From Tubiluchus corallicola (Eukaryota; Animalia; Priapulida): a stretch of 64,000 nucleotides of DNA. The position numbers and the translations under genes are program-made. The notes under the pieces are model-generated. The model was given only the letters and a program-made list of their open reading frames with translations, had not been told where the DNA came from and ran no database searches. Location: assembly GCA_030141605.1 (NCBI GenBank), contig JAQGDQ010000316.1:1-64000 (forward strand). The letters run 5' to 3'. Shown one piece after another: positions 1-64,000 of this stretch (position 1 is the stretch's first letter; each line of letters opens with the position of its first letter).

Positions 1-567
1 TAAAAGAACCAACATACGTACCAGTGGCAAAAATTAATACTGCTTAAATTCATATAAATTAAATATATTAAATTAAATTTAATTTTACGAGTTTCTTTAT
101 GGTTTCTACTTGTGAAAGTCATGTTTAAAGTTGTAGATCACTCACTTTGTAGAACAAGAATAAAAAACTGTACTACATATTTGCAATGAACTGAAAAGTG
201 TTTATTAGACTACATACACATATGTAGAATGACTAGTCCTCTATTTCTGGTTTACAGAGGATTTTTTGTCATTACATGAAATGCTTCTTTCATAGACAAT
301 TCCACAGAATACTTGGCAGTGTTCTAAAAACTTAATATATACTAAAAAAACTAAAAATATAAAACTAAATATATACATTTCAAAACCTAAATATGTGTAA
401 AGATGCCAACTTTTAATTCAATAATTAACTGAAAAACCCTCTGCAGAAATGAACAATAGCTCCGTGTATGACAAAGAACATGAATTGTGGACCAGTGTAA
501 ACTCAGCCACTAAAATACTCAAGATCTGTAAGATTTTAGTGGATGAAAATAAAGCCAGAAAACATAC

Positions 568-815
568 CTTCAACTAAGAGTGAGTATGCGACACCTTCAT
601 TAAGAGTGTTCTCTTTAATTAGTATGATTTCAGGTTTGGGTGAGTGTGAGTTTTGGTGGAAATTTAAATCCATCAAAAATCCACCCGCTTCCACTTTCCT
701 CATAATCCAGGTGTATTTGACAAAAGGAATGGTGTCCTCGTGACAGCTGATGCACGAAGCTGAAAACACCAATGGTTGTTCACGTACGACCTTCAATTCA
801 CAGTTCTTATGACAC
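568..815 (-). CDS. Exon: REJ module (CHKNCELKV...ASCISC...YTW...[18 protein letters not shown])
   Basis: tttctcag acceptor, gtatgt donor, 248 nt, phase 2-1; CxxNC...CxxC...YxW REJ pattern. Confidence 0.85.
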
Positions 816-3800
816 CTGAGAAAAAAAAATGGATAATTTTAATTAAGACACGTTATTAGCTAATAATTAATTAATTAAATCTTGTTACTAATTAACAGTT
901 AGTTTATACTACTTAGCAGATAGCATTATATACTGTAATGGAATGTAAACGGAGTCGGATAGTGTAATGACCCCCCCCATTCATGCTAAATGTAAGTTTC
1001 TGCTGAAGCCATGTTATGCATCTGTCCTGTATAAAAGCAATCTTCTACTGGTTCAGTTAGTGTAATACAGGGGTGTGCAAATTATCTGACTAGCAGGGCC
1101 ACATTAAACTTTCCCGCAATTCCTGCGGGCCACATGCAGTTTGATCAAGGAGCCAAGTACAGTAGGGCCTAATAACGATTTTTTTGCATCCGACCTGCGT
1201 ACATCATTACTACTACACTCAAGAAACTATTTTAGAAGTTATTAAAATTTATATTACGAACCATATATTTCTACTTTCAGGACAGATAGTGGTAATTTCA
1301 TTACGATGGATATTAGTAATGTGTATCACACAGTCTGTGTAGTACAGTGACATTAAGCTACAACTTTCTTGTAAGGGTTAATGGCATCCGATCTAGTAGA
1401 AAAACTACCTGCACTATCTTTGGGATCGTGGCACGGACTTCAGCTGGATACACTCAATTAATCGCCCGGGCCGCACTTTCATTAGGTTGACAAATCTCTT
1501 CGCGGGCCGCACAAATTCTCTCGGCGGGCCGCAAGTGGCCCACGGGCTGCAATTTGCACACACCTGGTGTAATCCATGATGTTGTAAACTCTATTTCATC
1601 ATTATTTTTGAATCTACTTCATGTAATTTGTCAATAAAGGTTTCGTTTTTCTTACACGTCATTCTGTTGTTTCATGGATGGATGTTAGAAGAGTTATAAC
1701 CTGCTAGGTATCCGCATCCGCTGGTACCGAACCAACGTGGGTGGTTTTAACCCTTGTGGGCGGAGGTACCCACTACATTTCAATACCAATTACTATTAGA
1801 CAGATTTTAAGGAATAATAAGACCAACAATGAGGTAATCATAAAATTTATTCTGGACACTTTCTTAGCTGATAATTTAAATTTCTAAACTAGATCCATTT
1901 TGTTTTTGTTTGTACATTTTGATCTGCTTAGGATGGGTTCTAGGACAATCTAAATGTCCAGAATAAATTTTGTGGATAGGTTAACTGCTTGGTTAGTGTC
2001 ATTAGACTTTAACACCCATCTACACGAGGAAGATAACACGCTTTTCGGCATCGATAGCTTTAAATAAAAAAGACGGCTTTGGAATTATAGATTTTAATCA
2101 GTTTGGTATCCATTACTGAAAATGTCAATGCAACAAAAACCGGAGACCGGATCCGTGAATATTTTAAGGAAGAATTCTACTTTTATTCTTGCTTACAATG
2201 GATTACCCTTTACAGGTTTCTTCCGCAAAGTTTATGTGAGCAATATGGGACACCTTGAAATTGAAGACGGTAGAAGAGCCCGAACAAAAAAAGAACAGGA
2301 TACACTTTTGTACTTTTGTTAGGATTCTTCTACGATCTTGCGGGCGTTGGTATTTATTGATTGTAGTGAAGTGCTGCCATCTAGGTGCTAATCTTGCAAC
2401 ATTCTACTAAAATACTTACCTTCAGTGTATGGTCAAGTGACTGTGTATATACTGGTCCTCTTCCAATTTTTCTACCTGTTTACTCCTGCTCTGAATATGT
2501 CCTTGGGATGACACCTAAGCGGTTCACGTATAACTGGCTTAAACTCAAACCAAAAGACAGAAGGATGCTGAAGACCTAAACACTTGATGTCCTAAGGGAG
2601 TAAAGTCCAAAAGAGTAAAGAATCTTACCTAATTTCAATAACTGGGGGAGGTCTTGGCACAATCTTCACAATTTGGTTAACATACATCATTTTTTTAAGG
2701 GGTTTACTCACACCTAGCACAATAGTGAATTCCTTAGACATTGGTAAGTCCGCTTCGAGAAGAGTAAAGTTCGACTCTGAAAAATACATCATTTTAAAAA
2801 ACTCACAAGTTTGCACAGCTACTTACAAGCTTGCATGGCTACTCACCAGCTGGCATAGTTACTCACAAGCTTGCACAGCTACTCACAAGCTTGCACAGCT
2901 ACTCACAAGCTTGCACGGCTACTCACCAGCAGGCATAGTTACTCACAAGCTTGCACGGCTACTCACCAGCAGGCATCGCTACTCATAAGCTTGCACGGCT
3001 ACTCACCAGCAGGCATAGCTACTCACAAGCTTGCACGGCTACTCACCAGCAGGCATAGCTACTCACAAGCTTGCACGGCTACTTACCAGCTTGCACAGCT
3101 ACTTACCAGCTTGCACACTACTCACTAGCTGGCATAGCTACTTACAAGCTTGCACGGCTACGCACCAGCAGGCGTAGCTACTCACCAGCAGGCATAGCTA
3201 CTCACAAGCTTGCACGGCTACTCACCAGCACTCATAGCTACTCACAAGCTTGCACGGCTACTCACCATCTGGCATAGCTACTCACAAGCATGCACGGCTA
3301 CTCAACAGCAGGCATAGCTACTCACAAGCTTGCACGGCTACTCACTAGCTGGCATAGCTACTCACAAGCTTGCACGGCTACTTAGCAGCAGGAATAGCTA
3401 CTCACAAGCTTGCACGCCTACTCACCAGCTGGCGTAGCTACTCACAAGCCTGCACGGCTACTTACCAGCTTGCACAGCTACTTACAAGCCTGCACGGTTA
3501 CTCGCCAGCAGGCATAGCTACTCATAAGCTTGCACAGCTACTCACCAGCAGGCATAGCTACTCACAAGCTTGCACGGCTACTCACCAGCACTCATAGCTA
3601 CTCACAAACTTGCATGGCTACTCGCCAGCTGACATAGCTACTCACAAGCTCGCACTGCTACTCACCAGCTGGCATAGCTACTCACAAGCTTGCACGGTTA
3701 CTCACCAGCTTGCACAGCTGCTCACCTGCTTGCACGGCTACTCACAAGTTTGTATGGCTCACAACATGCTATTTTTGCACACTTCAACACACTGAAAGCC

Positions 3801-6800
3801 AGAACCCAACACTGAGTGGCACAGCCTATTTGAAATAGCTGGTCGCTAAACTGAAACATTGCTGAAAATCAATGACATTCCATTCATATGTGACTGTGAA
3901 TCGACGGTGGCATTTTAGCCACGTGTGGATATTATATGTCCTCTCTCTCTCTCTCTACAAAGGTAAACAACGACAATTGAAATTGCTGGAATAAAATCAT
4001 CCACAATGAGTATTAAACCCAAGGAGTTGTGAAGGATTCACTGACTTGCATTGATGTTGCTTAACTTCAGTCGCCATCCACATTCACATCGAAATGCTGA
4101 AAGTTAACAACACCACAGTGCCATCTATCAGATTATCAACAAAAAAATTTAACTAGTTAATGTACCTTGTAATAAATATTTTAGGCCTTTCTTCAGAAAA
4201 GCTGTCACGACTGAACTCGTGTTAGCAGCCACTTTGCATTTAATGAATTTCAAAACTTCATATAAAGGCTAGAGCCTTAAGTAGAAGTTGTACTTAGGTA
4301 GCAAACAGGATGTAATATAGTCATCTTAGATTCGGACTACAAACACAACAACATTGTATAATGAAATCCGGAAAGCAACTCACATGATACCACTATAATG
4401 CAGACAAAACCTCCAAAAATTAACAAATAGTTTTACTGTTGTACAACATGTGATGTACCGTATTTATTCGAGTATAACGCGCAAAATTATCTACCTAAAA
4501 AGAACTCAAAGTTATAAACGAGGGCTGGGGTGAGGCGTAGCTAAGGAAATAATCAATAATATTTGCGTCATCAGCAGACTTTGTCAGACGGTGCCTGGCC
4601 CACGGAAATCGAGCAGCTAGCCCAGAATTCACTGTACCAGAGACGAATGTTAGAGACTGGAGTTGTTCAACAACGTTTGTCACTTACGATGCTTGTTCTG
4701 AGCCGAGAAAAAGCGAAACAAAATTTTATACCGATTTTTAATTGAAAATTAGGGGTGTGCGTTATACACGTGTGCGCGTTATACTAGAATAAATACGGTA
4801 ATTCATATTTTTTCAACTCACTAACCAAAAAACGTATTTCTAATCTTATTGACAACATACGATAATTTTAAATTTTAATTAGGTTGTGACTTGTGCGCTA
4901 CGAATGCTCTGATTATTTTTCAAACTTTACAAAATGTTATCTAAACTTGTTTCAAATGACCTGTCGTGAAAATGGCAGCGTCTACCGCTCAACGGGAGTT
5001 TAAATTTACATGTTTTATACAGCGTGACTGCCGATTGAAGTCCTGCATGAAAAAAGGCAGTATGTAAGTGATTTCAGAACGAATTTTTCAAGCTTTATGT
5101 TTGTGAAGGGTTTTCTTGTGCTTTAAGCAGGAAATCTAATTAAATCAGTGACGATTTGACCAATCAGCTCGAGCCCCTGTATTGACTTCTTCACTTCTAT
5201 AGACTATTAATGCAATTCATTTTATAAAACAAAATTTGTAAAACTTAATAACATTTATAATATAAAAAGGTTCTACACAGAAATCCCAATATCTGAATAG
5301 AAAAACACAAAAAAACAAATAAATAAATAAGGTAGAAGGTGTCATATTATCAAGAAAGTCCGATTCTCTGTTTAATGAAATAACGCACGGTATGACGTGC
5401 AAGACGCCACTTTATGCGTAACTATAAAATATAAAGATCTGACGTCACGCGCTTTATGACGTATTGAAATTGCTACATTCCTTGGTTACATTTAGACATA
5501 GACATTTTATTTTTCTCCAATTTGTGTTACAAATTTCCATTTTACGAAAAAAATAACTTTGTCTGTGGAGATGGGGCGAGGAAAGACCGTAGGTCATCTA
5601 GTCACTCACCCCTTATAATTTTTAATATTAAAGACAGAAAAAAGAATTGATGACACAGGATGCAAATAAACTAATCGAAATGAAGCAATAACGAAAGCAA
5701 AATTATAAAGACAAACATAACAACAATAGCATAAGTGAAAAAAAAGAATAATAATAAATGAAGAAAACCTCAGGAACAAGCCCAGATCTACCATATGGGC
5801 AACCTGGGAATTTGCCCAGGGGATCTTTGCGATTGGGTATACATTTTTCCTCATGACTCAATTTAACCACGTCACTGCCTGTATGACGAGAATCTCCCGT
5901 CATGAAAATGCTATTACGACTGGCTTGTATGACGAGAATCACCCGTCATGAAAATGCTATTACGACTGGCTTGTATGACGAGACTCTACCATCATGAAAA
6001 TGCTATTACGACTGGCTTGTATGACGAGACTCTACCGTCATGAAAATGCTATTACGACTGGCTTGTATGACGAGAATCACCCGTCATGAAAATGCTATTA
6101 CGACTGGCTTGTATGACGAGACTCTACCGTCATGAAAATGCTATTACGACTGGCTTGTATGACGAGACTCTACCGTCATGAAAATGCTATTACGACTGGC
6201 TTGTATGACGAGACTCTACCGTCATGAAAATGCTATTACGACTGGCTTGTATGACGAGAATCTACCGTCATGAAAATGCTATTACGACTGGCTTGTATGA
6301 CGAGACTCTACCATCATGAAAATGCTATTACGACAGGCTTGTATGACGAGACTCTACCGTCATGAAAATGCTATTACGACTGGCTTGTATGACGAGACTC
6401 TACCGTCATGAAAATGCTATTACGACTGGCTTGTATGACGAGACTCTACCGTCATGAAAATGCTATTACGACTGGCTTGTATGACGAGACTCTACCGTCA
6501 TGAAAATGCTATTACGACTGGCTTGTATGACGAGAATCTACCGTCATGAAAATGCTATTACGACTGGCTTGTATGACGAGAATCTACCGTCATGAAAATG
6601 CTATTACGACTGGCTTGTATGACGAGACTACCCAAAAACAACACAGAGATCTACCGTCATGAAAATGCTATTACGACTGGCTTGTATGACGAGAATCTAC
6701 CGTCATGAAAATGCTATTACGACTGGCTTGTATGACGAGACTCTACCGTCATGAAAATGCTATTACGACTGGCTTGTATGACGAGAATCTACCGTCATGA

Positions 6801-9800
6801 AAATGCTATTACGACTGGCTTGTATGACGAGAATCTCCCGTCATGAAAATGCTATTACGACTGGCTTGTATGACGAGACTCTACCGTCATGAAAATGCTA
6901 TTACGACTGGCTTGTATGACGAGACTCTACCGTCATGAAAATGCTATTACGACTGGCTTGTATGACGAGAATCTACCGTCATGAAAATGCTATTACGACT
7001 GGCTTGTATGACGAGACTCTACCGTCATGAAAATGCTATTACGACTGGCTTGTATGACGAGAATCTCCCGTCATGAAAATGCTATTACGACTGGCTTGTA
7101 TGACGAGACTCTACCGTCATGAAAATGCTATTACGACTGGCTTGTATGACGAGAATCTCCCGTCATGAAAATGCTATTACGACTGGCTTGTATGACGAGA
7201 CTCTACCGTCATGAAAATGCTATTACGACTGGCTTGTATGACGAGAATCACCCGTCATGAAAATGCTATTACGACTGGCTTGTATGACGAGACTCTACCG
7301 TCATGAAAATGCTATTACGACTGGCTTGTATGACGAGACTACCGTCATGAAAATGCTATTACGACTGGCTTGTATGACGAGAATCTCCCGTCATGAAAAT
7401 GCTATTACGACTGGCTTGTATGACGAGACTCTACCGTCATGAAAATGCTATTACGACTGGCTTGTATGACGAGAATCTCCCGTCATGAAAATGCTATTAC
7501 GACTGGCTTGTATGACGAGACTCTACCGTCATGAAAATGCTATTACGACTGGCTTGTATGACGAGACTCTCCCGTCATGAAAATGCTATTACGACTGGCT
7601 TGTATGACGAGACTCTACCGTCATGAAAATGCTATTACGACTGGCTTGTATGACGAGAATCACCCGTCATGAAAATGCTATTACGACTGGCTTGTATGAC
7701 GAGACTCTACCGTCATGAAAATGCTATTACGACAGGCTTGTATGACGAGACTCTACCGTCATGAAAATGCTATTACGACAGGCTTGTATGACGAGAATCA
7801 CCCGTCATGAAAATGCTATTACGACTGGCTTGTATGACGAGACTCTACCGTCATGAAAATGCTATTACGACTGGCTTGTATGACGAGACTCTACCGTCAT
7901 GAAAATGCTATTACGACAGGCTTGTATGACGAGAATCTACCGTCATGAAAATGCTATTACGACTGGCTTGTATGACGAGACTCTACCGTCATGAAAATGC
8001 TATTACGACTGGCTTGTATGACGAGAATCACCCGTCATGAAAATGCTATTACGACTGGCTTGTATGACGAGAATCACCCGTCATGAAAATGCTATTACGA
8101 CTGGCTTGTATGACGAGAATCACCCGTCATGAAAATGCTATTACGACTGGCTTGTATGACGAGACTCTACCGTCATGAAAATGCTATTACGACTGGCTTG
8201 TATGACGAGAATCACCCGTCATGAAAATGCTATTACGACTGGCTTGTATGACGAGAATCACCCGTCATGAAAATGCTATTACGACTGGCTTGTATGACGA
8301 GAATCACCCGTCATGAAAATGCTATTACGACTGGCTTGTATGACGAGACTCTACCGTCATGAAAATGCTATTACGACAGGCTTGTATGACGAGACTCCCG
8401 TCATGAAAATGCTATTACGACAGGCTTGTATGACGAGACTCCCGTCATGAAAATGCTATTACGACAGGCTTGTATGACGAGAATCTACCGTCATGAAAAT
8501 GCTATTACGACAGGCTTGTATGACGAGACTCTACCGTCATGAAAATGCTATTACGACTGGCTTGTATGACGAGACTCTACCGTCATGAAAATGCTATTAC
8601 GACAGGCTTGTATGACGAGACTCCCGTCATGAAAATGCTATTACGACAGGCTTGTATGACGAGACTCCCGTCATGAAAATGCTATTACGACAGGCTTGTA
8701 TGACGAGAATCTACCGTCATGAAAATGCTATTACGACAGGCTTGTATGACGAGACTCTACCGTCATGAAAATGCTATTACGACTGGCTTGTATGACGAGA
8801 CTCTACCGTCATGAAAATGCTATTACGACTGGCTTGTATGACGAGACTCTACCGTCATGAAAATGCTATTACGACTGGCTTGTATGACGAGAATCTACCG
8901 TCATGAAAATGCTATTACGACTGGCTTGTATGACGAGACTCTACCGTCATGAAAATGCTATTACGACTGGCTTGTATGACGAGACTCTACCGTCATGAAA
9001 ATGCTATTACGACTGGCTTGTATGACGAGACTCTGCCGTCATGAAAATGCTATTACGACTGGCTTGTATGACGAGACTACCGTCATGAAAATGCTATTAC
9101 GACAGGCTTGTATGACGAGACTCTGCCGTCATGAAAATGCTATTACGACTGGCTTGTATGACGAGACTACCGTCATGAAAATGCTATTACGACTGGCTTG
9201 TATGACGAGACTACCGTCATGAAAATGCTATTACGACAGGCTTGTGTGACGAGACTCTACCGTCATGCTTAATATGCAAATTAACTGACGCCTACGCCAG
9301 TAGCAATAATGCTTACACATCATCATCATCATTCGCCCGACACGTCTATTGCAGACATTGGGCAGGCAGAATTCTAAAATAAAAGAAATCTGAAGGCAGA
9401 ATACTTACACACGCCACGTGCAACTGAAGAATCTAGTTTTGAAAACAAAAAGCGGTGGCGTCCTCTATTGTCTAAAAAGATGATATATAAGCTGCAAAAC
9501 ATTCATGACCAAAAACGTGCAAAATGCACAAAAAAAAATGCTGTTACTGCTGAACTGGCGTCTACTACGTTGCCACGGCTGCATAGCTGGATGAGTCATC
9601 AGATGATGGTAGGTGAAACCAGTTCATACATGTAATTAGACATGACTATTTCAAAATTGTATGATTGATGAACTGTGTACATCCAAGCTAAAAATTACAG
9701 CATTAGGCCAGCCATTATTTATTCTACACACCATAATGGGCATTTGGGTCAAATGACACCATTTACATATTTTACAAAGTTTTGTACAAAAAATACAACA

Positions 9801-12800
9801 TTCAAATTGTGCTGAAACTGTGAAGAGGCCAAAAAGTTGCAAAAATTGTATGTGTGGATGCTTACGTGATGCGTATCTGTTTGCGTATGTGTGAATGCTT
9901 GTGTGATATGTGCATGTAAACACATGTACATAAATTAGGCAATATTTGCTCGTGCATGTATGCTTAAACGTGTAATGCTTTTTTTAGAATCACAAAGTAT
10001 TCAAGAGTAGAGATGATGACGGTGGTGATATTGATGGCGATGGTGGTGACACTGATGATGATAATGACGACAATGACATCAACACTAATACATTCAGAAA
10101 AGGTTACAGTTACAGTATTTTTGTGAATTTTAATCATAATAAAAATTTATTTTGCAACGACACAACAATATTTTGCATATCAAAAACTTTGCTTCCATTT
10201 TCTTCTACTCTTCTTTCTTTTCTGCTTTCCTTTCCACTTTTTCTCAAAGTCTTTTCTCACAGAAAATGGAGAGCAGCAATAAACCGAGTGGGGCCGCCAA
10301 GGGAAAGAAAAGAAAGGAAAAGGACGAAAAAGAAGCGGCAGCCAAAAAAGGTACCGCCAATAAGCAGCTTTTTCAAAAAAGCTTGGAATAATGAAGAGGA
10401 AGAAGACGTTAGCTTTGAAGCATCGGCCGACAACAGTGAGTCTCAGCTAACAGTAGCTAGCACCGACGAAAATTAGAGAGACACGGTAGCACAGCCACAG
10501 CAAACAGAGAGAGAGCAAGGTGCCAATTCTAGCTCCGCAGCAGTGGCAAGTGCCATCATCCCCGAAGACCCTGCACTGTGAAAAGTCAAGAAAGAAGAAC
10601 TACTGCAGGTAAGTACTATGTTATTGGTGTATTTGGTTGGTTAGATAACACAATCAGGCAATACATAATATACACCATGTACATCACCAAAAACATAAAT
10701 ATCACACACATACTGTAGGGGTTCTGTATAACAGGTTACAGTGGGAGCTGTTGAGTGCAGTGATTGCGACGCCGCAACACCAGTTAACCTGAATAACGTG
10801 ATTAAAACAGACAGTAAACAGTCGAGTAAAACTCCAAACAAAAACTCGGCCGAGTTAGAAAAACCATGTATGTTGTTATTTTCTTTCTTTAATTGACTAT
10901 AACTGCACACATGCATAATTAATTGTGTATGTACTACTGACACCTGTGTGCGGCAGTTAATTATACACACGCAGAATTATTATAATGTCTGTTTAGACGA
11001 TTAAGTACTTTGCTAGCATTCAATCTGTTGCTATATTTAAATGCGACATTAAGGTTCTTACTGTTTGATTAACTTTCAGATGCCTTTTGTTTACTTTTTT
11101 GCAGGAATCGGGGAGGCATGGACATTAACAAAGCCACAACTAGTCATACAGCTCCAGGACTTCTCGTTCCTCAACGTCCTGTTGAGCCAGTTAAAGAACC
11201 AATTGCGAACACCAAGAACCGAAGACAGTTCTTACCTATGACGAAAAGATCTGAAAAAACAGAGAAAAAATAGTGCACATTAGGCAGCAAACCATGCAAA
11301 AATGACATCCAAGGAATGCCGAGAAGAGTCCAAAGCCAGAAATGAACCTGACATTTATTCCAAAACCCAAAAGAAAAGCGTTAGATCACACCGTGAGTCA
11401 CTAGATAAGAGAGCGAAAAAATCTACATCAACAAAGATGTCACCAACCGACGAAATATCTAAAAATACAGCAAACGAAATCTAAGAAAAACGCGAAGGTG
11501 TCCAAGAGTGCAACTTGTGCTAAACCAACCGTGACCGCGCCACCAGAACTAAACTGCTCACTCATTAATTTAAAACAAAAATGTCGAGCACAGCAGCCTT
11601 CAGAGCAAAAACAAAAATCGTCTATTAAAACTGAAGAACCTACTAAACCAGCAACTGCTCACCAAAGCCATCAACAGGTCAGAAAGAACATCAAGACGGG
11701 ATGTCAAGTAAAGCAACGCTCCAAAGAAAAAGAAGCTATTATTCAAATTTCAAAACTGCTCACCAAGCCAGAAACTTTTCCTCAAGAGCAAGTAAAGCAC
11801 TCCACATATTCCTCTAACGAAAACCAACGATTAGATACTAAAAGTCGTTCACCTATGTCAAAAGCATGTACAAGACCTGCAACAATACAATACTCCGAAA
11901 GAACAGCTATTCTACTAGCAATATGACTAGGCACAACTGCAAGAAGACTGTTCGACAATCTCCAGACCACCACTTAGAACACATGCGTATTTCTCGAGCA
12001 CCCTTTCCAGCCCCATTTCCGGTTGGAATAGACTATAGACTTTCTATTGCGCATTCAAGTCGTCATCAAGACCATAAACTACCTATTGTGTCCCATTGGC
12101 CAGCTCGTGCAACAACTAGTGTACAAAGTCATCCAAGTAACCAAGAACCAGAAGAAAACGTTCGAGAAGTTCCTTACCTGCCAAGTGATGACCCAGTTCC
12201 GTTCAACTTTCCGGAAGAAATAACGTGCAAGAACTCGGACGCCTTCAAATACCTCTTTAATACTGATTAACAGTGTATTTAGTGACTCTGATGGTTTTTT
12301 ACACTTGATTTTACATTGTTGTTTTTTTGCTTTCAAACACCTAGACATCTGTAATCTTAGCACTGGATCCCTAATTTTAGAATTCCTGAACTTTAGTGGC
12401 TGACTTCAAAAATCTTGGAAATTTTTGGTGAGATTCACCTGACAAATCTCTGAATCTCCTTGTGGCTTATCTATAAAGAAAGTCAATGGAATTCTCTGCA
12501 GTTGGAAAATCTTCCGGAATTTCTTAGCTTGCCACTACTCCCGAAAATCTCATGTGCTGATAAGGATTCAACTAACAGTGGACAATAGTTTTACTGAACT
12601 GCAAAATAACACCACCTACTCGTGTCAGACTCCAGACTCATGTCAGAACGGAGTATACCAGATTGCGTCAGAATGGCATAACTCCAGTTACTCACATGCG
12701 CCACACTGTGTCAGAACGGAACAATGCCAACACGCCTATTTTTGTCAAAAGAAAAAATCACTAAATGGTTATTATACCAAAGTGTTAGGATGGAATGTGC

Positions 12801-15800
12801 ATCAACAACCTATGTTGCAATAGATCGACCTGTGTTAAATTGCGATAATTTTTCAATTTTACTTATATTTGTTCCACAGTTTTTTTTCATTTTAAAGTCA
12901 GTTATTTTATTCAAACATTACAATTTCAGCTAGTAGTTACGTATTTTCTTGTAAATTTTGTGCTTATCAACTACAAAGCGCTACACTGTAAACAAGCCAA
13001 TATGTTCAATTTGTTCAATTATGTTATAATAAATGTTTACAAAAAAAACTAAAACAAAATCTTTAAGGCTTTCGACCTGTTGTGTTAATTGCATAAATTT
13101 TACTTAAATTAATTTTATTTTAATTGTCTATATAGGCCCTACGCATTACAATTTTCTGTGTCTGCAGTTACAAGCAATGCTGCTTTTATAGTACTTTAAT
13201 CATAATGGTTTATGATGCAGAATTTATTAGTTTCAATTGTGATTTCAAATTGATCATTTAAAACCTAACTAATGGTGCAGTACATAATCCCAATGATAAA
13301 GATGATGACAAATCATTTTCGACAGTACATTGTAAATCTACTTTTTATAAATACATATATACTTATGTCTATGGCCAAATCACGTTGAAAACTCTGGTTC
13401 TCGTCTGATCACCGAAGTTAAGCAACGTAGAACCTGGTTAGTGCTTGGATTGGTGACTGCCTAGGAATACCAGGTGCTGTTGGCTTGCGGGATACCCACA
13501 CTGTATCTCAGCACTAGGCGGACAAGCTGCACAAGCAGCCAACAGCTAGAGGGGCGGGGGAAGTCAAGTGACCCAACGGCCACGTGTAGAGGAGTAAACC
13601 TTCCAAATCAGGAGTGGAGCCCCAAAGGCGAACCAGTGCAGCATGCTCATTGATTCCAGCAGCTCCTGCAGCCAACCTGGTGCCAAACGTATTGCTCCGC
13701 TTTCCTTTGGACTACACCAGGGAGGAAGACAGGGGTTCCTGTTGTCCGGGCAAGTTAGGATCTCCATACACCATGCACAGGCGTGCGCCGTGGATACGTT
13801 CAAGGATCGCATTGCTCAGCCACAGTCGACGCTGGAGCTCCATCAATGTGATCAATAACTGACTCTTGGTGCACACTCTATGTTCTTCCGAGACAGAAGG
13901 ATGCCAACAACAATATATACTTATATACAATTTATACCACACACGCATGAGTCCTTTCGACATATTTTCTTAATATTTACGATCTGTCAGTACGATTCAA
14001 CAGTGCAAAAATCACAAGTGCTATTTTAAATCACTTAGCCTATGCTGATGATTTTTGTATTATTGCTACTTCAGGTGCACAGCTTCAACATCTGTTTAAT
14101 ATATGTGAAAATTTTGCTTTAGAAAATGATATTTGCTATAACTCTGATAAAAGCAAATGAAAGAATAAAGCCATTAGAGGATTCTTTAGCCACTTCACTG
14201 CCGTGCAACTTGTATTCCAACTGGAGCATGCTCATTTTGCCTGTGTTTGGCCATGAATGTTTTGTAGCTTGTATATTATGTTTTTTAGACAACAGAGGAC
14301 ACTGTAACAACACCATAGATATGGTTTGTGTAGATCAAAGATCTTGGTGATTGCTAAGCAATGTTCTGCATTCTAGACTGTCATGCTGTTCTGATATTCT
14401 TTGTTTAAGTTCCTAATTAGTCTAATAAATGCTACTTTATTATGCACGCATTTGTCTGGTTGCTGATATTATTGTAGCGTGTAACATGGTGTCAGAAGTG
14501 AACTAGTTGTTTTGAGTATTTACTCGGATGGCAAATTTGTAGAAAACTATGAATCAGCTAAAACCACCTAATGCACTAAACTTCGAATCACGGAATGTGT
14601 CACAAGCATGGAAAAAATGGCGTGAAGAATTTAGCTTGTATATGGAACTTGCACTTAGTGACAAAACTGAAGAAGTGAAAAAGAAGACTTTTCTGTATTT
14701 AATCGGTGAGAGAGGTAGGGAAATCTACCTCACATTAAATATAACTACACCTGAAGCTGAACGAACTGCCGTACACTGGTTTACAGCCTTTGAAAGGTAT
14801 TGTATTCCAACTGCCAATCAAACAGTTGAAAGATATAGATTCTTTACTAGAGTTCAAAGTTATTCTGAAACTATTGATGAATATGTAACAGCTTTGAAAG
14901 TGCTGACTAGTACATGTGAATTTCAGCAGTTGGAAGATTCTCTATTGCGTGACAGAATAGTATGTGGTGTAAATAGTCAAGAAATCAGAGAAAAACTATT
15001 AAAAACTACAGATTTAACCCTTGACACTTGTGTTTCTACCTGTCGTGCTGCTGAGTTTTCTCACTCTGCAATTAAAGAGTTTGCCCGAAGTCAAATGCCG
15101 ACTGAGAAAATCAACAGTGTAGAATGCAAGGTGAAAAATAGGTCTAAGCCTAACTATGCTAAATTTGCTAGTTGTGCACAGTCAGACGTGGTGCATTCTG
15201 TGAAGCCAAAAATGACCTCAGCGATGTATGACTCCCACCAAAAACGCTGTAAATTTTGTGGGAAACGACATGTTTTTGGTCGTGATAGTTGCCCTGCATA
15301 TGGTAAGCAGTGTCCTAAGTGTAAGCAATGGAATCACTTCCAAGTTAAATGTGATTCTCTTAGAAAATCTGCATTATATAGTAGTGTGTGCACCCTTGAT
15401 CAGCAGTTTTGCGATCTACGGTGTTGTGACACAGATTCTGATTCTGACTCAGAAAATTCGGAAAACAACTGGAGTGTGCAAGCGCTTCATTCTTCAAGGG
15501 TGAAACCTGGAAATAAAATTTTTGCTAAGATGCTGGTGAGTAAGAAACCTATTCGTTTTCTGATTGACAGTGGTGCAACATGCAATATGATACCAGCCAA
15601 TTTTCTGCCTTTCAATCAGTTGATTGATCATAGTGAGAAAAAATTGCTTTACACGTATGATGGACGAACAACTGAACCAGTGGGTAGTTGTGTTGTTAAA
15701 ATGATAAATCCTAAAAATGATGGTAAGTATAAAGTGAAATGTGTTGTAGTGCAAGAAAATTTTTTACCTATAATTGGTAATTCTGCTGCTCAGCAAATGA

Positions 15801-18800
15801 ATTTGCTGGAAATGAAGCATGAAAATACTCTAGGTGTTGATAGTTCTTCAACTGCAGATAGAGAATTAACCAAAGATATTTTGCTAAGTGATTATGCGGA
15901 TGTGTTTGAAGGTCTAGGTAAACTTCCTGGAAAACTGCACTTAGAAGTAGATCCTAATGTACCACCTGTAGCACATCTACCTAGACGTATGCCTTTTGGC
16001 ATATCGGTTGCTCCTGAAGAGTACCAACGCAGACAATATGAGGCTCTAGAAGGTTTAAAAAATGTTAAGAGTGTAGCAAACGATGTGCTAGTTATTGGCA
16101 ATGGAGCGACACTAGAAATTGCAAATAAGGATCATGATGAAAATGTCCGAGCTTTTATGCAGAGAGAAAAATTTAGTCTTAAGCAAAGAGAAAATTAAGC
16201 TGCGACAGAATAAAGTACAGTTTATTGGTCATGTATTAACAAGTGAAGGTCTGATGCCTGATCCAGACAAAGTTAAGGCTATTGTATAAATGATTGCCCC
16301 ACAAGATGGGTCTGGTGTTCGGAGACTTCTGGGATTAATTAATTATCTATCTAAATTCGTTCCTAACTTAAGTGACATGTGCAAGCCACTTAGAGAACTT
16401 ACTGAGAAAAATATACTCTGGACTGGGATGAAACCCTGGGGAAAGCTTTCAAAACTATAAAATCAGTTGTCTCCCCAGAACCTGTACTGCGTTACTATGA
16501 TCCTAAAGAAGAAGTCACCTTACAATGCGATTCTTCTGGGAAAGGCCTTGGAGCTGCCATTATGCAAAATGGACAACCAGTGGCTTATGCCAGTAAAGCA
16601 TTGTGAGAAACTGAGATAAGGTATGCTCAGATTGAAAAGAGCTACTTTCATGTGTTTTTGCAGTTACAAAGTTTCATCAGTATGTTTATGGTCGTCGTGT
16701 AGTGGTCCAGACAGACTATAAGCCCTTGGTAGCTGTTATGCAAAAACCACTTCATTCAGCACCAAAGCGTTTACACAGTCTACGCTAGTTAAACTTCAAG
16801 GTTATGATCTGAAGTTAATTTACAAACCAGGACCTACAATGTATGTAGCTGATACACTAAGCAGAGCTTATCTGCAAGATCAGCCAGACTTAACCTAGTA
16901 TGAAAAATACTTGAGCAATGTAAATGTGTTGCAATACTTACCTGTGTCTCAAGAGAGACTTAAACAAATTCGTGCTTATACGGAAAGTGATTTATTGACA
17001 CTGCGATCTACAATTCTTAATGGCTGGCCTGGAAGAAAAGGTTTTGTTCCTTTAGAGATTCGGCAGTATTATTCACTGAAGGATGAGCTCACAGTTCATA
17101 ATGGTGTGATTTTAAGGGGTAACCAAATTGTGATTCCTAAAGCCCTGAGAAAAGAGATGCTAGAACATGCACACAGCAGTCATGTTGGGATTGAAGGTTG
17201 CTTGAGAAGAGCCCGTGAATGTCTATACTGGCCGAATATGAATAATGAGTTTAAAGAATATATTCAGAAACGCGATGTTTGTAATGCCTTAAATAGAAAA
17301 CAGCAAAAGGAAACTTTGATTAGTTCTGAAGTTCCAGTTAGACCCTGGTCAGTGGTTGGCACTGATTTGTGCTACATTGATGGAAAAAATATTTAGTGAC
17401 AGTTGATTATTATTCCAATTTTGCTGAATTAGATTACTTAGAGAATACTGACTCAGAGATGGTAATCCGCAAACTGAAGATGCAGTTTGCCAGACATGGC
17501 ATTACTGATTTGGTTAGATCCGACAATGGCCCTCAATTTGCTTGTCATGCCTTTTCTAAGTTTTCTCGAAAGTGATGTTTTGTGTTTGGAAAATGCTGTG
17601 AAAACTGTAAAGAATTTGGTTATGAAAAGTAAGTTAGCTGGAAGCGACCCACTTTTAGCATTACTGGAGTTTTGCAATACTCCCATGCAAAGAATTGGTA
17701 CATCACCAGCACAGCATTTGTTTAACAGGCAAACTAAGTCACTATTGCCTATGACAGCTCAGCCACTTCAATCTTCACAGTATGATCTGTCAGTTGAACG
17801 AATGCGTAATCAGAAGAAAAAATCAGCTGAGTACTATAACGGAGATGCAAGAGATTTGCCGGAACTGATGCCTACAGAAGTTGTTAGAGTACAGCCCCAA
17901 CCCGGTACCAAGCACTGGTTAAAAGGAATAGTCATGGAAAGTGCAGATGACATAGGTCATTCTTACAGAGTTAAAACCAATCAAGGTATTTATCGCAGAA
18001 ACAGAGTACATTAACGGAAATCATCTGAGGAGCCAGACAGTGTTATGAATGGTACTGAACCTGAGGAACAGTTTAAACATACTAGTGTACTTCCTGTTAA
18101 GCCTAGTAAAATAGACTCACCAGGTGCATCAGCATTGATTGTGCCAGAACCTCGGAGTAGCATTGTAACAACTCGTTCTGGTAGAGAAGTCAGAAAACCT
18201 TTGAGGTTCAGAGAATGAACTCTGTATAGTGATTTTCGTTGTTGTTTTTTTGGAAACATGTTTAAATTTACATGTATTCATTTTGAGAACAATTTTGTGT
18301 TTTTTTTTAGGTTAATTGAACTTGTAGTCTTACACTTTAAAATGATTATGAATAATTTGTTTGTCAAATTGTTTAGTGACTAGGTATGAGAATTAAGAAC
18401 ATTATCCTTATGTACTTGCAGTTTTATAGTTTGTTGATCTGCATTATCATTTCACATTTTGCAATTTTTGCACAAGTTTGTGTACAACCAGTTAATTTTA
18501 ATATGTGCCTATGTTGCATTGTTAAGAGATAGACTGACAGTATGTAATTACTATTTTGATTTCAGTTATTGGAGTTATTGATGGATTTGAGTTCAAGTCT
18601 AGGTTTTCACAGAGAATAAAAGTGATTTCATTTGAAATTCACTGTTGGAATTGAAAAACTTAAATCCTTATTAATGTTGATTGTGAAATCTAAACAAGAA
18701 GTCTTGTACTTAATGTGTTTCATGATGCTCAAAGTTGTTTTAAGTTTCAGTAATATTTGTATGCTACTTTATTCAGCATTATTCATTGAGTTCATTAGTA

Positions 18801-21800
18801 CTTGATTTACTTGCCAGAAGGCACACTGTCAACTACAGTTGATACTACCTCTAAATTCTAGATGAACACTTATTTAGCTTGACTTAGTTAACAGAACTTG
18901 TTTTCAACTTTAAAGAAGGGAAGGTGTAACAATACCATAGATATGGTTTGTGTAGATCAAAGATCTTGGTGATTGCTTAGCAGTGTTCTGCATTCTAGAC
19001 TGTCATGCTGTTCTGATCTTCTTTGTTTAAGTTCCTAATTAGTTTAATAAATACTACTTTATTATGCACGCATTTGTCTGTTGCTAATATTATTGTAGCG
19101 TGCAACAGACACCACCGCTTTTTGTTTTCGAAGCTACATTCCTCAATTGCACGTGGCGTGTGTAAGTATTATTGCTACTGGCATAGGCATCAGTTAATTT
19201 GCAAATTAAGCATTTTGCAAACAAAGCCCCTCCCCTATGAAAACTTAACGAATCCGAAGCCACTCCCCTATGAAAACTTAACGAATCCGAAGCCCCTCCC
19301 CTATGAAAACTTAACGAATCCGAAGCCACTCCCCTATGAAAACTTAACGAATCCGAAGCCACTCCCCTATGAAAACTTAACGAATCCGAAGCCACTCCCC
19401 TATGAAAACTTAACGAATCCGAAGCCACTCCCCTGTGAAAACTTAAGGAATCCGAAGCCACTCCCCTATGAAAATTTAACGAATCCGAAGCCACTCCCCT
19501 ATGAAAACTTAACGAATCCGAAGCCACTCCCCTATGAAAACTTAACGACTCCGAAGCCACTCCCCTATGAAAACTTAACGAATCCGAAGCCACTCCCCTA
19601 TGAAAACTTAGAACGCGTTGACTTACAGCCTTTTGCTTGAGCAACCTGCGTGTAACGCTAGTCTCCTTTTTAGTGTGAATGTTAATTTCATTACTTTAAT
19701 GCTACGAATTATAACGAATAGTTAACTTTCTATTGTTTTTCTTTTATTATTGAATCATTATTTGGTGAACACTAATGTAATGTAATCTCTACAATTACAC
19801 AGGCTGATGTTATGAAGTCACGCAAATTGATGAAAATAGCTTTAATATCTTCCAACATGGCATACACAAGTAGCTAAGTTGCTTAACCCTTTCAGTCCCA
19901 AATTATTTTTTTAATAAGAAAAAATTTTTTGGCTTGGTACTTTTGTTCAGTATGTCCATCTTGTTTACACATAATAATTATTTTTTTCTACCTGTGCTTG
20001 CGTGCTAAATATAGCCTGTATCCCACGGGACACATTGGGATTCAATGGAAGCATAAAATGTGTTTCATTTTGCAACTGCAACTGCTGATAATTTTTTAAA
20101 GTATTTAAGACATTTAGTACGCATGCTATGCTGATCTGTACAAAGTCGTCTCTAAAGTGCTGTACCTTGCACAGTTTTTTATCCTATGTAGATTTTTTTA
20201 GTTTGCCATTTTATCACTATCTTTAGTCTATTGTTATTGGCTTAAATCAAAATAACTATTAACAGATCAAATAACTGTCAGTTTTAAAATTTTATTAATT
20301 TTAAATGCAGAGAATATTCTCGTGTCCCATGGGATACAACGGGTATGAAAGGGTTAATTTTGATGTTCAGTTAGGTTAATTATCCAAGAAAAATTAAAAT
20401 TGTAAATCATATATTTCCAATATTGAACGTCAACGGCAGGATTTTTTTGCAAGCCACAGATAATAGTCATAAATTCACGATAGACTGTGAGCAAGACCTA
20501 GCTGATATATAGGCCACCTCAATGCTTATTATCTTTGAAATCTTGAATTTAAAGTTTTTAATGAAATTCAATTTAACTGCGAAAAACATACATCCAACTT
20601 ACCTCACACTGTTAGCAGAATAGCTGTAGAGGATTTATGGGTCGAGATAAAAACATCAAGAAATAAAGTAACTATACTATTTGGCATCGTGTACAGGCAC
20701 CCCAACAAATCTGTCAGTCACTTTAATGAAGAAATGAAGAAATTCGGCAGGAAGGACAGCTTTTGTTTGCGGGGACATGAATATTAATTTACTTCAACAC
20801 GAAGACATTTCTTCCGTTGCCAACTATATAAATATGTTGTTCTCAAATAGGTTTCATCCTGTTATCACTCAACCAACTCGCATTACTCACAAACCCTAAT
20901 TGATCATATTTATACTAATGAGTTTCAAAATCCCATCACTGCTGACATCATTCAGTAGGAAGTGGCTGACCATCTGCCTATCTCAGCAATTGCTAACTCT
21001 TCCTATGCATGCAAAAGTAAGTCTCAAGTACAAATAAGAGATACTAAATGATTTATTCCTGCGAACTTTCTGAGCGATTTGGGACATTCACTTTCTAATA
21101 TTTTCAATAGTCAACTTAATGTAAATAATACTTTTTCCCACTTCTTGCAATCATTTGAAGCCACACTTAATAAACATGACCCATTTAATCTATTATTTAA
21201 TTATTAGAAATGCTTTTGTAGTATTAATCGTGTTAAAATGTATACTTTTATCGAACTTGAAAATGGGGTAGTATATGAAAAATGATCCTGTCTTCCTTTG
21301 ACAATTATTTCATTATAGATAATTGAAATGGTGATTTGTATCTAAAGAACAATCTGAGAACAACTTTGCTTACCGAGGATGCGCTTTTCTCACACAGTTT
21401 AATAAAGACGTAATCAGCGAAGGTTTTACATACAATTTATCATTTTAATAACCTATGATGTATGTTGTAATGTTGTATTCACATTATTAAAATTTACAGT
21501 ATTATATTAAAACCATTTATATTATTAAATATAGCGTTCCGCGTATTTGGACGTTCATTATTGGTTTAAAATATTGCAAAACAATTTTCGTATAACGCAT
21601 GTAAAAATTGATAATTACACTAAGAAGTTTTTTCATGGTGTGCAAGTTACTAAACATATAGACTTAGCATAACACAAGTTGCATAAAAGTACTAAAAAAT
21701 TCGTTACTTTAGCCACGTATAAAATGTTCTCTTTCTTTTTAACCATTTCTATTAAATTACCGTATTTATTCTAGTATAATGCGCACAACACGTGTATAAC

Positions 21801-24800
21801 GCGCACCACTAATTTTCAATTAAAAATTGGTATAAAATTTTGTTTCACTTTTTCTCGGCTCAGACCAAGCATTGTAAGTGACAAACGTTGTTGAACAACT
21901 CCAGTCTCTAACATTCGTCTCTGGTACAGTGAATTCTCGGCTAGCTGCTCGATTTCCGTGGGCCAGGCACCGTCTGACAAAGTCTGCTGATGACGCAAAT
22001 ATTATTGATTATTTCCTTAGCTACGCCTCACCCCAGCTCTCATTTATAACGCGTACCCAAACTTTGAGTTCTTTTTTAGGTACAAAATTTTGCGCGTTAT
22101 ACTCGAATAAATACGGTAACGTTCAACAGTAACGAAATTTCACTTATTTACGGGCTCATTGGTATCATGTCAAACCTTTACACGTATTGAAAAACATGAA
22201 ACTTACCCGTATCTCAACACACAGTACATTCGAAAACAGAAAACACGTCTAATAAAATAAGAAGCTATACAAGCTGCATCTAAGTAATAGTTCAAAAGGC
22301 TTTATCTTATTATATATTATATTGTATTGTATTGTATTGTATTGTATTGTATTGTATTGTATTGTATTGTATTGTATTGTATTGTATTGTATTGTATTGT
22401 ATTGTATTGTATTGTATTGTATTGTATTGTATTGTATTGTATTGTATTGTATTGTATTGTATTGTATTGTATTGTACTGTACTGTACTGTACTGTACTGT
22501 ACTGTACTGTACTGTATTGCACTGCACTGCACTGCACTGCACTGCACTGCACTGCACTGCACTGCACTGCACTGTACTTGTACTTGTACTATACTATACT
22601 ATACTATACTATACTATACTATACTATACTATACTATACTATACTATACAATACTATACTATACTATACTATACTACTATACTATACTATATTATATTAT
22701 ATTAGTTATTGTATTTTGATTTGATGTTATCTTATTTTCTCATTTTAGGACTGATATTGATACTGAATTTGTTCATTAGTAGAAATGCTGTTATTTTTTT
22801 TATTTTTTACAATACCTGTAAAAGGTAGCAAGCCCGTTTCGTGGTCAAGACAACCGGTTAAATTCGGATTTGGCTCTAGGCTGACCCCAACATAACAGAA
22901 CCACGTGTACCTGCACAAAAAATCAAGTTTAAACAGGTGATCAATAAATTAGCATGTACGATCTTGCAAGTGTACACCAGACTAAGCTACTCAATAGGCT
23001 AAGGTTTAATGCCTGAAGAGAGCCTGTTTTTCTCTTTTTTACTCAATTAAATCTCTTAAAAATGTTAGCTGATTGGATAGCTGAGATTCTCCTGAATAGA
23101 ACAATACCTAATTTGCTATCCTTTAGTTGTGCCAGTACCAGTACTCATACAGTAGCTAAAAAGTCAATAGGTCTTGTAAGACCTATTTTGAATGGTGCGG
23201 TCTTGAAGGAGTTAATGTTACATTAATGCCCATATGCTTAGTATATCACTATTGCAAATAGACTTGCGTTATTACTATCACAAACACATTATATCTCTAT
23301 TGCATATGGACTTACGTTATATTACTGTCACAAGTGCCATTGCTGCCCGAAGAACTAGGTCTACTGACATCTACGTTCAGGAATTCATTAATTGGGCACA
23401 CGTCGGGGTCTCGGGAACGGGACCCATCCAGTTCAATGTTATGCCCCCGTTTCGCATAGCGTATGCTTCCACCATGAATGTGTGGTATCAAATCAGACTT
23501 TGTGATTACAACATAGCACTGAAATAGTCCAAACAAGTATTCACACTATTGAAAACTAATAAATGAATAGATTTGAGCATGATTAATGTCTAGAAAATTT
23601 AAAAACAAGATTATTACAGTAATTTATTAATATTTTACTGATTAGGAATTGAACAGAGGGTAAGTAACAGCCAAGCAAGTGTTAGATATACTGAATGCTC
23701 AGTTGTTCAGAACAACACCTGCCATATTCTTGATCTCTCAGACACACTTCGGCAATCAAGCTACTGAAAATAAACCGAGGTGATGTCCTCTGTTGGCCAA
23801 AAAGTGATCACAAAATGCCTACAGCCAAAGACTTGCAGAAAATGATATTGAAATGACGTAATGGAGATGGTTTTGATGGTGGTATCTATGACGACGGTGG
23901 TGGTCGGCATCTGTGCTGGCAGTAGTGGAAATTATGATGGTGGCAATGAAGTAACTGACAGTAGTAATGCTGATATACAGCTGTTGTGGCTTAATGTTGT
24001 TATAGGTTCATTGATTTCCTTTGTCACTAAGTAAATTTCCCGTTCCTTTACATTTATATTTACTGTATGTAATTCTAGTGTGTAGAACTTGCTTGTTTTA
24101 GTAGGTGAGTAGGACTGCACACCAGAAATGTCACCTAGTTAAAAAAACTTCCTGGTTTAGTGAAGCACTGGCTGTTAAAATGTAATAAGAAAAGCAAAAA
24201 ACTCTTGAACTGCCTTGAAGTTTGGCAAAACAGGTTCATTAGAAGAAGTTATTCGCATCACATCTTTTATCATTGTTATATATTTGGAAAAGTGAAGAAA
24301 GAAGTGGACCATCGTAAAATAAACACATTAAACCAAAAACCTGCTGTACAGTGCTTTTTTCTCACAGTGCAATGTACTACCAAACATTAGTCAAAGTGAC
24401 AGTTTTCTCTCAATGCAATAACAATGCATGTTTGAAGCAATGGGTATAACATACCTTGTCAGAACCCTCCGTTTTGTTCGTCGGTGTCGTTACTGTTGCT
24501 ACGAAGCGAATAATGTAAGTGGCAGGTTGAAGAAGCCATGGTGGTATCGTCAGGTACTTCCGATTTGTAAGCAAGTTATCTGGGAGAGATATCGGACGTT
24601 CCACTGGAGGGAAGAAATTTATTTCGGCGAAATAAAGTTTCCATCTGTACGTTATGGAGGTCTGAGCCGGGCAATCATGATACACAATGGAGGTAACAGA
24701 AAAGCTATTTCGTGGTTTGTATATGGGTGCTACAGAGACATTGTAGCCGGCATTAACAATGCGCACGTCAACGCAACAATTACCACAAGCCCGTACAACG

Positions 24801-27800
24801 TCAAGAGCCAGAGAAGTGAATACGGATTCACCAGTATCAGCAGAGGCATTGACCTTGACAAAGTAATAATTAGGCTGAGCGTACGTATGAAAATACACAT
24901 AAGCTAAATCTGTATCTGATGGACTAATAGCAAATTTCAACTGGTATGAAATTGTGAGTTCTTTAGCAGGAAAGAACAGAGAATGGTTAGTGATGAAAGT
25001 AGATTGATCACCCATGTCCCAAGCAAATGTAACTGCAGGATGAACGTCGTCCACCAGTAAAAGAAAAGGTATGGGTCTTGTGGCACGGTAAAACACGGGA
25101 TCGGCACTCTCTTCCTTCACCAGAGATATCTTTGGCATTATTACTGAAAAATGTCAAAACCATTTAGTAATATTTAATGAAGGGCAATTTTCACAAAACA
25201 AAAGAATGCTGAAACTTGGAAAATTAATGATTAAAACAAAATTAGTCAACAAAATAATGTTCAACACTGTTTTTTAGTGTTCAACACTGTTGTTTAGTGT
25301 TCAACACTGTTGTTTAGTGTTCAACACTGTTGTTTAGTGTTCAACACTGTTGTTTAGTGTTCAACACTGTTGTTTAGTTTTCAACACTGTTGTTTAGTGT
25401 CCAACACTGTTGCTTAGTGTTCAACACTGTTGTTTAGTGTTCAACACTGTTGTTCAGTTTTCAACACTGTTGTTTAGTGTTCAACACTGTTGTTTAGTAT
25501 TCAACACTGTTTCTTAGTTTTCAACACTGTTGTTTAGTGTTCAACACTGTTGTTTAGTGTTCAACACTGTTGTTTAGTATTCAACACTGTTATTTAGTTT
25601 TCAACACTGTTGTTTAGTGTTCAACACTGTTGTTTAGTGTTCAACACTGTTGTTTAGTATTCAACACTGTTGTTTAGTGCTCAACACTGTTGTTTAATTT
25701 TCAACACTGTTGTTTAGTGTTCAACACTGTTTTTCTGTTATTTAGTATTCAACACTGTTGTTTAGTTTTCAACACTGTTGTTTAGTTTTCAACACTGTTG
25801 TTTAGTTTTCAACACTGTTGTTTAGTGTTCAACACTGTTGTTCTGTTATTTAGTAGTCAACACTGTTGTTTAGTGTTCAACACTGTTGTTCTGTTATTTA
25901 GTATTCAACACTGTTGTTTAGTTTTCAACACTGTTGTTTAGTGTTCAACACTGTTGTTCTGTTATTTAGTATTCAACACTGTTGTTTAGTGTTCAACACT
26001 GTTGTTTTGTTTTCAACACTGTTGTTTAGTTTTCAACACTGTTGTTTAGTGTTCAACACTGTTGTTCTGTTATTTAGTAGTCAACACTGTTGTTTAGTGT
26101 TCAACACTGTTGTTCTGTTATTTAGTATTCAACACTGTTGTTTAGTGTTCAACACTGTTGTTTAGTGTTCAACACTGTTGTTCTGTTATTTAGTATTCAA
26201 CACTGTTGTTTAGTGTTCAACACTGTTGTTTAGTTTTCAACACTGTTGTTTAGTGTTCACAACTGTTGTTTAGTGTTCAACACTGTTGTTTAGTTTTCAA
26301 CACTGTTGTTTAGTATTCAACACTGTTGTTTAGTGTTCAACACTGTTGTTTAGTATTCAACACTGTTGTTTGGTGTTCAACACTGTTGTTTAGTTTTCAA
26401 CACTGTTTTTTAGTATTCAACACTGTTGTTTAGTTTTCAACACTGTTGTTTAGTTTTCAACACTGTTGTTTAGTTTTCAACACTGTTGTTTAGTGTTCAA
26501 CACTGTTGTTTAGTGTTCAACACTGTTGTTTAGTTTACAACACTGTTGTTTAGTTTTCAACACTGTTTAGTGTTCAACACTGTTGTTTAGTGTTCAACAC
26601 TGATGTTTAGTTTACAACACTGTTGTTTAGTATTTACTTAACAACAATTTCATGTTTCGAAAAAAGAACAGGCCAACAGAGATTTGCAAAAATGTCGCAA
26701 GGCAATCACACAGTAGCCGCAAAGTTGACGCAACATGCCCAAAAGCATCGCAAAATGTTCGCCAAGTTGTTGCGGGCTCCGGGATTGTTGACGAATGCCG
26801 CGACTAATTTGAGATAAATTACAACGTCTGGAGAATATTACAATTTTAAAAATTTTGCGAATTTTTGTGCAAGTGGCAAGTTTTGCGACTACGGTGACAA
26901 ATTTTAAGGCAATTTTTTTCTGAAATTGTTGAAAAAATGTCCGGAAAAATTTGCGACTTTTTGGCATAGCAGTGAGTTGTGCAACTACACTGACGAATTC
27001 TAAACATTTTAAATTTTACTGGAGAAGTCAGCGACTTTTTTGAGACAATGGCGAACACATGAGAATATTTTGTAACTGCTTGTTGAATGTTTGGAGACTG
27101 TTGAACCAAAAAAAAAAAACAGTCAAAGAAATTTTTGGATAAAAACAGACATCACGAACACATGAAAGCCTGGCTTTCTGATCGTTACGATCATTTATTT
27201 AAAAGTTACAAAGACCCGTACAGGAAAAATGCTCACAAACATCAATGAACTCACGTTTGCAAGTTTTGCTGTCAAAGAAGCAAATAGTTTGGCAACGCAT
27301 AACCGATGGAAATCAAAATAAGGTAAACCAGATGTTGCATGAGTTGACAGAATTTCTAGATGTGAAACTCACAACCTACACAACAGTCTAGTTAAAAAAT
27401 GATTACGTTCACTGAAGAATTCACAAGGATTATAATTATTTTCATCATTACAACTTACATATATCACAGTATGTGCCGTTATAACCCCGATCACAGATGC
27501 AGATCGCTATAGCATCAACGGCAATGCATGTTCCGTGTTCACTGCAAGGGTAGGTCTCACATACAACAGGCACTAAAACGAGTATTATAAAATTAAAACA
27601 AAACCTAATTGTCTCAATTCCCCTTTTTCTGACTGCCTTTTTTCTCGTATTAACTTACAAGCACATTTGTCAACTCGATATGTAAATACTACTTGTACTC
27701 TTTGCATTCAATGTAATGCACTTGTATTGTATTGCAGATTATAGAAGTCTATGCCATGAATTCCACATACAAATCCGTTTGTTGACTTTAACAGCTTAGT

Positions 27801-30800
27801 TTGGAAATGCTCTACAAAACATCTGTTTCTTAAGTAAAAACTAAAATATCAAACAAAATTTTTCACCAGACTAATGAGAATTCAGGCTTGCACTACAATA
27901 GATCTTAACCTGACAGAAATAATTGTTGTGTCTGGAAAATCAAATTTACAATTGTGTCAATAATAATTTAGAATCTAATTAGAATTTCTTGTGAATAAGT
28001 TGCTATGCACAAAGTTTACCCATGCTGCAGTTGCGCCCTATGTAGCCAGCATCACAGGTGCAGGTATAGTTATTTACTTCATCTTTGCATTTACCATTAA
28101 CACAAGGGTTAGGCGAACAATCATCAATATCTATAAAGAAATAAGAAATAACATTTGCTGCTGTCAATACTAATTTAAAATTAAATTAAAATTTATCATG
28201 AACAAGTTGACTAGATGCACAATTGAGCAATGCTGCAGTTGTGCCAGTGCTGATTTAGAATTTAATTAGAATTTCTTGTGAATAAGTTGCTATACACAAA
28301 GTTTACCTATGCTGCAGTTGCGCCCTATGTAGCCAGCATCACAGATGCAGGTATAGTTATTTACTTCATCTTTGCATTTACCATTAACACAAGGGTTAGG
28401 CGAACAATCATCAATATCTATAAAGAAATAAGAAATAACATTTGCTGCTGTCAATACTAATTTAAAATTAAATTAAAATTTATCATGAACAAGTTGACTA
28501 GATGCACAATTGAGCAATACTGCAGTTGTGCCAGTGCTGATTTAGAATTTAATTAGAATTTCTTGTGAATAAGTTGCTATGCACAAAGTTTACCTATGCT
28601 GCAGTTGCGCCCTATGTAGCCAGCATCACAGGTGCAGGTATAGTTATTTACTTCATCTTTGCATTTACCATTAACACAAGGGTTAGGCGAACAATCATCA
28701 ATATCTATAAAGAAATAAGAAATAACATTTGCTGCTGTCAATACTGATTTAGAATTAAATTAAAATTTATCATGAACAAGTTGACTAGATGCACAATAGA
28801 GCAATGCTGCAGTTGTGCCAGTGCTGATTTAGAATTTAATTAGAATTTCTTGTGAATAAGTTGCTATGCACAAAGTTTACCTATGCTGCAGTTGCGCCCT
28901 ATGTAGCCAGCATCACAGGTGCAGGTATAGTTATTTACTTCATCTTTGCATTTACCATTAACGCAAGGGTTAGGCGAACAATCATCAATATCTATAAAGA
29001 AATAAGAAATAACATTTGCTGCTGTCAATACTAACTTAGAATTAAATTAAAATTTATCATGAACAAGTTGACTAGATGCACAATAACTTTACTGCAATTG
29101 ATGATAATGAATCACAGAAAATAAATATTACTTGTGGAGTACCACAGGGATCAACGCTTGGTCCATTATTATTCCTGGTATATGTTAATGACCTACCTTT
29201 GGCATCCAATTTTCATACCAGATCGTTTGCAGATGACACAAACCTGTTTATGGCTGATCAAAATCTTAAAAATCTCGAACATAATGTTAATGCTGAAATT
29301 AATAAAATTGATATTTGGATGAAGGCTAATCAGTTAAGTGTCAACTACAGTAAAACCAAATTTATGCTTATCACTAATCATCAGACTAAAACTGACCTAG
29401 ACAATTTTAAAATTAAAATGGGTAAAAACATCATTCAGCAAACTGATCAAATAAAATATTTAGGTTTGTACATCGATAACAAAATGTCATGGAAACCGCA
29501 TGTAAGCCACATCTCGTACAAAATCAATAAAGTTGTTGGTATAATATCTAAGATTAGGCACTATGTTGATAGAGACACACTTAAAGTTGTATATTATGCT
29601 CTGGTTTATTCTCACCTCCAATACTGTATTCTTACTTTTGCTTTTGCACCAACAACTACTCTCCAACCTCTCATAACTGCTCAAAATAAAATTGTCAAAA
29701 TAATGAATTTTTCCCTAATTAGAGATCATGCAACACCTGCCTACAAAAACTTTCACATTCTAAAGCTTCATGATATCTCTAATCTTGAACTAGGTAATTT
29801 GTTTTCAAATTCAAACACAATCTACTTCCTGAAATATTTTCTGATTATTACGTATACACCTCTGATATACATCGATATAATACAAGATCTGCAAAAAGAA
29901 ATGCTTTTTTTGTAAACAGGTTCGCAACCAATAGAGGCCAATGTTCGCTCAAATACAAAGGTGTTGTACTGTGGAACTCTCTTTCACCAGACCTATTAGC
30001 AGGCACATTGTTTACTTTTCAAAAACAGTACAAAAAACAACTACTAATGAAATATGATTAAGATTGTGAATTATATTTGTCTCCGTGTCTTGGTTTACAG
30101 AAAACAGAAAACTCCTCTTCACATGATAAAATGTTTATTGTTTTGAGTATGTCTTCTAAATGCAACTGTTTCTTTCCAGTATATTCTGCTTGATGTGTAT
30201 GAAATGTGATTGAAGATGCCATAAAATAAGTAAATTTCTCTGACTTGATGATAGACACAGTACAGGTAAATTTATACAATACACTGCATGATATACACTG
30301 CATGCAGGCTAAAATTGGTTTATAAAGTATCTTATAAAATCATACAAATTAGTTGATAAATATATTTACAATTTTTGTTAGGATTGTGCATGTTGTTTGA
30401 TTTTTCTTTTATATACATAATTATTTAAAACTGATAATTTATAACTGCATGTGTTTTTTCGATATTTTTATTTTTATAAAGAAATGTATGACTCATTAGA
30501 AATGTATATATATGTATATATACATATATACATATTTAGTTACTGACTGTGTCCACAGATTGGGATACTGATTATGCATGACCTTTTCCTTTACGATCAT
30601 TTAAGCATGAAATTAAATTGCATGTTATATTATTTTCCTAACTTCATTGAGTCATTAATCTACGTTGATTTTGTTAGTTTTTGGTAACCTTATTTCCGTT
30701 CTCTTTAGTTAAAAATTAGAAATTGCACAATAATAATTTAATACTCGGTTTGGGGTGGCTGCTTCGATAACAAATGTTTTTCGCCACCCCTTCCCTTTTG

Positions 30801-33800
30801 TTTGGCTTTTCTTATTTATATCTATTTTTATTTATATTGTTATTGGGATAAAAAATAAACGATTTGATTTGATTTGATTTAATTGAGCAATGCTGCAGTT
30901 GTGCCAGTGCTGATTTAGAATTTAATTAGAATTTCTTGTGAATAAGTTGCTATGCACAAAGTTTACCTATGCTGCAGTTGCGCCCTATGTAGCCAGCATC
31001 ACAGGTGCAGGTATAGTTATTTATTTCATCTTTGCATTTACCATTAACACAAGGGTTAGGCGAACAATCATCAATATCTATAAAGAAATAAGAAATAACA
31101 TTTGCTGCTGTCAATACTGATTTAGAATTAAATTAAAATTTATCATGAACAAGTTGACTAGATGCACAATTGAGCAATGCTGCAGTTGTGCCAGTGCTGA
31201 TTTAGAATTTAATTAGAATTTCTTGTGAATAAGTTGCTATGCACAAAGTTTACCTATGCTGCAGTTGCGCCCTATGTAGCCAGCATCACAGGTGCAGGTA
31301 TAGTTATTTACTTCATCTTTGCATTTACCATTAACACAAGGGTTAGGCGAACAATCATCAATATCTATAAAGAAATAAGAAATAACATTTGCTGCTGTCA
31401 ATACTGATTTAGAATTAAATTAAAATTTATCATGGACAAGTTGACTAGATGCACAATTGAGCAATGCTGCAGTTGTGCCAGTGCTGATTCAGAATTTAAT
31501 TAGAATTTCTTGTGAATAAGTTGCTATGCACAAAGTTTACCTATGCTGCAGTTGCGCCCAATGTAGCCAACATCACAGGTGCAGGTATAGTTATTTACTT
31601 CATCTTTGCATTTACCATTTACACAAGGGTTAGGCGAACAGTCATCAATATCTATAAAGAAATAAGAAATAACATTTGCTGCTGTCAATACTGATTTAGA
31701 ATTAAGTTAAAATTTATCATGAACAAGTTGACTAGATGCACAATTGAGCAATGCTGCAGTTGTGCCAGTGCTGATTTAGAATTTAATTAGAATTTCTTGT
31801 GAATAAGTTGCTATGCACAAAGTTTACCTATGCTGCAGTTGCGCCCTATGTAGCCAGCATCACAGGTGCAGGTATAGTTATTTACTTCATCTTTGCATTT
31901 ACCATTAACACAAGGGTTAGGCGAACAATCATCAATATCTATAAAGAAGTAAGAAATAACATTTGCTGCTGTCAATACTGATTTAGAATTAAATTAAAAT
32001 TTATCATGAACAAGTTGACTAGATGCATAATTGAGCAATGCTGCAGTTGTGCCAGTGCTGATTTAGAATTTAATTAGAATTTCTTGTGAATAAGTTGCTA
32101 TGCACAAAGTTTGCCTATGCTGCAGTTGCGCCCTATGTAGCCAGCATCACAGGTGCAGGTATAGTTATTTACTTCATCTTTGCATTTACCATTAACACAA
32201 GGGTTAGGCGAACAATCATCAATATCTATAAAGAAATAAGAAATAACATTTGCTGCTGTCAATACTGATTTAGAATTAAATTAAAATTTATCATGAACAA
32301 GTTGACTAGATGCACAATTGAGCAATGCTGCAGTTGTGCCAGTGCTGATTTAGAATTTAATTAGAATTTCTTGTGAATAAGTTGCTATGCACAAAGTTTA
32401 CCTATGCTGCAGTTGCGCCCTATGTAGCCAGCATCACAGGTGCAGGTATAGTTATTTACTTCATCTTTGCATTTACCATTTACACAAGGGTTAGGCGAAC
32501 AGTCATCAATATCTATAAAGAAATAAGAAATAACATTTGCTGCTGTCAATACTGATTTAGAATTAAATTAAAATTTATCATGAACAAGTTGACTAGATGC
32601 ACAATTGAGCAATGCTGCAGTTGTTCCAGTGCTGATTTAGAATTTAATTAGAATTTTTTAAGAATAAGTTGTTATGCACAAAGTTTACCTATGCTGCAGT
32701 TACGCCCAGTATAGCCAGCATCACAGATGCAGGTGTAGTCATTAATTTCAACCTGGCAGCTACCATTAACACAAGGGTTAGGAAAACAATCACCAAGATC
32801 TATAAAATAAGAAAGATTTCCTAGAAAGTGCACCTAGCAAGTTCATCCTTACAGATACCATTAACACAAGGAGAGGAAACACATTCATTAATATCTGTAG
32901 TAGAAACTCAGATTATAAAATGCCATTTAAGGTAAAGCAATCAAGATAAAGATAAATGTTTATTTGTCGTCAGTATGTAATTATATTCGTTCTTGTATTA
33001 ACATTATGCTCTTTAATTCTATCTTGACAAGTACCATATACAGAATAGAGTACATTTGCTCTCGTTTCCCTTCAACGGAAGGAAAGCCGGATAACTGTGT
33101 AAACATTAGTTCAAAAATAAAGTAGTGCTCAAAAATATTTAAAAGTACAACAGTTTTTCTTTAAATCAAAGCTTACATTAAACAATAATTATCTCAGATA
33201 GTTAGATTTTCCGAAACTTTCAAATCCATGCGGCTCAGCAAATCCACTAAAGTGGCAATGGTGTTTTCTCACAATTGCGTACCCGAAAAAGCGGGTTACC
33301 GTGCTAAGCATGATCATGAACTGCAGTGTCCGTCGTAGGGTTTATTTTCATGACACCATATCAGCATCTATGCGAACATGCTTGACACGCAGGAAAGATG
33401 CCCACCATTGCACAAACTGTAGTTAGTTTGTGATGTAAGGAATGGTTACGTTCAGTTGCCGCTAATTAACTTTCCAATGTAATTATTCAAATATTAGAAA
33501 CAATTGCTAATTTTCACAGGCAAGAAAATGAATATTTTGGACAGTAAACTAAAATGAGAATGAGTCTAATCAATTGTTCAGTTTTCCTTTAATTGAAAAT
33601 GTTATAATCAATTAAATGTAGTAAAAGCCTGCAAGAAAAATCGACACAAACTTCAATGGACTAATGCTGAAATGAAGTTTTACTATCCATGCATCTGACG
33701 CATACAGATTGCTACAAAATAACAAACATTGCATAAATTGATAACCCTTTTTCAACACATAAGTCACTAGCTGACACTAGTGCATTTACCAAATTACTTA

Positions 33801-36800
33801 CCACTCTCACAGTTTGTGCCTGTGTAACCCTTACTGCAATTGCATGTATAACCTCCATCGGGTTGAGAAACACATGTTGAGTTATATTCACATGGGCGGA
33901 AATGGCAGGCCTCGGGCACTGGAACAAAATAATGTTTCCAAAATATAAAACTTACGTCCTTTACACACGGCAAAAGTGAACCGTTTTGAAAAGAATTTGG
34001 ATGTTCACCCAGCAGCCCAATACATTTTCACCCAAACCATTTTGAAAGTGTCTTTGATTCATAAATAAATTTCACTTTTACCTCCAATCTGTTGCTGCAC
34101 TGAAGAAGCCAGATTGCAGAATTCTTATGTCATATGATGAAGGCGTTTGTATGACAGATTTACATATTGAATTTCGACAGTTTGATTTAAAGAGCACATC
34201 TATTTTAAACAAGATGTTAACACAAAGAATGCAGTCACACACAAACACACACAGTACATTGTTAGTTCAGCACCTAAAACACATTTTAATAGGGAATCTT
34301 ACGTGAACTGTTTTACAATCTGCATACTAGTTTACACAGACACAAAAATGTATGTTTGTGTATGCTAGTACACTAATTACAGAAGTTGCATCAGTCGACT
34401 TTAGTATAAATTGTTGTATTTGTACACATGGCATTAAATTAAGCATATGATACCACATTATAATTAACATACTCCAATCCAAGTTATGCGGACTATGCTT
34501 CCGATTTTTAAGTCTCATTAATACCCATGAGTGTAATTCTAAGCACAACACAATCATAATAGTTTGGTTTATATGAATTTAACTAACGCTGATAATCATT
34601 ATGTGGGTTTTTTCTGAGTAATACTATGTTGGCGTGGAAAGGGAAAAGACTTATATATATACTAACCCTCTTATTCAATCATTAAAGCACAAGAAAACCC
34701 TTCACTTACATTAAGGTTAAAAAATTCGTCTCGAAATTTTATACCACTTACATACTACGTTTTCACATGCATGGCTTGCATCAGCCGTAACGCTTTATAA
34801 AATGTGTAAATTTAAACTCCTGCGATGACTGTTATGACTGTAGATAACATTGAGTAAAGTTTGAAAAAATAATCAGAGCATTTGTAGCATACATGTTGCT
34901 GATTAATGTAAATTTTTAAATTACTGTATCTTGTCAATAAGATTAAAAATACGTTTTTGGCTAGTGAGTGACGCACCCTAGAGGGTGAGTCAGCGACATT
35001 TTACCTATTGGCACAAACATTTTAAATTATTAGTTTAGATACATAAGTCTTTACAGCAAATAAATGAAATGCTAAGTAATATAGATTTGCATGGAAAGTT
35101 TTTAGGGTCATAATTTAACATTTCCTTTTCTTCCCCTGATTTACGTGTTTTAGTGACGTCATGTAATGGCATTGTCGGAACACTATGGCGGGAGATTTAA
35201 AATGCAAACAAATGAAAATTGCTTTCAACGCGAATACGATATGTGCATAAAATTGCCGTAAAGTAATATAATTTTCAAAGCAATTTTCCTGAAACCTACC
35301 CCCTTTCTTGTCCTTTAAATTTGCATTCTTCATTGGTACATCATTTGGGAACAATATTTTAGCAGTAAAAGTAAAGGCTTCAGGTTGCTCTCTGTTTTCT
35401 TCTCTTTGGAAATTGAATCGGGAAATCCCGGGAACATTTTTCTAATGTACTGAAAGGCATCTAAATCTGAAATTAGCTGGCAACTAACGATGCAATTAAT
35501 TAGTTTGATTACTACTGTGATAGCCAGTGCCTATGAACCATTGCAGTTTATTTTTACAGCCTGTTTTGTAATGTTGAACTTGAAATTCAGCTGGCAGAGC
35601 AAAATAGTACTAATTCTAGGTCTCGGGTTCAACTCCCGACCAATCTACAATTTTTCAGCGTCTCCTTTCTTTCTCCAGCTCATTATCCGCAACGGTTAAT
35701 AATTGCCAAAAATAAACCACATTGGTTCTTAAACACTCTGACAAACGCAGTCGTAATCTAACTTATTAATGACATCCTAACTTGCCAGCTAATTTGAGAA
35801 AAGGCATCTCAATCCTTTGTTTGTTTGTTTTTCTAAATCCTGCCAGTGATGCAGAACTGTCTTTTTAAAAGAAATAATGAAAATGCAGACAGGATCCAAC
35901 CAGGATCTGCAAAATTTTTGCGGTTCGAATCAGATTGCGGATCTAGTATTTAAAATAAGAAATAATGCAGACCACATACAGAACAAAAATTTGACGGATA
36001 GATCTTTTAAGATATTAATTTTCATTAATGTTAGATAACAATGTGGGAGTCATGACAGATTTTTTTTTAGTTTATTATTATCACATTCAGTACAATATAA
36101 TGGCGTTAAATACACAGTGACATGAAAATTATTACGTCATACTGTATTAAATTCTTATGTTTCATACACTATCGTTATTATAAGAGAATAATTGTTCTGC
36201 AGTGGGCTAGAGAAGCAAAGACTTGTATAAGCCCACTGTCATGTGAACCCGATAAAAAAACAATGGATGAGTGAACAAAAAAAAAAGAACTGAGAGAAAG
36301 GTTAGTTTACACAGGAAGAGTAGAAGGATTTGTTAGTGGAAATGGTAGGAAGAAAGATAGTAAAATGTGCTATGTTGACATCAGCTCTAAAGTTTTATCA
36401 ATGATGCCTTGTTTTGCATAATCTCTACTAGGATTGTGGTATGACTGCTGCAGTAGGTGTAGGATACTAGGAAGTGTTGTACTTATCGAGAATCATTGCT
36501 CTGTATTTCTTTTTAAATTTTTGAATTGGCTGAACAGTTTCCAATTCATCATTTATGTCATTCCATCACTTGGCAGTCTTGACAAGCTACCAGGTTGAAT
36601 AATAATCAAAATGAAGACATTAATTAGCTTCATTAATCATTAAATAGACATACTACTACACTAGTAGTAACAGGCCAGCAGCAGTAGTAAAATCTTTTAT
36701 TTGTTATTAAAAATACTAATGTTAAAAAGTACAACAACATCAGAATACGCTAAGTTTTCTCTTACAGTTGTAATTAATCACTGAAATTCAATCCACCAGG

Positions 36801-39800
36801 GGGCAGTAGGGGGCAGTTTCCACTGATTTAAAATATTCTTATTTCTTAAAACCAAGGCTAGGTAAAAATGCCATGTAAGCAGGATCAGGACGGATTGCGG
36901 ATTTGAATTAATTTAGCAGAGCATTGCGGATCCGTGCTAATAGCAAAATGTGGATTTTCACCGGATCTCGGATCTCAAAATTGCAGAACAAATTAGTCAA
37001 TCCCCTCATCGCTGATTCTAACACCATTTACAGTTCAAAACGATTTTTGCCAGTAAACCTGTTCAAAAAGCAAATCCAAAGCGATATTATGAAAGAAGAG
37101 ACTTTCATAGAAAAAGTATTTAAGTAAAACTCACTTTTAAAGTTAAACAAGGCTTTCTTTGCTTCTCTTCTATTTCCGTTTTCCAAGACAACAGCAGCTA
37201 TAGAAATGTTGTACTCCGTTTGCGGCTTCAAATTGTTGATTACGAAGCTGTAATTCATGGGTGACTGTACAACATTGACGTAACCCCGCGGATTCCAATT
37301 TGGCATGTCTTCAGCAAGGTACAGATTGAATTTTTTTATTTTTTTATTCTAAAAATACAAAGTGCTCTGATTATTATTCAGGAAGTGACAAAGTGCTATG
37401 TTAGTTGTACAAATGTATCATATTTGCAACAAGACAGGTGGTGTAGTTTATGTTGCAAACAGGGTCATCTTAGTGCATCAGCACGCTGGGTAGTTGCCCG
37501 AGCCCCCCCCCCCACAAGCGTACAGGCCCTATGCTAGTCTATGTTTGATGTGACTTGCTGTTGATAAATAAATGCAGTAAGTGCCGCTTAATAGGCTCAC
37601 TTTGGGACGGAAGTGTTTTGACACAATTATGGACTGAGTCAATTAGCCAATGGGTTTAGTATATCATACAAATTACACAGGGTTTAGCCTATACAAGTAT
37701 GAATCTTCACTCAAGAATGCACTGCAAGGGCTTTAAATGAATCCTAGAATCTAATTAATGTCAAAAACATCTACGTGCAATTATTTAAGAAGCATAATTA
37801 ATATAACTGAATTAATAAAAACAGAAAAAATCGTTTATTACCATTAAAAATTACAAAAATTCAAGCAAGGTCGGTTGCTTCATTCCTTCGTGAAGAAGTT
37901 GGTTTATGAAATTCTGATAGTGATAAAAACATTGAAAATCTGCACTGCATACTGCACATATTCAAGAAAAATGTGATAAATATGATAAATGTACTCTACC
38001 TACTTACACAAACAAAGCTGTATCCAACATGGCTGTTTCTACGTATATTATTGTGCACAAAAGCGATATAAGGATCGCGTAAAAGCTCTTTGGGTACCCA
38101 TAAGTTCTTATTTTAAGTGCGTGAAGAAAAAAACTGAGTAAATTATGCGGAGCTGTTTGAGTCAACTACACACAGTTTTATGTACATTTTTATAGTCAAT
38201 TAAGCGATTGAGTCCGTGTCTAATAAACAGCGCTTACTGTACTTATGCCGAGCACCTTTGCTTTACACAATCTTTCTGGGGAGCTCTATCGACACATTAT
38301 GTAGAATTTTTTCAAACAAAAGCACACTACATGAACAACAATGACAACATCATAGTCAAGTGACTAATCAAATACATTTCATACCTGTATCGAATAGTCA
38401 TCAAATTTGACCGAAACACTGGACATGTCCAAGTATTCCACGTGCATATTTTGTACGTAAGGATGTGCTGAAAATAAATTTGAAATAAATAAAATAAACA
38501 GCAATAAACGAAACCTGCAGAAATAATTGTCATATGTAATTTTTCAATATTTCATAGAACTAGCTGCATGAAAGTTTCCAACACTGTCAACTCTTGGGTA
38601 TGAAATTCTCATATTCTTGCAGAAGATGCTCTCTTGCTGAAGTTTTATCACTGCAAACCAAAGCAGACACTTTGTATTTGGAAACCAAAATAATCATTTT
38701 GAAGCCTGTAATTCAACCGCATGTTTCAGATGCATCCGCTCATGAACACCGAGTATTTTGAATTTTGGTGCATCATCCTTTGTCATCATCTTTTGAATTT
38801 AAACATCGTCTAAAATACTGAAATCATCTGAAATACTGCGCAAAATGCTAAAAATATCGAACTAAAAATAGTCAAGACAAGCAATAAACCCATAATACCC
38901 ATTTAATGAAACGTTTTCATATCAAAAGCATACGAAAAGAATTCAAATGAACTATTTACATGTACAAACAAAAATATTTTCCATAAAAAATTTTTGTATA
39001 ACGAGCTATTTATACAGATTATACAATGAATTTAAACATTTTAATTTACACATCATTGTGCTGACGTAATCAGTCAGAATGGTCACGTGACCGGCGATTG
39101 TTTCGGGACGCACGAGACTGTAGAAGACGGAGTAGGTGCGTTTTAAAACTCTGTCGCATTTTTTTAATTCTTTGATGTTTAAAACAGTTTATCATAATTG
39201 AATGCATTTTGTGTGTTTACTCTTTCTTTAATACACAATTATAACCTGTCGCTGAAGTGTTTGAATTCGTTTGTTGTTAAAAATTAATTGTCTAATTAGC
39301 ATTCTCTTCACAGTAGCTCTGAAGGTTGTGCGATGAGACAGGGCATCGCAATATTTAACTACATTATTGGAATGGCAAACATCAAAGAAAATAAAACAAA
39401 ATGTTCTGGAAAATTTGGTTAGATTGTTTTAATACGTGACGTGCATAACTCGTGTTTTGTACGTGATTTTTGAAACATCTATTATTATGTAAGATGCAAG
39501 GAAAATTTCTATTATTGCGGCCTTATAATTTAATTTATTTTTTTACCATTTGTCTAAACACAGTAAATCAGTATTTTTAATTATAATGAGTTTGTGATAA
39601 TAAACTTACTGCTACCGCTGCTGTTAATATTGCTGCTGGAAAATTTACCCTTGTGGTGCAGTACATTGTAAAAGAGTCGTTGAGTTAGTGCCGATGAACA
39701 AACACATAATAACAAGTTCAACAAGAATGAGTAATCAGCCGTACATGTATTAAGTTTAGGAAATCTTTGACTTTGAACGAACTTTTTGCTGGACCTGCAT

Positions 39801-42613
39801 TGGATACTCAACATCCGGCCAAATAAGCTATCAACATCCGGTGCAAGCCTAACAAATAGTTTCACAAATATCTGATATAATCTTTGTAACTTAACAAAAA
39901 AAATCAATACCATTGTCGGTTTCATAAACGCTGTAAAATTTCGGTCCGCCACAATAACCAAAGTTTTGCTTGCCAGTAAATGCACCGCCACAGGCGACGT
40001 CACATTTTTCATCTTCCTCATCGTGTTGAAACACGTCCTCCATGCTGCATACACACTGGTTGTACTTCACCAAGACAGCAAACATGAATGCTAAATACAA
40101 AGTAGATGTACGTTCAATTGTTATGAATACATCATGCTAATGCAGAGTAGATAAGCCACAGTATCTGTTAATTCAACTTGTCCACTTATAAATGTGAATA
40201 AGACTAAACTTGTCACGTTTCGCTCCGCCCACATGCAGCAGTTTACTTTTGGGTCTGTTGTTTTGCAGTGTAAAAGTTTTGTACCTAGTAAAAAGGAAAA
40301 ATATCTGGGTCATATTTTATCAGATGACAATAGAGATGATTTAGATATATTACGACAATGTTCAATTTACTATGGTAGAGCATATAAATTACTCATGAAA
40401 TTTACTCACTGTTCAGTTAACGTGAAGAGACAATTGTTTAATGCTTACTGCACTACTTTTTACTGTATGTCCACTTGGAGACATTTTTATTCTTACAATC
40501 TTAGCAAACTCAAGGTTGCATATAATGTATCAACACGGAAGCTGTTTAATTTTTCATATGATACGAGCGCTAGATATATTTCTACTAGACTTAACATTAT
40601 TTAGTTTGATGTTATTCACAGAAAATGTGCATACAGTTTATACATCAGGCTGAATAACAGTGAAAATTTTATATGCAAGAACATTTTAAACAGTGATGCA
40701 AACTTTACTTCTGTAATTAGATGTCATTGGTGTAGTTTGTTATATCGTTAATTGTTATTTGTGTTATTGTTGCGCGTCATGATTTATTGCATTATTTGTA
40801 TTAATTTGTGATGTGTATATGAACTTTGTAAAGTTTGAAATAAAATATTAAATCTAAATCTAAAATCTAAATAATGTATCTGCTAACGTAACTTTGTACT
40901 GATTTCTAATAAGATTGATAATTAAAATAAAAAACAGAAAATAAATTAAAAAACTGGTTGTCATTTCAGCCGATTAGCGACTGCAGTTTTCAGGTGGGAC
41001 ACAAAATATTAAAACTGATTTCTTTACGTTTGTTTTGGGTGTATTCAGTGTTCTGTTGTTTAACATGTTTTATAATTAAATAAAAAATGTATTTATTGAT
41101 CACTTATGTAATCTTATTGTTTTTCTCATGCTCTTCACCTGAGAGTAATCCATTGTGGCGGACTGAACATTGTGCCTCATTTCATTATAATGTTTAAAAA
41201 TTTTATCGGATTTGATTTGCATTGAAAATTTTTTGAAACATAACTTAACATTGCCTTTTCTTCCCCTCATTTACATTTGCGTAAGCGACGTCATGTAATG
41301 GTGACTTCGGAACAGTATTGCGGGAGATTTAAAATGATAGCAAACAAAAATTCCCTTCAACGCAAGCGCTATATATGCATGAAAACGCAGTCAAGTAATA
41401 TTATTTTTTGCGGCGATTTTTCTGAAACCTACTTCTTTTCTTGTCCTTTAAGTTAAAAACGTTAAATTTTCCCTTCTTGATGAAATATCCACCACATGGA
41501 TTTTTGGCATGTAACTGAATGTACAGCTGAACATGCAGACAAAAAGATTGTGTAAATTCACATGCGGCTCCTGACCGTGTTTCTGTCGAACACTCTTTTG
41601 ATAAGCCCTGATGAAATTATCGGAATCTACCTGACGAAAAAATCGTAAAACAATTCTCGGACTACGTATGTGTTTGTAAATACATGTGTTGTTATTTCCT
41701 GCACTCTAGCTTGTCTAACATTTACACGATTTCAACTTCACAGGTTTTTCAACGTCTAGTACATATATATATATATATATATTATCTATACTCTTATATT
41801 AATATTCTTTGTATGGGCTTAATTTATTTATATATAATTTTCGAGGCTACAGCCCGGACGAGGGCACCATTTGCGGCGATCTATATACCAAACGAAAGGT
41901 CTCGATCTAGTGTCGTGCCATTGATGGTTTATTTTTCGAATCGGGCCTACCAGGAGGGGGGGGGCGAAAAACCTCCAAAAATGGCCCTTTTTCGGCCGTT
42001 TTTTGCAAAAGTTATACGACTGAGATGTAGAGAACGGGAACGGGCCGAGGGGGGTGCTGGATATGGATGGATAGCCCGTTCAGCGGTGGGTGTAGTAGGC
42101 ATATTTAGAATTCCCGAGAGGGCCAGGGCGCCCCGCAATGGGCGTTTTCCCGGACCCAACTCGCGATTTTTACGAAATTTTGACCAAACAGCATGCGGGA
42201 AAAACGTTCTAGCGTCGCCCGGTGGGACTGTAGGAAGGAGATATGGGGCTCTTTACAAAGAGGAAGGCCAGGGCTACACGATGATGTGGGCTATATGTTA
42301 GGGCAGGTCCACCGAGAGGAGTACCGACGAGTTAATTAGAGGTTCTATTTTTCGCAATTTTCACTTAGAAAACTGCTGACGCAAAACCATTGTTCTGACG
42401 TCATCCATTGTATTCTGTCTATAATCTTATAGCTTTAATTCAGCAAAAAGCTGCTTTGCAACATACAGTAGGCAGGAGTAAACGCTGCTGGCTTTGCGTT
42501 AGGTAAGTAGGCAGGATGTTACGGGCTTTGTGTTATGAGGACTAGGTAGGATGTTCGCGTGTTATTGCTTATACGTGGTTTTTTACGCAAAATCTTTTGC
42601 GGAGCCTTTGCTA

Positions 42614-42652
<39 letters not shown>

Positions 42653-45600
42653 TATGTAGAATATATATATATATACACACAAACATATATACCACACGTC
42701 TTTTGTTCTGGCTAATCATCTAAATTAAATTAATGTTGAAAAATAAGTGTGTGTTTTTGTTACTATCTTGTGGAACTTGCACCTTAAATTAGATCCGCAC
42801 CCCAGACGTGTTTTATAATAATATTTTCATATATATGCCATGTATACCGAAATGACATTAATTTTTGTTTGCAGCAACCACGAATAGGCAGGAACCAAAA
42901 AATGACATAGTTAGAGCAACTTCAGAGGTACACAATGGCTTCCTGCACAATTTTCTCGTGTATTCTCAAGTATTTTCGTGTACCTAAATCTTCTATGTAA
43001 ACAAAGTACCCTGCAATGCAAGATCATAAATTGTATCCGACAATATGCCAGTATCCACAGAAAATCTTCTCCAAAATAAAAGGAAACTAAAAGTAAAACT
43101 AGCCAAAAATGTAAACATTAAACATTTACTTCGTTTACGACAATAACACATTGGATAATCTGCTAGACTTTCCATCTTGCTTAAGGCAACAATGCGTACA
43201 CATGATGGGAAACATATCAAGCAATGCAATTACCTTTCTTATGGCAGTAATGAACACACATCGTTGGAGACATGGTTTGCAACTCAAGGGATGTGTCATC
43301 TCTCAAGTAATAGTTCAATTTAGCTGAGAAACAACCTCTCTTCCACAAGCTCCCAGGCAGTGGTGCTACAAATACAAGCATCAAACTTCAAGCCTCTTAT
43401 ATGTCAATTTCTATTAAAATAAAAGCAAGCTAGCAATCAGAGAGATAGTTCAGAAATCAGTCAGAGATCAGAAAAGTTTTAATGAGAGGAAAGTTAGTTC
43501 TTTACAAAAGAAGCACCAGTGTTACAACTCACAACTATTAAGATATAATTACAACAAGAATCGAAGGGCGTATAATGCTAAAAGTGCAATTTTGCATGTA
43601 AGACAGATCATATCTAAGTGGTCTTATAATGTGACCAAAGAGCAGAATTATCATGTGTATTATTTGTGAAAGATATTGTGAATGCAGTCGAGTGTAAACA
43701 TTTTGAATTTTTGAACAGAAATGAACGTAATCTGATACTAGAATGGCTATGTCAAAATTAAGTTATGAATTATTTTTATTGTACTCCCTTTGACTAACTG
43801 CTGTATTAATTATTGTTTAAATAATTATAATGTGCAAATATTCACACCAGGTTGCTTGAGCTGTGAGTGCACTATCCATGTTACTTGCACAAAGAATGAG
43901 TTCATTGGACTATGCAGGACTTTTCTTGTCTTTGTTTTGGTGTCGGCCATCCTCAGAAATTTCGGTATAGCATCGATAATAATGCCACAAAAACAATGAG
44001 AATCATTGGATAACAACACGGTGCCTTTTTGCTGCTGTGTTTCATAAAATATTTGTGATAAAATACTGTATTTTAGTTTGTGCGTGACATTTTGCTCTCG
44101 ATCAATTGAATTACTGTTCAATCGCAGATAATATCGATTTATAGACGGCTATATTCTCAATTAATCTATTAATTGCCCATGACTAGTTGCCATACTTCTG
44201 CTATCTAAGATTCAAGATAAATATTATCATAAAAATGTCAGAAAATGAGTGCATAATGCTTTGATAATTTAGAAAAGTTTTGAAATTGTCCGTTTTTTCA
44301 AATAAAAAAGCCTCTAATTAAGTAACACCCTCGATCATGACGGAAACCACAAATGCACAGTAACATATTTCCAGAAGACAAGTCGCAGATGGTCTATTTC
44401 TGTTTTCAAAGGTTTCCCTTATTGATGGCGACAGTGTTGCTGAGTTGACTGAGATCTTGGATATAATATGAAAACCAAAGCGATAAGTTGCGCACTTTCG
44501 TCTCTCACAGCAATAATTGCTTGTTGGCAAATGGCAAATATAAGTACTGCTAATTTGTTTTAAAGTGTTAAATGCATTGTTACAGGTGTTTACTTACTGA
44601 AAATTTTGTTTTCATCTTCAGAGTTAGTGTTTGTGTACGGGCGAAGGTAATGGCACCGAGACATCAGGATGCAAAATAAATTATGCCACTGATAGTATAG
44701 GTGCTTGCTAGAGGGGGGAGCACTAAACGTTTGAATTCAAACAAGTTTTTTTTTAGTTCAATTCAATTCAAACCTAGCACTTTGGATTCCAATTACTTAG
44801 CACTTCAACTATATATGATCTTTTTCATTAAAAAGTTTGAAACGTCACACGATGAGAGATAATTTCTGTACATAATTTTTAAACAAATTATTAGTACCGT
44901 ATTTTCCCGTGTATAAGAGACCCTTTTTTGCTCAGAATTTTCACTTTAAAAATAGGGGGTCTCTTATACACGGGAGTAAGTCTTTTCAATCAGATGCATA
45001 AATTGTGACACTAATGATTTTAAAGAAATAAGTGCTCTACAACTGTTTTATTTCGAATAATTATAGTTTCCTTTCAATAAATCTTCTCCATGGCTAAATT
45101 CTAATGATAAAATTATTAATATTAATCACGAAGTGGATGCAAGATGCCGACTCCAATCTGACACCAACTGGCAAGATAAGAAAGCCAACCCTTGGAGAAG
45201 TCTGCAGCTGGGTCCTCAAGGCATGGAATGGTGTAAAGCCAGAGGTCATTATTAAATCTTTCAAGAAGTGTGGCATCTCCAATGCCATGGACGGCACAGA
45301 GGACAATGCCATTTTTGAGCAGAGTGACTCCTCTGATGATGAACTGGCTGGAATTGCAGTTGATATTTTTGATGAGAGTGATGAGGAATTTAATGATTTC
45401 TATGATGAATAAAGTTATTCATTACCAAAAAACTTTTTTCCAGAATTTTTGCCTAAAAATTGAAGGGGTCTCTTATACACAAGGGTCTCTTATACACGGG
45501 AAAATACGGTAGTTCTATTGCAAGCCTTTTAATATGCACAATCTTAGTAAGGCTAATTTTTGTTGGTGGTTCGAAAACTTGTTTGAAAATCTTTCAATCT

Positions 45601-48600
45601 GAATTCGAATTAGAAATACTGAAATTCCGTTCGATTCGAATTCGGAATTCACAAATCCGATTTGAATTCCATTTGCTTTCTAGCAGAGAATGCTCACCCC
45701 TAGTGCTTGGGGTTTCATTTTTAATTAGTTAGATTTTCTAATGACCAGTCAATTTCATAAATCATATTCTTACCGTTAGTGGAATGGACCTGCATGCTGG
45801 CATTTCCCCCACAAGTTTCGCAAAACCCCTTACAACTGCTTGAACACAACATACTACAAGGCATATCTGAAAAGCCAGAACTGCCATAGGTGTTGCCACA
45901 CCCACAGTACTTCTGCTCCCACATGCCAGCGTATGCCCATCCGTCTTGCTCACAAAAGCTCACACACTTGTCAACAGACATGGAAGAGTTTGTGAATGTA
46001 TTTTCCTGCATTTCCACTGCATTGGTCATTTTCCAGCAGCCCAAGGTGTTGCTGGTAGAATCTATCAAATTAAGAAAACAGAAAGTTTGAAAAAAAAGAC
46101 AGTGCTCTTCTGAGATTTGTCATGTTCATAATCATAAAAGAAGAATGGACTTCATCAGCTGCACATAAAGTTTCTATGCAGCTGATGAAGTCTGAGAGGA
46201 TGAAAGCTTCTGAAAAAATGAAGAATTTTTTCATAAATCAGGGAGCGTTTCTTCACAAATATTACGCACAGTAATTGACTTGACCAGAAGGCAATTTTAA
46301 ATTTTCTTATATTAAAATTTAAATTAGAGCAGAGTTAGATTTTACTCATGGCCAAAATACTGTGTCCTTAACACAATAATCTAAGCTTATTTGACCAGTC
46401 AGCCGTCTCAAAGTTGAATAGGTAGACCTCGTCGGCTCAAAGAACTTAAGTAGTTCACACTTTCCTCTAAAATGAAAAGGAAATCACCTATTGCAAATAT
46501 TCTATTACGGTGTCCTTTAATTAAGAATTAAATAATGTTTAGCAGAATATTGATGTTAAACGATACAATGTGATAGTTTTTTCCAATGATATAATAATGA
46601 CAATCTATTCTTTACACGATAAAATACGATATGATAAAGTATTTCGTACGACGAAAACTATATTGAGGTTCGAGAACTTGATGTAACAACAGGAAAAATA
46701 TTTTTAACAATTAAAATGATTAAGTCTTCAGTGCACTGAGCACTGTTTCTTTAAATGGCTAGAACAGTTAACACAAGTTTGTTTGCCATAATGATTCATA
46801 AATAAATAAGCTGCGACAGACGAACGTATTACCGTGATAAAAATATTTACAGTTGCACATGACTGGGAAAGTGACACTAAAAATACAGTACAGTGTATAT
46901 GACATCCGCGTGTCAGTGTGAGAGTGTATAAAGTGGTCTCTATACTTTGTCAGTGTATATGACATCTGCGTGTCAGTGTGAGAGTGTATAAAGTGGTCTC
47001 TATACTTTGTCAGTGTATATGACATCCGCGTGTCAGTGTGAGAGTGTATAAAGTGGTCTCTATACTTTGTCAGTGTATATGACATCCGCGTGTCAGTGTG
47101 AGAGTGTATAAAGTGGTCTCTATACTTTGTCAGTAGGATTCAGAATGGAAATAGACAGGCAAATGTAGAAGAAAATGATTCTGTATTTGACAAGCTTATA
47201 AGTATAAATAATTCTTTTTATCCAATTTTTTGGGAATTACTGTGACTAAATAGAACAGCAAAGTGTAAAAAATAACATAATGGTAAACGATAAGCAACGA
47301 TATACATGTTAAATTCAATACGATAACAACATTCCTAGAATAATATTGAAACGATAACGACAAAAACATATGATACGTATCATTGTCGTTAACATCCCCA
47401 CAGCAGAACTCCCGATCTAAAAGAGAATGGCGCAAAAGATGAAGTAGTCGGGTTGCGTTTTTCTAGCATAAACGCCAGTGTAATTCTTGCTGTGAAAATG
47501 CCATTAACTGTAGTTCTTTTAGTCTAATATTAAAATTTCAAGGCTAAACACACGTTTTAGTGCCGGTGTTTATTTCTGCCTGTTGTGAATTACATACATT
47601 GAAGCTCAGTTATTGGTCCCGCCACGGGACAGCAACGTTATCAAGCTCTGATTGGTCCCGCCACGGGACAGCAACGCTATCAAGCTCTGATTGGTCCCGT
47701 CACGGGCAGCAATGCTATCAAGCTCTGATTGGTCCCGCCACGGGACAGCAACGTTATCAAGCTCTGATTCGTCCCGTCACGGGCAGCAATGCTATCAAGC
47801 TCTGATTGGTTCCACCACGGGACAGCAACGCTATCAAGCTCTGATTGGTTCCACCACGGGACAGCAACGCTATCAAGCTCTGATTGGTCCCACCACGGGA
47901 CAGCAATGCTATCAAGCTCTGATTGGTCCTGCCACGGGACAGCAATGCTATCAAGCTCTGATTGGTCCCACCACGAGACAGCAACGCTATCAAGCTCTGA
48001 TTGGTCCTGCCACGGGACAGCAATGCTATCAAGCTCTGATTGGTCCCACCATGGGACAGCAATGCTATCAAGTTCTGATTGGTCCCACCACTGGACAGCA
48101 ATGCTATCAAGCTCTGATTGGTCCCACCACGGGACAGCAACGCTATCAAGCTCTGATTTGTGCCACCACGGGACAGCAACGCTATCAAGCTCTGATTGGT
48201 CCCACCACGGGACAGCAACGCTATCAAGCTCTGATTGGTCCTGCCACGGGACAGCAATGCTATCAAGCTCTGATTGGTCCCACCACGGGACAGCAACATT
48301 ATCAAGCTCTGATTGGTCCCGCCACGGGACAGCAATGCTATCAAGCTCTGATTTGTCCCCCACGGGACAGCAACGCTATCAAGCTCTGATTTGTCCCGCC
48401 ACGAGACAGCAACGTTATCAAGCTCTGATTCGTCCCGTCACGGGCAGCAATGCTATCAAGCTCTGATTGGTTCCACCACGGGACAGCAACGCTATCAAGC
48501 TCTGATTGGTTCCACCACGGGACAGCAACGCTATCAAGCTCTGATTGGTTCCACCACGGGACAGCAACGCTATCAAGCTCTGATTGGTCCCGCCACGGGA

Positions 48601-51600
48601 CAGAAACGTTATCAAGCTCTGATTGGTCCCACCAAGGGACAGCAACGCTATCAAGCTCTGATTTGTCCCACCACGGGACAGCAATGCTATCAAGCTCTGA
48701 TTTGTCCCACCACGGGACAGCAACGCTATCAAGCTCTGATTTGTTCCACCACGGGCTGCAACGCTATCAAGCTCTGATTTGTCCCGCCAAGGGACAGCAA
48801 CGCTATCAAGCTCTGATTTGTCCCGCCACGCTACAGCAAGGTTATCAAGCTCTGATTGGTCCCACCACGGGACAGCAACGCTATCAAGCTCTGATTGGTC
48901 CCACCACGGGACAGCAACGCTATCAAGCTCTGATTTGTCCCACCACGGGACAGCAACGCTATCAAGCTCTGATTTGTCCCACCACGGGACAGCAACGCTA
49001 TCAAGCTCTGATTGGTCCCGCCACGGGACAGCAACGCTATCAAGCTCTGATTGGTCCTGCCACGGGACAGCAATGCTATCAAGCTCTGATTGGTCCCACC
49101 ACGGGACAGCAACGTTATCAAGCTCTGATTGGTCCCGCCACGGGACAGCAATGCTATCAAGCTCTGATTTGTCCCCCACGGGACTGCAACGCTATCAAGC
49201 TCTGATTTGTCCCGCCACGGGACAGCAACGTTATCAAGCTCTGATTGGTCCCGCCACGGGACAGCAACGCTATCAAGCTCTGATTTGTCCCCCACGGGAC
49301 AGCAACGCTATCAAGCTCTGATATGTCCGCCACGGGACAGCAACGTTATTAAGCTCTGATTTGTCCCACCAAGGGACAGCAACGCTATCAAGCTCTGATT
49401 TGTCCGCCACGGGACAGCAACGTTATCAAGCTCTGATTTGTCCCACCACGGGACAGCAACGCTATCAAGCTCTGATATGTCCGCCACGGGACAGCAACGT
49501 TATCAAGCTCTGATTTGTCCCACCACGGGACAGCAACGCTATCAAGCTCTGATTGGTTCCACCACGGGGCGGGCTGCAATGCTATCAAGCTCTGATTTGT
49601 CCTACCACGGGACAGCAACGCTATCAGGCTCTGATTTGTCCCACCATGGGACAGCAACGCTATCAAGCTCTGATTGGTCCCACCACGGGACAGCAACGCT
49701 ATCAAGGTCTGATTTGTCCCACCACGGGACAGGAATGCTATCAAGCTCTGATTGGTCCCACCACGGGACAGCAACGCTATCAAGCTCTGATTGGTCCCGC
49801 CACGGGACAGCAATGCTATCAAGCTCTGATTGCTCCCGCCACGGGACAGCAATGCTATCAAGTTCTGATTGGTCCCACCACGGGACAGCAATGCTATCAA
49901 GATCTGATTGGTCCCGCCAATACAAACATGCCAAACAGCCAGAGTGACACAAAAGTTCTAAACTGAAACAAAGGGCTAAAGTTTGAACAGTTTTCACAAA
50001 ACTAAAACTTTCAAACTAATTTAACTGTTGTCAGTGGATATTGTACCTTACATCATCATCATACGCCCGTCACGTCTATTGTAGACATTGGGCAGGCAGA
50101 ATTCTAAAATAAAAGAAATCTGCCTTCAGACAGGTAAACGCTACAGTAATCCAGCAAAAAAAAAGAAAGGAAAAAGTTTTTTGCTAGATTGTACCTTACG
50201 TACTTACTAATACATTCAGGCAACATGCAACATCTTTGAATGCGACAGTTCTGAGTTCGCAAGTCAATTCATCTGAAGCATGAAGGCTTCTTTCAAGTTT
50301 AGCACTAATACAGAAGTGAAGCAACGCTGATATGGAAGAAAGAATTAACTTAAAGAAGAACGCAAACTCATCTTAACAACGTAAAAGCTTATAGCACATA
50401 CTTTTACAGCAAATGTCTGTTTCGTTTTATATTTTGCTAAGCCAGTTAGTATTATTATTATTATTAGGGGGGCAGTGGTGTCGGGGAGATTGTATAGGAT
50501 GGAGAAATCCCACCCCCCGACACTTTGCTGAGGCCTTCAACAGGCCCATTGCAATTATTCACTGCTATACGTCTATTGGTCGTACTCGGCAAGCCTTCCA
50601 GCTTGCTTCAGATACGCCGCTAGTTTTTTCAGGTTTAAATTCTCTACAACTGCTCTAAGTGTTGTATTTTTATTTCCCAGACATTTGATACGAGCACCCT
50701 GGTAGGCGGTGCATCGTCCCACGTGATGGTCCGGTGTTTCGTCTTCCTGACCACATTTCGGGCAAATCGCGGATTGTGCTCGACAAGTGGTTTTTTTATG
50801 TTTTTGGAGATTACAGTGTCCGGTTAGGACCTGTATAACCATGTTGAGTTGAGTTCTACTGAGACTCAGGAGCCTATTGCAGACTCGGGCCGAGGCCCAG
50901 CCCACATGTTCCTTTGTTCTCTTGCAGTCCTCACGATTATTCCACGACGTTTCCCATCGTTTTAGACTCCATCCCTTAATCGCGTAGACACAGCTAGCGT
51001 AAGGGACGGGCAGATAGGGTTCTGGTCCCTCCGGAGAGAGCTCAGATCCCTTTTTAGCAAGTTTGTCCGCCTCTTCGTTACCATGTACTCCTTCGTGTCC
51101 AGGAATCCATGTAACCAAGACTCGGTTTCTTTTTCCAAGTATGTTCAAGTTTTCAACACATCGTAAAACCGATATAGATTTTACTGTATTGTTTTCCGTA
51201 GCTTTAATAGCCGCCTGGCTGTCTGACAGGATGACTATTGATTGATTCTGGAGTCCTTCCGAAGACATTATCTCCGCCGCTTGTGATATGGCGAAAACTT
51301 CTGCCTGGAAAACAGTACTCAATTTCCCAAGATAGAAGAACTGCTCCAATACTCTGGACTCAGTCGGATACTCGATACGTATACCTGCACCGATCCTTCC
51401 GTCCAGTTTGGAACCATCGGTATAACACCTGACACAGTTCCTATCCATTTCGCCTTCCGATTTGATAGCGATTTCTCTTTCCTGAATCTGGCATTCGAAA
51501 TTTCTTTCGAACACGCGTGTTCTTTTTCTTAAATCACCTGGCATATGCAACAGTTGGAGGTCGCGCCTATAGCTATTGCACACATCGATATGACTTTTAG

Positions 51601-54600
51601 ACTTACCAAAAGTTCCCACGGTCTTCGCTGTCCAGAGCCCCGCCGTATCTATACGGTATGACCCTCGGACCGCCTCCGACCGAATGAACTCGTCTATTGG
51701 TGTGATATTCAACAACATCTCCAATGCACCGGTAGGAGTACTTGGGAACGCTGAAGAAATCATTAAGCATGCTAATCTCTGTACTTTCTGGAGCATTTTC
51801 CTGAGGTACATTTTTTCCAACCCGCTGACCCAGGACACACACGCATACGTCATGAAAGGACGCACCATTGCCGTGTATATCCATTTCATGATCCGCGGTT
51901 GGATACCCCACGTTTTACCAACAATTTGTCTGCATTGCATAAGTGCCGCCGTCGCCTTGTTGGTGACCCGTGTTATATGGCTCTTTCAAGTCAGTTTACT
52001 GTCTAGGGTTACCCCTAGCAGTTTCGCTTCATTGGAGAGTTGGAGCTTCTGTCCATTCATCCAGAGATCCCCAATATTTGGATTTCTCTTGTTTGTGAAC
52101 ATGATTACTTCGGTCTTACTACTGCTGAATTCTAGTTCAGTTTTCCTGGACCATTCAGCAGCAATGTTAATTACATTTTGCGCCCTCCTTCTGACCGTCG
52201 ATACGTTCGCACTAGCTATTAGTACTGCCAGGTCGTCGGCATAGGCTTGTGCATAAATTCCATTTTCTTCAAATTCCCTAAGCAGAGAGTTCAATACACA
52301 GTTCCATAGCAAGGGAGACAGTATTCCGCCTTGGGGGTTTCCCTTTACTACTTCCCTCTTTACCGTGGCATCACACAGCTCTACTTGGACCGTACGGCAC
52401 CTTACCATGTTCTCAATCCAGCGGATAAGAACTGGCGATACCTCAAGTTCAAGCAATGCGGCGGATATGCTATTAAAAGAAACGTTATCGAATGCCCCAA
52501 CAATATCCAGAAAGACACCTAGTGAGAGCTTCTTTTTAGCAAGACTACGTTCAATACGCTGTACATACTCGTGCAGAGCAGTTTCCGTGGAAACGCCTGC
52601 GCGGAAGCCATACTGCACATTGGATAGTCTTGCTTGTAATGCCACGGGACAGCAATGCTATCAAGCTCTGATTTGTCCCGTCACAGGACAGCAACGCTAT
52701 CACGCTCTGATTGGTCCCGCCACAGGACAGCAACGCTATCAAGCTCTGATTGGTCCCACCAATACAAACATGCCAAACAGCCAGAGTGACACAAAAGTTC
52801 TAAACTGAAACAAAGGGCTAAACTTTGAACAGTTTTCACAAAACTAAAACTTTCAAAGTAATTTAACTGTTGTCAGTGGACATTGTACCTTACATCATCA
52901 TCATCATCATACGCCCGTCACGTCTATTGTAGACATTGGGCAGGCAGAATTCTAAAATAAAAGAAATCTGCCTTCAGACAGGTAAACGCTACAGTAATCC
53001 AGCAAAAAAAAGAAAGAAAAAAGTTTTTTTGCTAGATTGTACCTTACGTACTTACTAATACATTCAGGCAACATGCAACATCTTTGAATGCGACAGTTCT
53101 GAGTTCGCAAGTCAATTCATCTGAAGCATGAAGGCTTCTTTCAAGTTTAGCACTAATACAGAAGTGAAGCAAAGCTGATATGGAAGAAAGAATTAACTTA
53201 ACGAAGAACGCAAACTCATCTTAACAACGTAAAAGCTTATAGCACATACTTTTACAACAAATGTCTCTTTCGTTTTATATTTTGCTAAGCCAGTTAGTAA
53301 GTTATTAAGTTGCAGTTTATAGTTTACTTAGTTTTAATGGCACCCGTGAAAATCACGGAGTTACAATTTTTCTACTTGGTCATTTGTTTTGAATAGTGGA
53401 TTGTTCAATTTTAATCAGTAAACATAATAATTACAAGGTGCAGCAGATTTTGTGAACAAAAATTAAATTGTTTTCTTTAATTTTGATACTGTAGTACTTC
53501 AAATAATGTCAAAAGACATGTAAAATAATAAATACACAAAAATGGGGTTGACTAATTACTGAAATTCGACCCCCTAAACCTTAGAACACTTCTGGGTGCT
53601 AAGCTAAGTTACTATACCAAAAAAAACTGAAAAAAAGACTAGTTCACAGAATAGTTTGCATACTTTTTTGTCACTTAAAGATCTCTTATAAACCTGATTA
53701 CTTACTTTTCCATGCATCGCTAGAAAAAACCGCTATGGAGTGCGGACCTGGGCAAGCCCTTTGCGCATCAACAGTACCGCCTTTCGGATCGCAAGACCTA
53801 CAGTTTGTGGAAAACTGGTTATATGGATATCCGTTACCACATGTGCACCACCTGCTAGCATCCTCGTCGCCATATAAAATGGCAAAATAATAACCATCTT
53901 TGTTACATAGTTTCTTACAATGAGTGACTGGTTGTGTGCCTGAACCAGCATCCAGGAATGGCTGTCTGTAGTTCTCCTCATTATCAAGCCGAAAGCATCC
54001 TTCATAGTCAGTCTTCTCCTCTTCAGCTGAAAAAGGGAAGGACAGGATTGGCTTTCAAAATTTCGAACAGTGTTAAAACAGTATCTACTGTAATGAATTA
54101 AGAAAACTCACAATTAAAAAAACAGGGAAACACAGACAATCTCAAACTGTTGCTGCAGTTTACCATCACGTGAAAGACAAAGCGCAAAAAATTGACAAAA
54201 ACATGATGCTCTAAAAAAATACAAACACGTAGAAATAGAGATGTCAGCCGATGATGATACGTATTTGATAATTATCGATTATCATATCGATACGAAAAAT
54301 TTGTTTTCATCGTTATCGTACAGATATTTTTCCGGGAATATTATTATCGTATGAAATTTCGCATGTATCATTGCTTATTGCTTACCTTTATAAAATCACT
54401 TCACTTAGCTTTTCTATTTATTTACGGTGATTATGCAAAAAAGTAGATAAAAAGAATTATTTAAACTTATAAGCTTGTTAGATGCAGTTGTCTTGTATTT
54501 TTGGCAACAACGATTATTTTACTCTGAAATCTACAGACAAAATATAGAGAGTCCTTTTACACTTTGAACCTGACATGCACATATCAAATACACTGTAAGT

Positions 54601-56018
54601 CAACCCTCGCTAAACCGGACTAATTGGGAAGGGGGGGGCCGATTTATCCGATATGCCTATACATGGTCTATATTATACAGAAATAATCACCTTAATATGG
54701 GGTATATACATTGCACTATATACTATAGTGTATATTACTTTAAAATAGTTAGCCTGTGAGGATAAAGAAATTATTGTACAGTTGGTAGGCCGTGTTGTGT
54801 TTAGCGCTCGGGCTCGGACGGAAATCGGTCAGTTTCCTTTACCACGGATGACGTCCATCTTATCTGATATCCGGGGTAACGGGGTCCGGTTTAACGAGGG
54901 TCAACTGTACTGCATTTTAATTGTCACGTTCCTAGCCTTGTGCAACTCACATAGCTAAATATTTTTATAACAGTTAATGTGTTTGTCTGTTGCATCTTAC
55001 TTATTTGTGAATCATTTTGACAAACAAACTTACATTAACTAGCCTTTTAAATATGCAGCACTGAATGCATTGAAGCACTTAATAATTTTAGTTATTTGGA
55101 AGTTGGAATTGTACATTATAATTAGGTGCTGCCATCTATGGGCTGATCCTGTTACATTCTACCAACTGCTCACCCTCAGTATAATTGTATGGTCCAGTGA
55201 ATGTAAACACACTGGTCCTCCCCCTATTTAAAAGTAATGGTTGTTGTGAAGCCTGTGCAAGTCTGCATAAGTCAAGTCCTATACCTATATGTACTGACTG
55301 GTTTTGCTTTCTAGTCACTTTCAGTGTTCAGTGCAGCAGTTGTGCTACTCATGTTTCTGTAGTCTCTCACTCTCAGTGTTCAGTGCAGGACTCTCTCTCA
55401 CTCTCAGTGTTCAGTGCAGCAGTTGTGCTACTCATGTTTCTGTAGTTTTAAAACACTTTTCTGTTGTGTGCAGTGCAAATATGTATTATAGATTTTTTAT
55501 TCCTATTCATACTTCTGTGCCTAAACTCAATAATAACAAAGTGAGTGAACAACAACTTCAAAATGACTTTCGCAATTAATGACACTTTCTGTTTCTGCAT
55601 AAATCGCTTAACTTCAGTACCATTTTATCCTTCAAAATAATTTATCGTATCGTATCATCAAATTTGTATCATTTAACATCCTTACATAGAAAAAACACAG
55701 AAGCACAGTAAATAAGCACAGTAAATGAATAATGCAGAAACATAAAATCACAGGCCATGAGAGACTACTACTTCAGGATGACCAAAGACAAAAAATTCAT
55801 GTTTGAGTAGCTTTATTACGTTTTATCTGTAAGAAAAATCATAACAAAATATAACAGACTAATTTGAGCAAAAAAAGAAACAAAGAAATTAATAATAAAG
55901 TGAGACTGACTAATCAAAATAAACTTACATCATGGCTCTACTACTCTTGACAAATAAATGGTTTAACTGCGGCAAACAAAAACAACAACAACAACAGCAG
56001 CAGCAGCAGCAGCTACAA

Positions 56019-56062
<44 letters not shown>

Positions 56063-59000
56063 ACAACAACAACAGCAGCAGCAGCAACAACAACAACAAC
56101 AACAACAACAACAGCAATAACTCTCATAGCCAAGAACAGACTGCCAAAAGACCAGGTAAACTAGCTCTGTCAGTAGAGCATGGCAAAAGAAGCCAAGTCA
56201 AGACAAACATACATGAATGCAGTTAAAAAGGACAGTACAGGGGGGTTTACAAAATGAGTGAACACTGAAGTAACAAAATAACCTAAAATCCTTCACAGGC
56301 CACAATAACAGCATAGAATGGAACAGTACAGAAAATAATATTTTGTCCTTTGTCTTTCATTATTGTATCAACATTAATTTAATTGTTGGCTAGTATCGCA
56401 GCTTTACAAACATGCTATAATGACGTTAGTTCCTAAGACATACAGAACGGCTGGAGCATCACAGAGTATTTCAAAATACTCAAAGTGCTTAACTACCCCA
56501 GGATGAAAAGAATTTGCTGCATTTTGCAGTTCATGAAAAACAGCCCTCGCTAAGCAAAAATAATGTATATCTGACATTTTCTGTAGGTTTCAACTCCTCA
56601 TTCAGTGGACTTTCATGCAAAATTATATATGAAATGCATTTGCCCTAGACAAATCTTACACATTGAAAAAAGCATTTTTGGCAAAAAAAATATTTGACAA
56701 AGAAAATTTACAGCAAATACAGTCTTGCACTGTAACTATATACAGTACGAAGTGTGTGAAAGATGCTAATGGAGAAAATTTCACTTATCCAGACACAACA
56801 CTTTAATATACTTCGGCTTGGGGTCTCCTCTACGGAGAAATTGCCACTAAGAGATGACACGACCTTAATTTGTTCTTGGCTGATCGAATGTTTCCATACA
56901 ACAGAGAATGTCTTCTAATCGTCCAGTACTTGACAGACCTCGCAATGATAGCACACTCTTATTTCGTTTTGCCCGACCTCGCAATGATAGCACACTCATA
57001 TTTGGTTTTGCCAGACCTCGCAATGATAGCACACTCATATTTGGTTTTGCCAAGCCTCGCTTTTACGGATGCTGGTACAATTGGACGAACAATCTGGGCC
57101 GTTAAAAAGTCCCGCATACTATGGACACAGTTCGTTGCATCGCGAGCTGACTGCTGGTTGGCAGGCTGTCACTTTGTTTATATCATTACATCAGTGTATC
57201 CAAGCAACATGTAACGATGTGTGTGTAGCTTGTATGTCAGTGTGTTTAAGTGTTTTAACTAAGTGAACTGCCGAAAGGTCTTATATACTTTGCATAGGAG
57301 CTTTGCTTAGAAGACGTTTTTGAGACAATAAGGCGATTAATTCTACACTAGCAAAGGCCCCGCAAAAGATTTTGCGTATAAATACACGTGTAATCAATAA
57401 TACGCGAACATTCTACCTAGTACTCATTTATAACACAAAGCCCGTAACATCCTGCTTACTGTTTGTTTACTTTGCCTGTAGCAGCTTTTTGCTGAATTAA
57501 AGCTATAAGATTATAGACAGAGTACAATGGATGACGTCACTACAATGGCCTTGCGTCAGCAGTTTTCTAAATGAAAATTGTCGAAAATAGAACATCCAAT
57601 TAACTCGTCGGTACTCCTCTCGGTGGACCTGCCCTAAAATATAGCCCACATCATCGTGTAGCCCCGTTCTTTCTCTTTGTAAAGAGCTATATATCTCTTT
57701 CCGAGAGTCCCACCAGGCGCCGCTAGAACGTTTTTTCCGCATGCTGTTTAATCAGAATTTCGAAAAAATCGCGAGTTGGGTCCGGAAAAACGCCCGTTGC
57801 GGGGCGCCGTGGCCCTCTCGCGAATTGTAAATAGGCCTATGACACCCATCGCTGAACGGGCTATCTATCCATACCCAGCACCACCCATGGCCCATTCCCG
57901 TTCTCTACATCTCAGGCGTATAACTTTTGCAAAAAACGGCCGAAAAATGGCCATTTTTGGAGGTTTTTCGCCCCCCCGTTCCTCGCGGTGGGCCCGATTC
58001 GAAAAATAAACCATCAATGAGACGACACTAGATCGAGACCTTTCGTTTGATATATAGATCGCCGCAAATGGTGCCGTTGTCTGGGCTGTAGCCTCGAATC
58101 TTATATATAAATAAATATACCAAGAATATTAATATATAGACTAGCAAAGCCCCGCAAAAGATTTTGCGTAAAAAACCACGTATAATCAATAACACGCGAA
58201 CATCCTACACAGTCCTCATTTATAACACAAAGCCCGTAACATCCTGTCTACTGTATGTCTGTTTATCTAACGCAAACCCGTAGCAGGCAGCTTTTTGCTG
58301 AATTAAAGTTATAAGATTACAGCAGAGTACAATGGATGACGTCAGCACAATGGCATTGCGTCAGCTGTTTTCTAAGCGAAAATTGCCGAAAATAGAACTC
58401 CTAATTAGCTCGTTGATACTCCTCTCGGTGGAGCTGCCCTAAAATATAACCCACATCATCGTGTAGCCCTGTGCTTCCTCTTTCTGATGAGCCATATATC
58501 TCCTTCCGAGAGTCCCACCGGGCGCCCCTAGAAAGTTTTTCCCGCAGGCTGTTTGGTCAAAATTACGAAAAAATCGCGAGTTGGGTCCGGGAAAACGCCC
58601 GTTGCGGGGCACCGTGGCCCTCTCGCGAATTCTAAATAGGCCTATGACACCCATCGCTGAACGGGCTATCTATCCATACCCAGCACCTCCCTCGGCCCAT
58701 TCCCGTTCTCTACATCTCAGCCGTATAACTTTTGCAAAAAACGGCCAAAAAATGGCCATTTTTGGAGGTTTTTCGCCCCCCGTTCCTCGCGGTGGGCCCC
58801 ATTCGAAAAATAAACCCCCAATGAGACGACACTAGATCGAGACCTTTCGTTTGATATATAGATCGCCGCAAATGGTGCCGTCGTCCGGGCTGTAGCCTCG
58901 AATCTTATATATAAATAAATATACCAAGAATATTAATATATAGACTAGCCAAACCCCACAAAAAGAATTTTGTGCACAAATCAACACACAACCCACACCA

Positions 59001-62000
59001 CACCACTCCACCTCATCACACCACACTGCACCACACCATACCACTCCACCTCATCGCACCACACAATACCACCACACCGCACCACACCATACCACCTACA
59101 CACCACACCACCCACACCATACCACTCCACCACATCACACCACATTGCACCATCCACACACCACACCACCCGCACCATAATACTCCACCACATCACACCG
59201 CACAGCACCACACCATAACACCACACTGCACCACACCACCCACACCATACCACTCCACCACATCACACCACACTGCACCGTACCATACCACTGCAGCACA
59301 CCGCACCACCCACACACCACACCACACCACCCACACCATACAACTCCACCACATCATACCACACTGCACCACACCACATCGCACCACCCACACACCACAC
59401 CACCCACACCATAATACTCCACCACATCACACCACACTGCACCACAACACCCACACACCATGCCACCCACTCCATACCACACTACCCACACCACACCCCA
59501 CACACCCTATCACCCCACCACACCATCCATAGCACAACACACAAAGCACACCACCACCACATCAAATCCACCACCTCACGTGGTGATCATGATGTTGATG
59601 AGGATGATGATGATGGTGGCAACGATGACGACACCTATAGCACAAGCACCAACAGCACAGCATTACAACAAAACCATTCCAAACATTTTTCACAAAGTTG
59701 AAACTATGTGCTATAATATAATAAATAGCAAAGGCCCCGCAAAAGATTTTGCGTAAAAAACCACGTATAATCAATAACACGCGAACATCCTACCTAGTCC
59801 TCATTTATTACACAAAGCCCGTAACATCATGCCTACTGTTTGCTTAACTAACGCAAACCCGTAGCAGGCAGCTTTTTGCTGAATTAAAGTTATAAGATTA
59901 CAGCAGAGTACAATGGATGACGTCACAACAATGCCTTTGCGTCAATAGTTTTCTAAGCGAAAATTGCCGAAAATAGAACTCCTAATTAACTCGCCAATAC
60001 TCCTCTCGGTGGACCTGCCCTAACATATAGCCCACACCATCGTGTAGCCCCGTTCTTCCTCTTTGTAAAGAGCCCCATATCTCCTTCCTAGAGTCCCACA
60101 GGGCGACGCTAGAACGTTTTTCCCGCAGGCTGTTTGGTCAAAATTTCGAAAAAATCGCGAGTTGTGTCCGGGAAAACGCCCGTTGCGGGACCCCGTGGTC
60201 CTCTCGCGAATTCTAAATAGGCCTATGACACCCACCGCTGAACGGGCTATCTATCCATACCCAGTACCCCCCTCGGCCCGTTCCCGTTCTCTACATCTCA
60301 GCCGTATAACTTTTGCAAAAAACGCCCGAAAAAGGGCCATTTTTGGAGGTTTTTCGCCCCCCGTTCCTCGCGGTGGGCCCCATTCGAAAAATAAACCATC
60401 AATGGCACGACACTAGATCGAGACCTTTCGTTTGATATATAGATCGCCGCAAATGGTGCCATCGTCCGGGCTGTAGCCTCGAATCTTATATATAAATAAA
60501 TATATATATATATATACCAAGAATATTAATATAAGAGATAATCGTGAGAATAATATGCAGCACCTACTGTATTAGTGTAGTACTGGTAAATATGGCTAAT
60601 GGGTGAATTCAGGCCGATGTCCCCCCGGTTTTGCCTGGCAAACCGAAATACGAGGGTAGATTTTGCTAATGACGGTGGCTTTAGTAGTGATTCTGTTACT
60701 AATTGAAAAATTACCTCCGGTGTCATAAACAGCAAATGCCTCGCTGTCATTACCGCAGAAACCCAGTTCACCACCTTTACATCTTGTGCAGGCTGTCGAG
60801 CTAGCTTTAGCATTAAATGACACCCCTGGTCCACCGTCGCAGTAACACTGACCTGTGCCAGAGATGGACTGGAAGAATGCCAAGTGAGCAGCACGTGTTT
60901 GTACAAGTTGATTTTTATTGTAGTTAACATGGTCACGGCAGATCTTTAAACAGTGATACGGTGTCTCGGCGTTATCACTAAGGCTGAAGCCAACATACCA
61001 GGATGGAATGTGCCAACATCCACGGAACTCATGCCTTTCCTTTTGCCACTCAAAAAAAACTAAAAAAGAATGAGAGTCTCGGACTAATAACAAGATAATT
61101 TACTCAAGCAGCAGAGTCCAGTGACTTAAAAAAGCAAATTGATAACAAACTAACCAAGCAAACTAACATATGACTGTTAACTAATAAATTAATTAAAAAC
61201 TAATCAATAAAGCTAGAGTAAAAAGTATGTTAGTAGGCAAACCAACAAAAAAGTGTATTTGTAACTAGATAGATGGTCACTTGATGTTGACAGCTGGTGC
61301 TTGCCAACTAACACGCCATAAACAGTTTTGTTACAGTCCTGGATAAGTAAAATAGTAAAGCACAGAACTAGCACAACAATTCTCATGCTAACATTTGATT
61401 GAAATTAGTTTGGTGCACAATGTTTTCCTTTGTTGTTTGTGCTCCTCTAAACTTCTAGGTAACCGTAGACGCTGATGTGCATATTTTCTGGCCACGTAGC
61501 AAACAAAAAATGTTAACAACATATCAAAAAGCTAAATGTCTTGACCAGCAAGGGACCCCAGCATGTTCACAGACAGAGAAAAAGTTTACGGTGCATGCCT
61601 CAAATTCCAAGAAATTCTCAATGTACTACAAAAACTTCTATTGTCGTCAATTTGACAATACATATCCCCTTTAAAGACAGTAATTAAACGTTCAATGGCT
61701 CTCTCTAAAACTACGAATAATTCTAATAACAAAATTTTATTCAAATTGGCAATTCTAAATTCCGAGTGCAGCTCACCACCTTTGGGAAAGAATAAAATTT
61801 TTCTCTGTTACTATGACGACAATTATGCAGGTCTTCAATAATCGGATAATATTTGAACTATCTTGAACAAGAAGATAAAGGTAACTGCATTTACAGATGA
61901 GGTAAGTGAAACTAAAAAACTAACACTTTTAATTAACTAGGGTTCAGGGTAGGTAGGTGGCAGGAGACTGTATAATACCAGTATAACACAACGTAGGTAG

Positions 62001-63630
62001 GTGATTTAGTCATGATATTGTTATCTGACTTCATATTTTTTTCACGAACTGGGGTTGCCACCTTCCCCACTGCTGGTTGCCAGTAAAATCCACTTATGGT
62101 TTCCCATTAATTAACGCAAGTGATGTTATTGCCTGACCTTGGGAAGAGGATCGAAAAATAAAATGTACAAAAAGCTACATCAATGTGATATTGATATCAG
62201 TCTAAGTGCAGGTAGGTAGTGAGCCATATGATAAGATAGGTAGGTCCTCAAACTCTGTCTAAACTTGATATCGTTATATGAGAATGACCCCTAAGCAGAC
62301 ATAAACATAGCAAGCTGATAAAAGGTGCATATAAACATTATACAAAAATAGTAAAAATAAATGCCTATCAAAAAATAATTGGCACGTCATTATAGTAGAA
62401 TACAGTCGACCCTCGTTAAACCGGACCCCGTTAGCCCGGATATCGGATAAGACGGACGTCATCCGTGGTAAAAGAAACTGACAGATTTCCATCCGAGCTC
62501 GAGCGCTAAACACAACGCGGCCTACCAACTGTACAATAATTTCTTGATCCTCACAGGTTAACTATTTTTAAAGTAATATACAGTATAGTATATAGTGTAC
62601 AGTATATAGTGCAATGTATATAGGCCTTATTAAGGTGATTATTCCTGTATAATATAGGCCATATATAGGCATATCGGATAAATCGGACAATCGGCTAAAC
62701 CGGACCACCCACCCCCAATTAGTCCGGTTTAACGAGGGTTGACTGTATAAGTCAATATACAACATAAGTCAAAAAACGACATTTAAGTAAAAGTGAAAAA
62801 TAAAAAAAACAAAAATTGAAGCAGATCATAAGTTGAACTGGAAAACAAGTGGAAGTAAATCAAAGCAGAACGTAAGTCAAATTAGAACATAATGCAAAGC
62901 AGAACGTAAGTCAAAAAAGAACATATTGCAAAGCAGAACGTAAGTCAAATTAGAACATAATGCAAAGCAGAACGTAAGCCAAATTAGAACATAATTCAAA
63001 GCAGAACGTAAGTCAAATTAGAACATAATGCAAAGCAGAACGTAAGTCAAATTAGAACATAATGCAAAGCAGAACGTAAGTCAAATTAGAACATAATGCA
63101 AAGCAGAACGTAAGTCAAATTAGAACATAATGCAAAGCAGAACGTAAGTCAAATTAGAACATAATGCAAAGCAGAACGTAAGTCAAATTAGAACATAATG
63201 CAAAGCAGAACGTAAGTCAAATTAGAACATAATTCAAAGCAGGTAGTAAAACATACCTCAAAGTAGAATGTAAGACAAGAACACAAGCTTAAGTAGATAA
63301 TAAGTTGATGAGAAACTTAAGCCAAAACAGAACACAAATTGAACAACTTACATGAACTTTGATAAGCTTTTGTTGCAGGTTGCTTGCACTGGTTAACTTC
63401 ACACGTTGTGTCACATTTATCCTTGCCGAATCTCCCGTAGGCGTTGCCACAGAAGCACTGGTGCGGAGGAAAATCTTGCAATATCAAGCCAAAGTAAGGG
63501 AAACTTTCTTGGGAACATGTGTCATCGCAAACATCCAACGCCTCATTCTCAGAACCCTTAACTTGAACTGACTTTGGAAAGTCATTTTCATAATTAAAGG
63601 CTGTAGCATAGCAACCAAGATAACTGTAAT
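568..63630 (-). CDS. Polycystin-1/REJ-family (PKD1-like) receptor, partial multi-exon gene: WSCx5-FN3-EGFx13-PKD-REJ; both ends outside window
   Basis: 26 exons with AG/GT (one GC) boundaries join with matching phases into 1559 stop-free codons; WSC, FN3, cbEGF, PKD (WDMGD...HTY) and REJ ([15 protein letters not shown]) motifs recognised by eye. Confidence 0.85.
1068..1566. mobile_element. hAT-type MITE
   Basis: TIR caggggtgtgcaaatt / aatttgcacacacctg; 8-bp TSD gtgtaata/gtgtaatc; gcgggcc subterminal motifs. Confidence 0.85.
2629..2776 (-). CDS. Exon: REJ module ([24 protein letters not shown]...PPPVIEI)
   Basis: tttttcag acceptor, gtaaga donor, 148 nt, phase 1-2. Confidence 0.85.
2801..3760. 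repeat. 20-bp minisatellite, often as 40-bp dimer (actcacaagcttgcacggct/actcaccagcaggcatagct), ~48 monomers
   Basis: Directly visible periodicity. Confidence 0.95.
4458..4798 (+). mobile_element. Tc1/mariner (pogo/Tigger-like) MITE
   Basis: TIR ccgtatttattcgagtataacgcgca, TA TSD; second copy at 21760-22116. Confidence 0.9.
4815..5060 (+). repeat. Interspersed repeat, probable DNA-transposon relic; inverted homologue at ~34760-34970
   Basis: Shared actcacta(a/g)ccaaaaa..cgtattt..aatcttattgacaa...tgctctgattatttt.caaactttac. Confidence 0.55.
5876..9267. repeat. 46-bp satellite, ~74 copies (ccgtcatgaaaatgctattacgactggcttgtatgacgagactcta)
   Basis: Directly visible; very homogeneous. Confidence 0.98.
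9320..9400 (-). mobile_element. Short 5'-truncated retroposon 3' end with (ATG)n tail
   Basis: (cat)n tail, TSD at(g/a)cttacaca; longer copies at 50052-50187 and 52894-53035. Confidence 0.75.
10266..10608 (+). pseudogene. Degenerate hAT/ZMYM1-like transposase N-terminal fragment
   Basis: [19 protein letters not shown]...(frameshift)[10 protein letters not shown]...PEDPAL* resembles the SGAxKRK...SFF...DPALW leader of hAT transposases; stops and frameshift. Confidence 0.5.
13367..13912 (+). mobile_element. 5S rRNA-derived SINE (SINE3)
   Basis: 13367-13486 is a full-length diverged 5S rRNA copy with no T-run terminator; ~420-nt GC-richer body, (caa)n tail, exact 12-bp TSD atatatacttat (13355-13366, 13913-13924). 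Confidence 0.85.
13925..14155 (+). mobile_element. Old LINE reverse-transcriptase fragment (RTE-X-like)
   Basis: Translates [35 protein letters not shown]. Confidence 0.75.
14487..14500 (+). promoter_or_regulatory. Primer-binding site, probably tRNA-Leu
   Basis: tggtgtcagaagtg immediately after the 5' LTR, complementary to tRNA-Leu 3' end ...CACTTCTGACACCA. Confidence 0.8.
14549..18218 (+). pseudogene. Gypsy gag-pol: gag with Cys/His knuckles, protease ([10 protein letters not shown]), deleted RT, RNase H (LQCDSS), integrase (H..H.G..C)
   Basis: 549-aa ORF 14549-16198 followed by multiple stops and frameshifts. Confidence 0.92.
19224..19609. repeat. 33-bp minisatellite, ~12 copies (cccctatgaaaacttaacgaatccgaagccact)
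   Basis: 11-aa periodic spurious ORFs on both strands. Confidence 0.95.
19887..20353. mobile_element. piggyBac-type MITE
   Basis: TTAA|ccctttca ... tgaaaggg|TTAA; internal inverted tatcccacgggacac / gtgtcccatgggata. Confidence 0.85.
20570..21185 (+). mobile_element. CR1/L2-type LINE AP-endonuclease fragment
   Basis: EDLWVEI...GIVYRHPN...GDMNINLL...PTRIT...IDHIYTN...DHLPI with frameshifts. Confidence 0.85.
21760..22116 (-). mobile_element. Tc1/mariner MITE, inverted copy of 4458-4798
   Basis: Same TIRs and internal sequence, TA TSD. Confidence 0.9.
22319..22700. repeat. Compound pentanucleotide microsatellite (ATTGT)n(ACTGT)n(ACTGC)n(ACTAT)n
   Basis: Directly visible. Confidence 0.98.
22816..22910 (-). 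CDS. Exon: REJ module ([31 protein letters not shown])
   Basis: YxWxC REJ motif; tgtgcag acceptor, gtattg donor, 95 nt, phase 2-1. Confidence 0.85.
23316..23518 (-). CDS. Exon: REJ module ([13 protein letters not shown]...[12 protein letters not shown])
   Basis: LDGSxSxDPD REJ motif; atttcag acceptor, gtaagt donor, 203 nt, phase 0-2. Confidence 0.9.
24455..25143 (-). CDS. Exon: PKD domain plus start of REJ module
   Basis: FAWDMGD and [19 protein letters not shown] motifs, YRWKLY and [23 protein letters not shown]-like motifs; tttcag acceptor, gtatgt donor, 689 nt, phase 1-0. Confidence 0.9.
25258..26632. repeat. 20-bp minisatellite (tgttcaacactgttgtttag) with longer 27-bp variant units
   Basis: Directly visible. 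Confidence 0.97.
27459..27572 (-). CDS. Exon: EGF-like module ([37 protein letters not shown])
   Basis: 6-Cys EGF; gttttag acceptor, gtaagt donor, 114 nt, phase 1-1. Confidence 0.9.
28020..28130 (-). CDS. Exon: tandem cbEGF cassette (last copy, ends NCSM)
   Basis: 111 nt, AG/GT, phase 1-1. Confidence 0.85.
28307..28417 (-). CDS. Exon: tandem cbEGF cassette (T>I variant)
   Basis: 111 nt, AG/GT, phase 1-1. Confidence 0.85.
28594..28704 (-). CDS. Exon: tandem cbEGF cassette
   Basis: 111 nt, AG/GT, phase 1-1. Confidence 0.85.
28881..28991 (-). CDS. Exon: tandem cbEGF cassette
   Basis: 111 nt, AG/GT, phase 1-1. Confidence 0.85.
29085..30880 (+). mobile_element. 5'-truncated CR1/L2-group LINE inserted in an EGF-array intron
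   Basis: [23 protein letters not shown] motifs; 3' stem-loop ggggtggc...gccacccc, aataaa, (gattt)n tail; adds exactly 1799 bp to the 287-bp register. Confidence 0.93.
30967..31077 (-). CDS. Exon: tandem cbEGF cassette
   Basis: 111 nt, AG/GT, phase 1-1. Confidence 0.85.
31254..31364 (-). CDS. Exon: tandem cbEGF cassette
   Basis: 111 nt, AG/GT, phase 1-1. Confidence 0.85.
31541..31651 (-). CDS. Exon: tandem cbEGF cassette (A>V variant)
   Basis: 111 nt, AG/GT, phase 1-1. Confidence 0.85.
31828..31938 (-). CDS. Exon: tandem cbEGF cassette
   Basis: 111 nt, AG/GT, phase 1-1. Confidence 0.85.
32115..32225 (-). CDS. Exon: tandem cbEGF cassette with GC donor
   Basis: Same peptide as neighbours; donor reads gcaaac instead of gtaaac. 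Confidence 0.65.
32402..32512 (-). CDS. Exon: tandem calcium-binding EGF cassette
   Basis: [37 protein letters not shown]; AG/GT, 111 nt, phase 1-1. Confidence 0.85.
32689..32799 (-). CDS. Exon: EGF module, diverged edge copy ([37 protein letters not shown])
   Basis: 111 nt, phase 1-1, tatag acceptor, gtaaac donor, in 287-bp register with the array. Confidence 0.9.
   Translation of the reverse strand: MLVIVFLTLVLMVAARLKLMTTPASVMLAILGVTAA
32821..32894 (-). pseudogene. Truncated EGF pseudo-exon ([24 protein letters not shown])
   Basis: Acceptor tacag followed by the first half of a cbEGF, then a stop; second half and donor missing. Confidence 0.7.
33802..33918 (-). CDS. Exon: EGF-like module ([38 protein letters not shown])
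   Basis: 6-Cys EGF; ttccag acceptor, gtaagt donor, 117 nt, phase 1-1. Confidence 0.9.
35110..35320. repeat. Interspersed repeat (possible Kolobok-type end); homologue at ~41245-41452
   Basis: Shared ttttcttcccct..tttac...gacgtcatgtaatgg...gcgggagatttaaaatg...ttcttgtcctttaa. Confidence 0.6.
35580..35720 (+). mobile_element. Possible degenerate tRNA-derived SINE head
   Basis: A-box-like tcagctggcagagc and B-box gggttcaactccc at tRNA spacing; no intact cloverleaf. Confidence 0.35.
36060..36590 (-). mobile_element. CR1/L2-type LINE 3' end
   Basis: WNDINDEL...[14 protein letters not shown]-terminus, 3' UTR stem-loop and A-rich tail on minus strand. Confidence 0.6.
37135..37348 (-). CDS. Exon: FN3 domain C-part (FNLYL...[20 protein letters not shown])
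   Basis: LxPxTxYxxxxxA FN3 motif; tttttag acceptor, gtgagt donor, 214 nt, phase 0-1. Confidence 0.85.
37575..38239. mobile_element. Tc1/mariner-type MITE, old
   Basis: Imperfect TIR cagtaagtgccgcttaatag / ctaataaacagcgcttactg. Confidence 0.6.
38385..38467 (-). CDS. Exon: FN3 domain N-part ([27 protein letters not shown])
   Basis: ttattttcag acceptor, gtatga donor, 83 nt, phase 1-0, bridges the neighbouring exon phases. Confidence 0.75.
39911..40090 (-). CDS. Exon: WSC domain 5, C-half (AFMFAVL..NQCVCS...CDVACGG...[12 protein letters not shown])
   Basis: gtatttag acceptor, gtattg donor, 180 nt, phase 1-1; completes the WSC begun at 43365. Confidence 0.85.
40172..40875 (+). mobile_element. 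5'-truncated RTE-X-like LINE 3' part
   Basis: [20 protein letters not shown]...[12 protein letters not shown]; aataaa and (aaatct)n tail; possible TSD gtatctg(t/c)taa. Confidence 0.75.
41789..42614 (-). mobile_element. Non-autonomous Helitron/Helentron-like element, dispersed copy
   Basis: Reverse complement of the 57348-60535 units; ctagcaaaggctccgc start, no TIR pair or TSD seen. Confidence 0.65.
43234..43365 (-). CDS. Exon: WSC domain 5, N-half ([12 protein letters not shown]...[13 protein letters not shown])
   Basis: Hand translation; tttgtag acceptor, gtaatt donor, 132 nt, phase 1-1. Confidence 0.8.
44709..45702. mobile_element. hAT-type MITE hosting a pogo element
   Basis: TIR tagaggggggagca / tgctcacccc-ta, 8-bp TSD gtgcttgc/gtgcttgg, ttcgaa-rich subterminal repeats. 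Confidence 0.7.
44897..45509 (+). mobile_element. Internally deleted pogo/Tigger transposon with transposase C-terminus
   Basis: Long perfect TIR ccgtattttcccgtgtataagagaccc, TA TSD; [10 protein letters not shown]...WVLKAW...[19 protein letters not shown]. Confidence 0.92.
45774..46061 (-). CDS. Exon: WSC domain 4 (LGCW...[19 protein letters not shown]...CGCGN...CGG)
   Basis: Canonical WSC consensus; gatag acceptor, gtaaga donor, 288 nt, phase 1-1. Confidence 0.9.
46891..47133. repeat. 60-bp tandem repeat x4 inside a MITE-like element (~46550-47400; inverted homologue ~54234-55685)
   Basis: cagtgtatatgacatccgcgtgtcagtgtgagagtgtataaagtggtctctatactttgt repeated. Confidence 0.9.
47612..49918. 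repeat. 39-bp satellite, ~59 copies (gccacgggacagcaacgctatcaagctctgattggtccc); 3 more units at 52641-52760
   Basis: 13-aa periodic spurious ORFs; directly visible. Confidence 0.98.
50052..50187 (-). mobile_element. Short retroposon 3' end with (ATG)n tail (duplicated at 52894-53035)
   Basis: Exact 12-bp TSD attgtaccttac. Confidence 0.8.
50452..52640 (-). mobile_element. 5'-truncated non-LTR retrotransposon with RT, RNase H and CCHC finger (LOA/I-group-like)
   Basis: [27 protein letters not shown]; RNase H YTDGSK...QAEVFAI...SDSQAA...[19 protein letters not shown]; CPKC...H...C; (TAA)n tail; single in-frame TGA at 51986. Confidence 0.95.
52641..53299 (+). repeat. Direct duplicate of ~49799-50451 flanking the LINE
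   Basis: Near-identical ~655-bp blocks on both sides of the LINE. Confidence 0.93.
53706..54026 (-). CDS. Exon: WSC domain 3 (DYEGCF...[16 protein letters not shown]...WCTCGN...[11 protein letters not shown])
   Basis: Hand translation (frame absent from ORF track); ctttttcag acceptor, gtaagt donor, 321 nt, phase 1-1. Confidence 0.85.
54598..54907. mobile_element. Tc1/mariner MITE; inverted copy at 62403-62745
   Basis: TIR (c)agtcaaccctcgctaaaccggac / gtccggtttaacgagggtcaactg, TA TSD. Confidence 0.85.
55976..56118. repeat. (CAA/CAG)n microsatellite
   Basis: Directly visible; intronic. Confidence 0.95.
56930..57060. repeat. 39-bp tandem repeat x3 (ccagacctcgcaatgatagcacactcatatttggttttg)
   Basis: Directly visible. 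Confidence 0.85.
57348..60535 (+). mobile_element. Head-to-tail cluster of Helitron/Helentron-like elements (57348-58140, 58141-58944, microsatellite-filled 58945-59725, 59726-60535)
   Basis: Each begins (c)tagcaaag(g)ccccgcaaaagattttgcg or a close variant; three ~800-bp copies share the whole body; direct abutment. Confidence 0.7.
58984..59575. repeat. (CACCA)n-rich degenerate microsatellite
   Basis: Directly visible. Confidence 0.92.
60715..61059 (-). CDS. Exon: WSC domain 2 (EFRGCW...CLKIC...GQCYCDG...[14 protein letters not shown])
   Basis: ctttttTAG acceptor (exact acceptor slightly uncertain), gtaatt donor, 345 nt, phase 1-1. Confidence 0.8.
62403..62745. mobile_element. Tc1/mariner MITE
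   Basis: TIR cagtcgaccctcgttaaaccggac / gtccggtttaacgagggttgactg, TA TSD. Confidence 0.9.
62862..63242. repeat. 34-bp minisatellite, ~11 copies (gcaaagcagaacgtaagtcaaattagaacataat)
   Basis: Directly visible. Confidence 0.95.
63352..63630 (-). CDS. Exon: WSC domain 1 (YSYLGCY...[11 protein letters not shown]...CFCGN...C)
   Basis: ttcttttcag acceptor, gtaagt donor, 279 nt, phase 1-1, WSC cysteine pattern. Confidence 0.85.
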
Positions 63631-64000
63631 CTGAAAAGAAGCTTGTTCGCCAGTGAAATGAATTCTCACAATAAAAGAAGAGACAGCAATATTTTAGCAC
63701 TGCCTGCCCTAGAGATGGCTGATTGATAGATTAACCGGGAACACAGCCATGTAAAAATCGACATAATCGGCGATCTAACGGTAATTCAATTAACTCAGAT
63801 TAATCGAAAGCATAATATAATTGTTGCACACTGACTAAAATGCAGTATCTTTGTGTTCTTGCGCTCTTTCTTTATGTTTCTGACCTTATACAATGCACAC
63901 AGTTGACAGATAGCAGCACTTAGCCCCGCCCACCTTGATGATGTAACACACCTTCTCAGAAACACTAGTGTTCATTCATGAGGCCATACTCAACGAACAA

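What the first reader, a model, noticed from the sequence alone, without database searches (positions are those of the whole stretch)
27965..32805. A satellite that is a gene: homogenised 287-bp exon+intron array of EGF cassettes in a polycystin-1-like receptor
Seen: what looks like a 287-bp tandem repeat is, on the minus strand, ten near-identical 111-nt phase 1-1 exons ([37 protein letters not shown]), each with its own acceptor, donor and 176-nt intron, plus a diverged 11th in register. Introns are about as similar to each other as the exons are. Known: symmetric exons can be gained, lost or skipped without frameshift, and homogenised repeat ectodomains occur in gamete-recognition proteins (abalone VERL, urchin EBR1). 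Inference: an adjustable-length stalk holding the WSC head away from the REJ module, varying by unequal crossover between alleles and/or exon skipping.
Basis: partly seen in the sequence, partly recalled or inferred. Interest (0 to 1): 0.8.

Follow-up and report, generated by a model that had tools for sequence, protein, structure and literature searches.

The report
Recently amplified EGF exon-intron stalk
A polycystin-1-like cell-surface gene, probably of a priapulid worm, carries ten almost identical copies of one small protein-module exon together with its intron, likely copied recently by recombination slippage into a longer predicted stalk; this gene design is already known, and whether the stalk length varies or matters is untested.

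Summary
The array is real. Ten 111-nt phase 1-1 EGF exons (1.7% apart) plus a diverged eleventh lie in an unbroken 26-exon, 1,558-codon frame: five WSC-type modules, FN3, 13 EGF, PKD, REJ. Short-read contigs show it at 11-17 times single-copy depth, and a second sample holds the 287-bp unit junction (19, 48). Equal exon and intron divergence, 13 of 17 variants private to one unit, and unit differences of the order of allelic ones fit a recent multi-step amplification now drifting at least as well as ongoing homogenisation (58). Copy-number variation is plausible, but my depth test failed its control; no RNA covers the gene. The 'adjustable stalk' stays a hypothesis. Exon-plus-intron arrays are known (LPA, DMBT1, SmPoMuc, tenascin-X), and the scan noted EGF versions in a probable mollusc and sea squirt. 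I found no polycystin-family case in print. New member of a known kind; interest 0.3.

The parts
32402..32512 (-). EGF cassette 1 (111 nt, phase 1-1); shares two derived synonymous changes with cassette 4
32115..32225 (-). EGF cassette 2; its donor is GC (AG|GCAAAC), predicted weak
31828..31938 (-). EGF cassette 3
31541..31651 (-). EGF cassette 4 (A>V)
31254..31364 (-). EGF cassette 5
30967..31077 (-). EGF cassette 6 (V>I)
29085..30880 (+). 5'-truncated LINE fragment (RT hit; GATTT-repeat tail; 3-nt target duplication), antisense to the gene, inside one array intron; CR1/L2 clade label is recalled
   Evidence: (RVT_1 E 2e-13)
28881..28991 (-). EGF cassette 7
28594..28704 (-). EGF cassette 8
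28307..28417 (-). EGF cassette 9 (T>I)
28020..28130 (-). EGF cassette 10 (I>M); following intron matches the repeat for only about 54 nt
32689..32799 (-). Diverged eleventh EGF exon (72% aa identity to the cassette, dN/dS 0.37)
32824..32894 (-). Dead 5' half of a further EGF exon (stop after 23 codons); also present in samples S1 and S2
   Evidence: (table 5c)
33802..33918 (-). Unique EGF exon upstream of the array
27459..27572 (-). Unique EGF exon downstream of the array
37135..38467 (-). FN3 module in two exons (38467-38385, 37348-37135)
   Evidence: (fn3 E 3e-4)
39911..63630 (-). Five WSC-type modules (63630-63352, 61059-60715, 54026-53706, 46061-45774, 43365-43234 + 40090-39911); the second has no Pfam hit and is called by its Cys pattern only
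24455..25143 (-). PKD domain and start of REJ module
568..23518 (-). REJ exons (23518-23316, 22910-22816, 2776-2629, 815-568); gene runs on beyond window position 1

Best explanation
The repeat is a row of ten nearly identical EGF exon-plus-intron units in an intact polycystin-1-like gene, likely made recently by several rounds of unequal crossing-over and likely spliced into a predicted glycosylated rod that lengthens the spacer between the WSC/FN3 head and the PKD/REJ module. Shown: the anatomy, the open frame, the variant pattern, the LINE, the GC donor, the relics. Inferred: two neighbouring EGF exons with similar donor and intron starts mispaired and seeded a 287-bp unit; further misalignments (some by several units) raised it to ten or more; because each exon is phase 1-1, gain or loss keeps the frame, so the array is tolerated and now drifts (LINE insertion, a GT>GC donor, private substitutions). 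Each unit would add a calcium-binding-type EGF with two N-glycan sequons. Copy number probably differs between alleles, as a by-product; a selected, regulated length is not needed to explain anything seen.
For: 26 exons join with matching phases, 1,558 codons, 0 stops. Variable-site density is equal in exon and intron (8/111 vs 12/176, Fisher p 1.0). Over a 245-nt register 13 of 17 variable sites are private to one unit, Tajima's D -1.45 (descriptive), 0 four-gamete conflicts, no relation of difference to distance (rho 0.17, p 0.26): star-like, as after expansion. Units 1 and 4 share two derived changes, units 7, 9, 10 another: more than one round. The repeat begins and ends inside the shared intron start. 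Unit difference 1.7% is of the order of window-versus-run differences, 0.27-1.17% on hand-picked unique contigs. Run X5 (same species label, diverged) lists only diverged EGF exons, two of them 236 bp apart, at depth 3-9, none amplified (weak, orthology unproven). Eight non-coding tandem arrays of over 300 bp lie in the same gene's introns. EGF before PKD/REJ is old: P0001 (1 EGF) and Branchiostoma P0006 (2 EGF).
Against: No RNA shows the cassettes in a transcript, so the stalk is predicted only. The array donor GTAAAC has A at +5, seen in 0 of 15 other donors of the gene, so inclusion may be incomplete. Only 4 of 8 exon changes are non-synonymous against 80% expected (p 0.051), all 60 cysteines are intact and dN/dS to the diverged exon is 0.37: some constraint acts on the peptide. 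One haplotype cannot separate recent amplification from older concerted evolution.
Confidence: 0.62

Rival explanations
1. Adjustable stalk: unit number varies between alleles and/or by exon skipping and is under selection because it sets the reach or avidity of the WSC head, for example in gamete, self/non-self or microbe recognition, as with DMBT1.
For: Depth in sample S1 averages about 15 copies (11-17) against 10-11 in the window, and about 4 in sample S2. Second haplotype near the 3' edge differs by 8 substitutions plus a 15-nt gap in 163 nt and 5 in 115 nt, with amino-acid changes in both flanking EGF exons (codon effects read by hand). PKD1-like proteins act in sperm-egg and self recognition in urchins and Ciona (PMC1934368, PMC9265791). 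A GC donor offers a skippable unit.
Against: The S2 deficit is matched by 13 interspersed-repeat bins (median X4/X1 0.38 vs 0.36 for the array, 1.3 for single copy), so it is not evidence of fewer copies; contig depth is no copy number by the tool's own note. Identical units add no recognition diversity. No expression or tissue data. In DMBT1 isoform length came mainly from the allele, not splicing (PMC9038570).
Confidence: 0.18
2. Old array under ongoing concerted evolution: the units have existed for long and are kept alike by recurrent crossover or gene conversion.
For: Shared variants between non-adjacent units; diverged edge units, as expected at array ends (PMC2576457 passage); relics of older EGF duplications in every intron.
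Against: Mostly private variants and no recombinant site pairs; the LINE and the GC donor sit in single units; no amplified counterpart among the listed X5 contigs (weak).
Confidence: 0.12
3. The cassettes are mostly skipped or the allele is decaying: a satellite that happens to contain an exon, with little protein consequence.
For: Atypical +5 donor base in all units, one GC donor (retention would stop after 5 codons), a LINE with four AATAAA on the gene strand, and a dead half-exon next door.
Against: All acceptors and 10 of 11 GT donors are intact, no stop, indel or cysteine loss in 11 exons, frame open over 26 exons.
Confidence: 0.07
4. Assembly artefact: one or two units written out many times.
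For: Near-identical tandem copies are a known assembly hazard; no record spans the array.
Against: Private variants per unit, a LINE with target duplication inside one unit, 11-17x depth in two runs of S1, and a contig that goes back exactly 287 nt in S2 from another study.
Confidence: 0.01

Closest known systems
Human LPA kringle IV type 2 array (PMC11201333, passages read)
   Same: Near-identical exon+intron units coding one disulfide module each, flanked by similar but diverged units.
   Different: LPA unit is about 5.6 kb with two exons and proven copy-number variation; here 287 bp, one exon, variation unproven, membrane-receptor family.
Human DMBT1 SRCR array (PMC9038570, passages read)
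   Same: Tandem domain exons in an extracellular recognition protein; 7-21 copies; the model for a length-tuned ectodomain.
   Different: In DMBT1 the repeats are the ligand-binding units and selection is shown; here the repeats would be a spacer and nothing functional is shown.
Schistosoma mansoni SmPoMuc exon-2 repeats; SOWgp and spider silk as cited there (PMC2576457, passages read)
   Same: Invertebrate gene whose exon and flanking intron repeat in tandem at over 93% identity, explained by unequal crossover and conversion.
   Different: 27-nt mucin exon in a 1-kb unit, multigene family, transcripts known.
Tenascin-X and EMR2 (Hughes 1999; Kwakkenbos 2006; seen only as described or listed in PMC2267704)
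   Same: Homogenised EGF or FN3 repeats, exons and introns together in tenascin-X by its title.
   Different: Vertebrate matrix or adhesion-GPCR proteins; between-species test done there, not here.
PKD1/REJ family: urchin SpREJ1-10, Ciona s-Themis, Priapulus XP_014681545.1, Branchiostoma polycystin-1-like (PMC1934368 part 1 and passages; PMC9265791 passages)
   Same: PKD + REJ module; WSC in SpREJ6, 7, 10 and human PKD1; one EGF in SpREJ1, two in the Branchiostoma protein.
   Different: None of these as described has five WSC-type modules and 13 EGFs, ten of them near-identical.
Ascidian HrVC70 / HaVC80 (PMC9265791, passages read)
   Same: 12-13 tandem EGF modules; one module duplicated between species.
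   Different: Egg-coat ZP proteins with polymorphic repeats; not REJ family.

Membership tests
Polycystin-1 (PKD1/REJ) family | REJ domain (defines the family per PMC1934368) | tested here: met
   Two exons hit Pfam REJ above the cut-off (27.8 and 25.2 bits vs 25; profile 76-116 and 210-291 of 452); Atlas first hit REJ 0.93; best named relative Priapulus 'sperm receptor for egg jelly-like', 32%, E 4.5e-20. Only the first two thirds lie in the window.
Polycystin-1 (PKD1/REJ) family | PKD repeat(s) before REJ | tested here: met
   PKD E 6e-4, 20.1 bits, under the 23.5 cut-off; same position in P0001. Weak but consistent.
Polycystin-1 (PKD1/REJ) family | Signal peptide, GPS, PLAT/LH2, transmembrane segments | not testable with these tools
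   Both gene ends lie outside the window; no genome is held.
Coding exon+intron VNTR (LPA/DMBT1 type) | Head-to-tail near-identical exon+intron units keeping the frame | tested here: met
Coding exon+intron VNTR (LPA/DMBT1 type) | Copy number differs between alleles | tested here: inconclusive
   About 15x in S1, about 4x in S2, but interspersed repeats show the same deficit in S2.
Coding exon+intron VNTR (LPA/DMBT1 type) | Units are included in the mRNA | tested here: inconclusive
   No RNA holder listed; the one possible RNA run has no depth on the cassette or neighbouring exons.
Concerted evolution of intragenic repeats (VERL, tenascin-X type) | Repeats more alike within than between species, array present in both | tested here: inconclusive
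   No orthologous array found; X5 lists diverged, unamplified EGF exons of unproven orthology.
Calcium-binding EGF repeat | N-terminal D-x-D motif and C-x-D/N-x4-Y/F-x-C hydroxylation motif (consensus recalled) | tested here: inconclusive
   Motif present in 10 of 11 cassettes, but Pfam EGF_CA did not hit the cassette at E 0.1.
Mutually exclusive exon cluster (Dscam type) | Diverse alternatives of which only one fits per mRNA | tested here: not met
   Peptides are 97-100% identical and any number keeps the frame.

The most novel reading that the evidence does not exclude
A polycystin-1-family receptor whose EGF stalk is a copy-number-polymorphic VNTR (about 4 to 15 or more units) on old, divergent haplotypes, so that individuals present the WSC head at different heights: a length-tuned recognition or mechanosensing receptor, and the first such case I could find in this family.
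Probability: 0.13. Interest if true: 0.6.

Novelty: new member of a known kind. Interest (0 to 1): 0.3.

Why it matters
As it stands it is a compact, well-preserved snapshot of how symmetric exons are born and lost in one gene: a young ten-unit array, a diverged edge unit, a dead half-exon, an exon relic inside the unit, a LINE time marker and a failing donor within 5 kb. The short 287-bp unit can be genotyped by one PCR or long read, which makes copy-number change and splicing of identical exons easy to test. It also warns that repeat masking would delete ten exons from this gene. It would matter more if length proved polymorphic and functional, because polycystin-1-like proteins act in fertilisation and self-recognition in other invertebrates.

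Tried and rejected
Own genome: none held. Expression: no RNA holder listed; run X6 (RNA is a guess) gave no depth on the cassette or the neighbouring exons; this is no evidence either way. Copy-number variation from contig depth: apparent 15 vs 4 difference set aside because 13 interspersed-repeat bins show the same deficit in X4; the control is itself noisy (in the same-sample pair X2/X1 repeat bins gave 15, single copy 29, array 31). For single-copy depth I hand-picked 7, 9 and 6 of the listed contigs and left out bubble halves and repeat-derived ones; the tables list only about 8 contigs per run. Orthologue with an EGF array: word-indexed searches with the PKD/REJ exon (0 hits among 796 candidates), with P0002 (3 hits among 7,990) and a WSC exon (1 unrelated-looking hit among 10) found no full-length orthologue; 33-nt cassette pattern absent from metagenome contigs. 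Earlier scan notes by place, sequence and polycystin words: none on this locus. Mutually exclusive splicing rejected (identical peptides, frame-neutral). Selection test within the array borderline (p 0.051). No structure prediction was run: a single 36-residue EGF would add nothing to Pfam. Reads were laid on single-unit stretches only, so no record spans the array and the exact count per haplotype stays open.
Full report
Observation. Tandem Repeats Finder reports two 287-bp arrays, 30881-32806 (6.7 copies, 97%) and 27966-29084 (3.9 copies, 98%). On the minus strand these hold ten 111-nt exons and a diverged eleventh, each with an AG acceptor and phase 1-1 ends. Six of the ten peptides are identical and four carry one substitution. 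Mean pairwise difference is 1.72% among the ten exons and 1.77% among nine internal introns. One intron is 1,975 nt rather than 176 because a 1,796-nt LINE fragment (RT hit E 2e-13, GATTT-repeat tail, 3-nt target duplication, antisense to the gene) sits in it and splits the array 7+4. The donor after exon 32225-32115 is GC. A dead half-exon lies just upstream (32894-32824), and every 176-nt intron contains an 80-nt decayed copy of an exon end plus donor (alignment score 103, maximum 64 in 1000 shuffles).

The host gene. I traced 26 exons from 63630 to 568 with matching phases, 1,558 codons and no stop. Pfam gives WSC for 4 of 5 WSC-type modules (the fifth is called by its cysteine pattern), FN3, EGF for the unique exons on each side and for both cassettes tested, PKD (below cut-off) and REJ in two exons (above cut-off). 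The Atlas agrees on REJ (0.93). An exhaustive search with the PKD/REJ exon gave 4 hits at E up to 0.001; the best named one is Priapulus caudatus XP_014681545.1 at 32%. The other strong hit, unnamed P0001, has one EGF directly before PKD and REJ, and a Branchiostoma polycystin-1-like protein has two, so EGF in this position is older than the array. Earlier scan notes call this genome a probable priapulid; my hit agrees but does not prove it. Both ends of the gene lie outside the window, so membrane anchoring is inferred from the family.

Is it real? No genome is held, but four runs from two studies hold the locus or part of it. In sample S1, which may be the source of the window and is not independent, the unit lies at depth 151-168 against 10-14 for unique contigs (X1) and 4,695 against 271-339 (X2), that is 11-17 times. 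In sample S2, from another study and 1.2% different on unique contigs, one contig goes back exactly 287 nt, joining a cassette to an internal-type intron, and the dead half-exon is present too. With private variants in most units and a LINE inside one, an assembly artefact is excluded for practical purposes.

Does copy number vary? S2 gives about 4 times single-copy depth against about 15 in S1. However, 13 bins of interspersed repeats show the same deficit in S2 (median ratio to X1 0.38, array 0.36, single copy 1.3), S2 coverage is patchy (2.8-14.9), and the tool warns that contig depth is no copy number. The control is noisy too (same-sample pair: repeats 15, single copy 29, array 31). The test is inconclusive. 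The S1 mean of about 15 against 10-11 in the window may mean a longer second allele, a collapsed assembly or related exons elsewhere.

History. Across a 245-nt register present in all ten units, 13 of 17 variable sites are private, no pair of sites conflicts, and difference does not track distance. Units 1 and 4 share two changes absent from the diverged exon, and units 7, 9, 10 share another, so amplification took more than one step. The repeat starts and ends within the first 30-60 nt of the intron, which the diverged exon and the last cassette share: the likely seed for mispairing. Variable-site density is the same in exon and intron (8/111, 12/176); 4 of 8 exon changes are non-synonymous (p 0.051 against neutrality), and dN/dS to the diverged exon is 0.37. 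Equal exon and intron identity thus shows youth or turnover, not function. Unit differences (1.7%) are of the order of differences between the window and the runs (0.27-1.17%, probably under-counting heterozygosity). Run X5, with the same species label but next to none of the locus's words, lists only diverged EGF exons at depth 3-9, two of them 236 bp apart; the flanking unique exon is not covered there, so orthology is unproven and this is a weak hint of recent origin. The same gene holds eight non-coding tandem arrays over 300 bp.

Mechanism. Most likely (0.62) a phase-symmetric unit was amplified recently by unequal crossing-over and is tolerated as a spacer. Each unit would add an EGF with six cysteines, two N-glycan sequons and a calcium-binding-type motif (consensus recalled, Pfam EGF_CA not hit). 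Thirteen EGFs would make a rod of some 30-40 nm (recalled 2.5-3 nm per module). Skipping keeps the frame; retention of a 176-nt intron stops after five codons. The array donor has A at +5, unlike all 15 other donors of the gene, and functional GC donors are usually backed by a stronger consensus (PMC3167603, passages), so cassette 2 is the best candidate for skipping. No RNA was available to test this. The selected adjustable stalk (0.18), old concerted evolution (0.12), a mostly skipped array (0.07) and artefact (0.01) are the rivals. In favour of the first, the second haplotype of S1 is 4-5% different in two bubbles at the array's 3' edge and both flanking EGF exons carry amino-acid variants, but these are few sites.

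Comparison. Exon+intron arrays are described for LPA (PMC11201333, passages), DMBT1 (PMC9038570, passages; length set mainly by the allele, not by splicing), SmPoMuc with SOWgp and spider silk cited there (PMC2576457, passages), and tenascin-X and EMR2 (as described or listed in PMC2267704, passages). VERL has 23 ZP-N repeats (PMC8830517, passages); I did not read a source on EBR1 homogenisation. Urchin REJ proteins carry WSC or a single EGF (PMC1934368, part 1 of 4 and passages); Ciona s-Themis are PKD1-like self-sterility genes and HrVC70/HaVC80 have 12/13 EGFs (PMC9265791, passages). Searches for REJ + WSC + EGF + polycystin (5 papers), PKD1-like invertebrate terms (20 of 50 listed), priapulid + polycystin (8) and three on exon-intron arrays showed, from listings only, no near-identical EGF array in a polycystin-family gene; the library lacks most subscription papers and no supplements were opened. 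The scan itself noted EGF exon+intron arrays in a probable mollusc and a probable sea squirt (unchecked).

Verdict. Real, well-defined, a new member of a known kind of gene structure in a family where I found no earlier case. The interesting claim, variable and functional length, is open and cheap to test. Interest 0.3; novel reading probability 0.13, interest 0.6 if true.

Noticed in passing
window 13367-13485 (+): A full-length 5S rRNA match (90 bits) sits alone in the 20-kb intron of the gene; gene or pseudogene not determined.
   Followed up: partly
window about 14300-19100 (+): LTR-retrotransposon in the same intron: aspartyl protease and integrase zinc-finger hits in broken frames, with similar terminal sequences near 14480 and 19100 seen by eye.
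   Followed up: partly
window 50573-52657 (-): Non-LTR element with RT and RNase H, frames separated by one stop, lying between two copies of about 500 bp of intron sequence and beside a 39-bp satellite (47612-49919).
   Followed up: partly
window 2801-3752, 5880-9267, 19224-19610, 22315-22701, 25258-26631, 47612-49919, 58985-59561, 62861-63242: Eight non-coding tandem arrays over 300 bp, 9,755 bp in all, within this one gene's introns.
   Followed up: partly
window 9988-12270 (+): Several low-complexity ORFs (Asp-, Lys-, Gln-rich) on the opposite strand inside the 20-kb intron; no Pfam hit for the two tested; possibly a nested gene or element.
   Followed up: partly
window 27514-27676 and 27848-27962; 33802-33918: Second haplotype in S1 is 4-5% different in two bubbles next to the array; four substitutions fall in the 117-nt upstream EGF exon (two non-synonymous by hand).
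   Followed up: partly
runs X1, X2, X4, X5 laid on window 27995-28144: Other EGF exons 80-90% like the cassette, some with similar intron starts, exist elsewhere in the genome at one to two times single-copy depth: a family of related cassettes.
   Followed up: no
window about 41700-42600, 57350-58950, 59700-60520: A GC-rich interspersed element of about 0.8-0.9 kb occurs in at least four copies, seen by eye.
   Followed up: no
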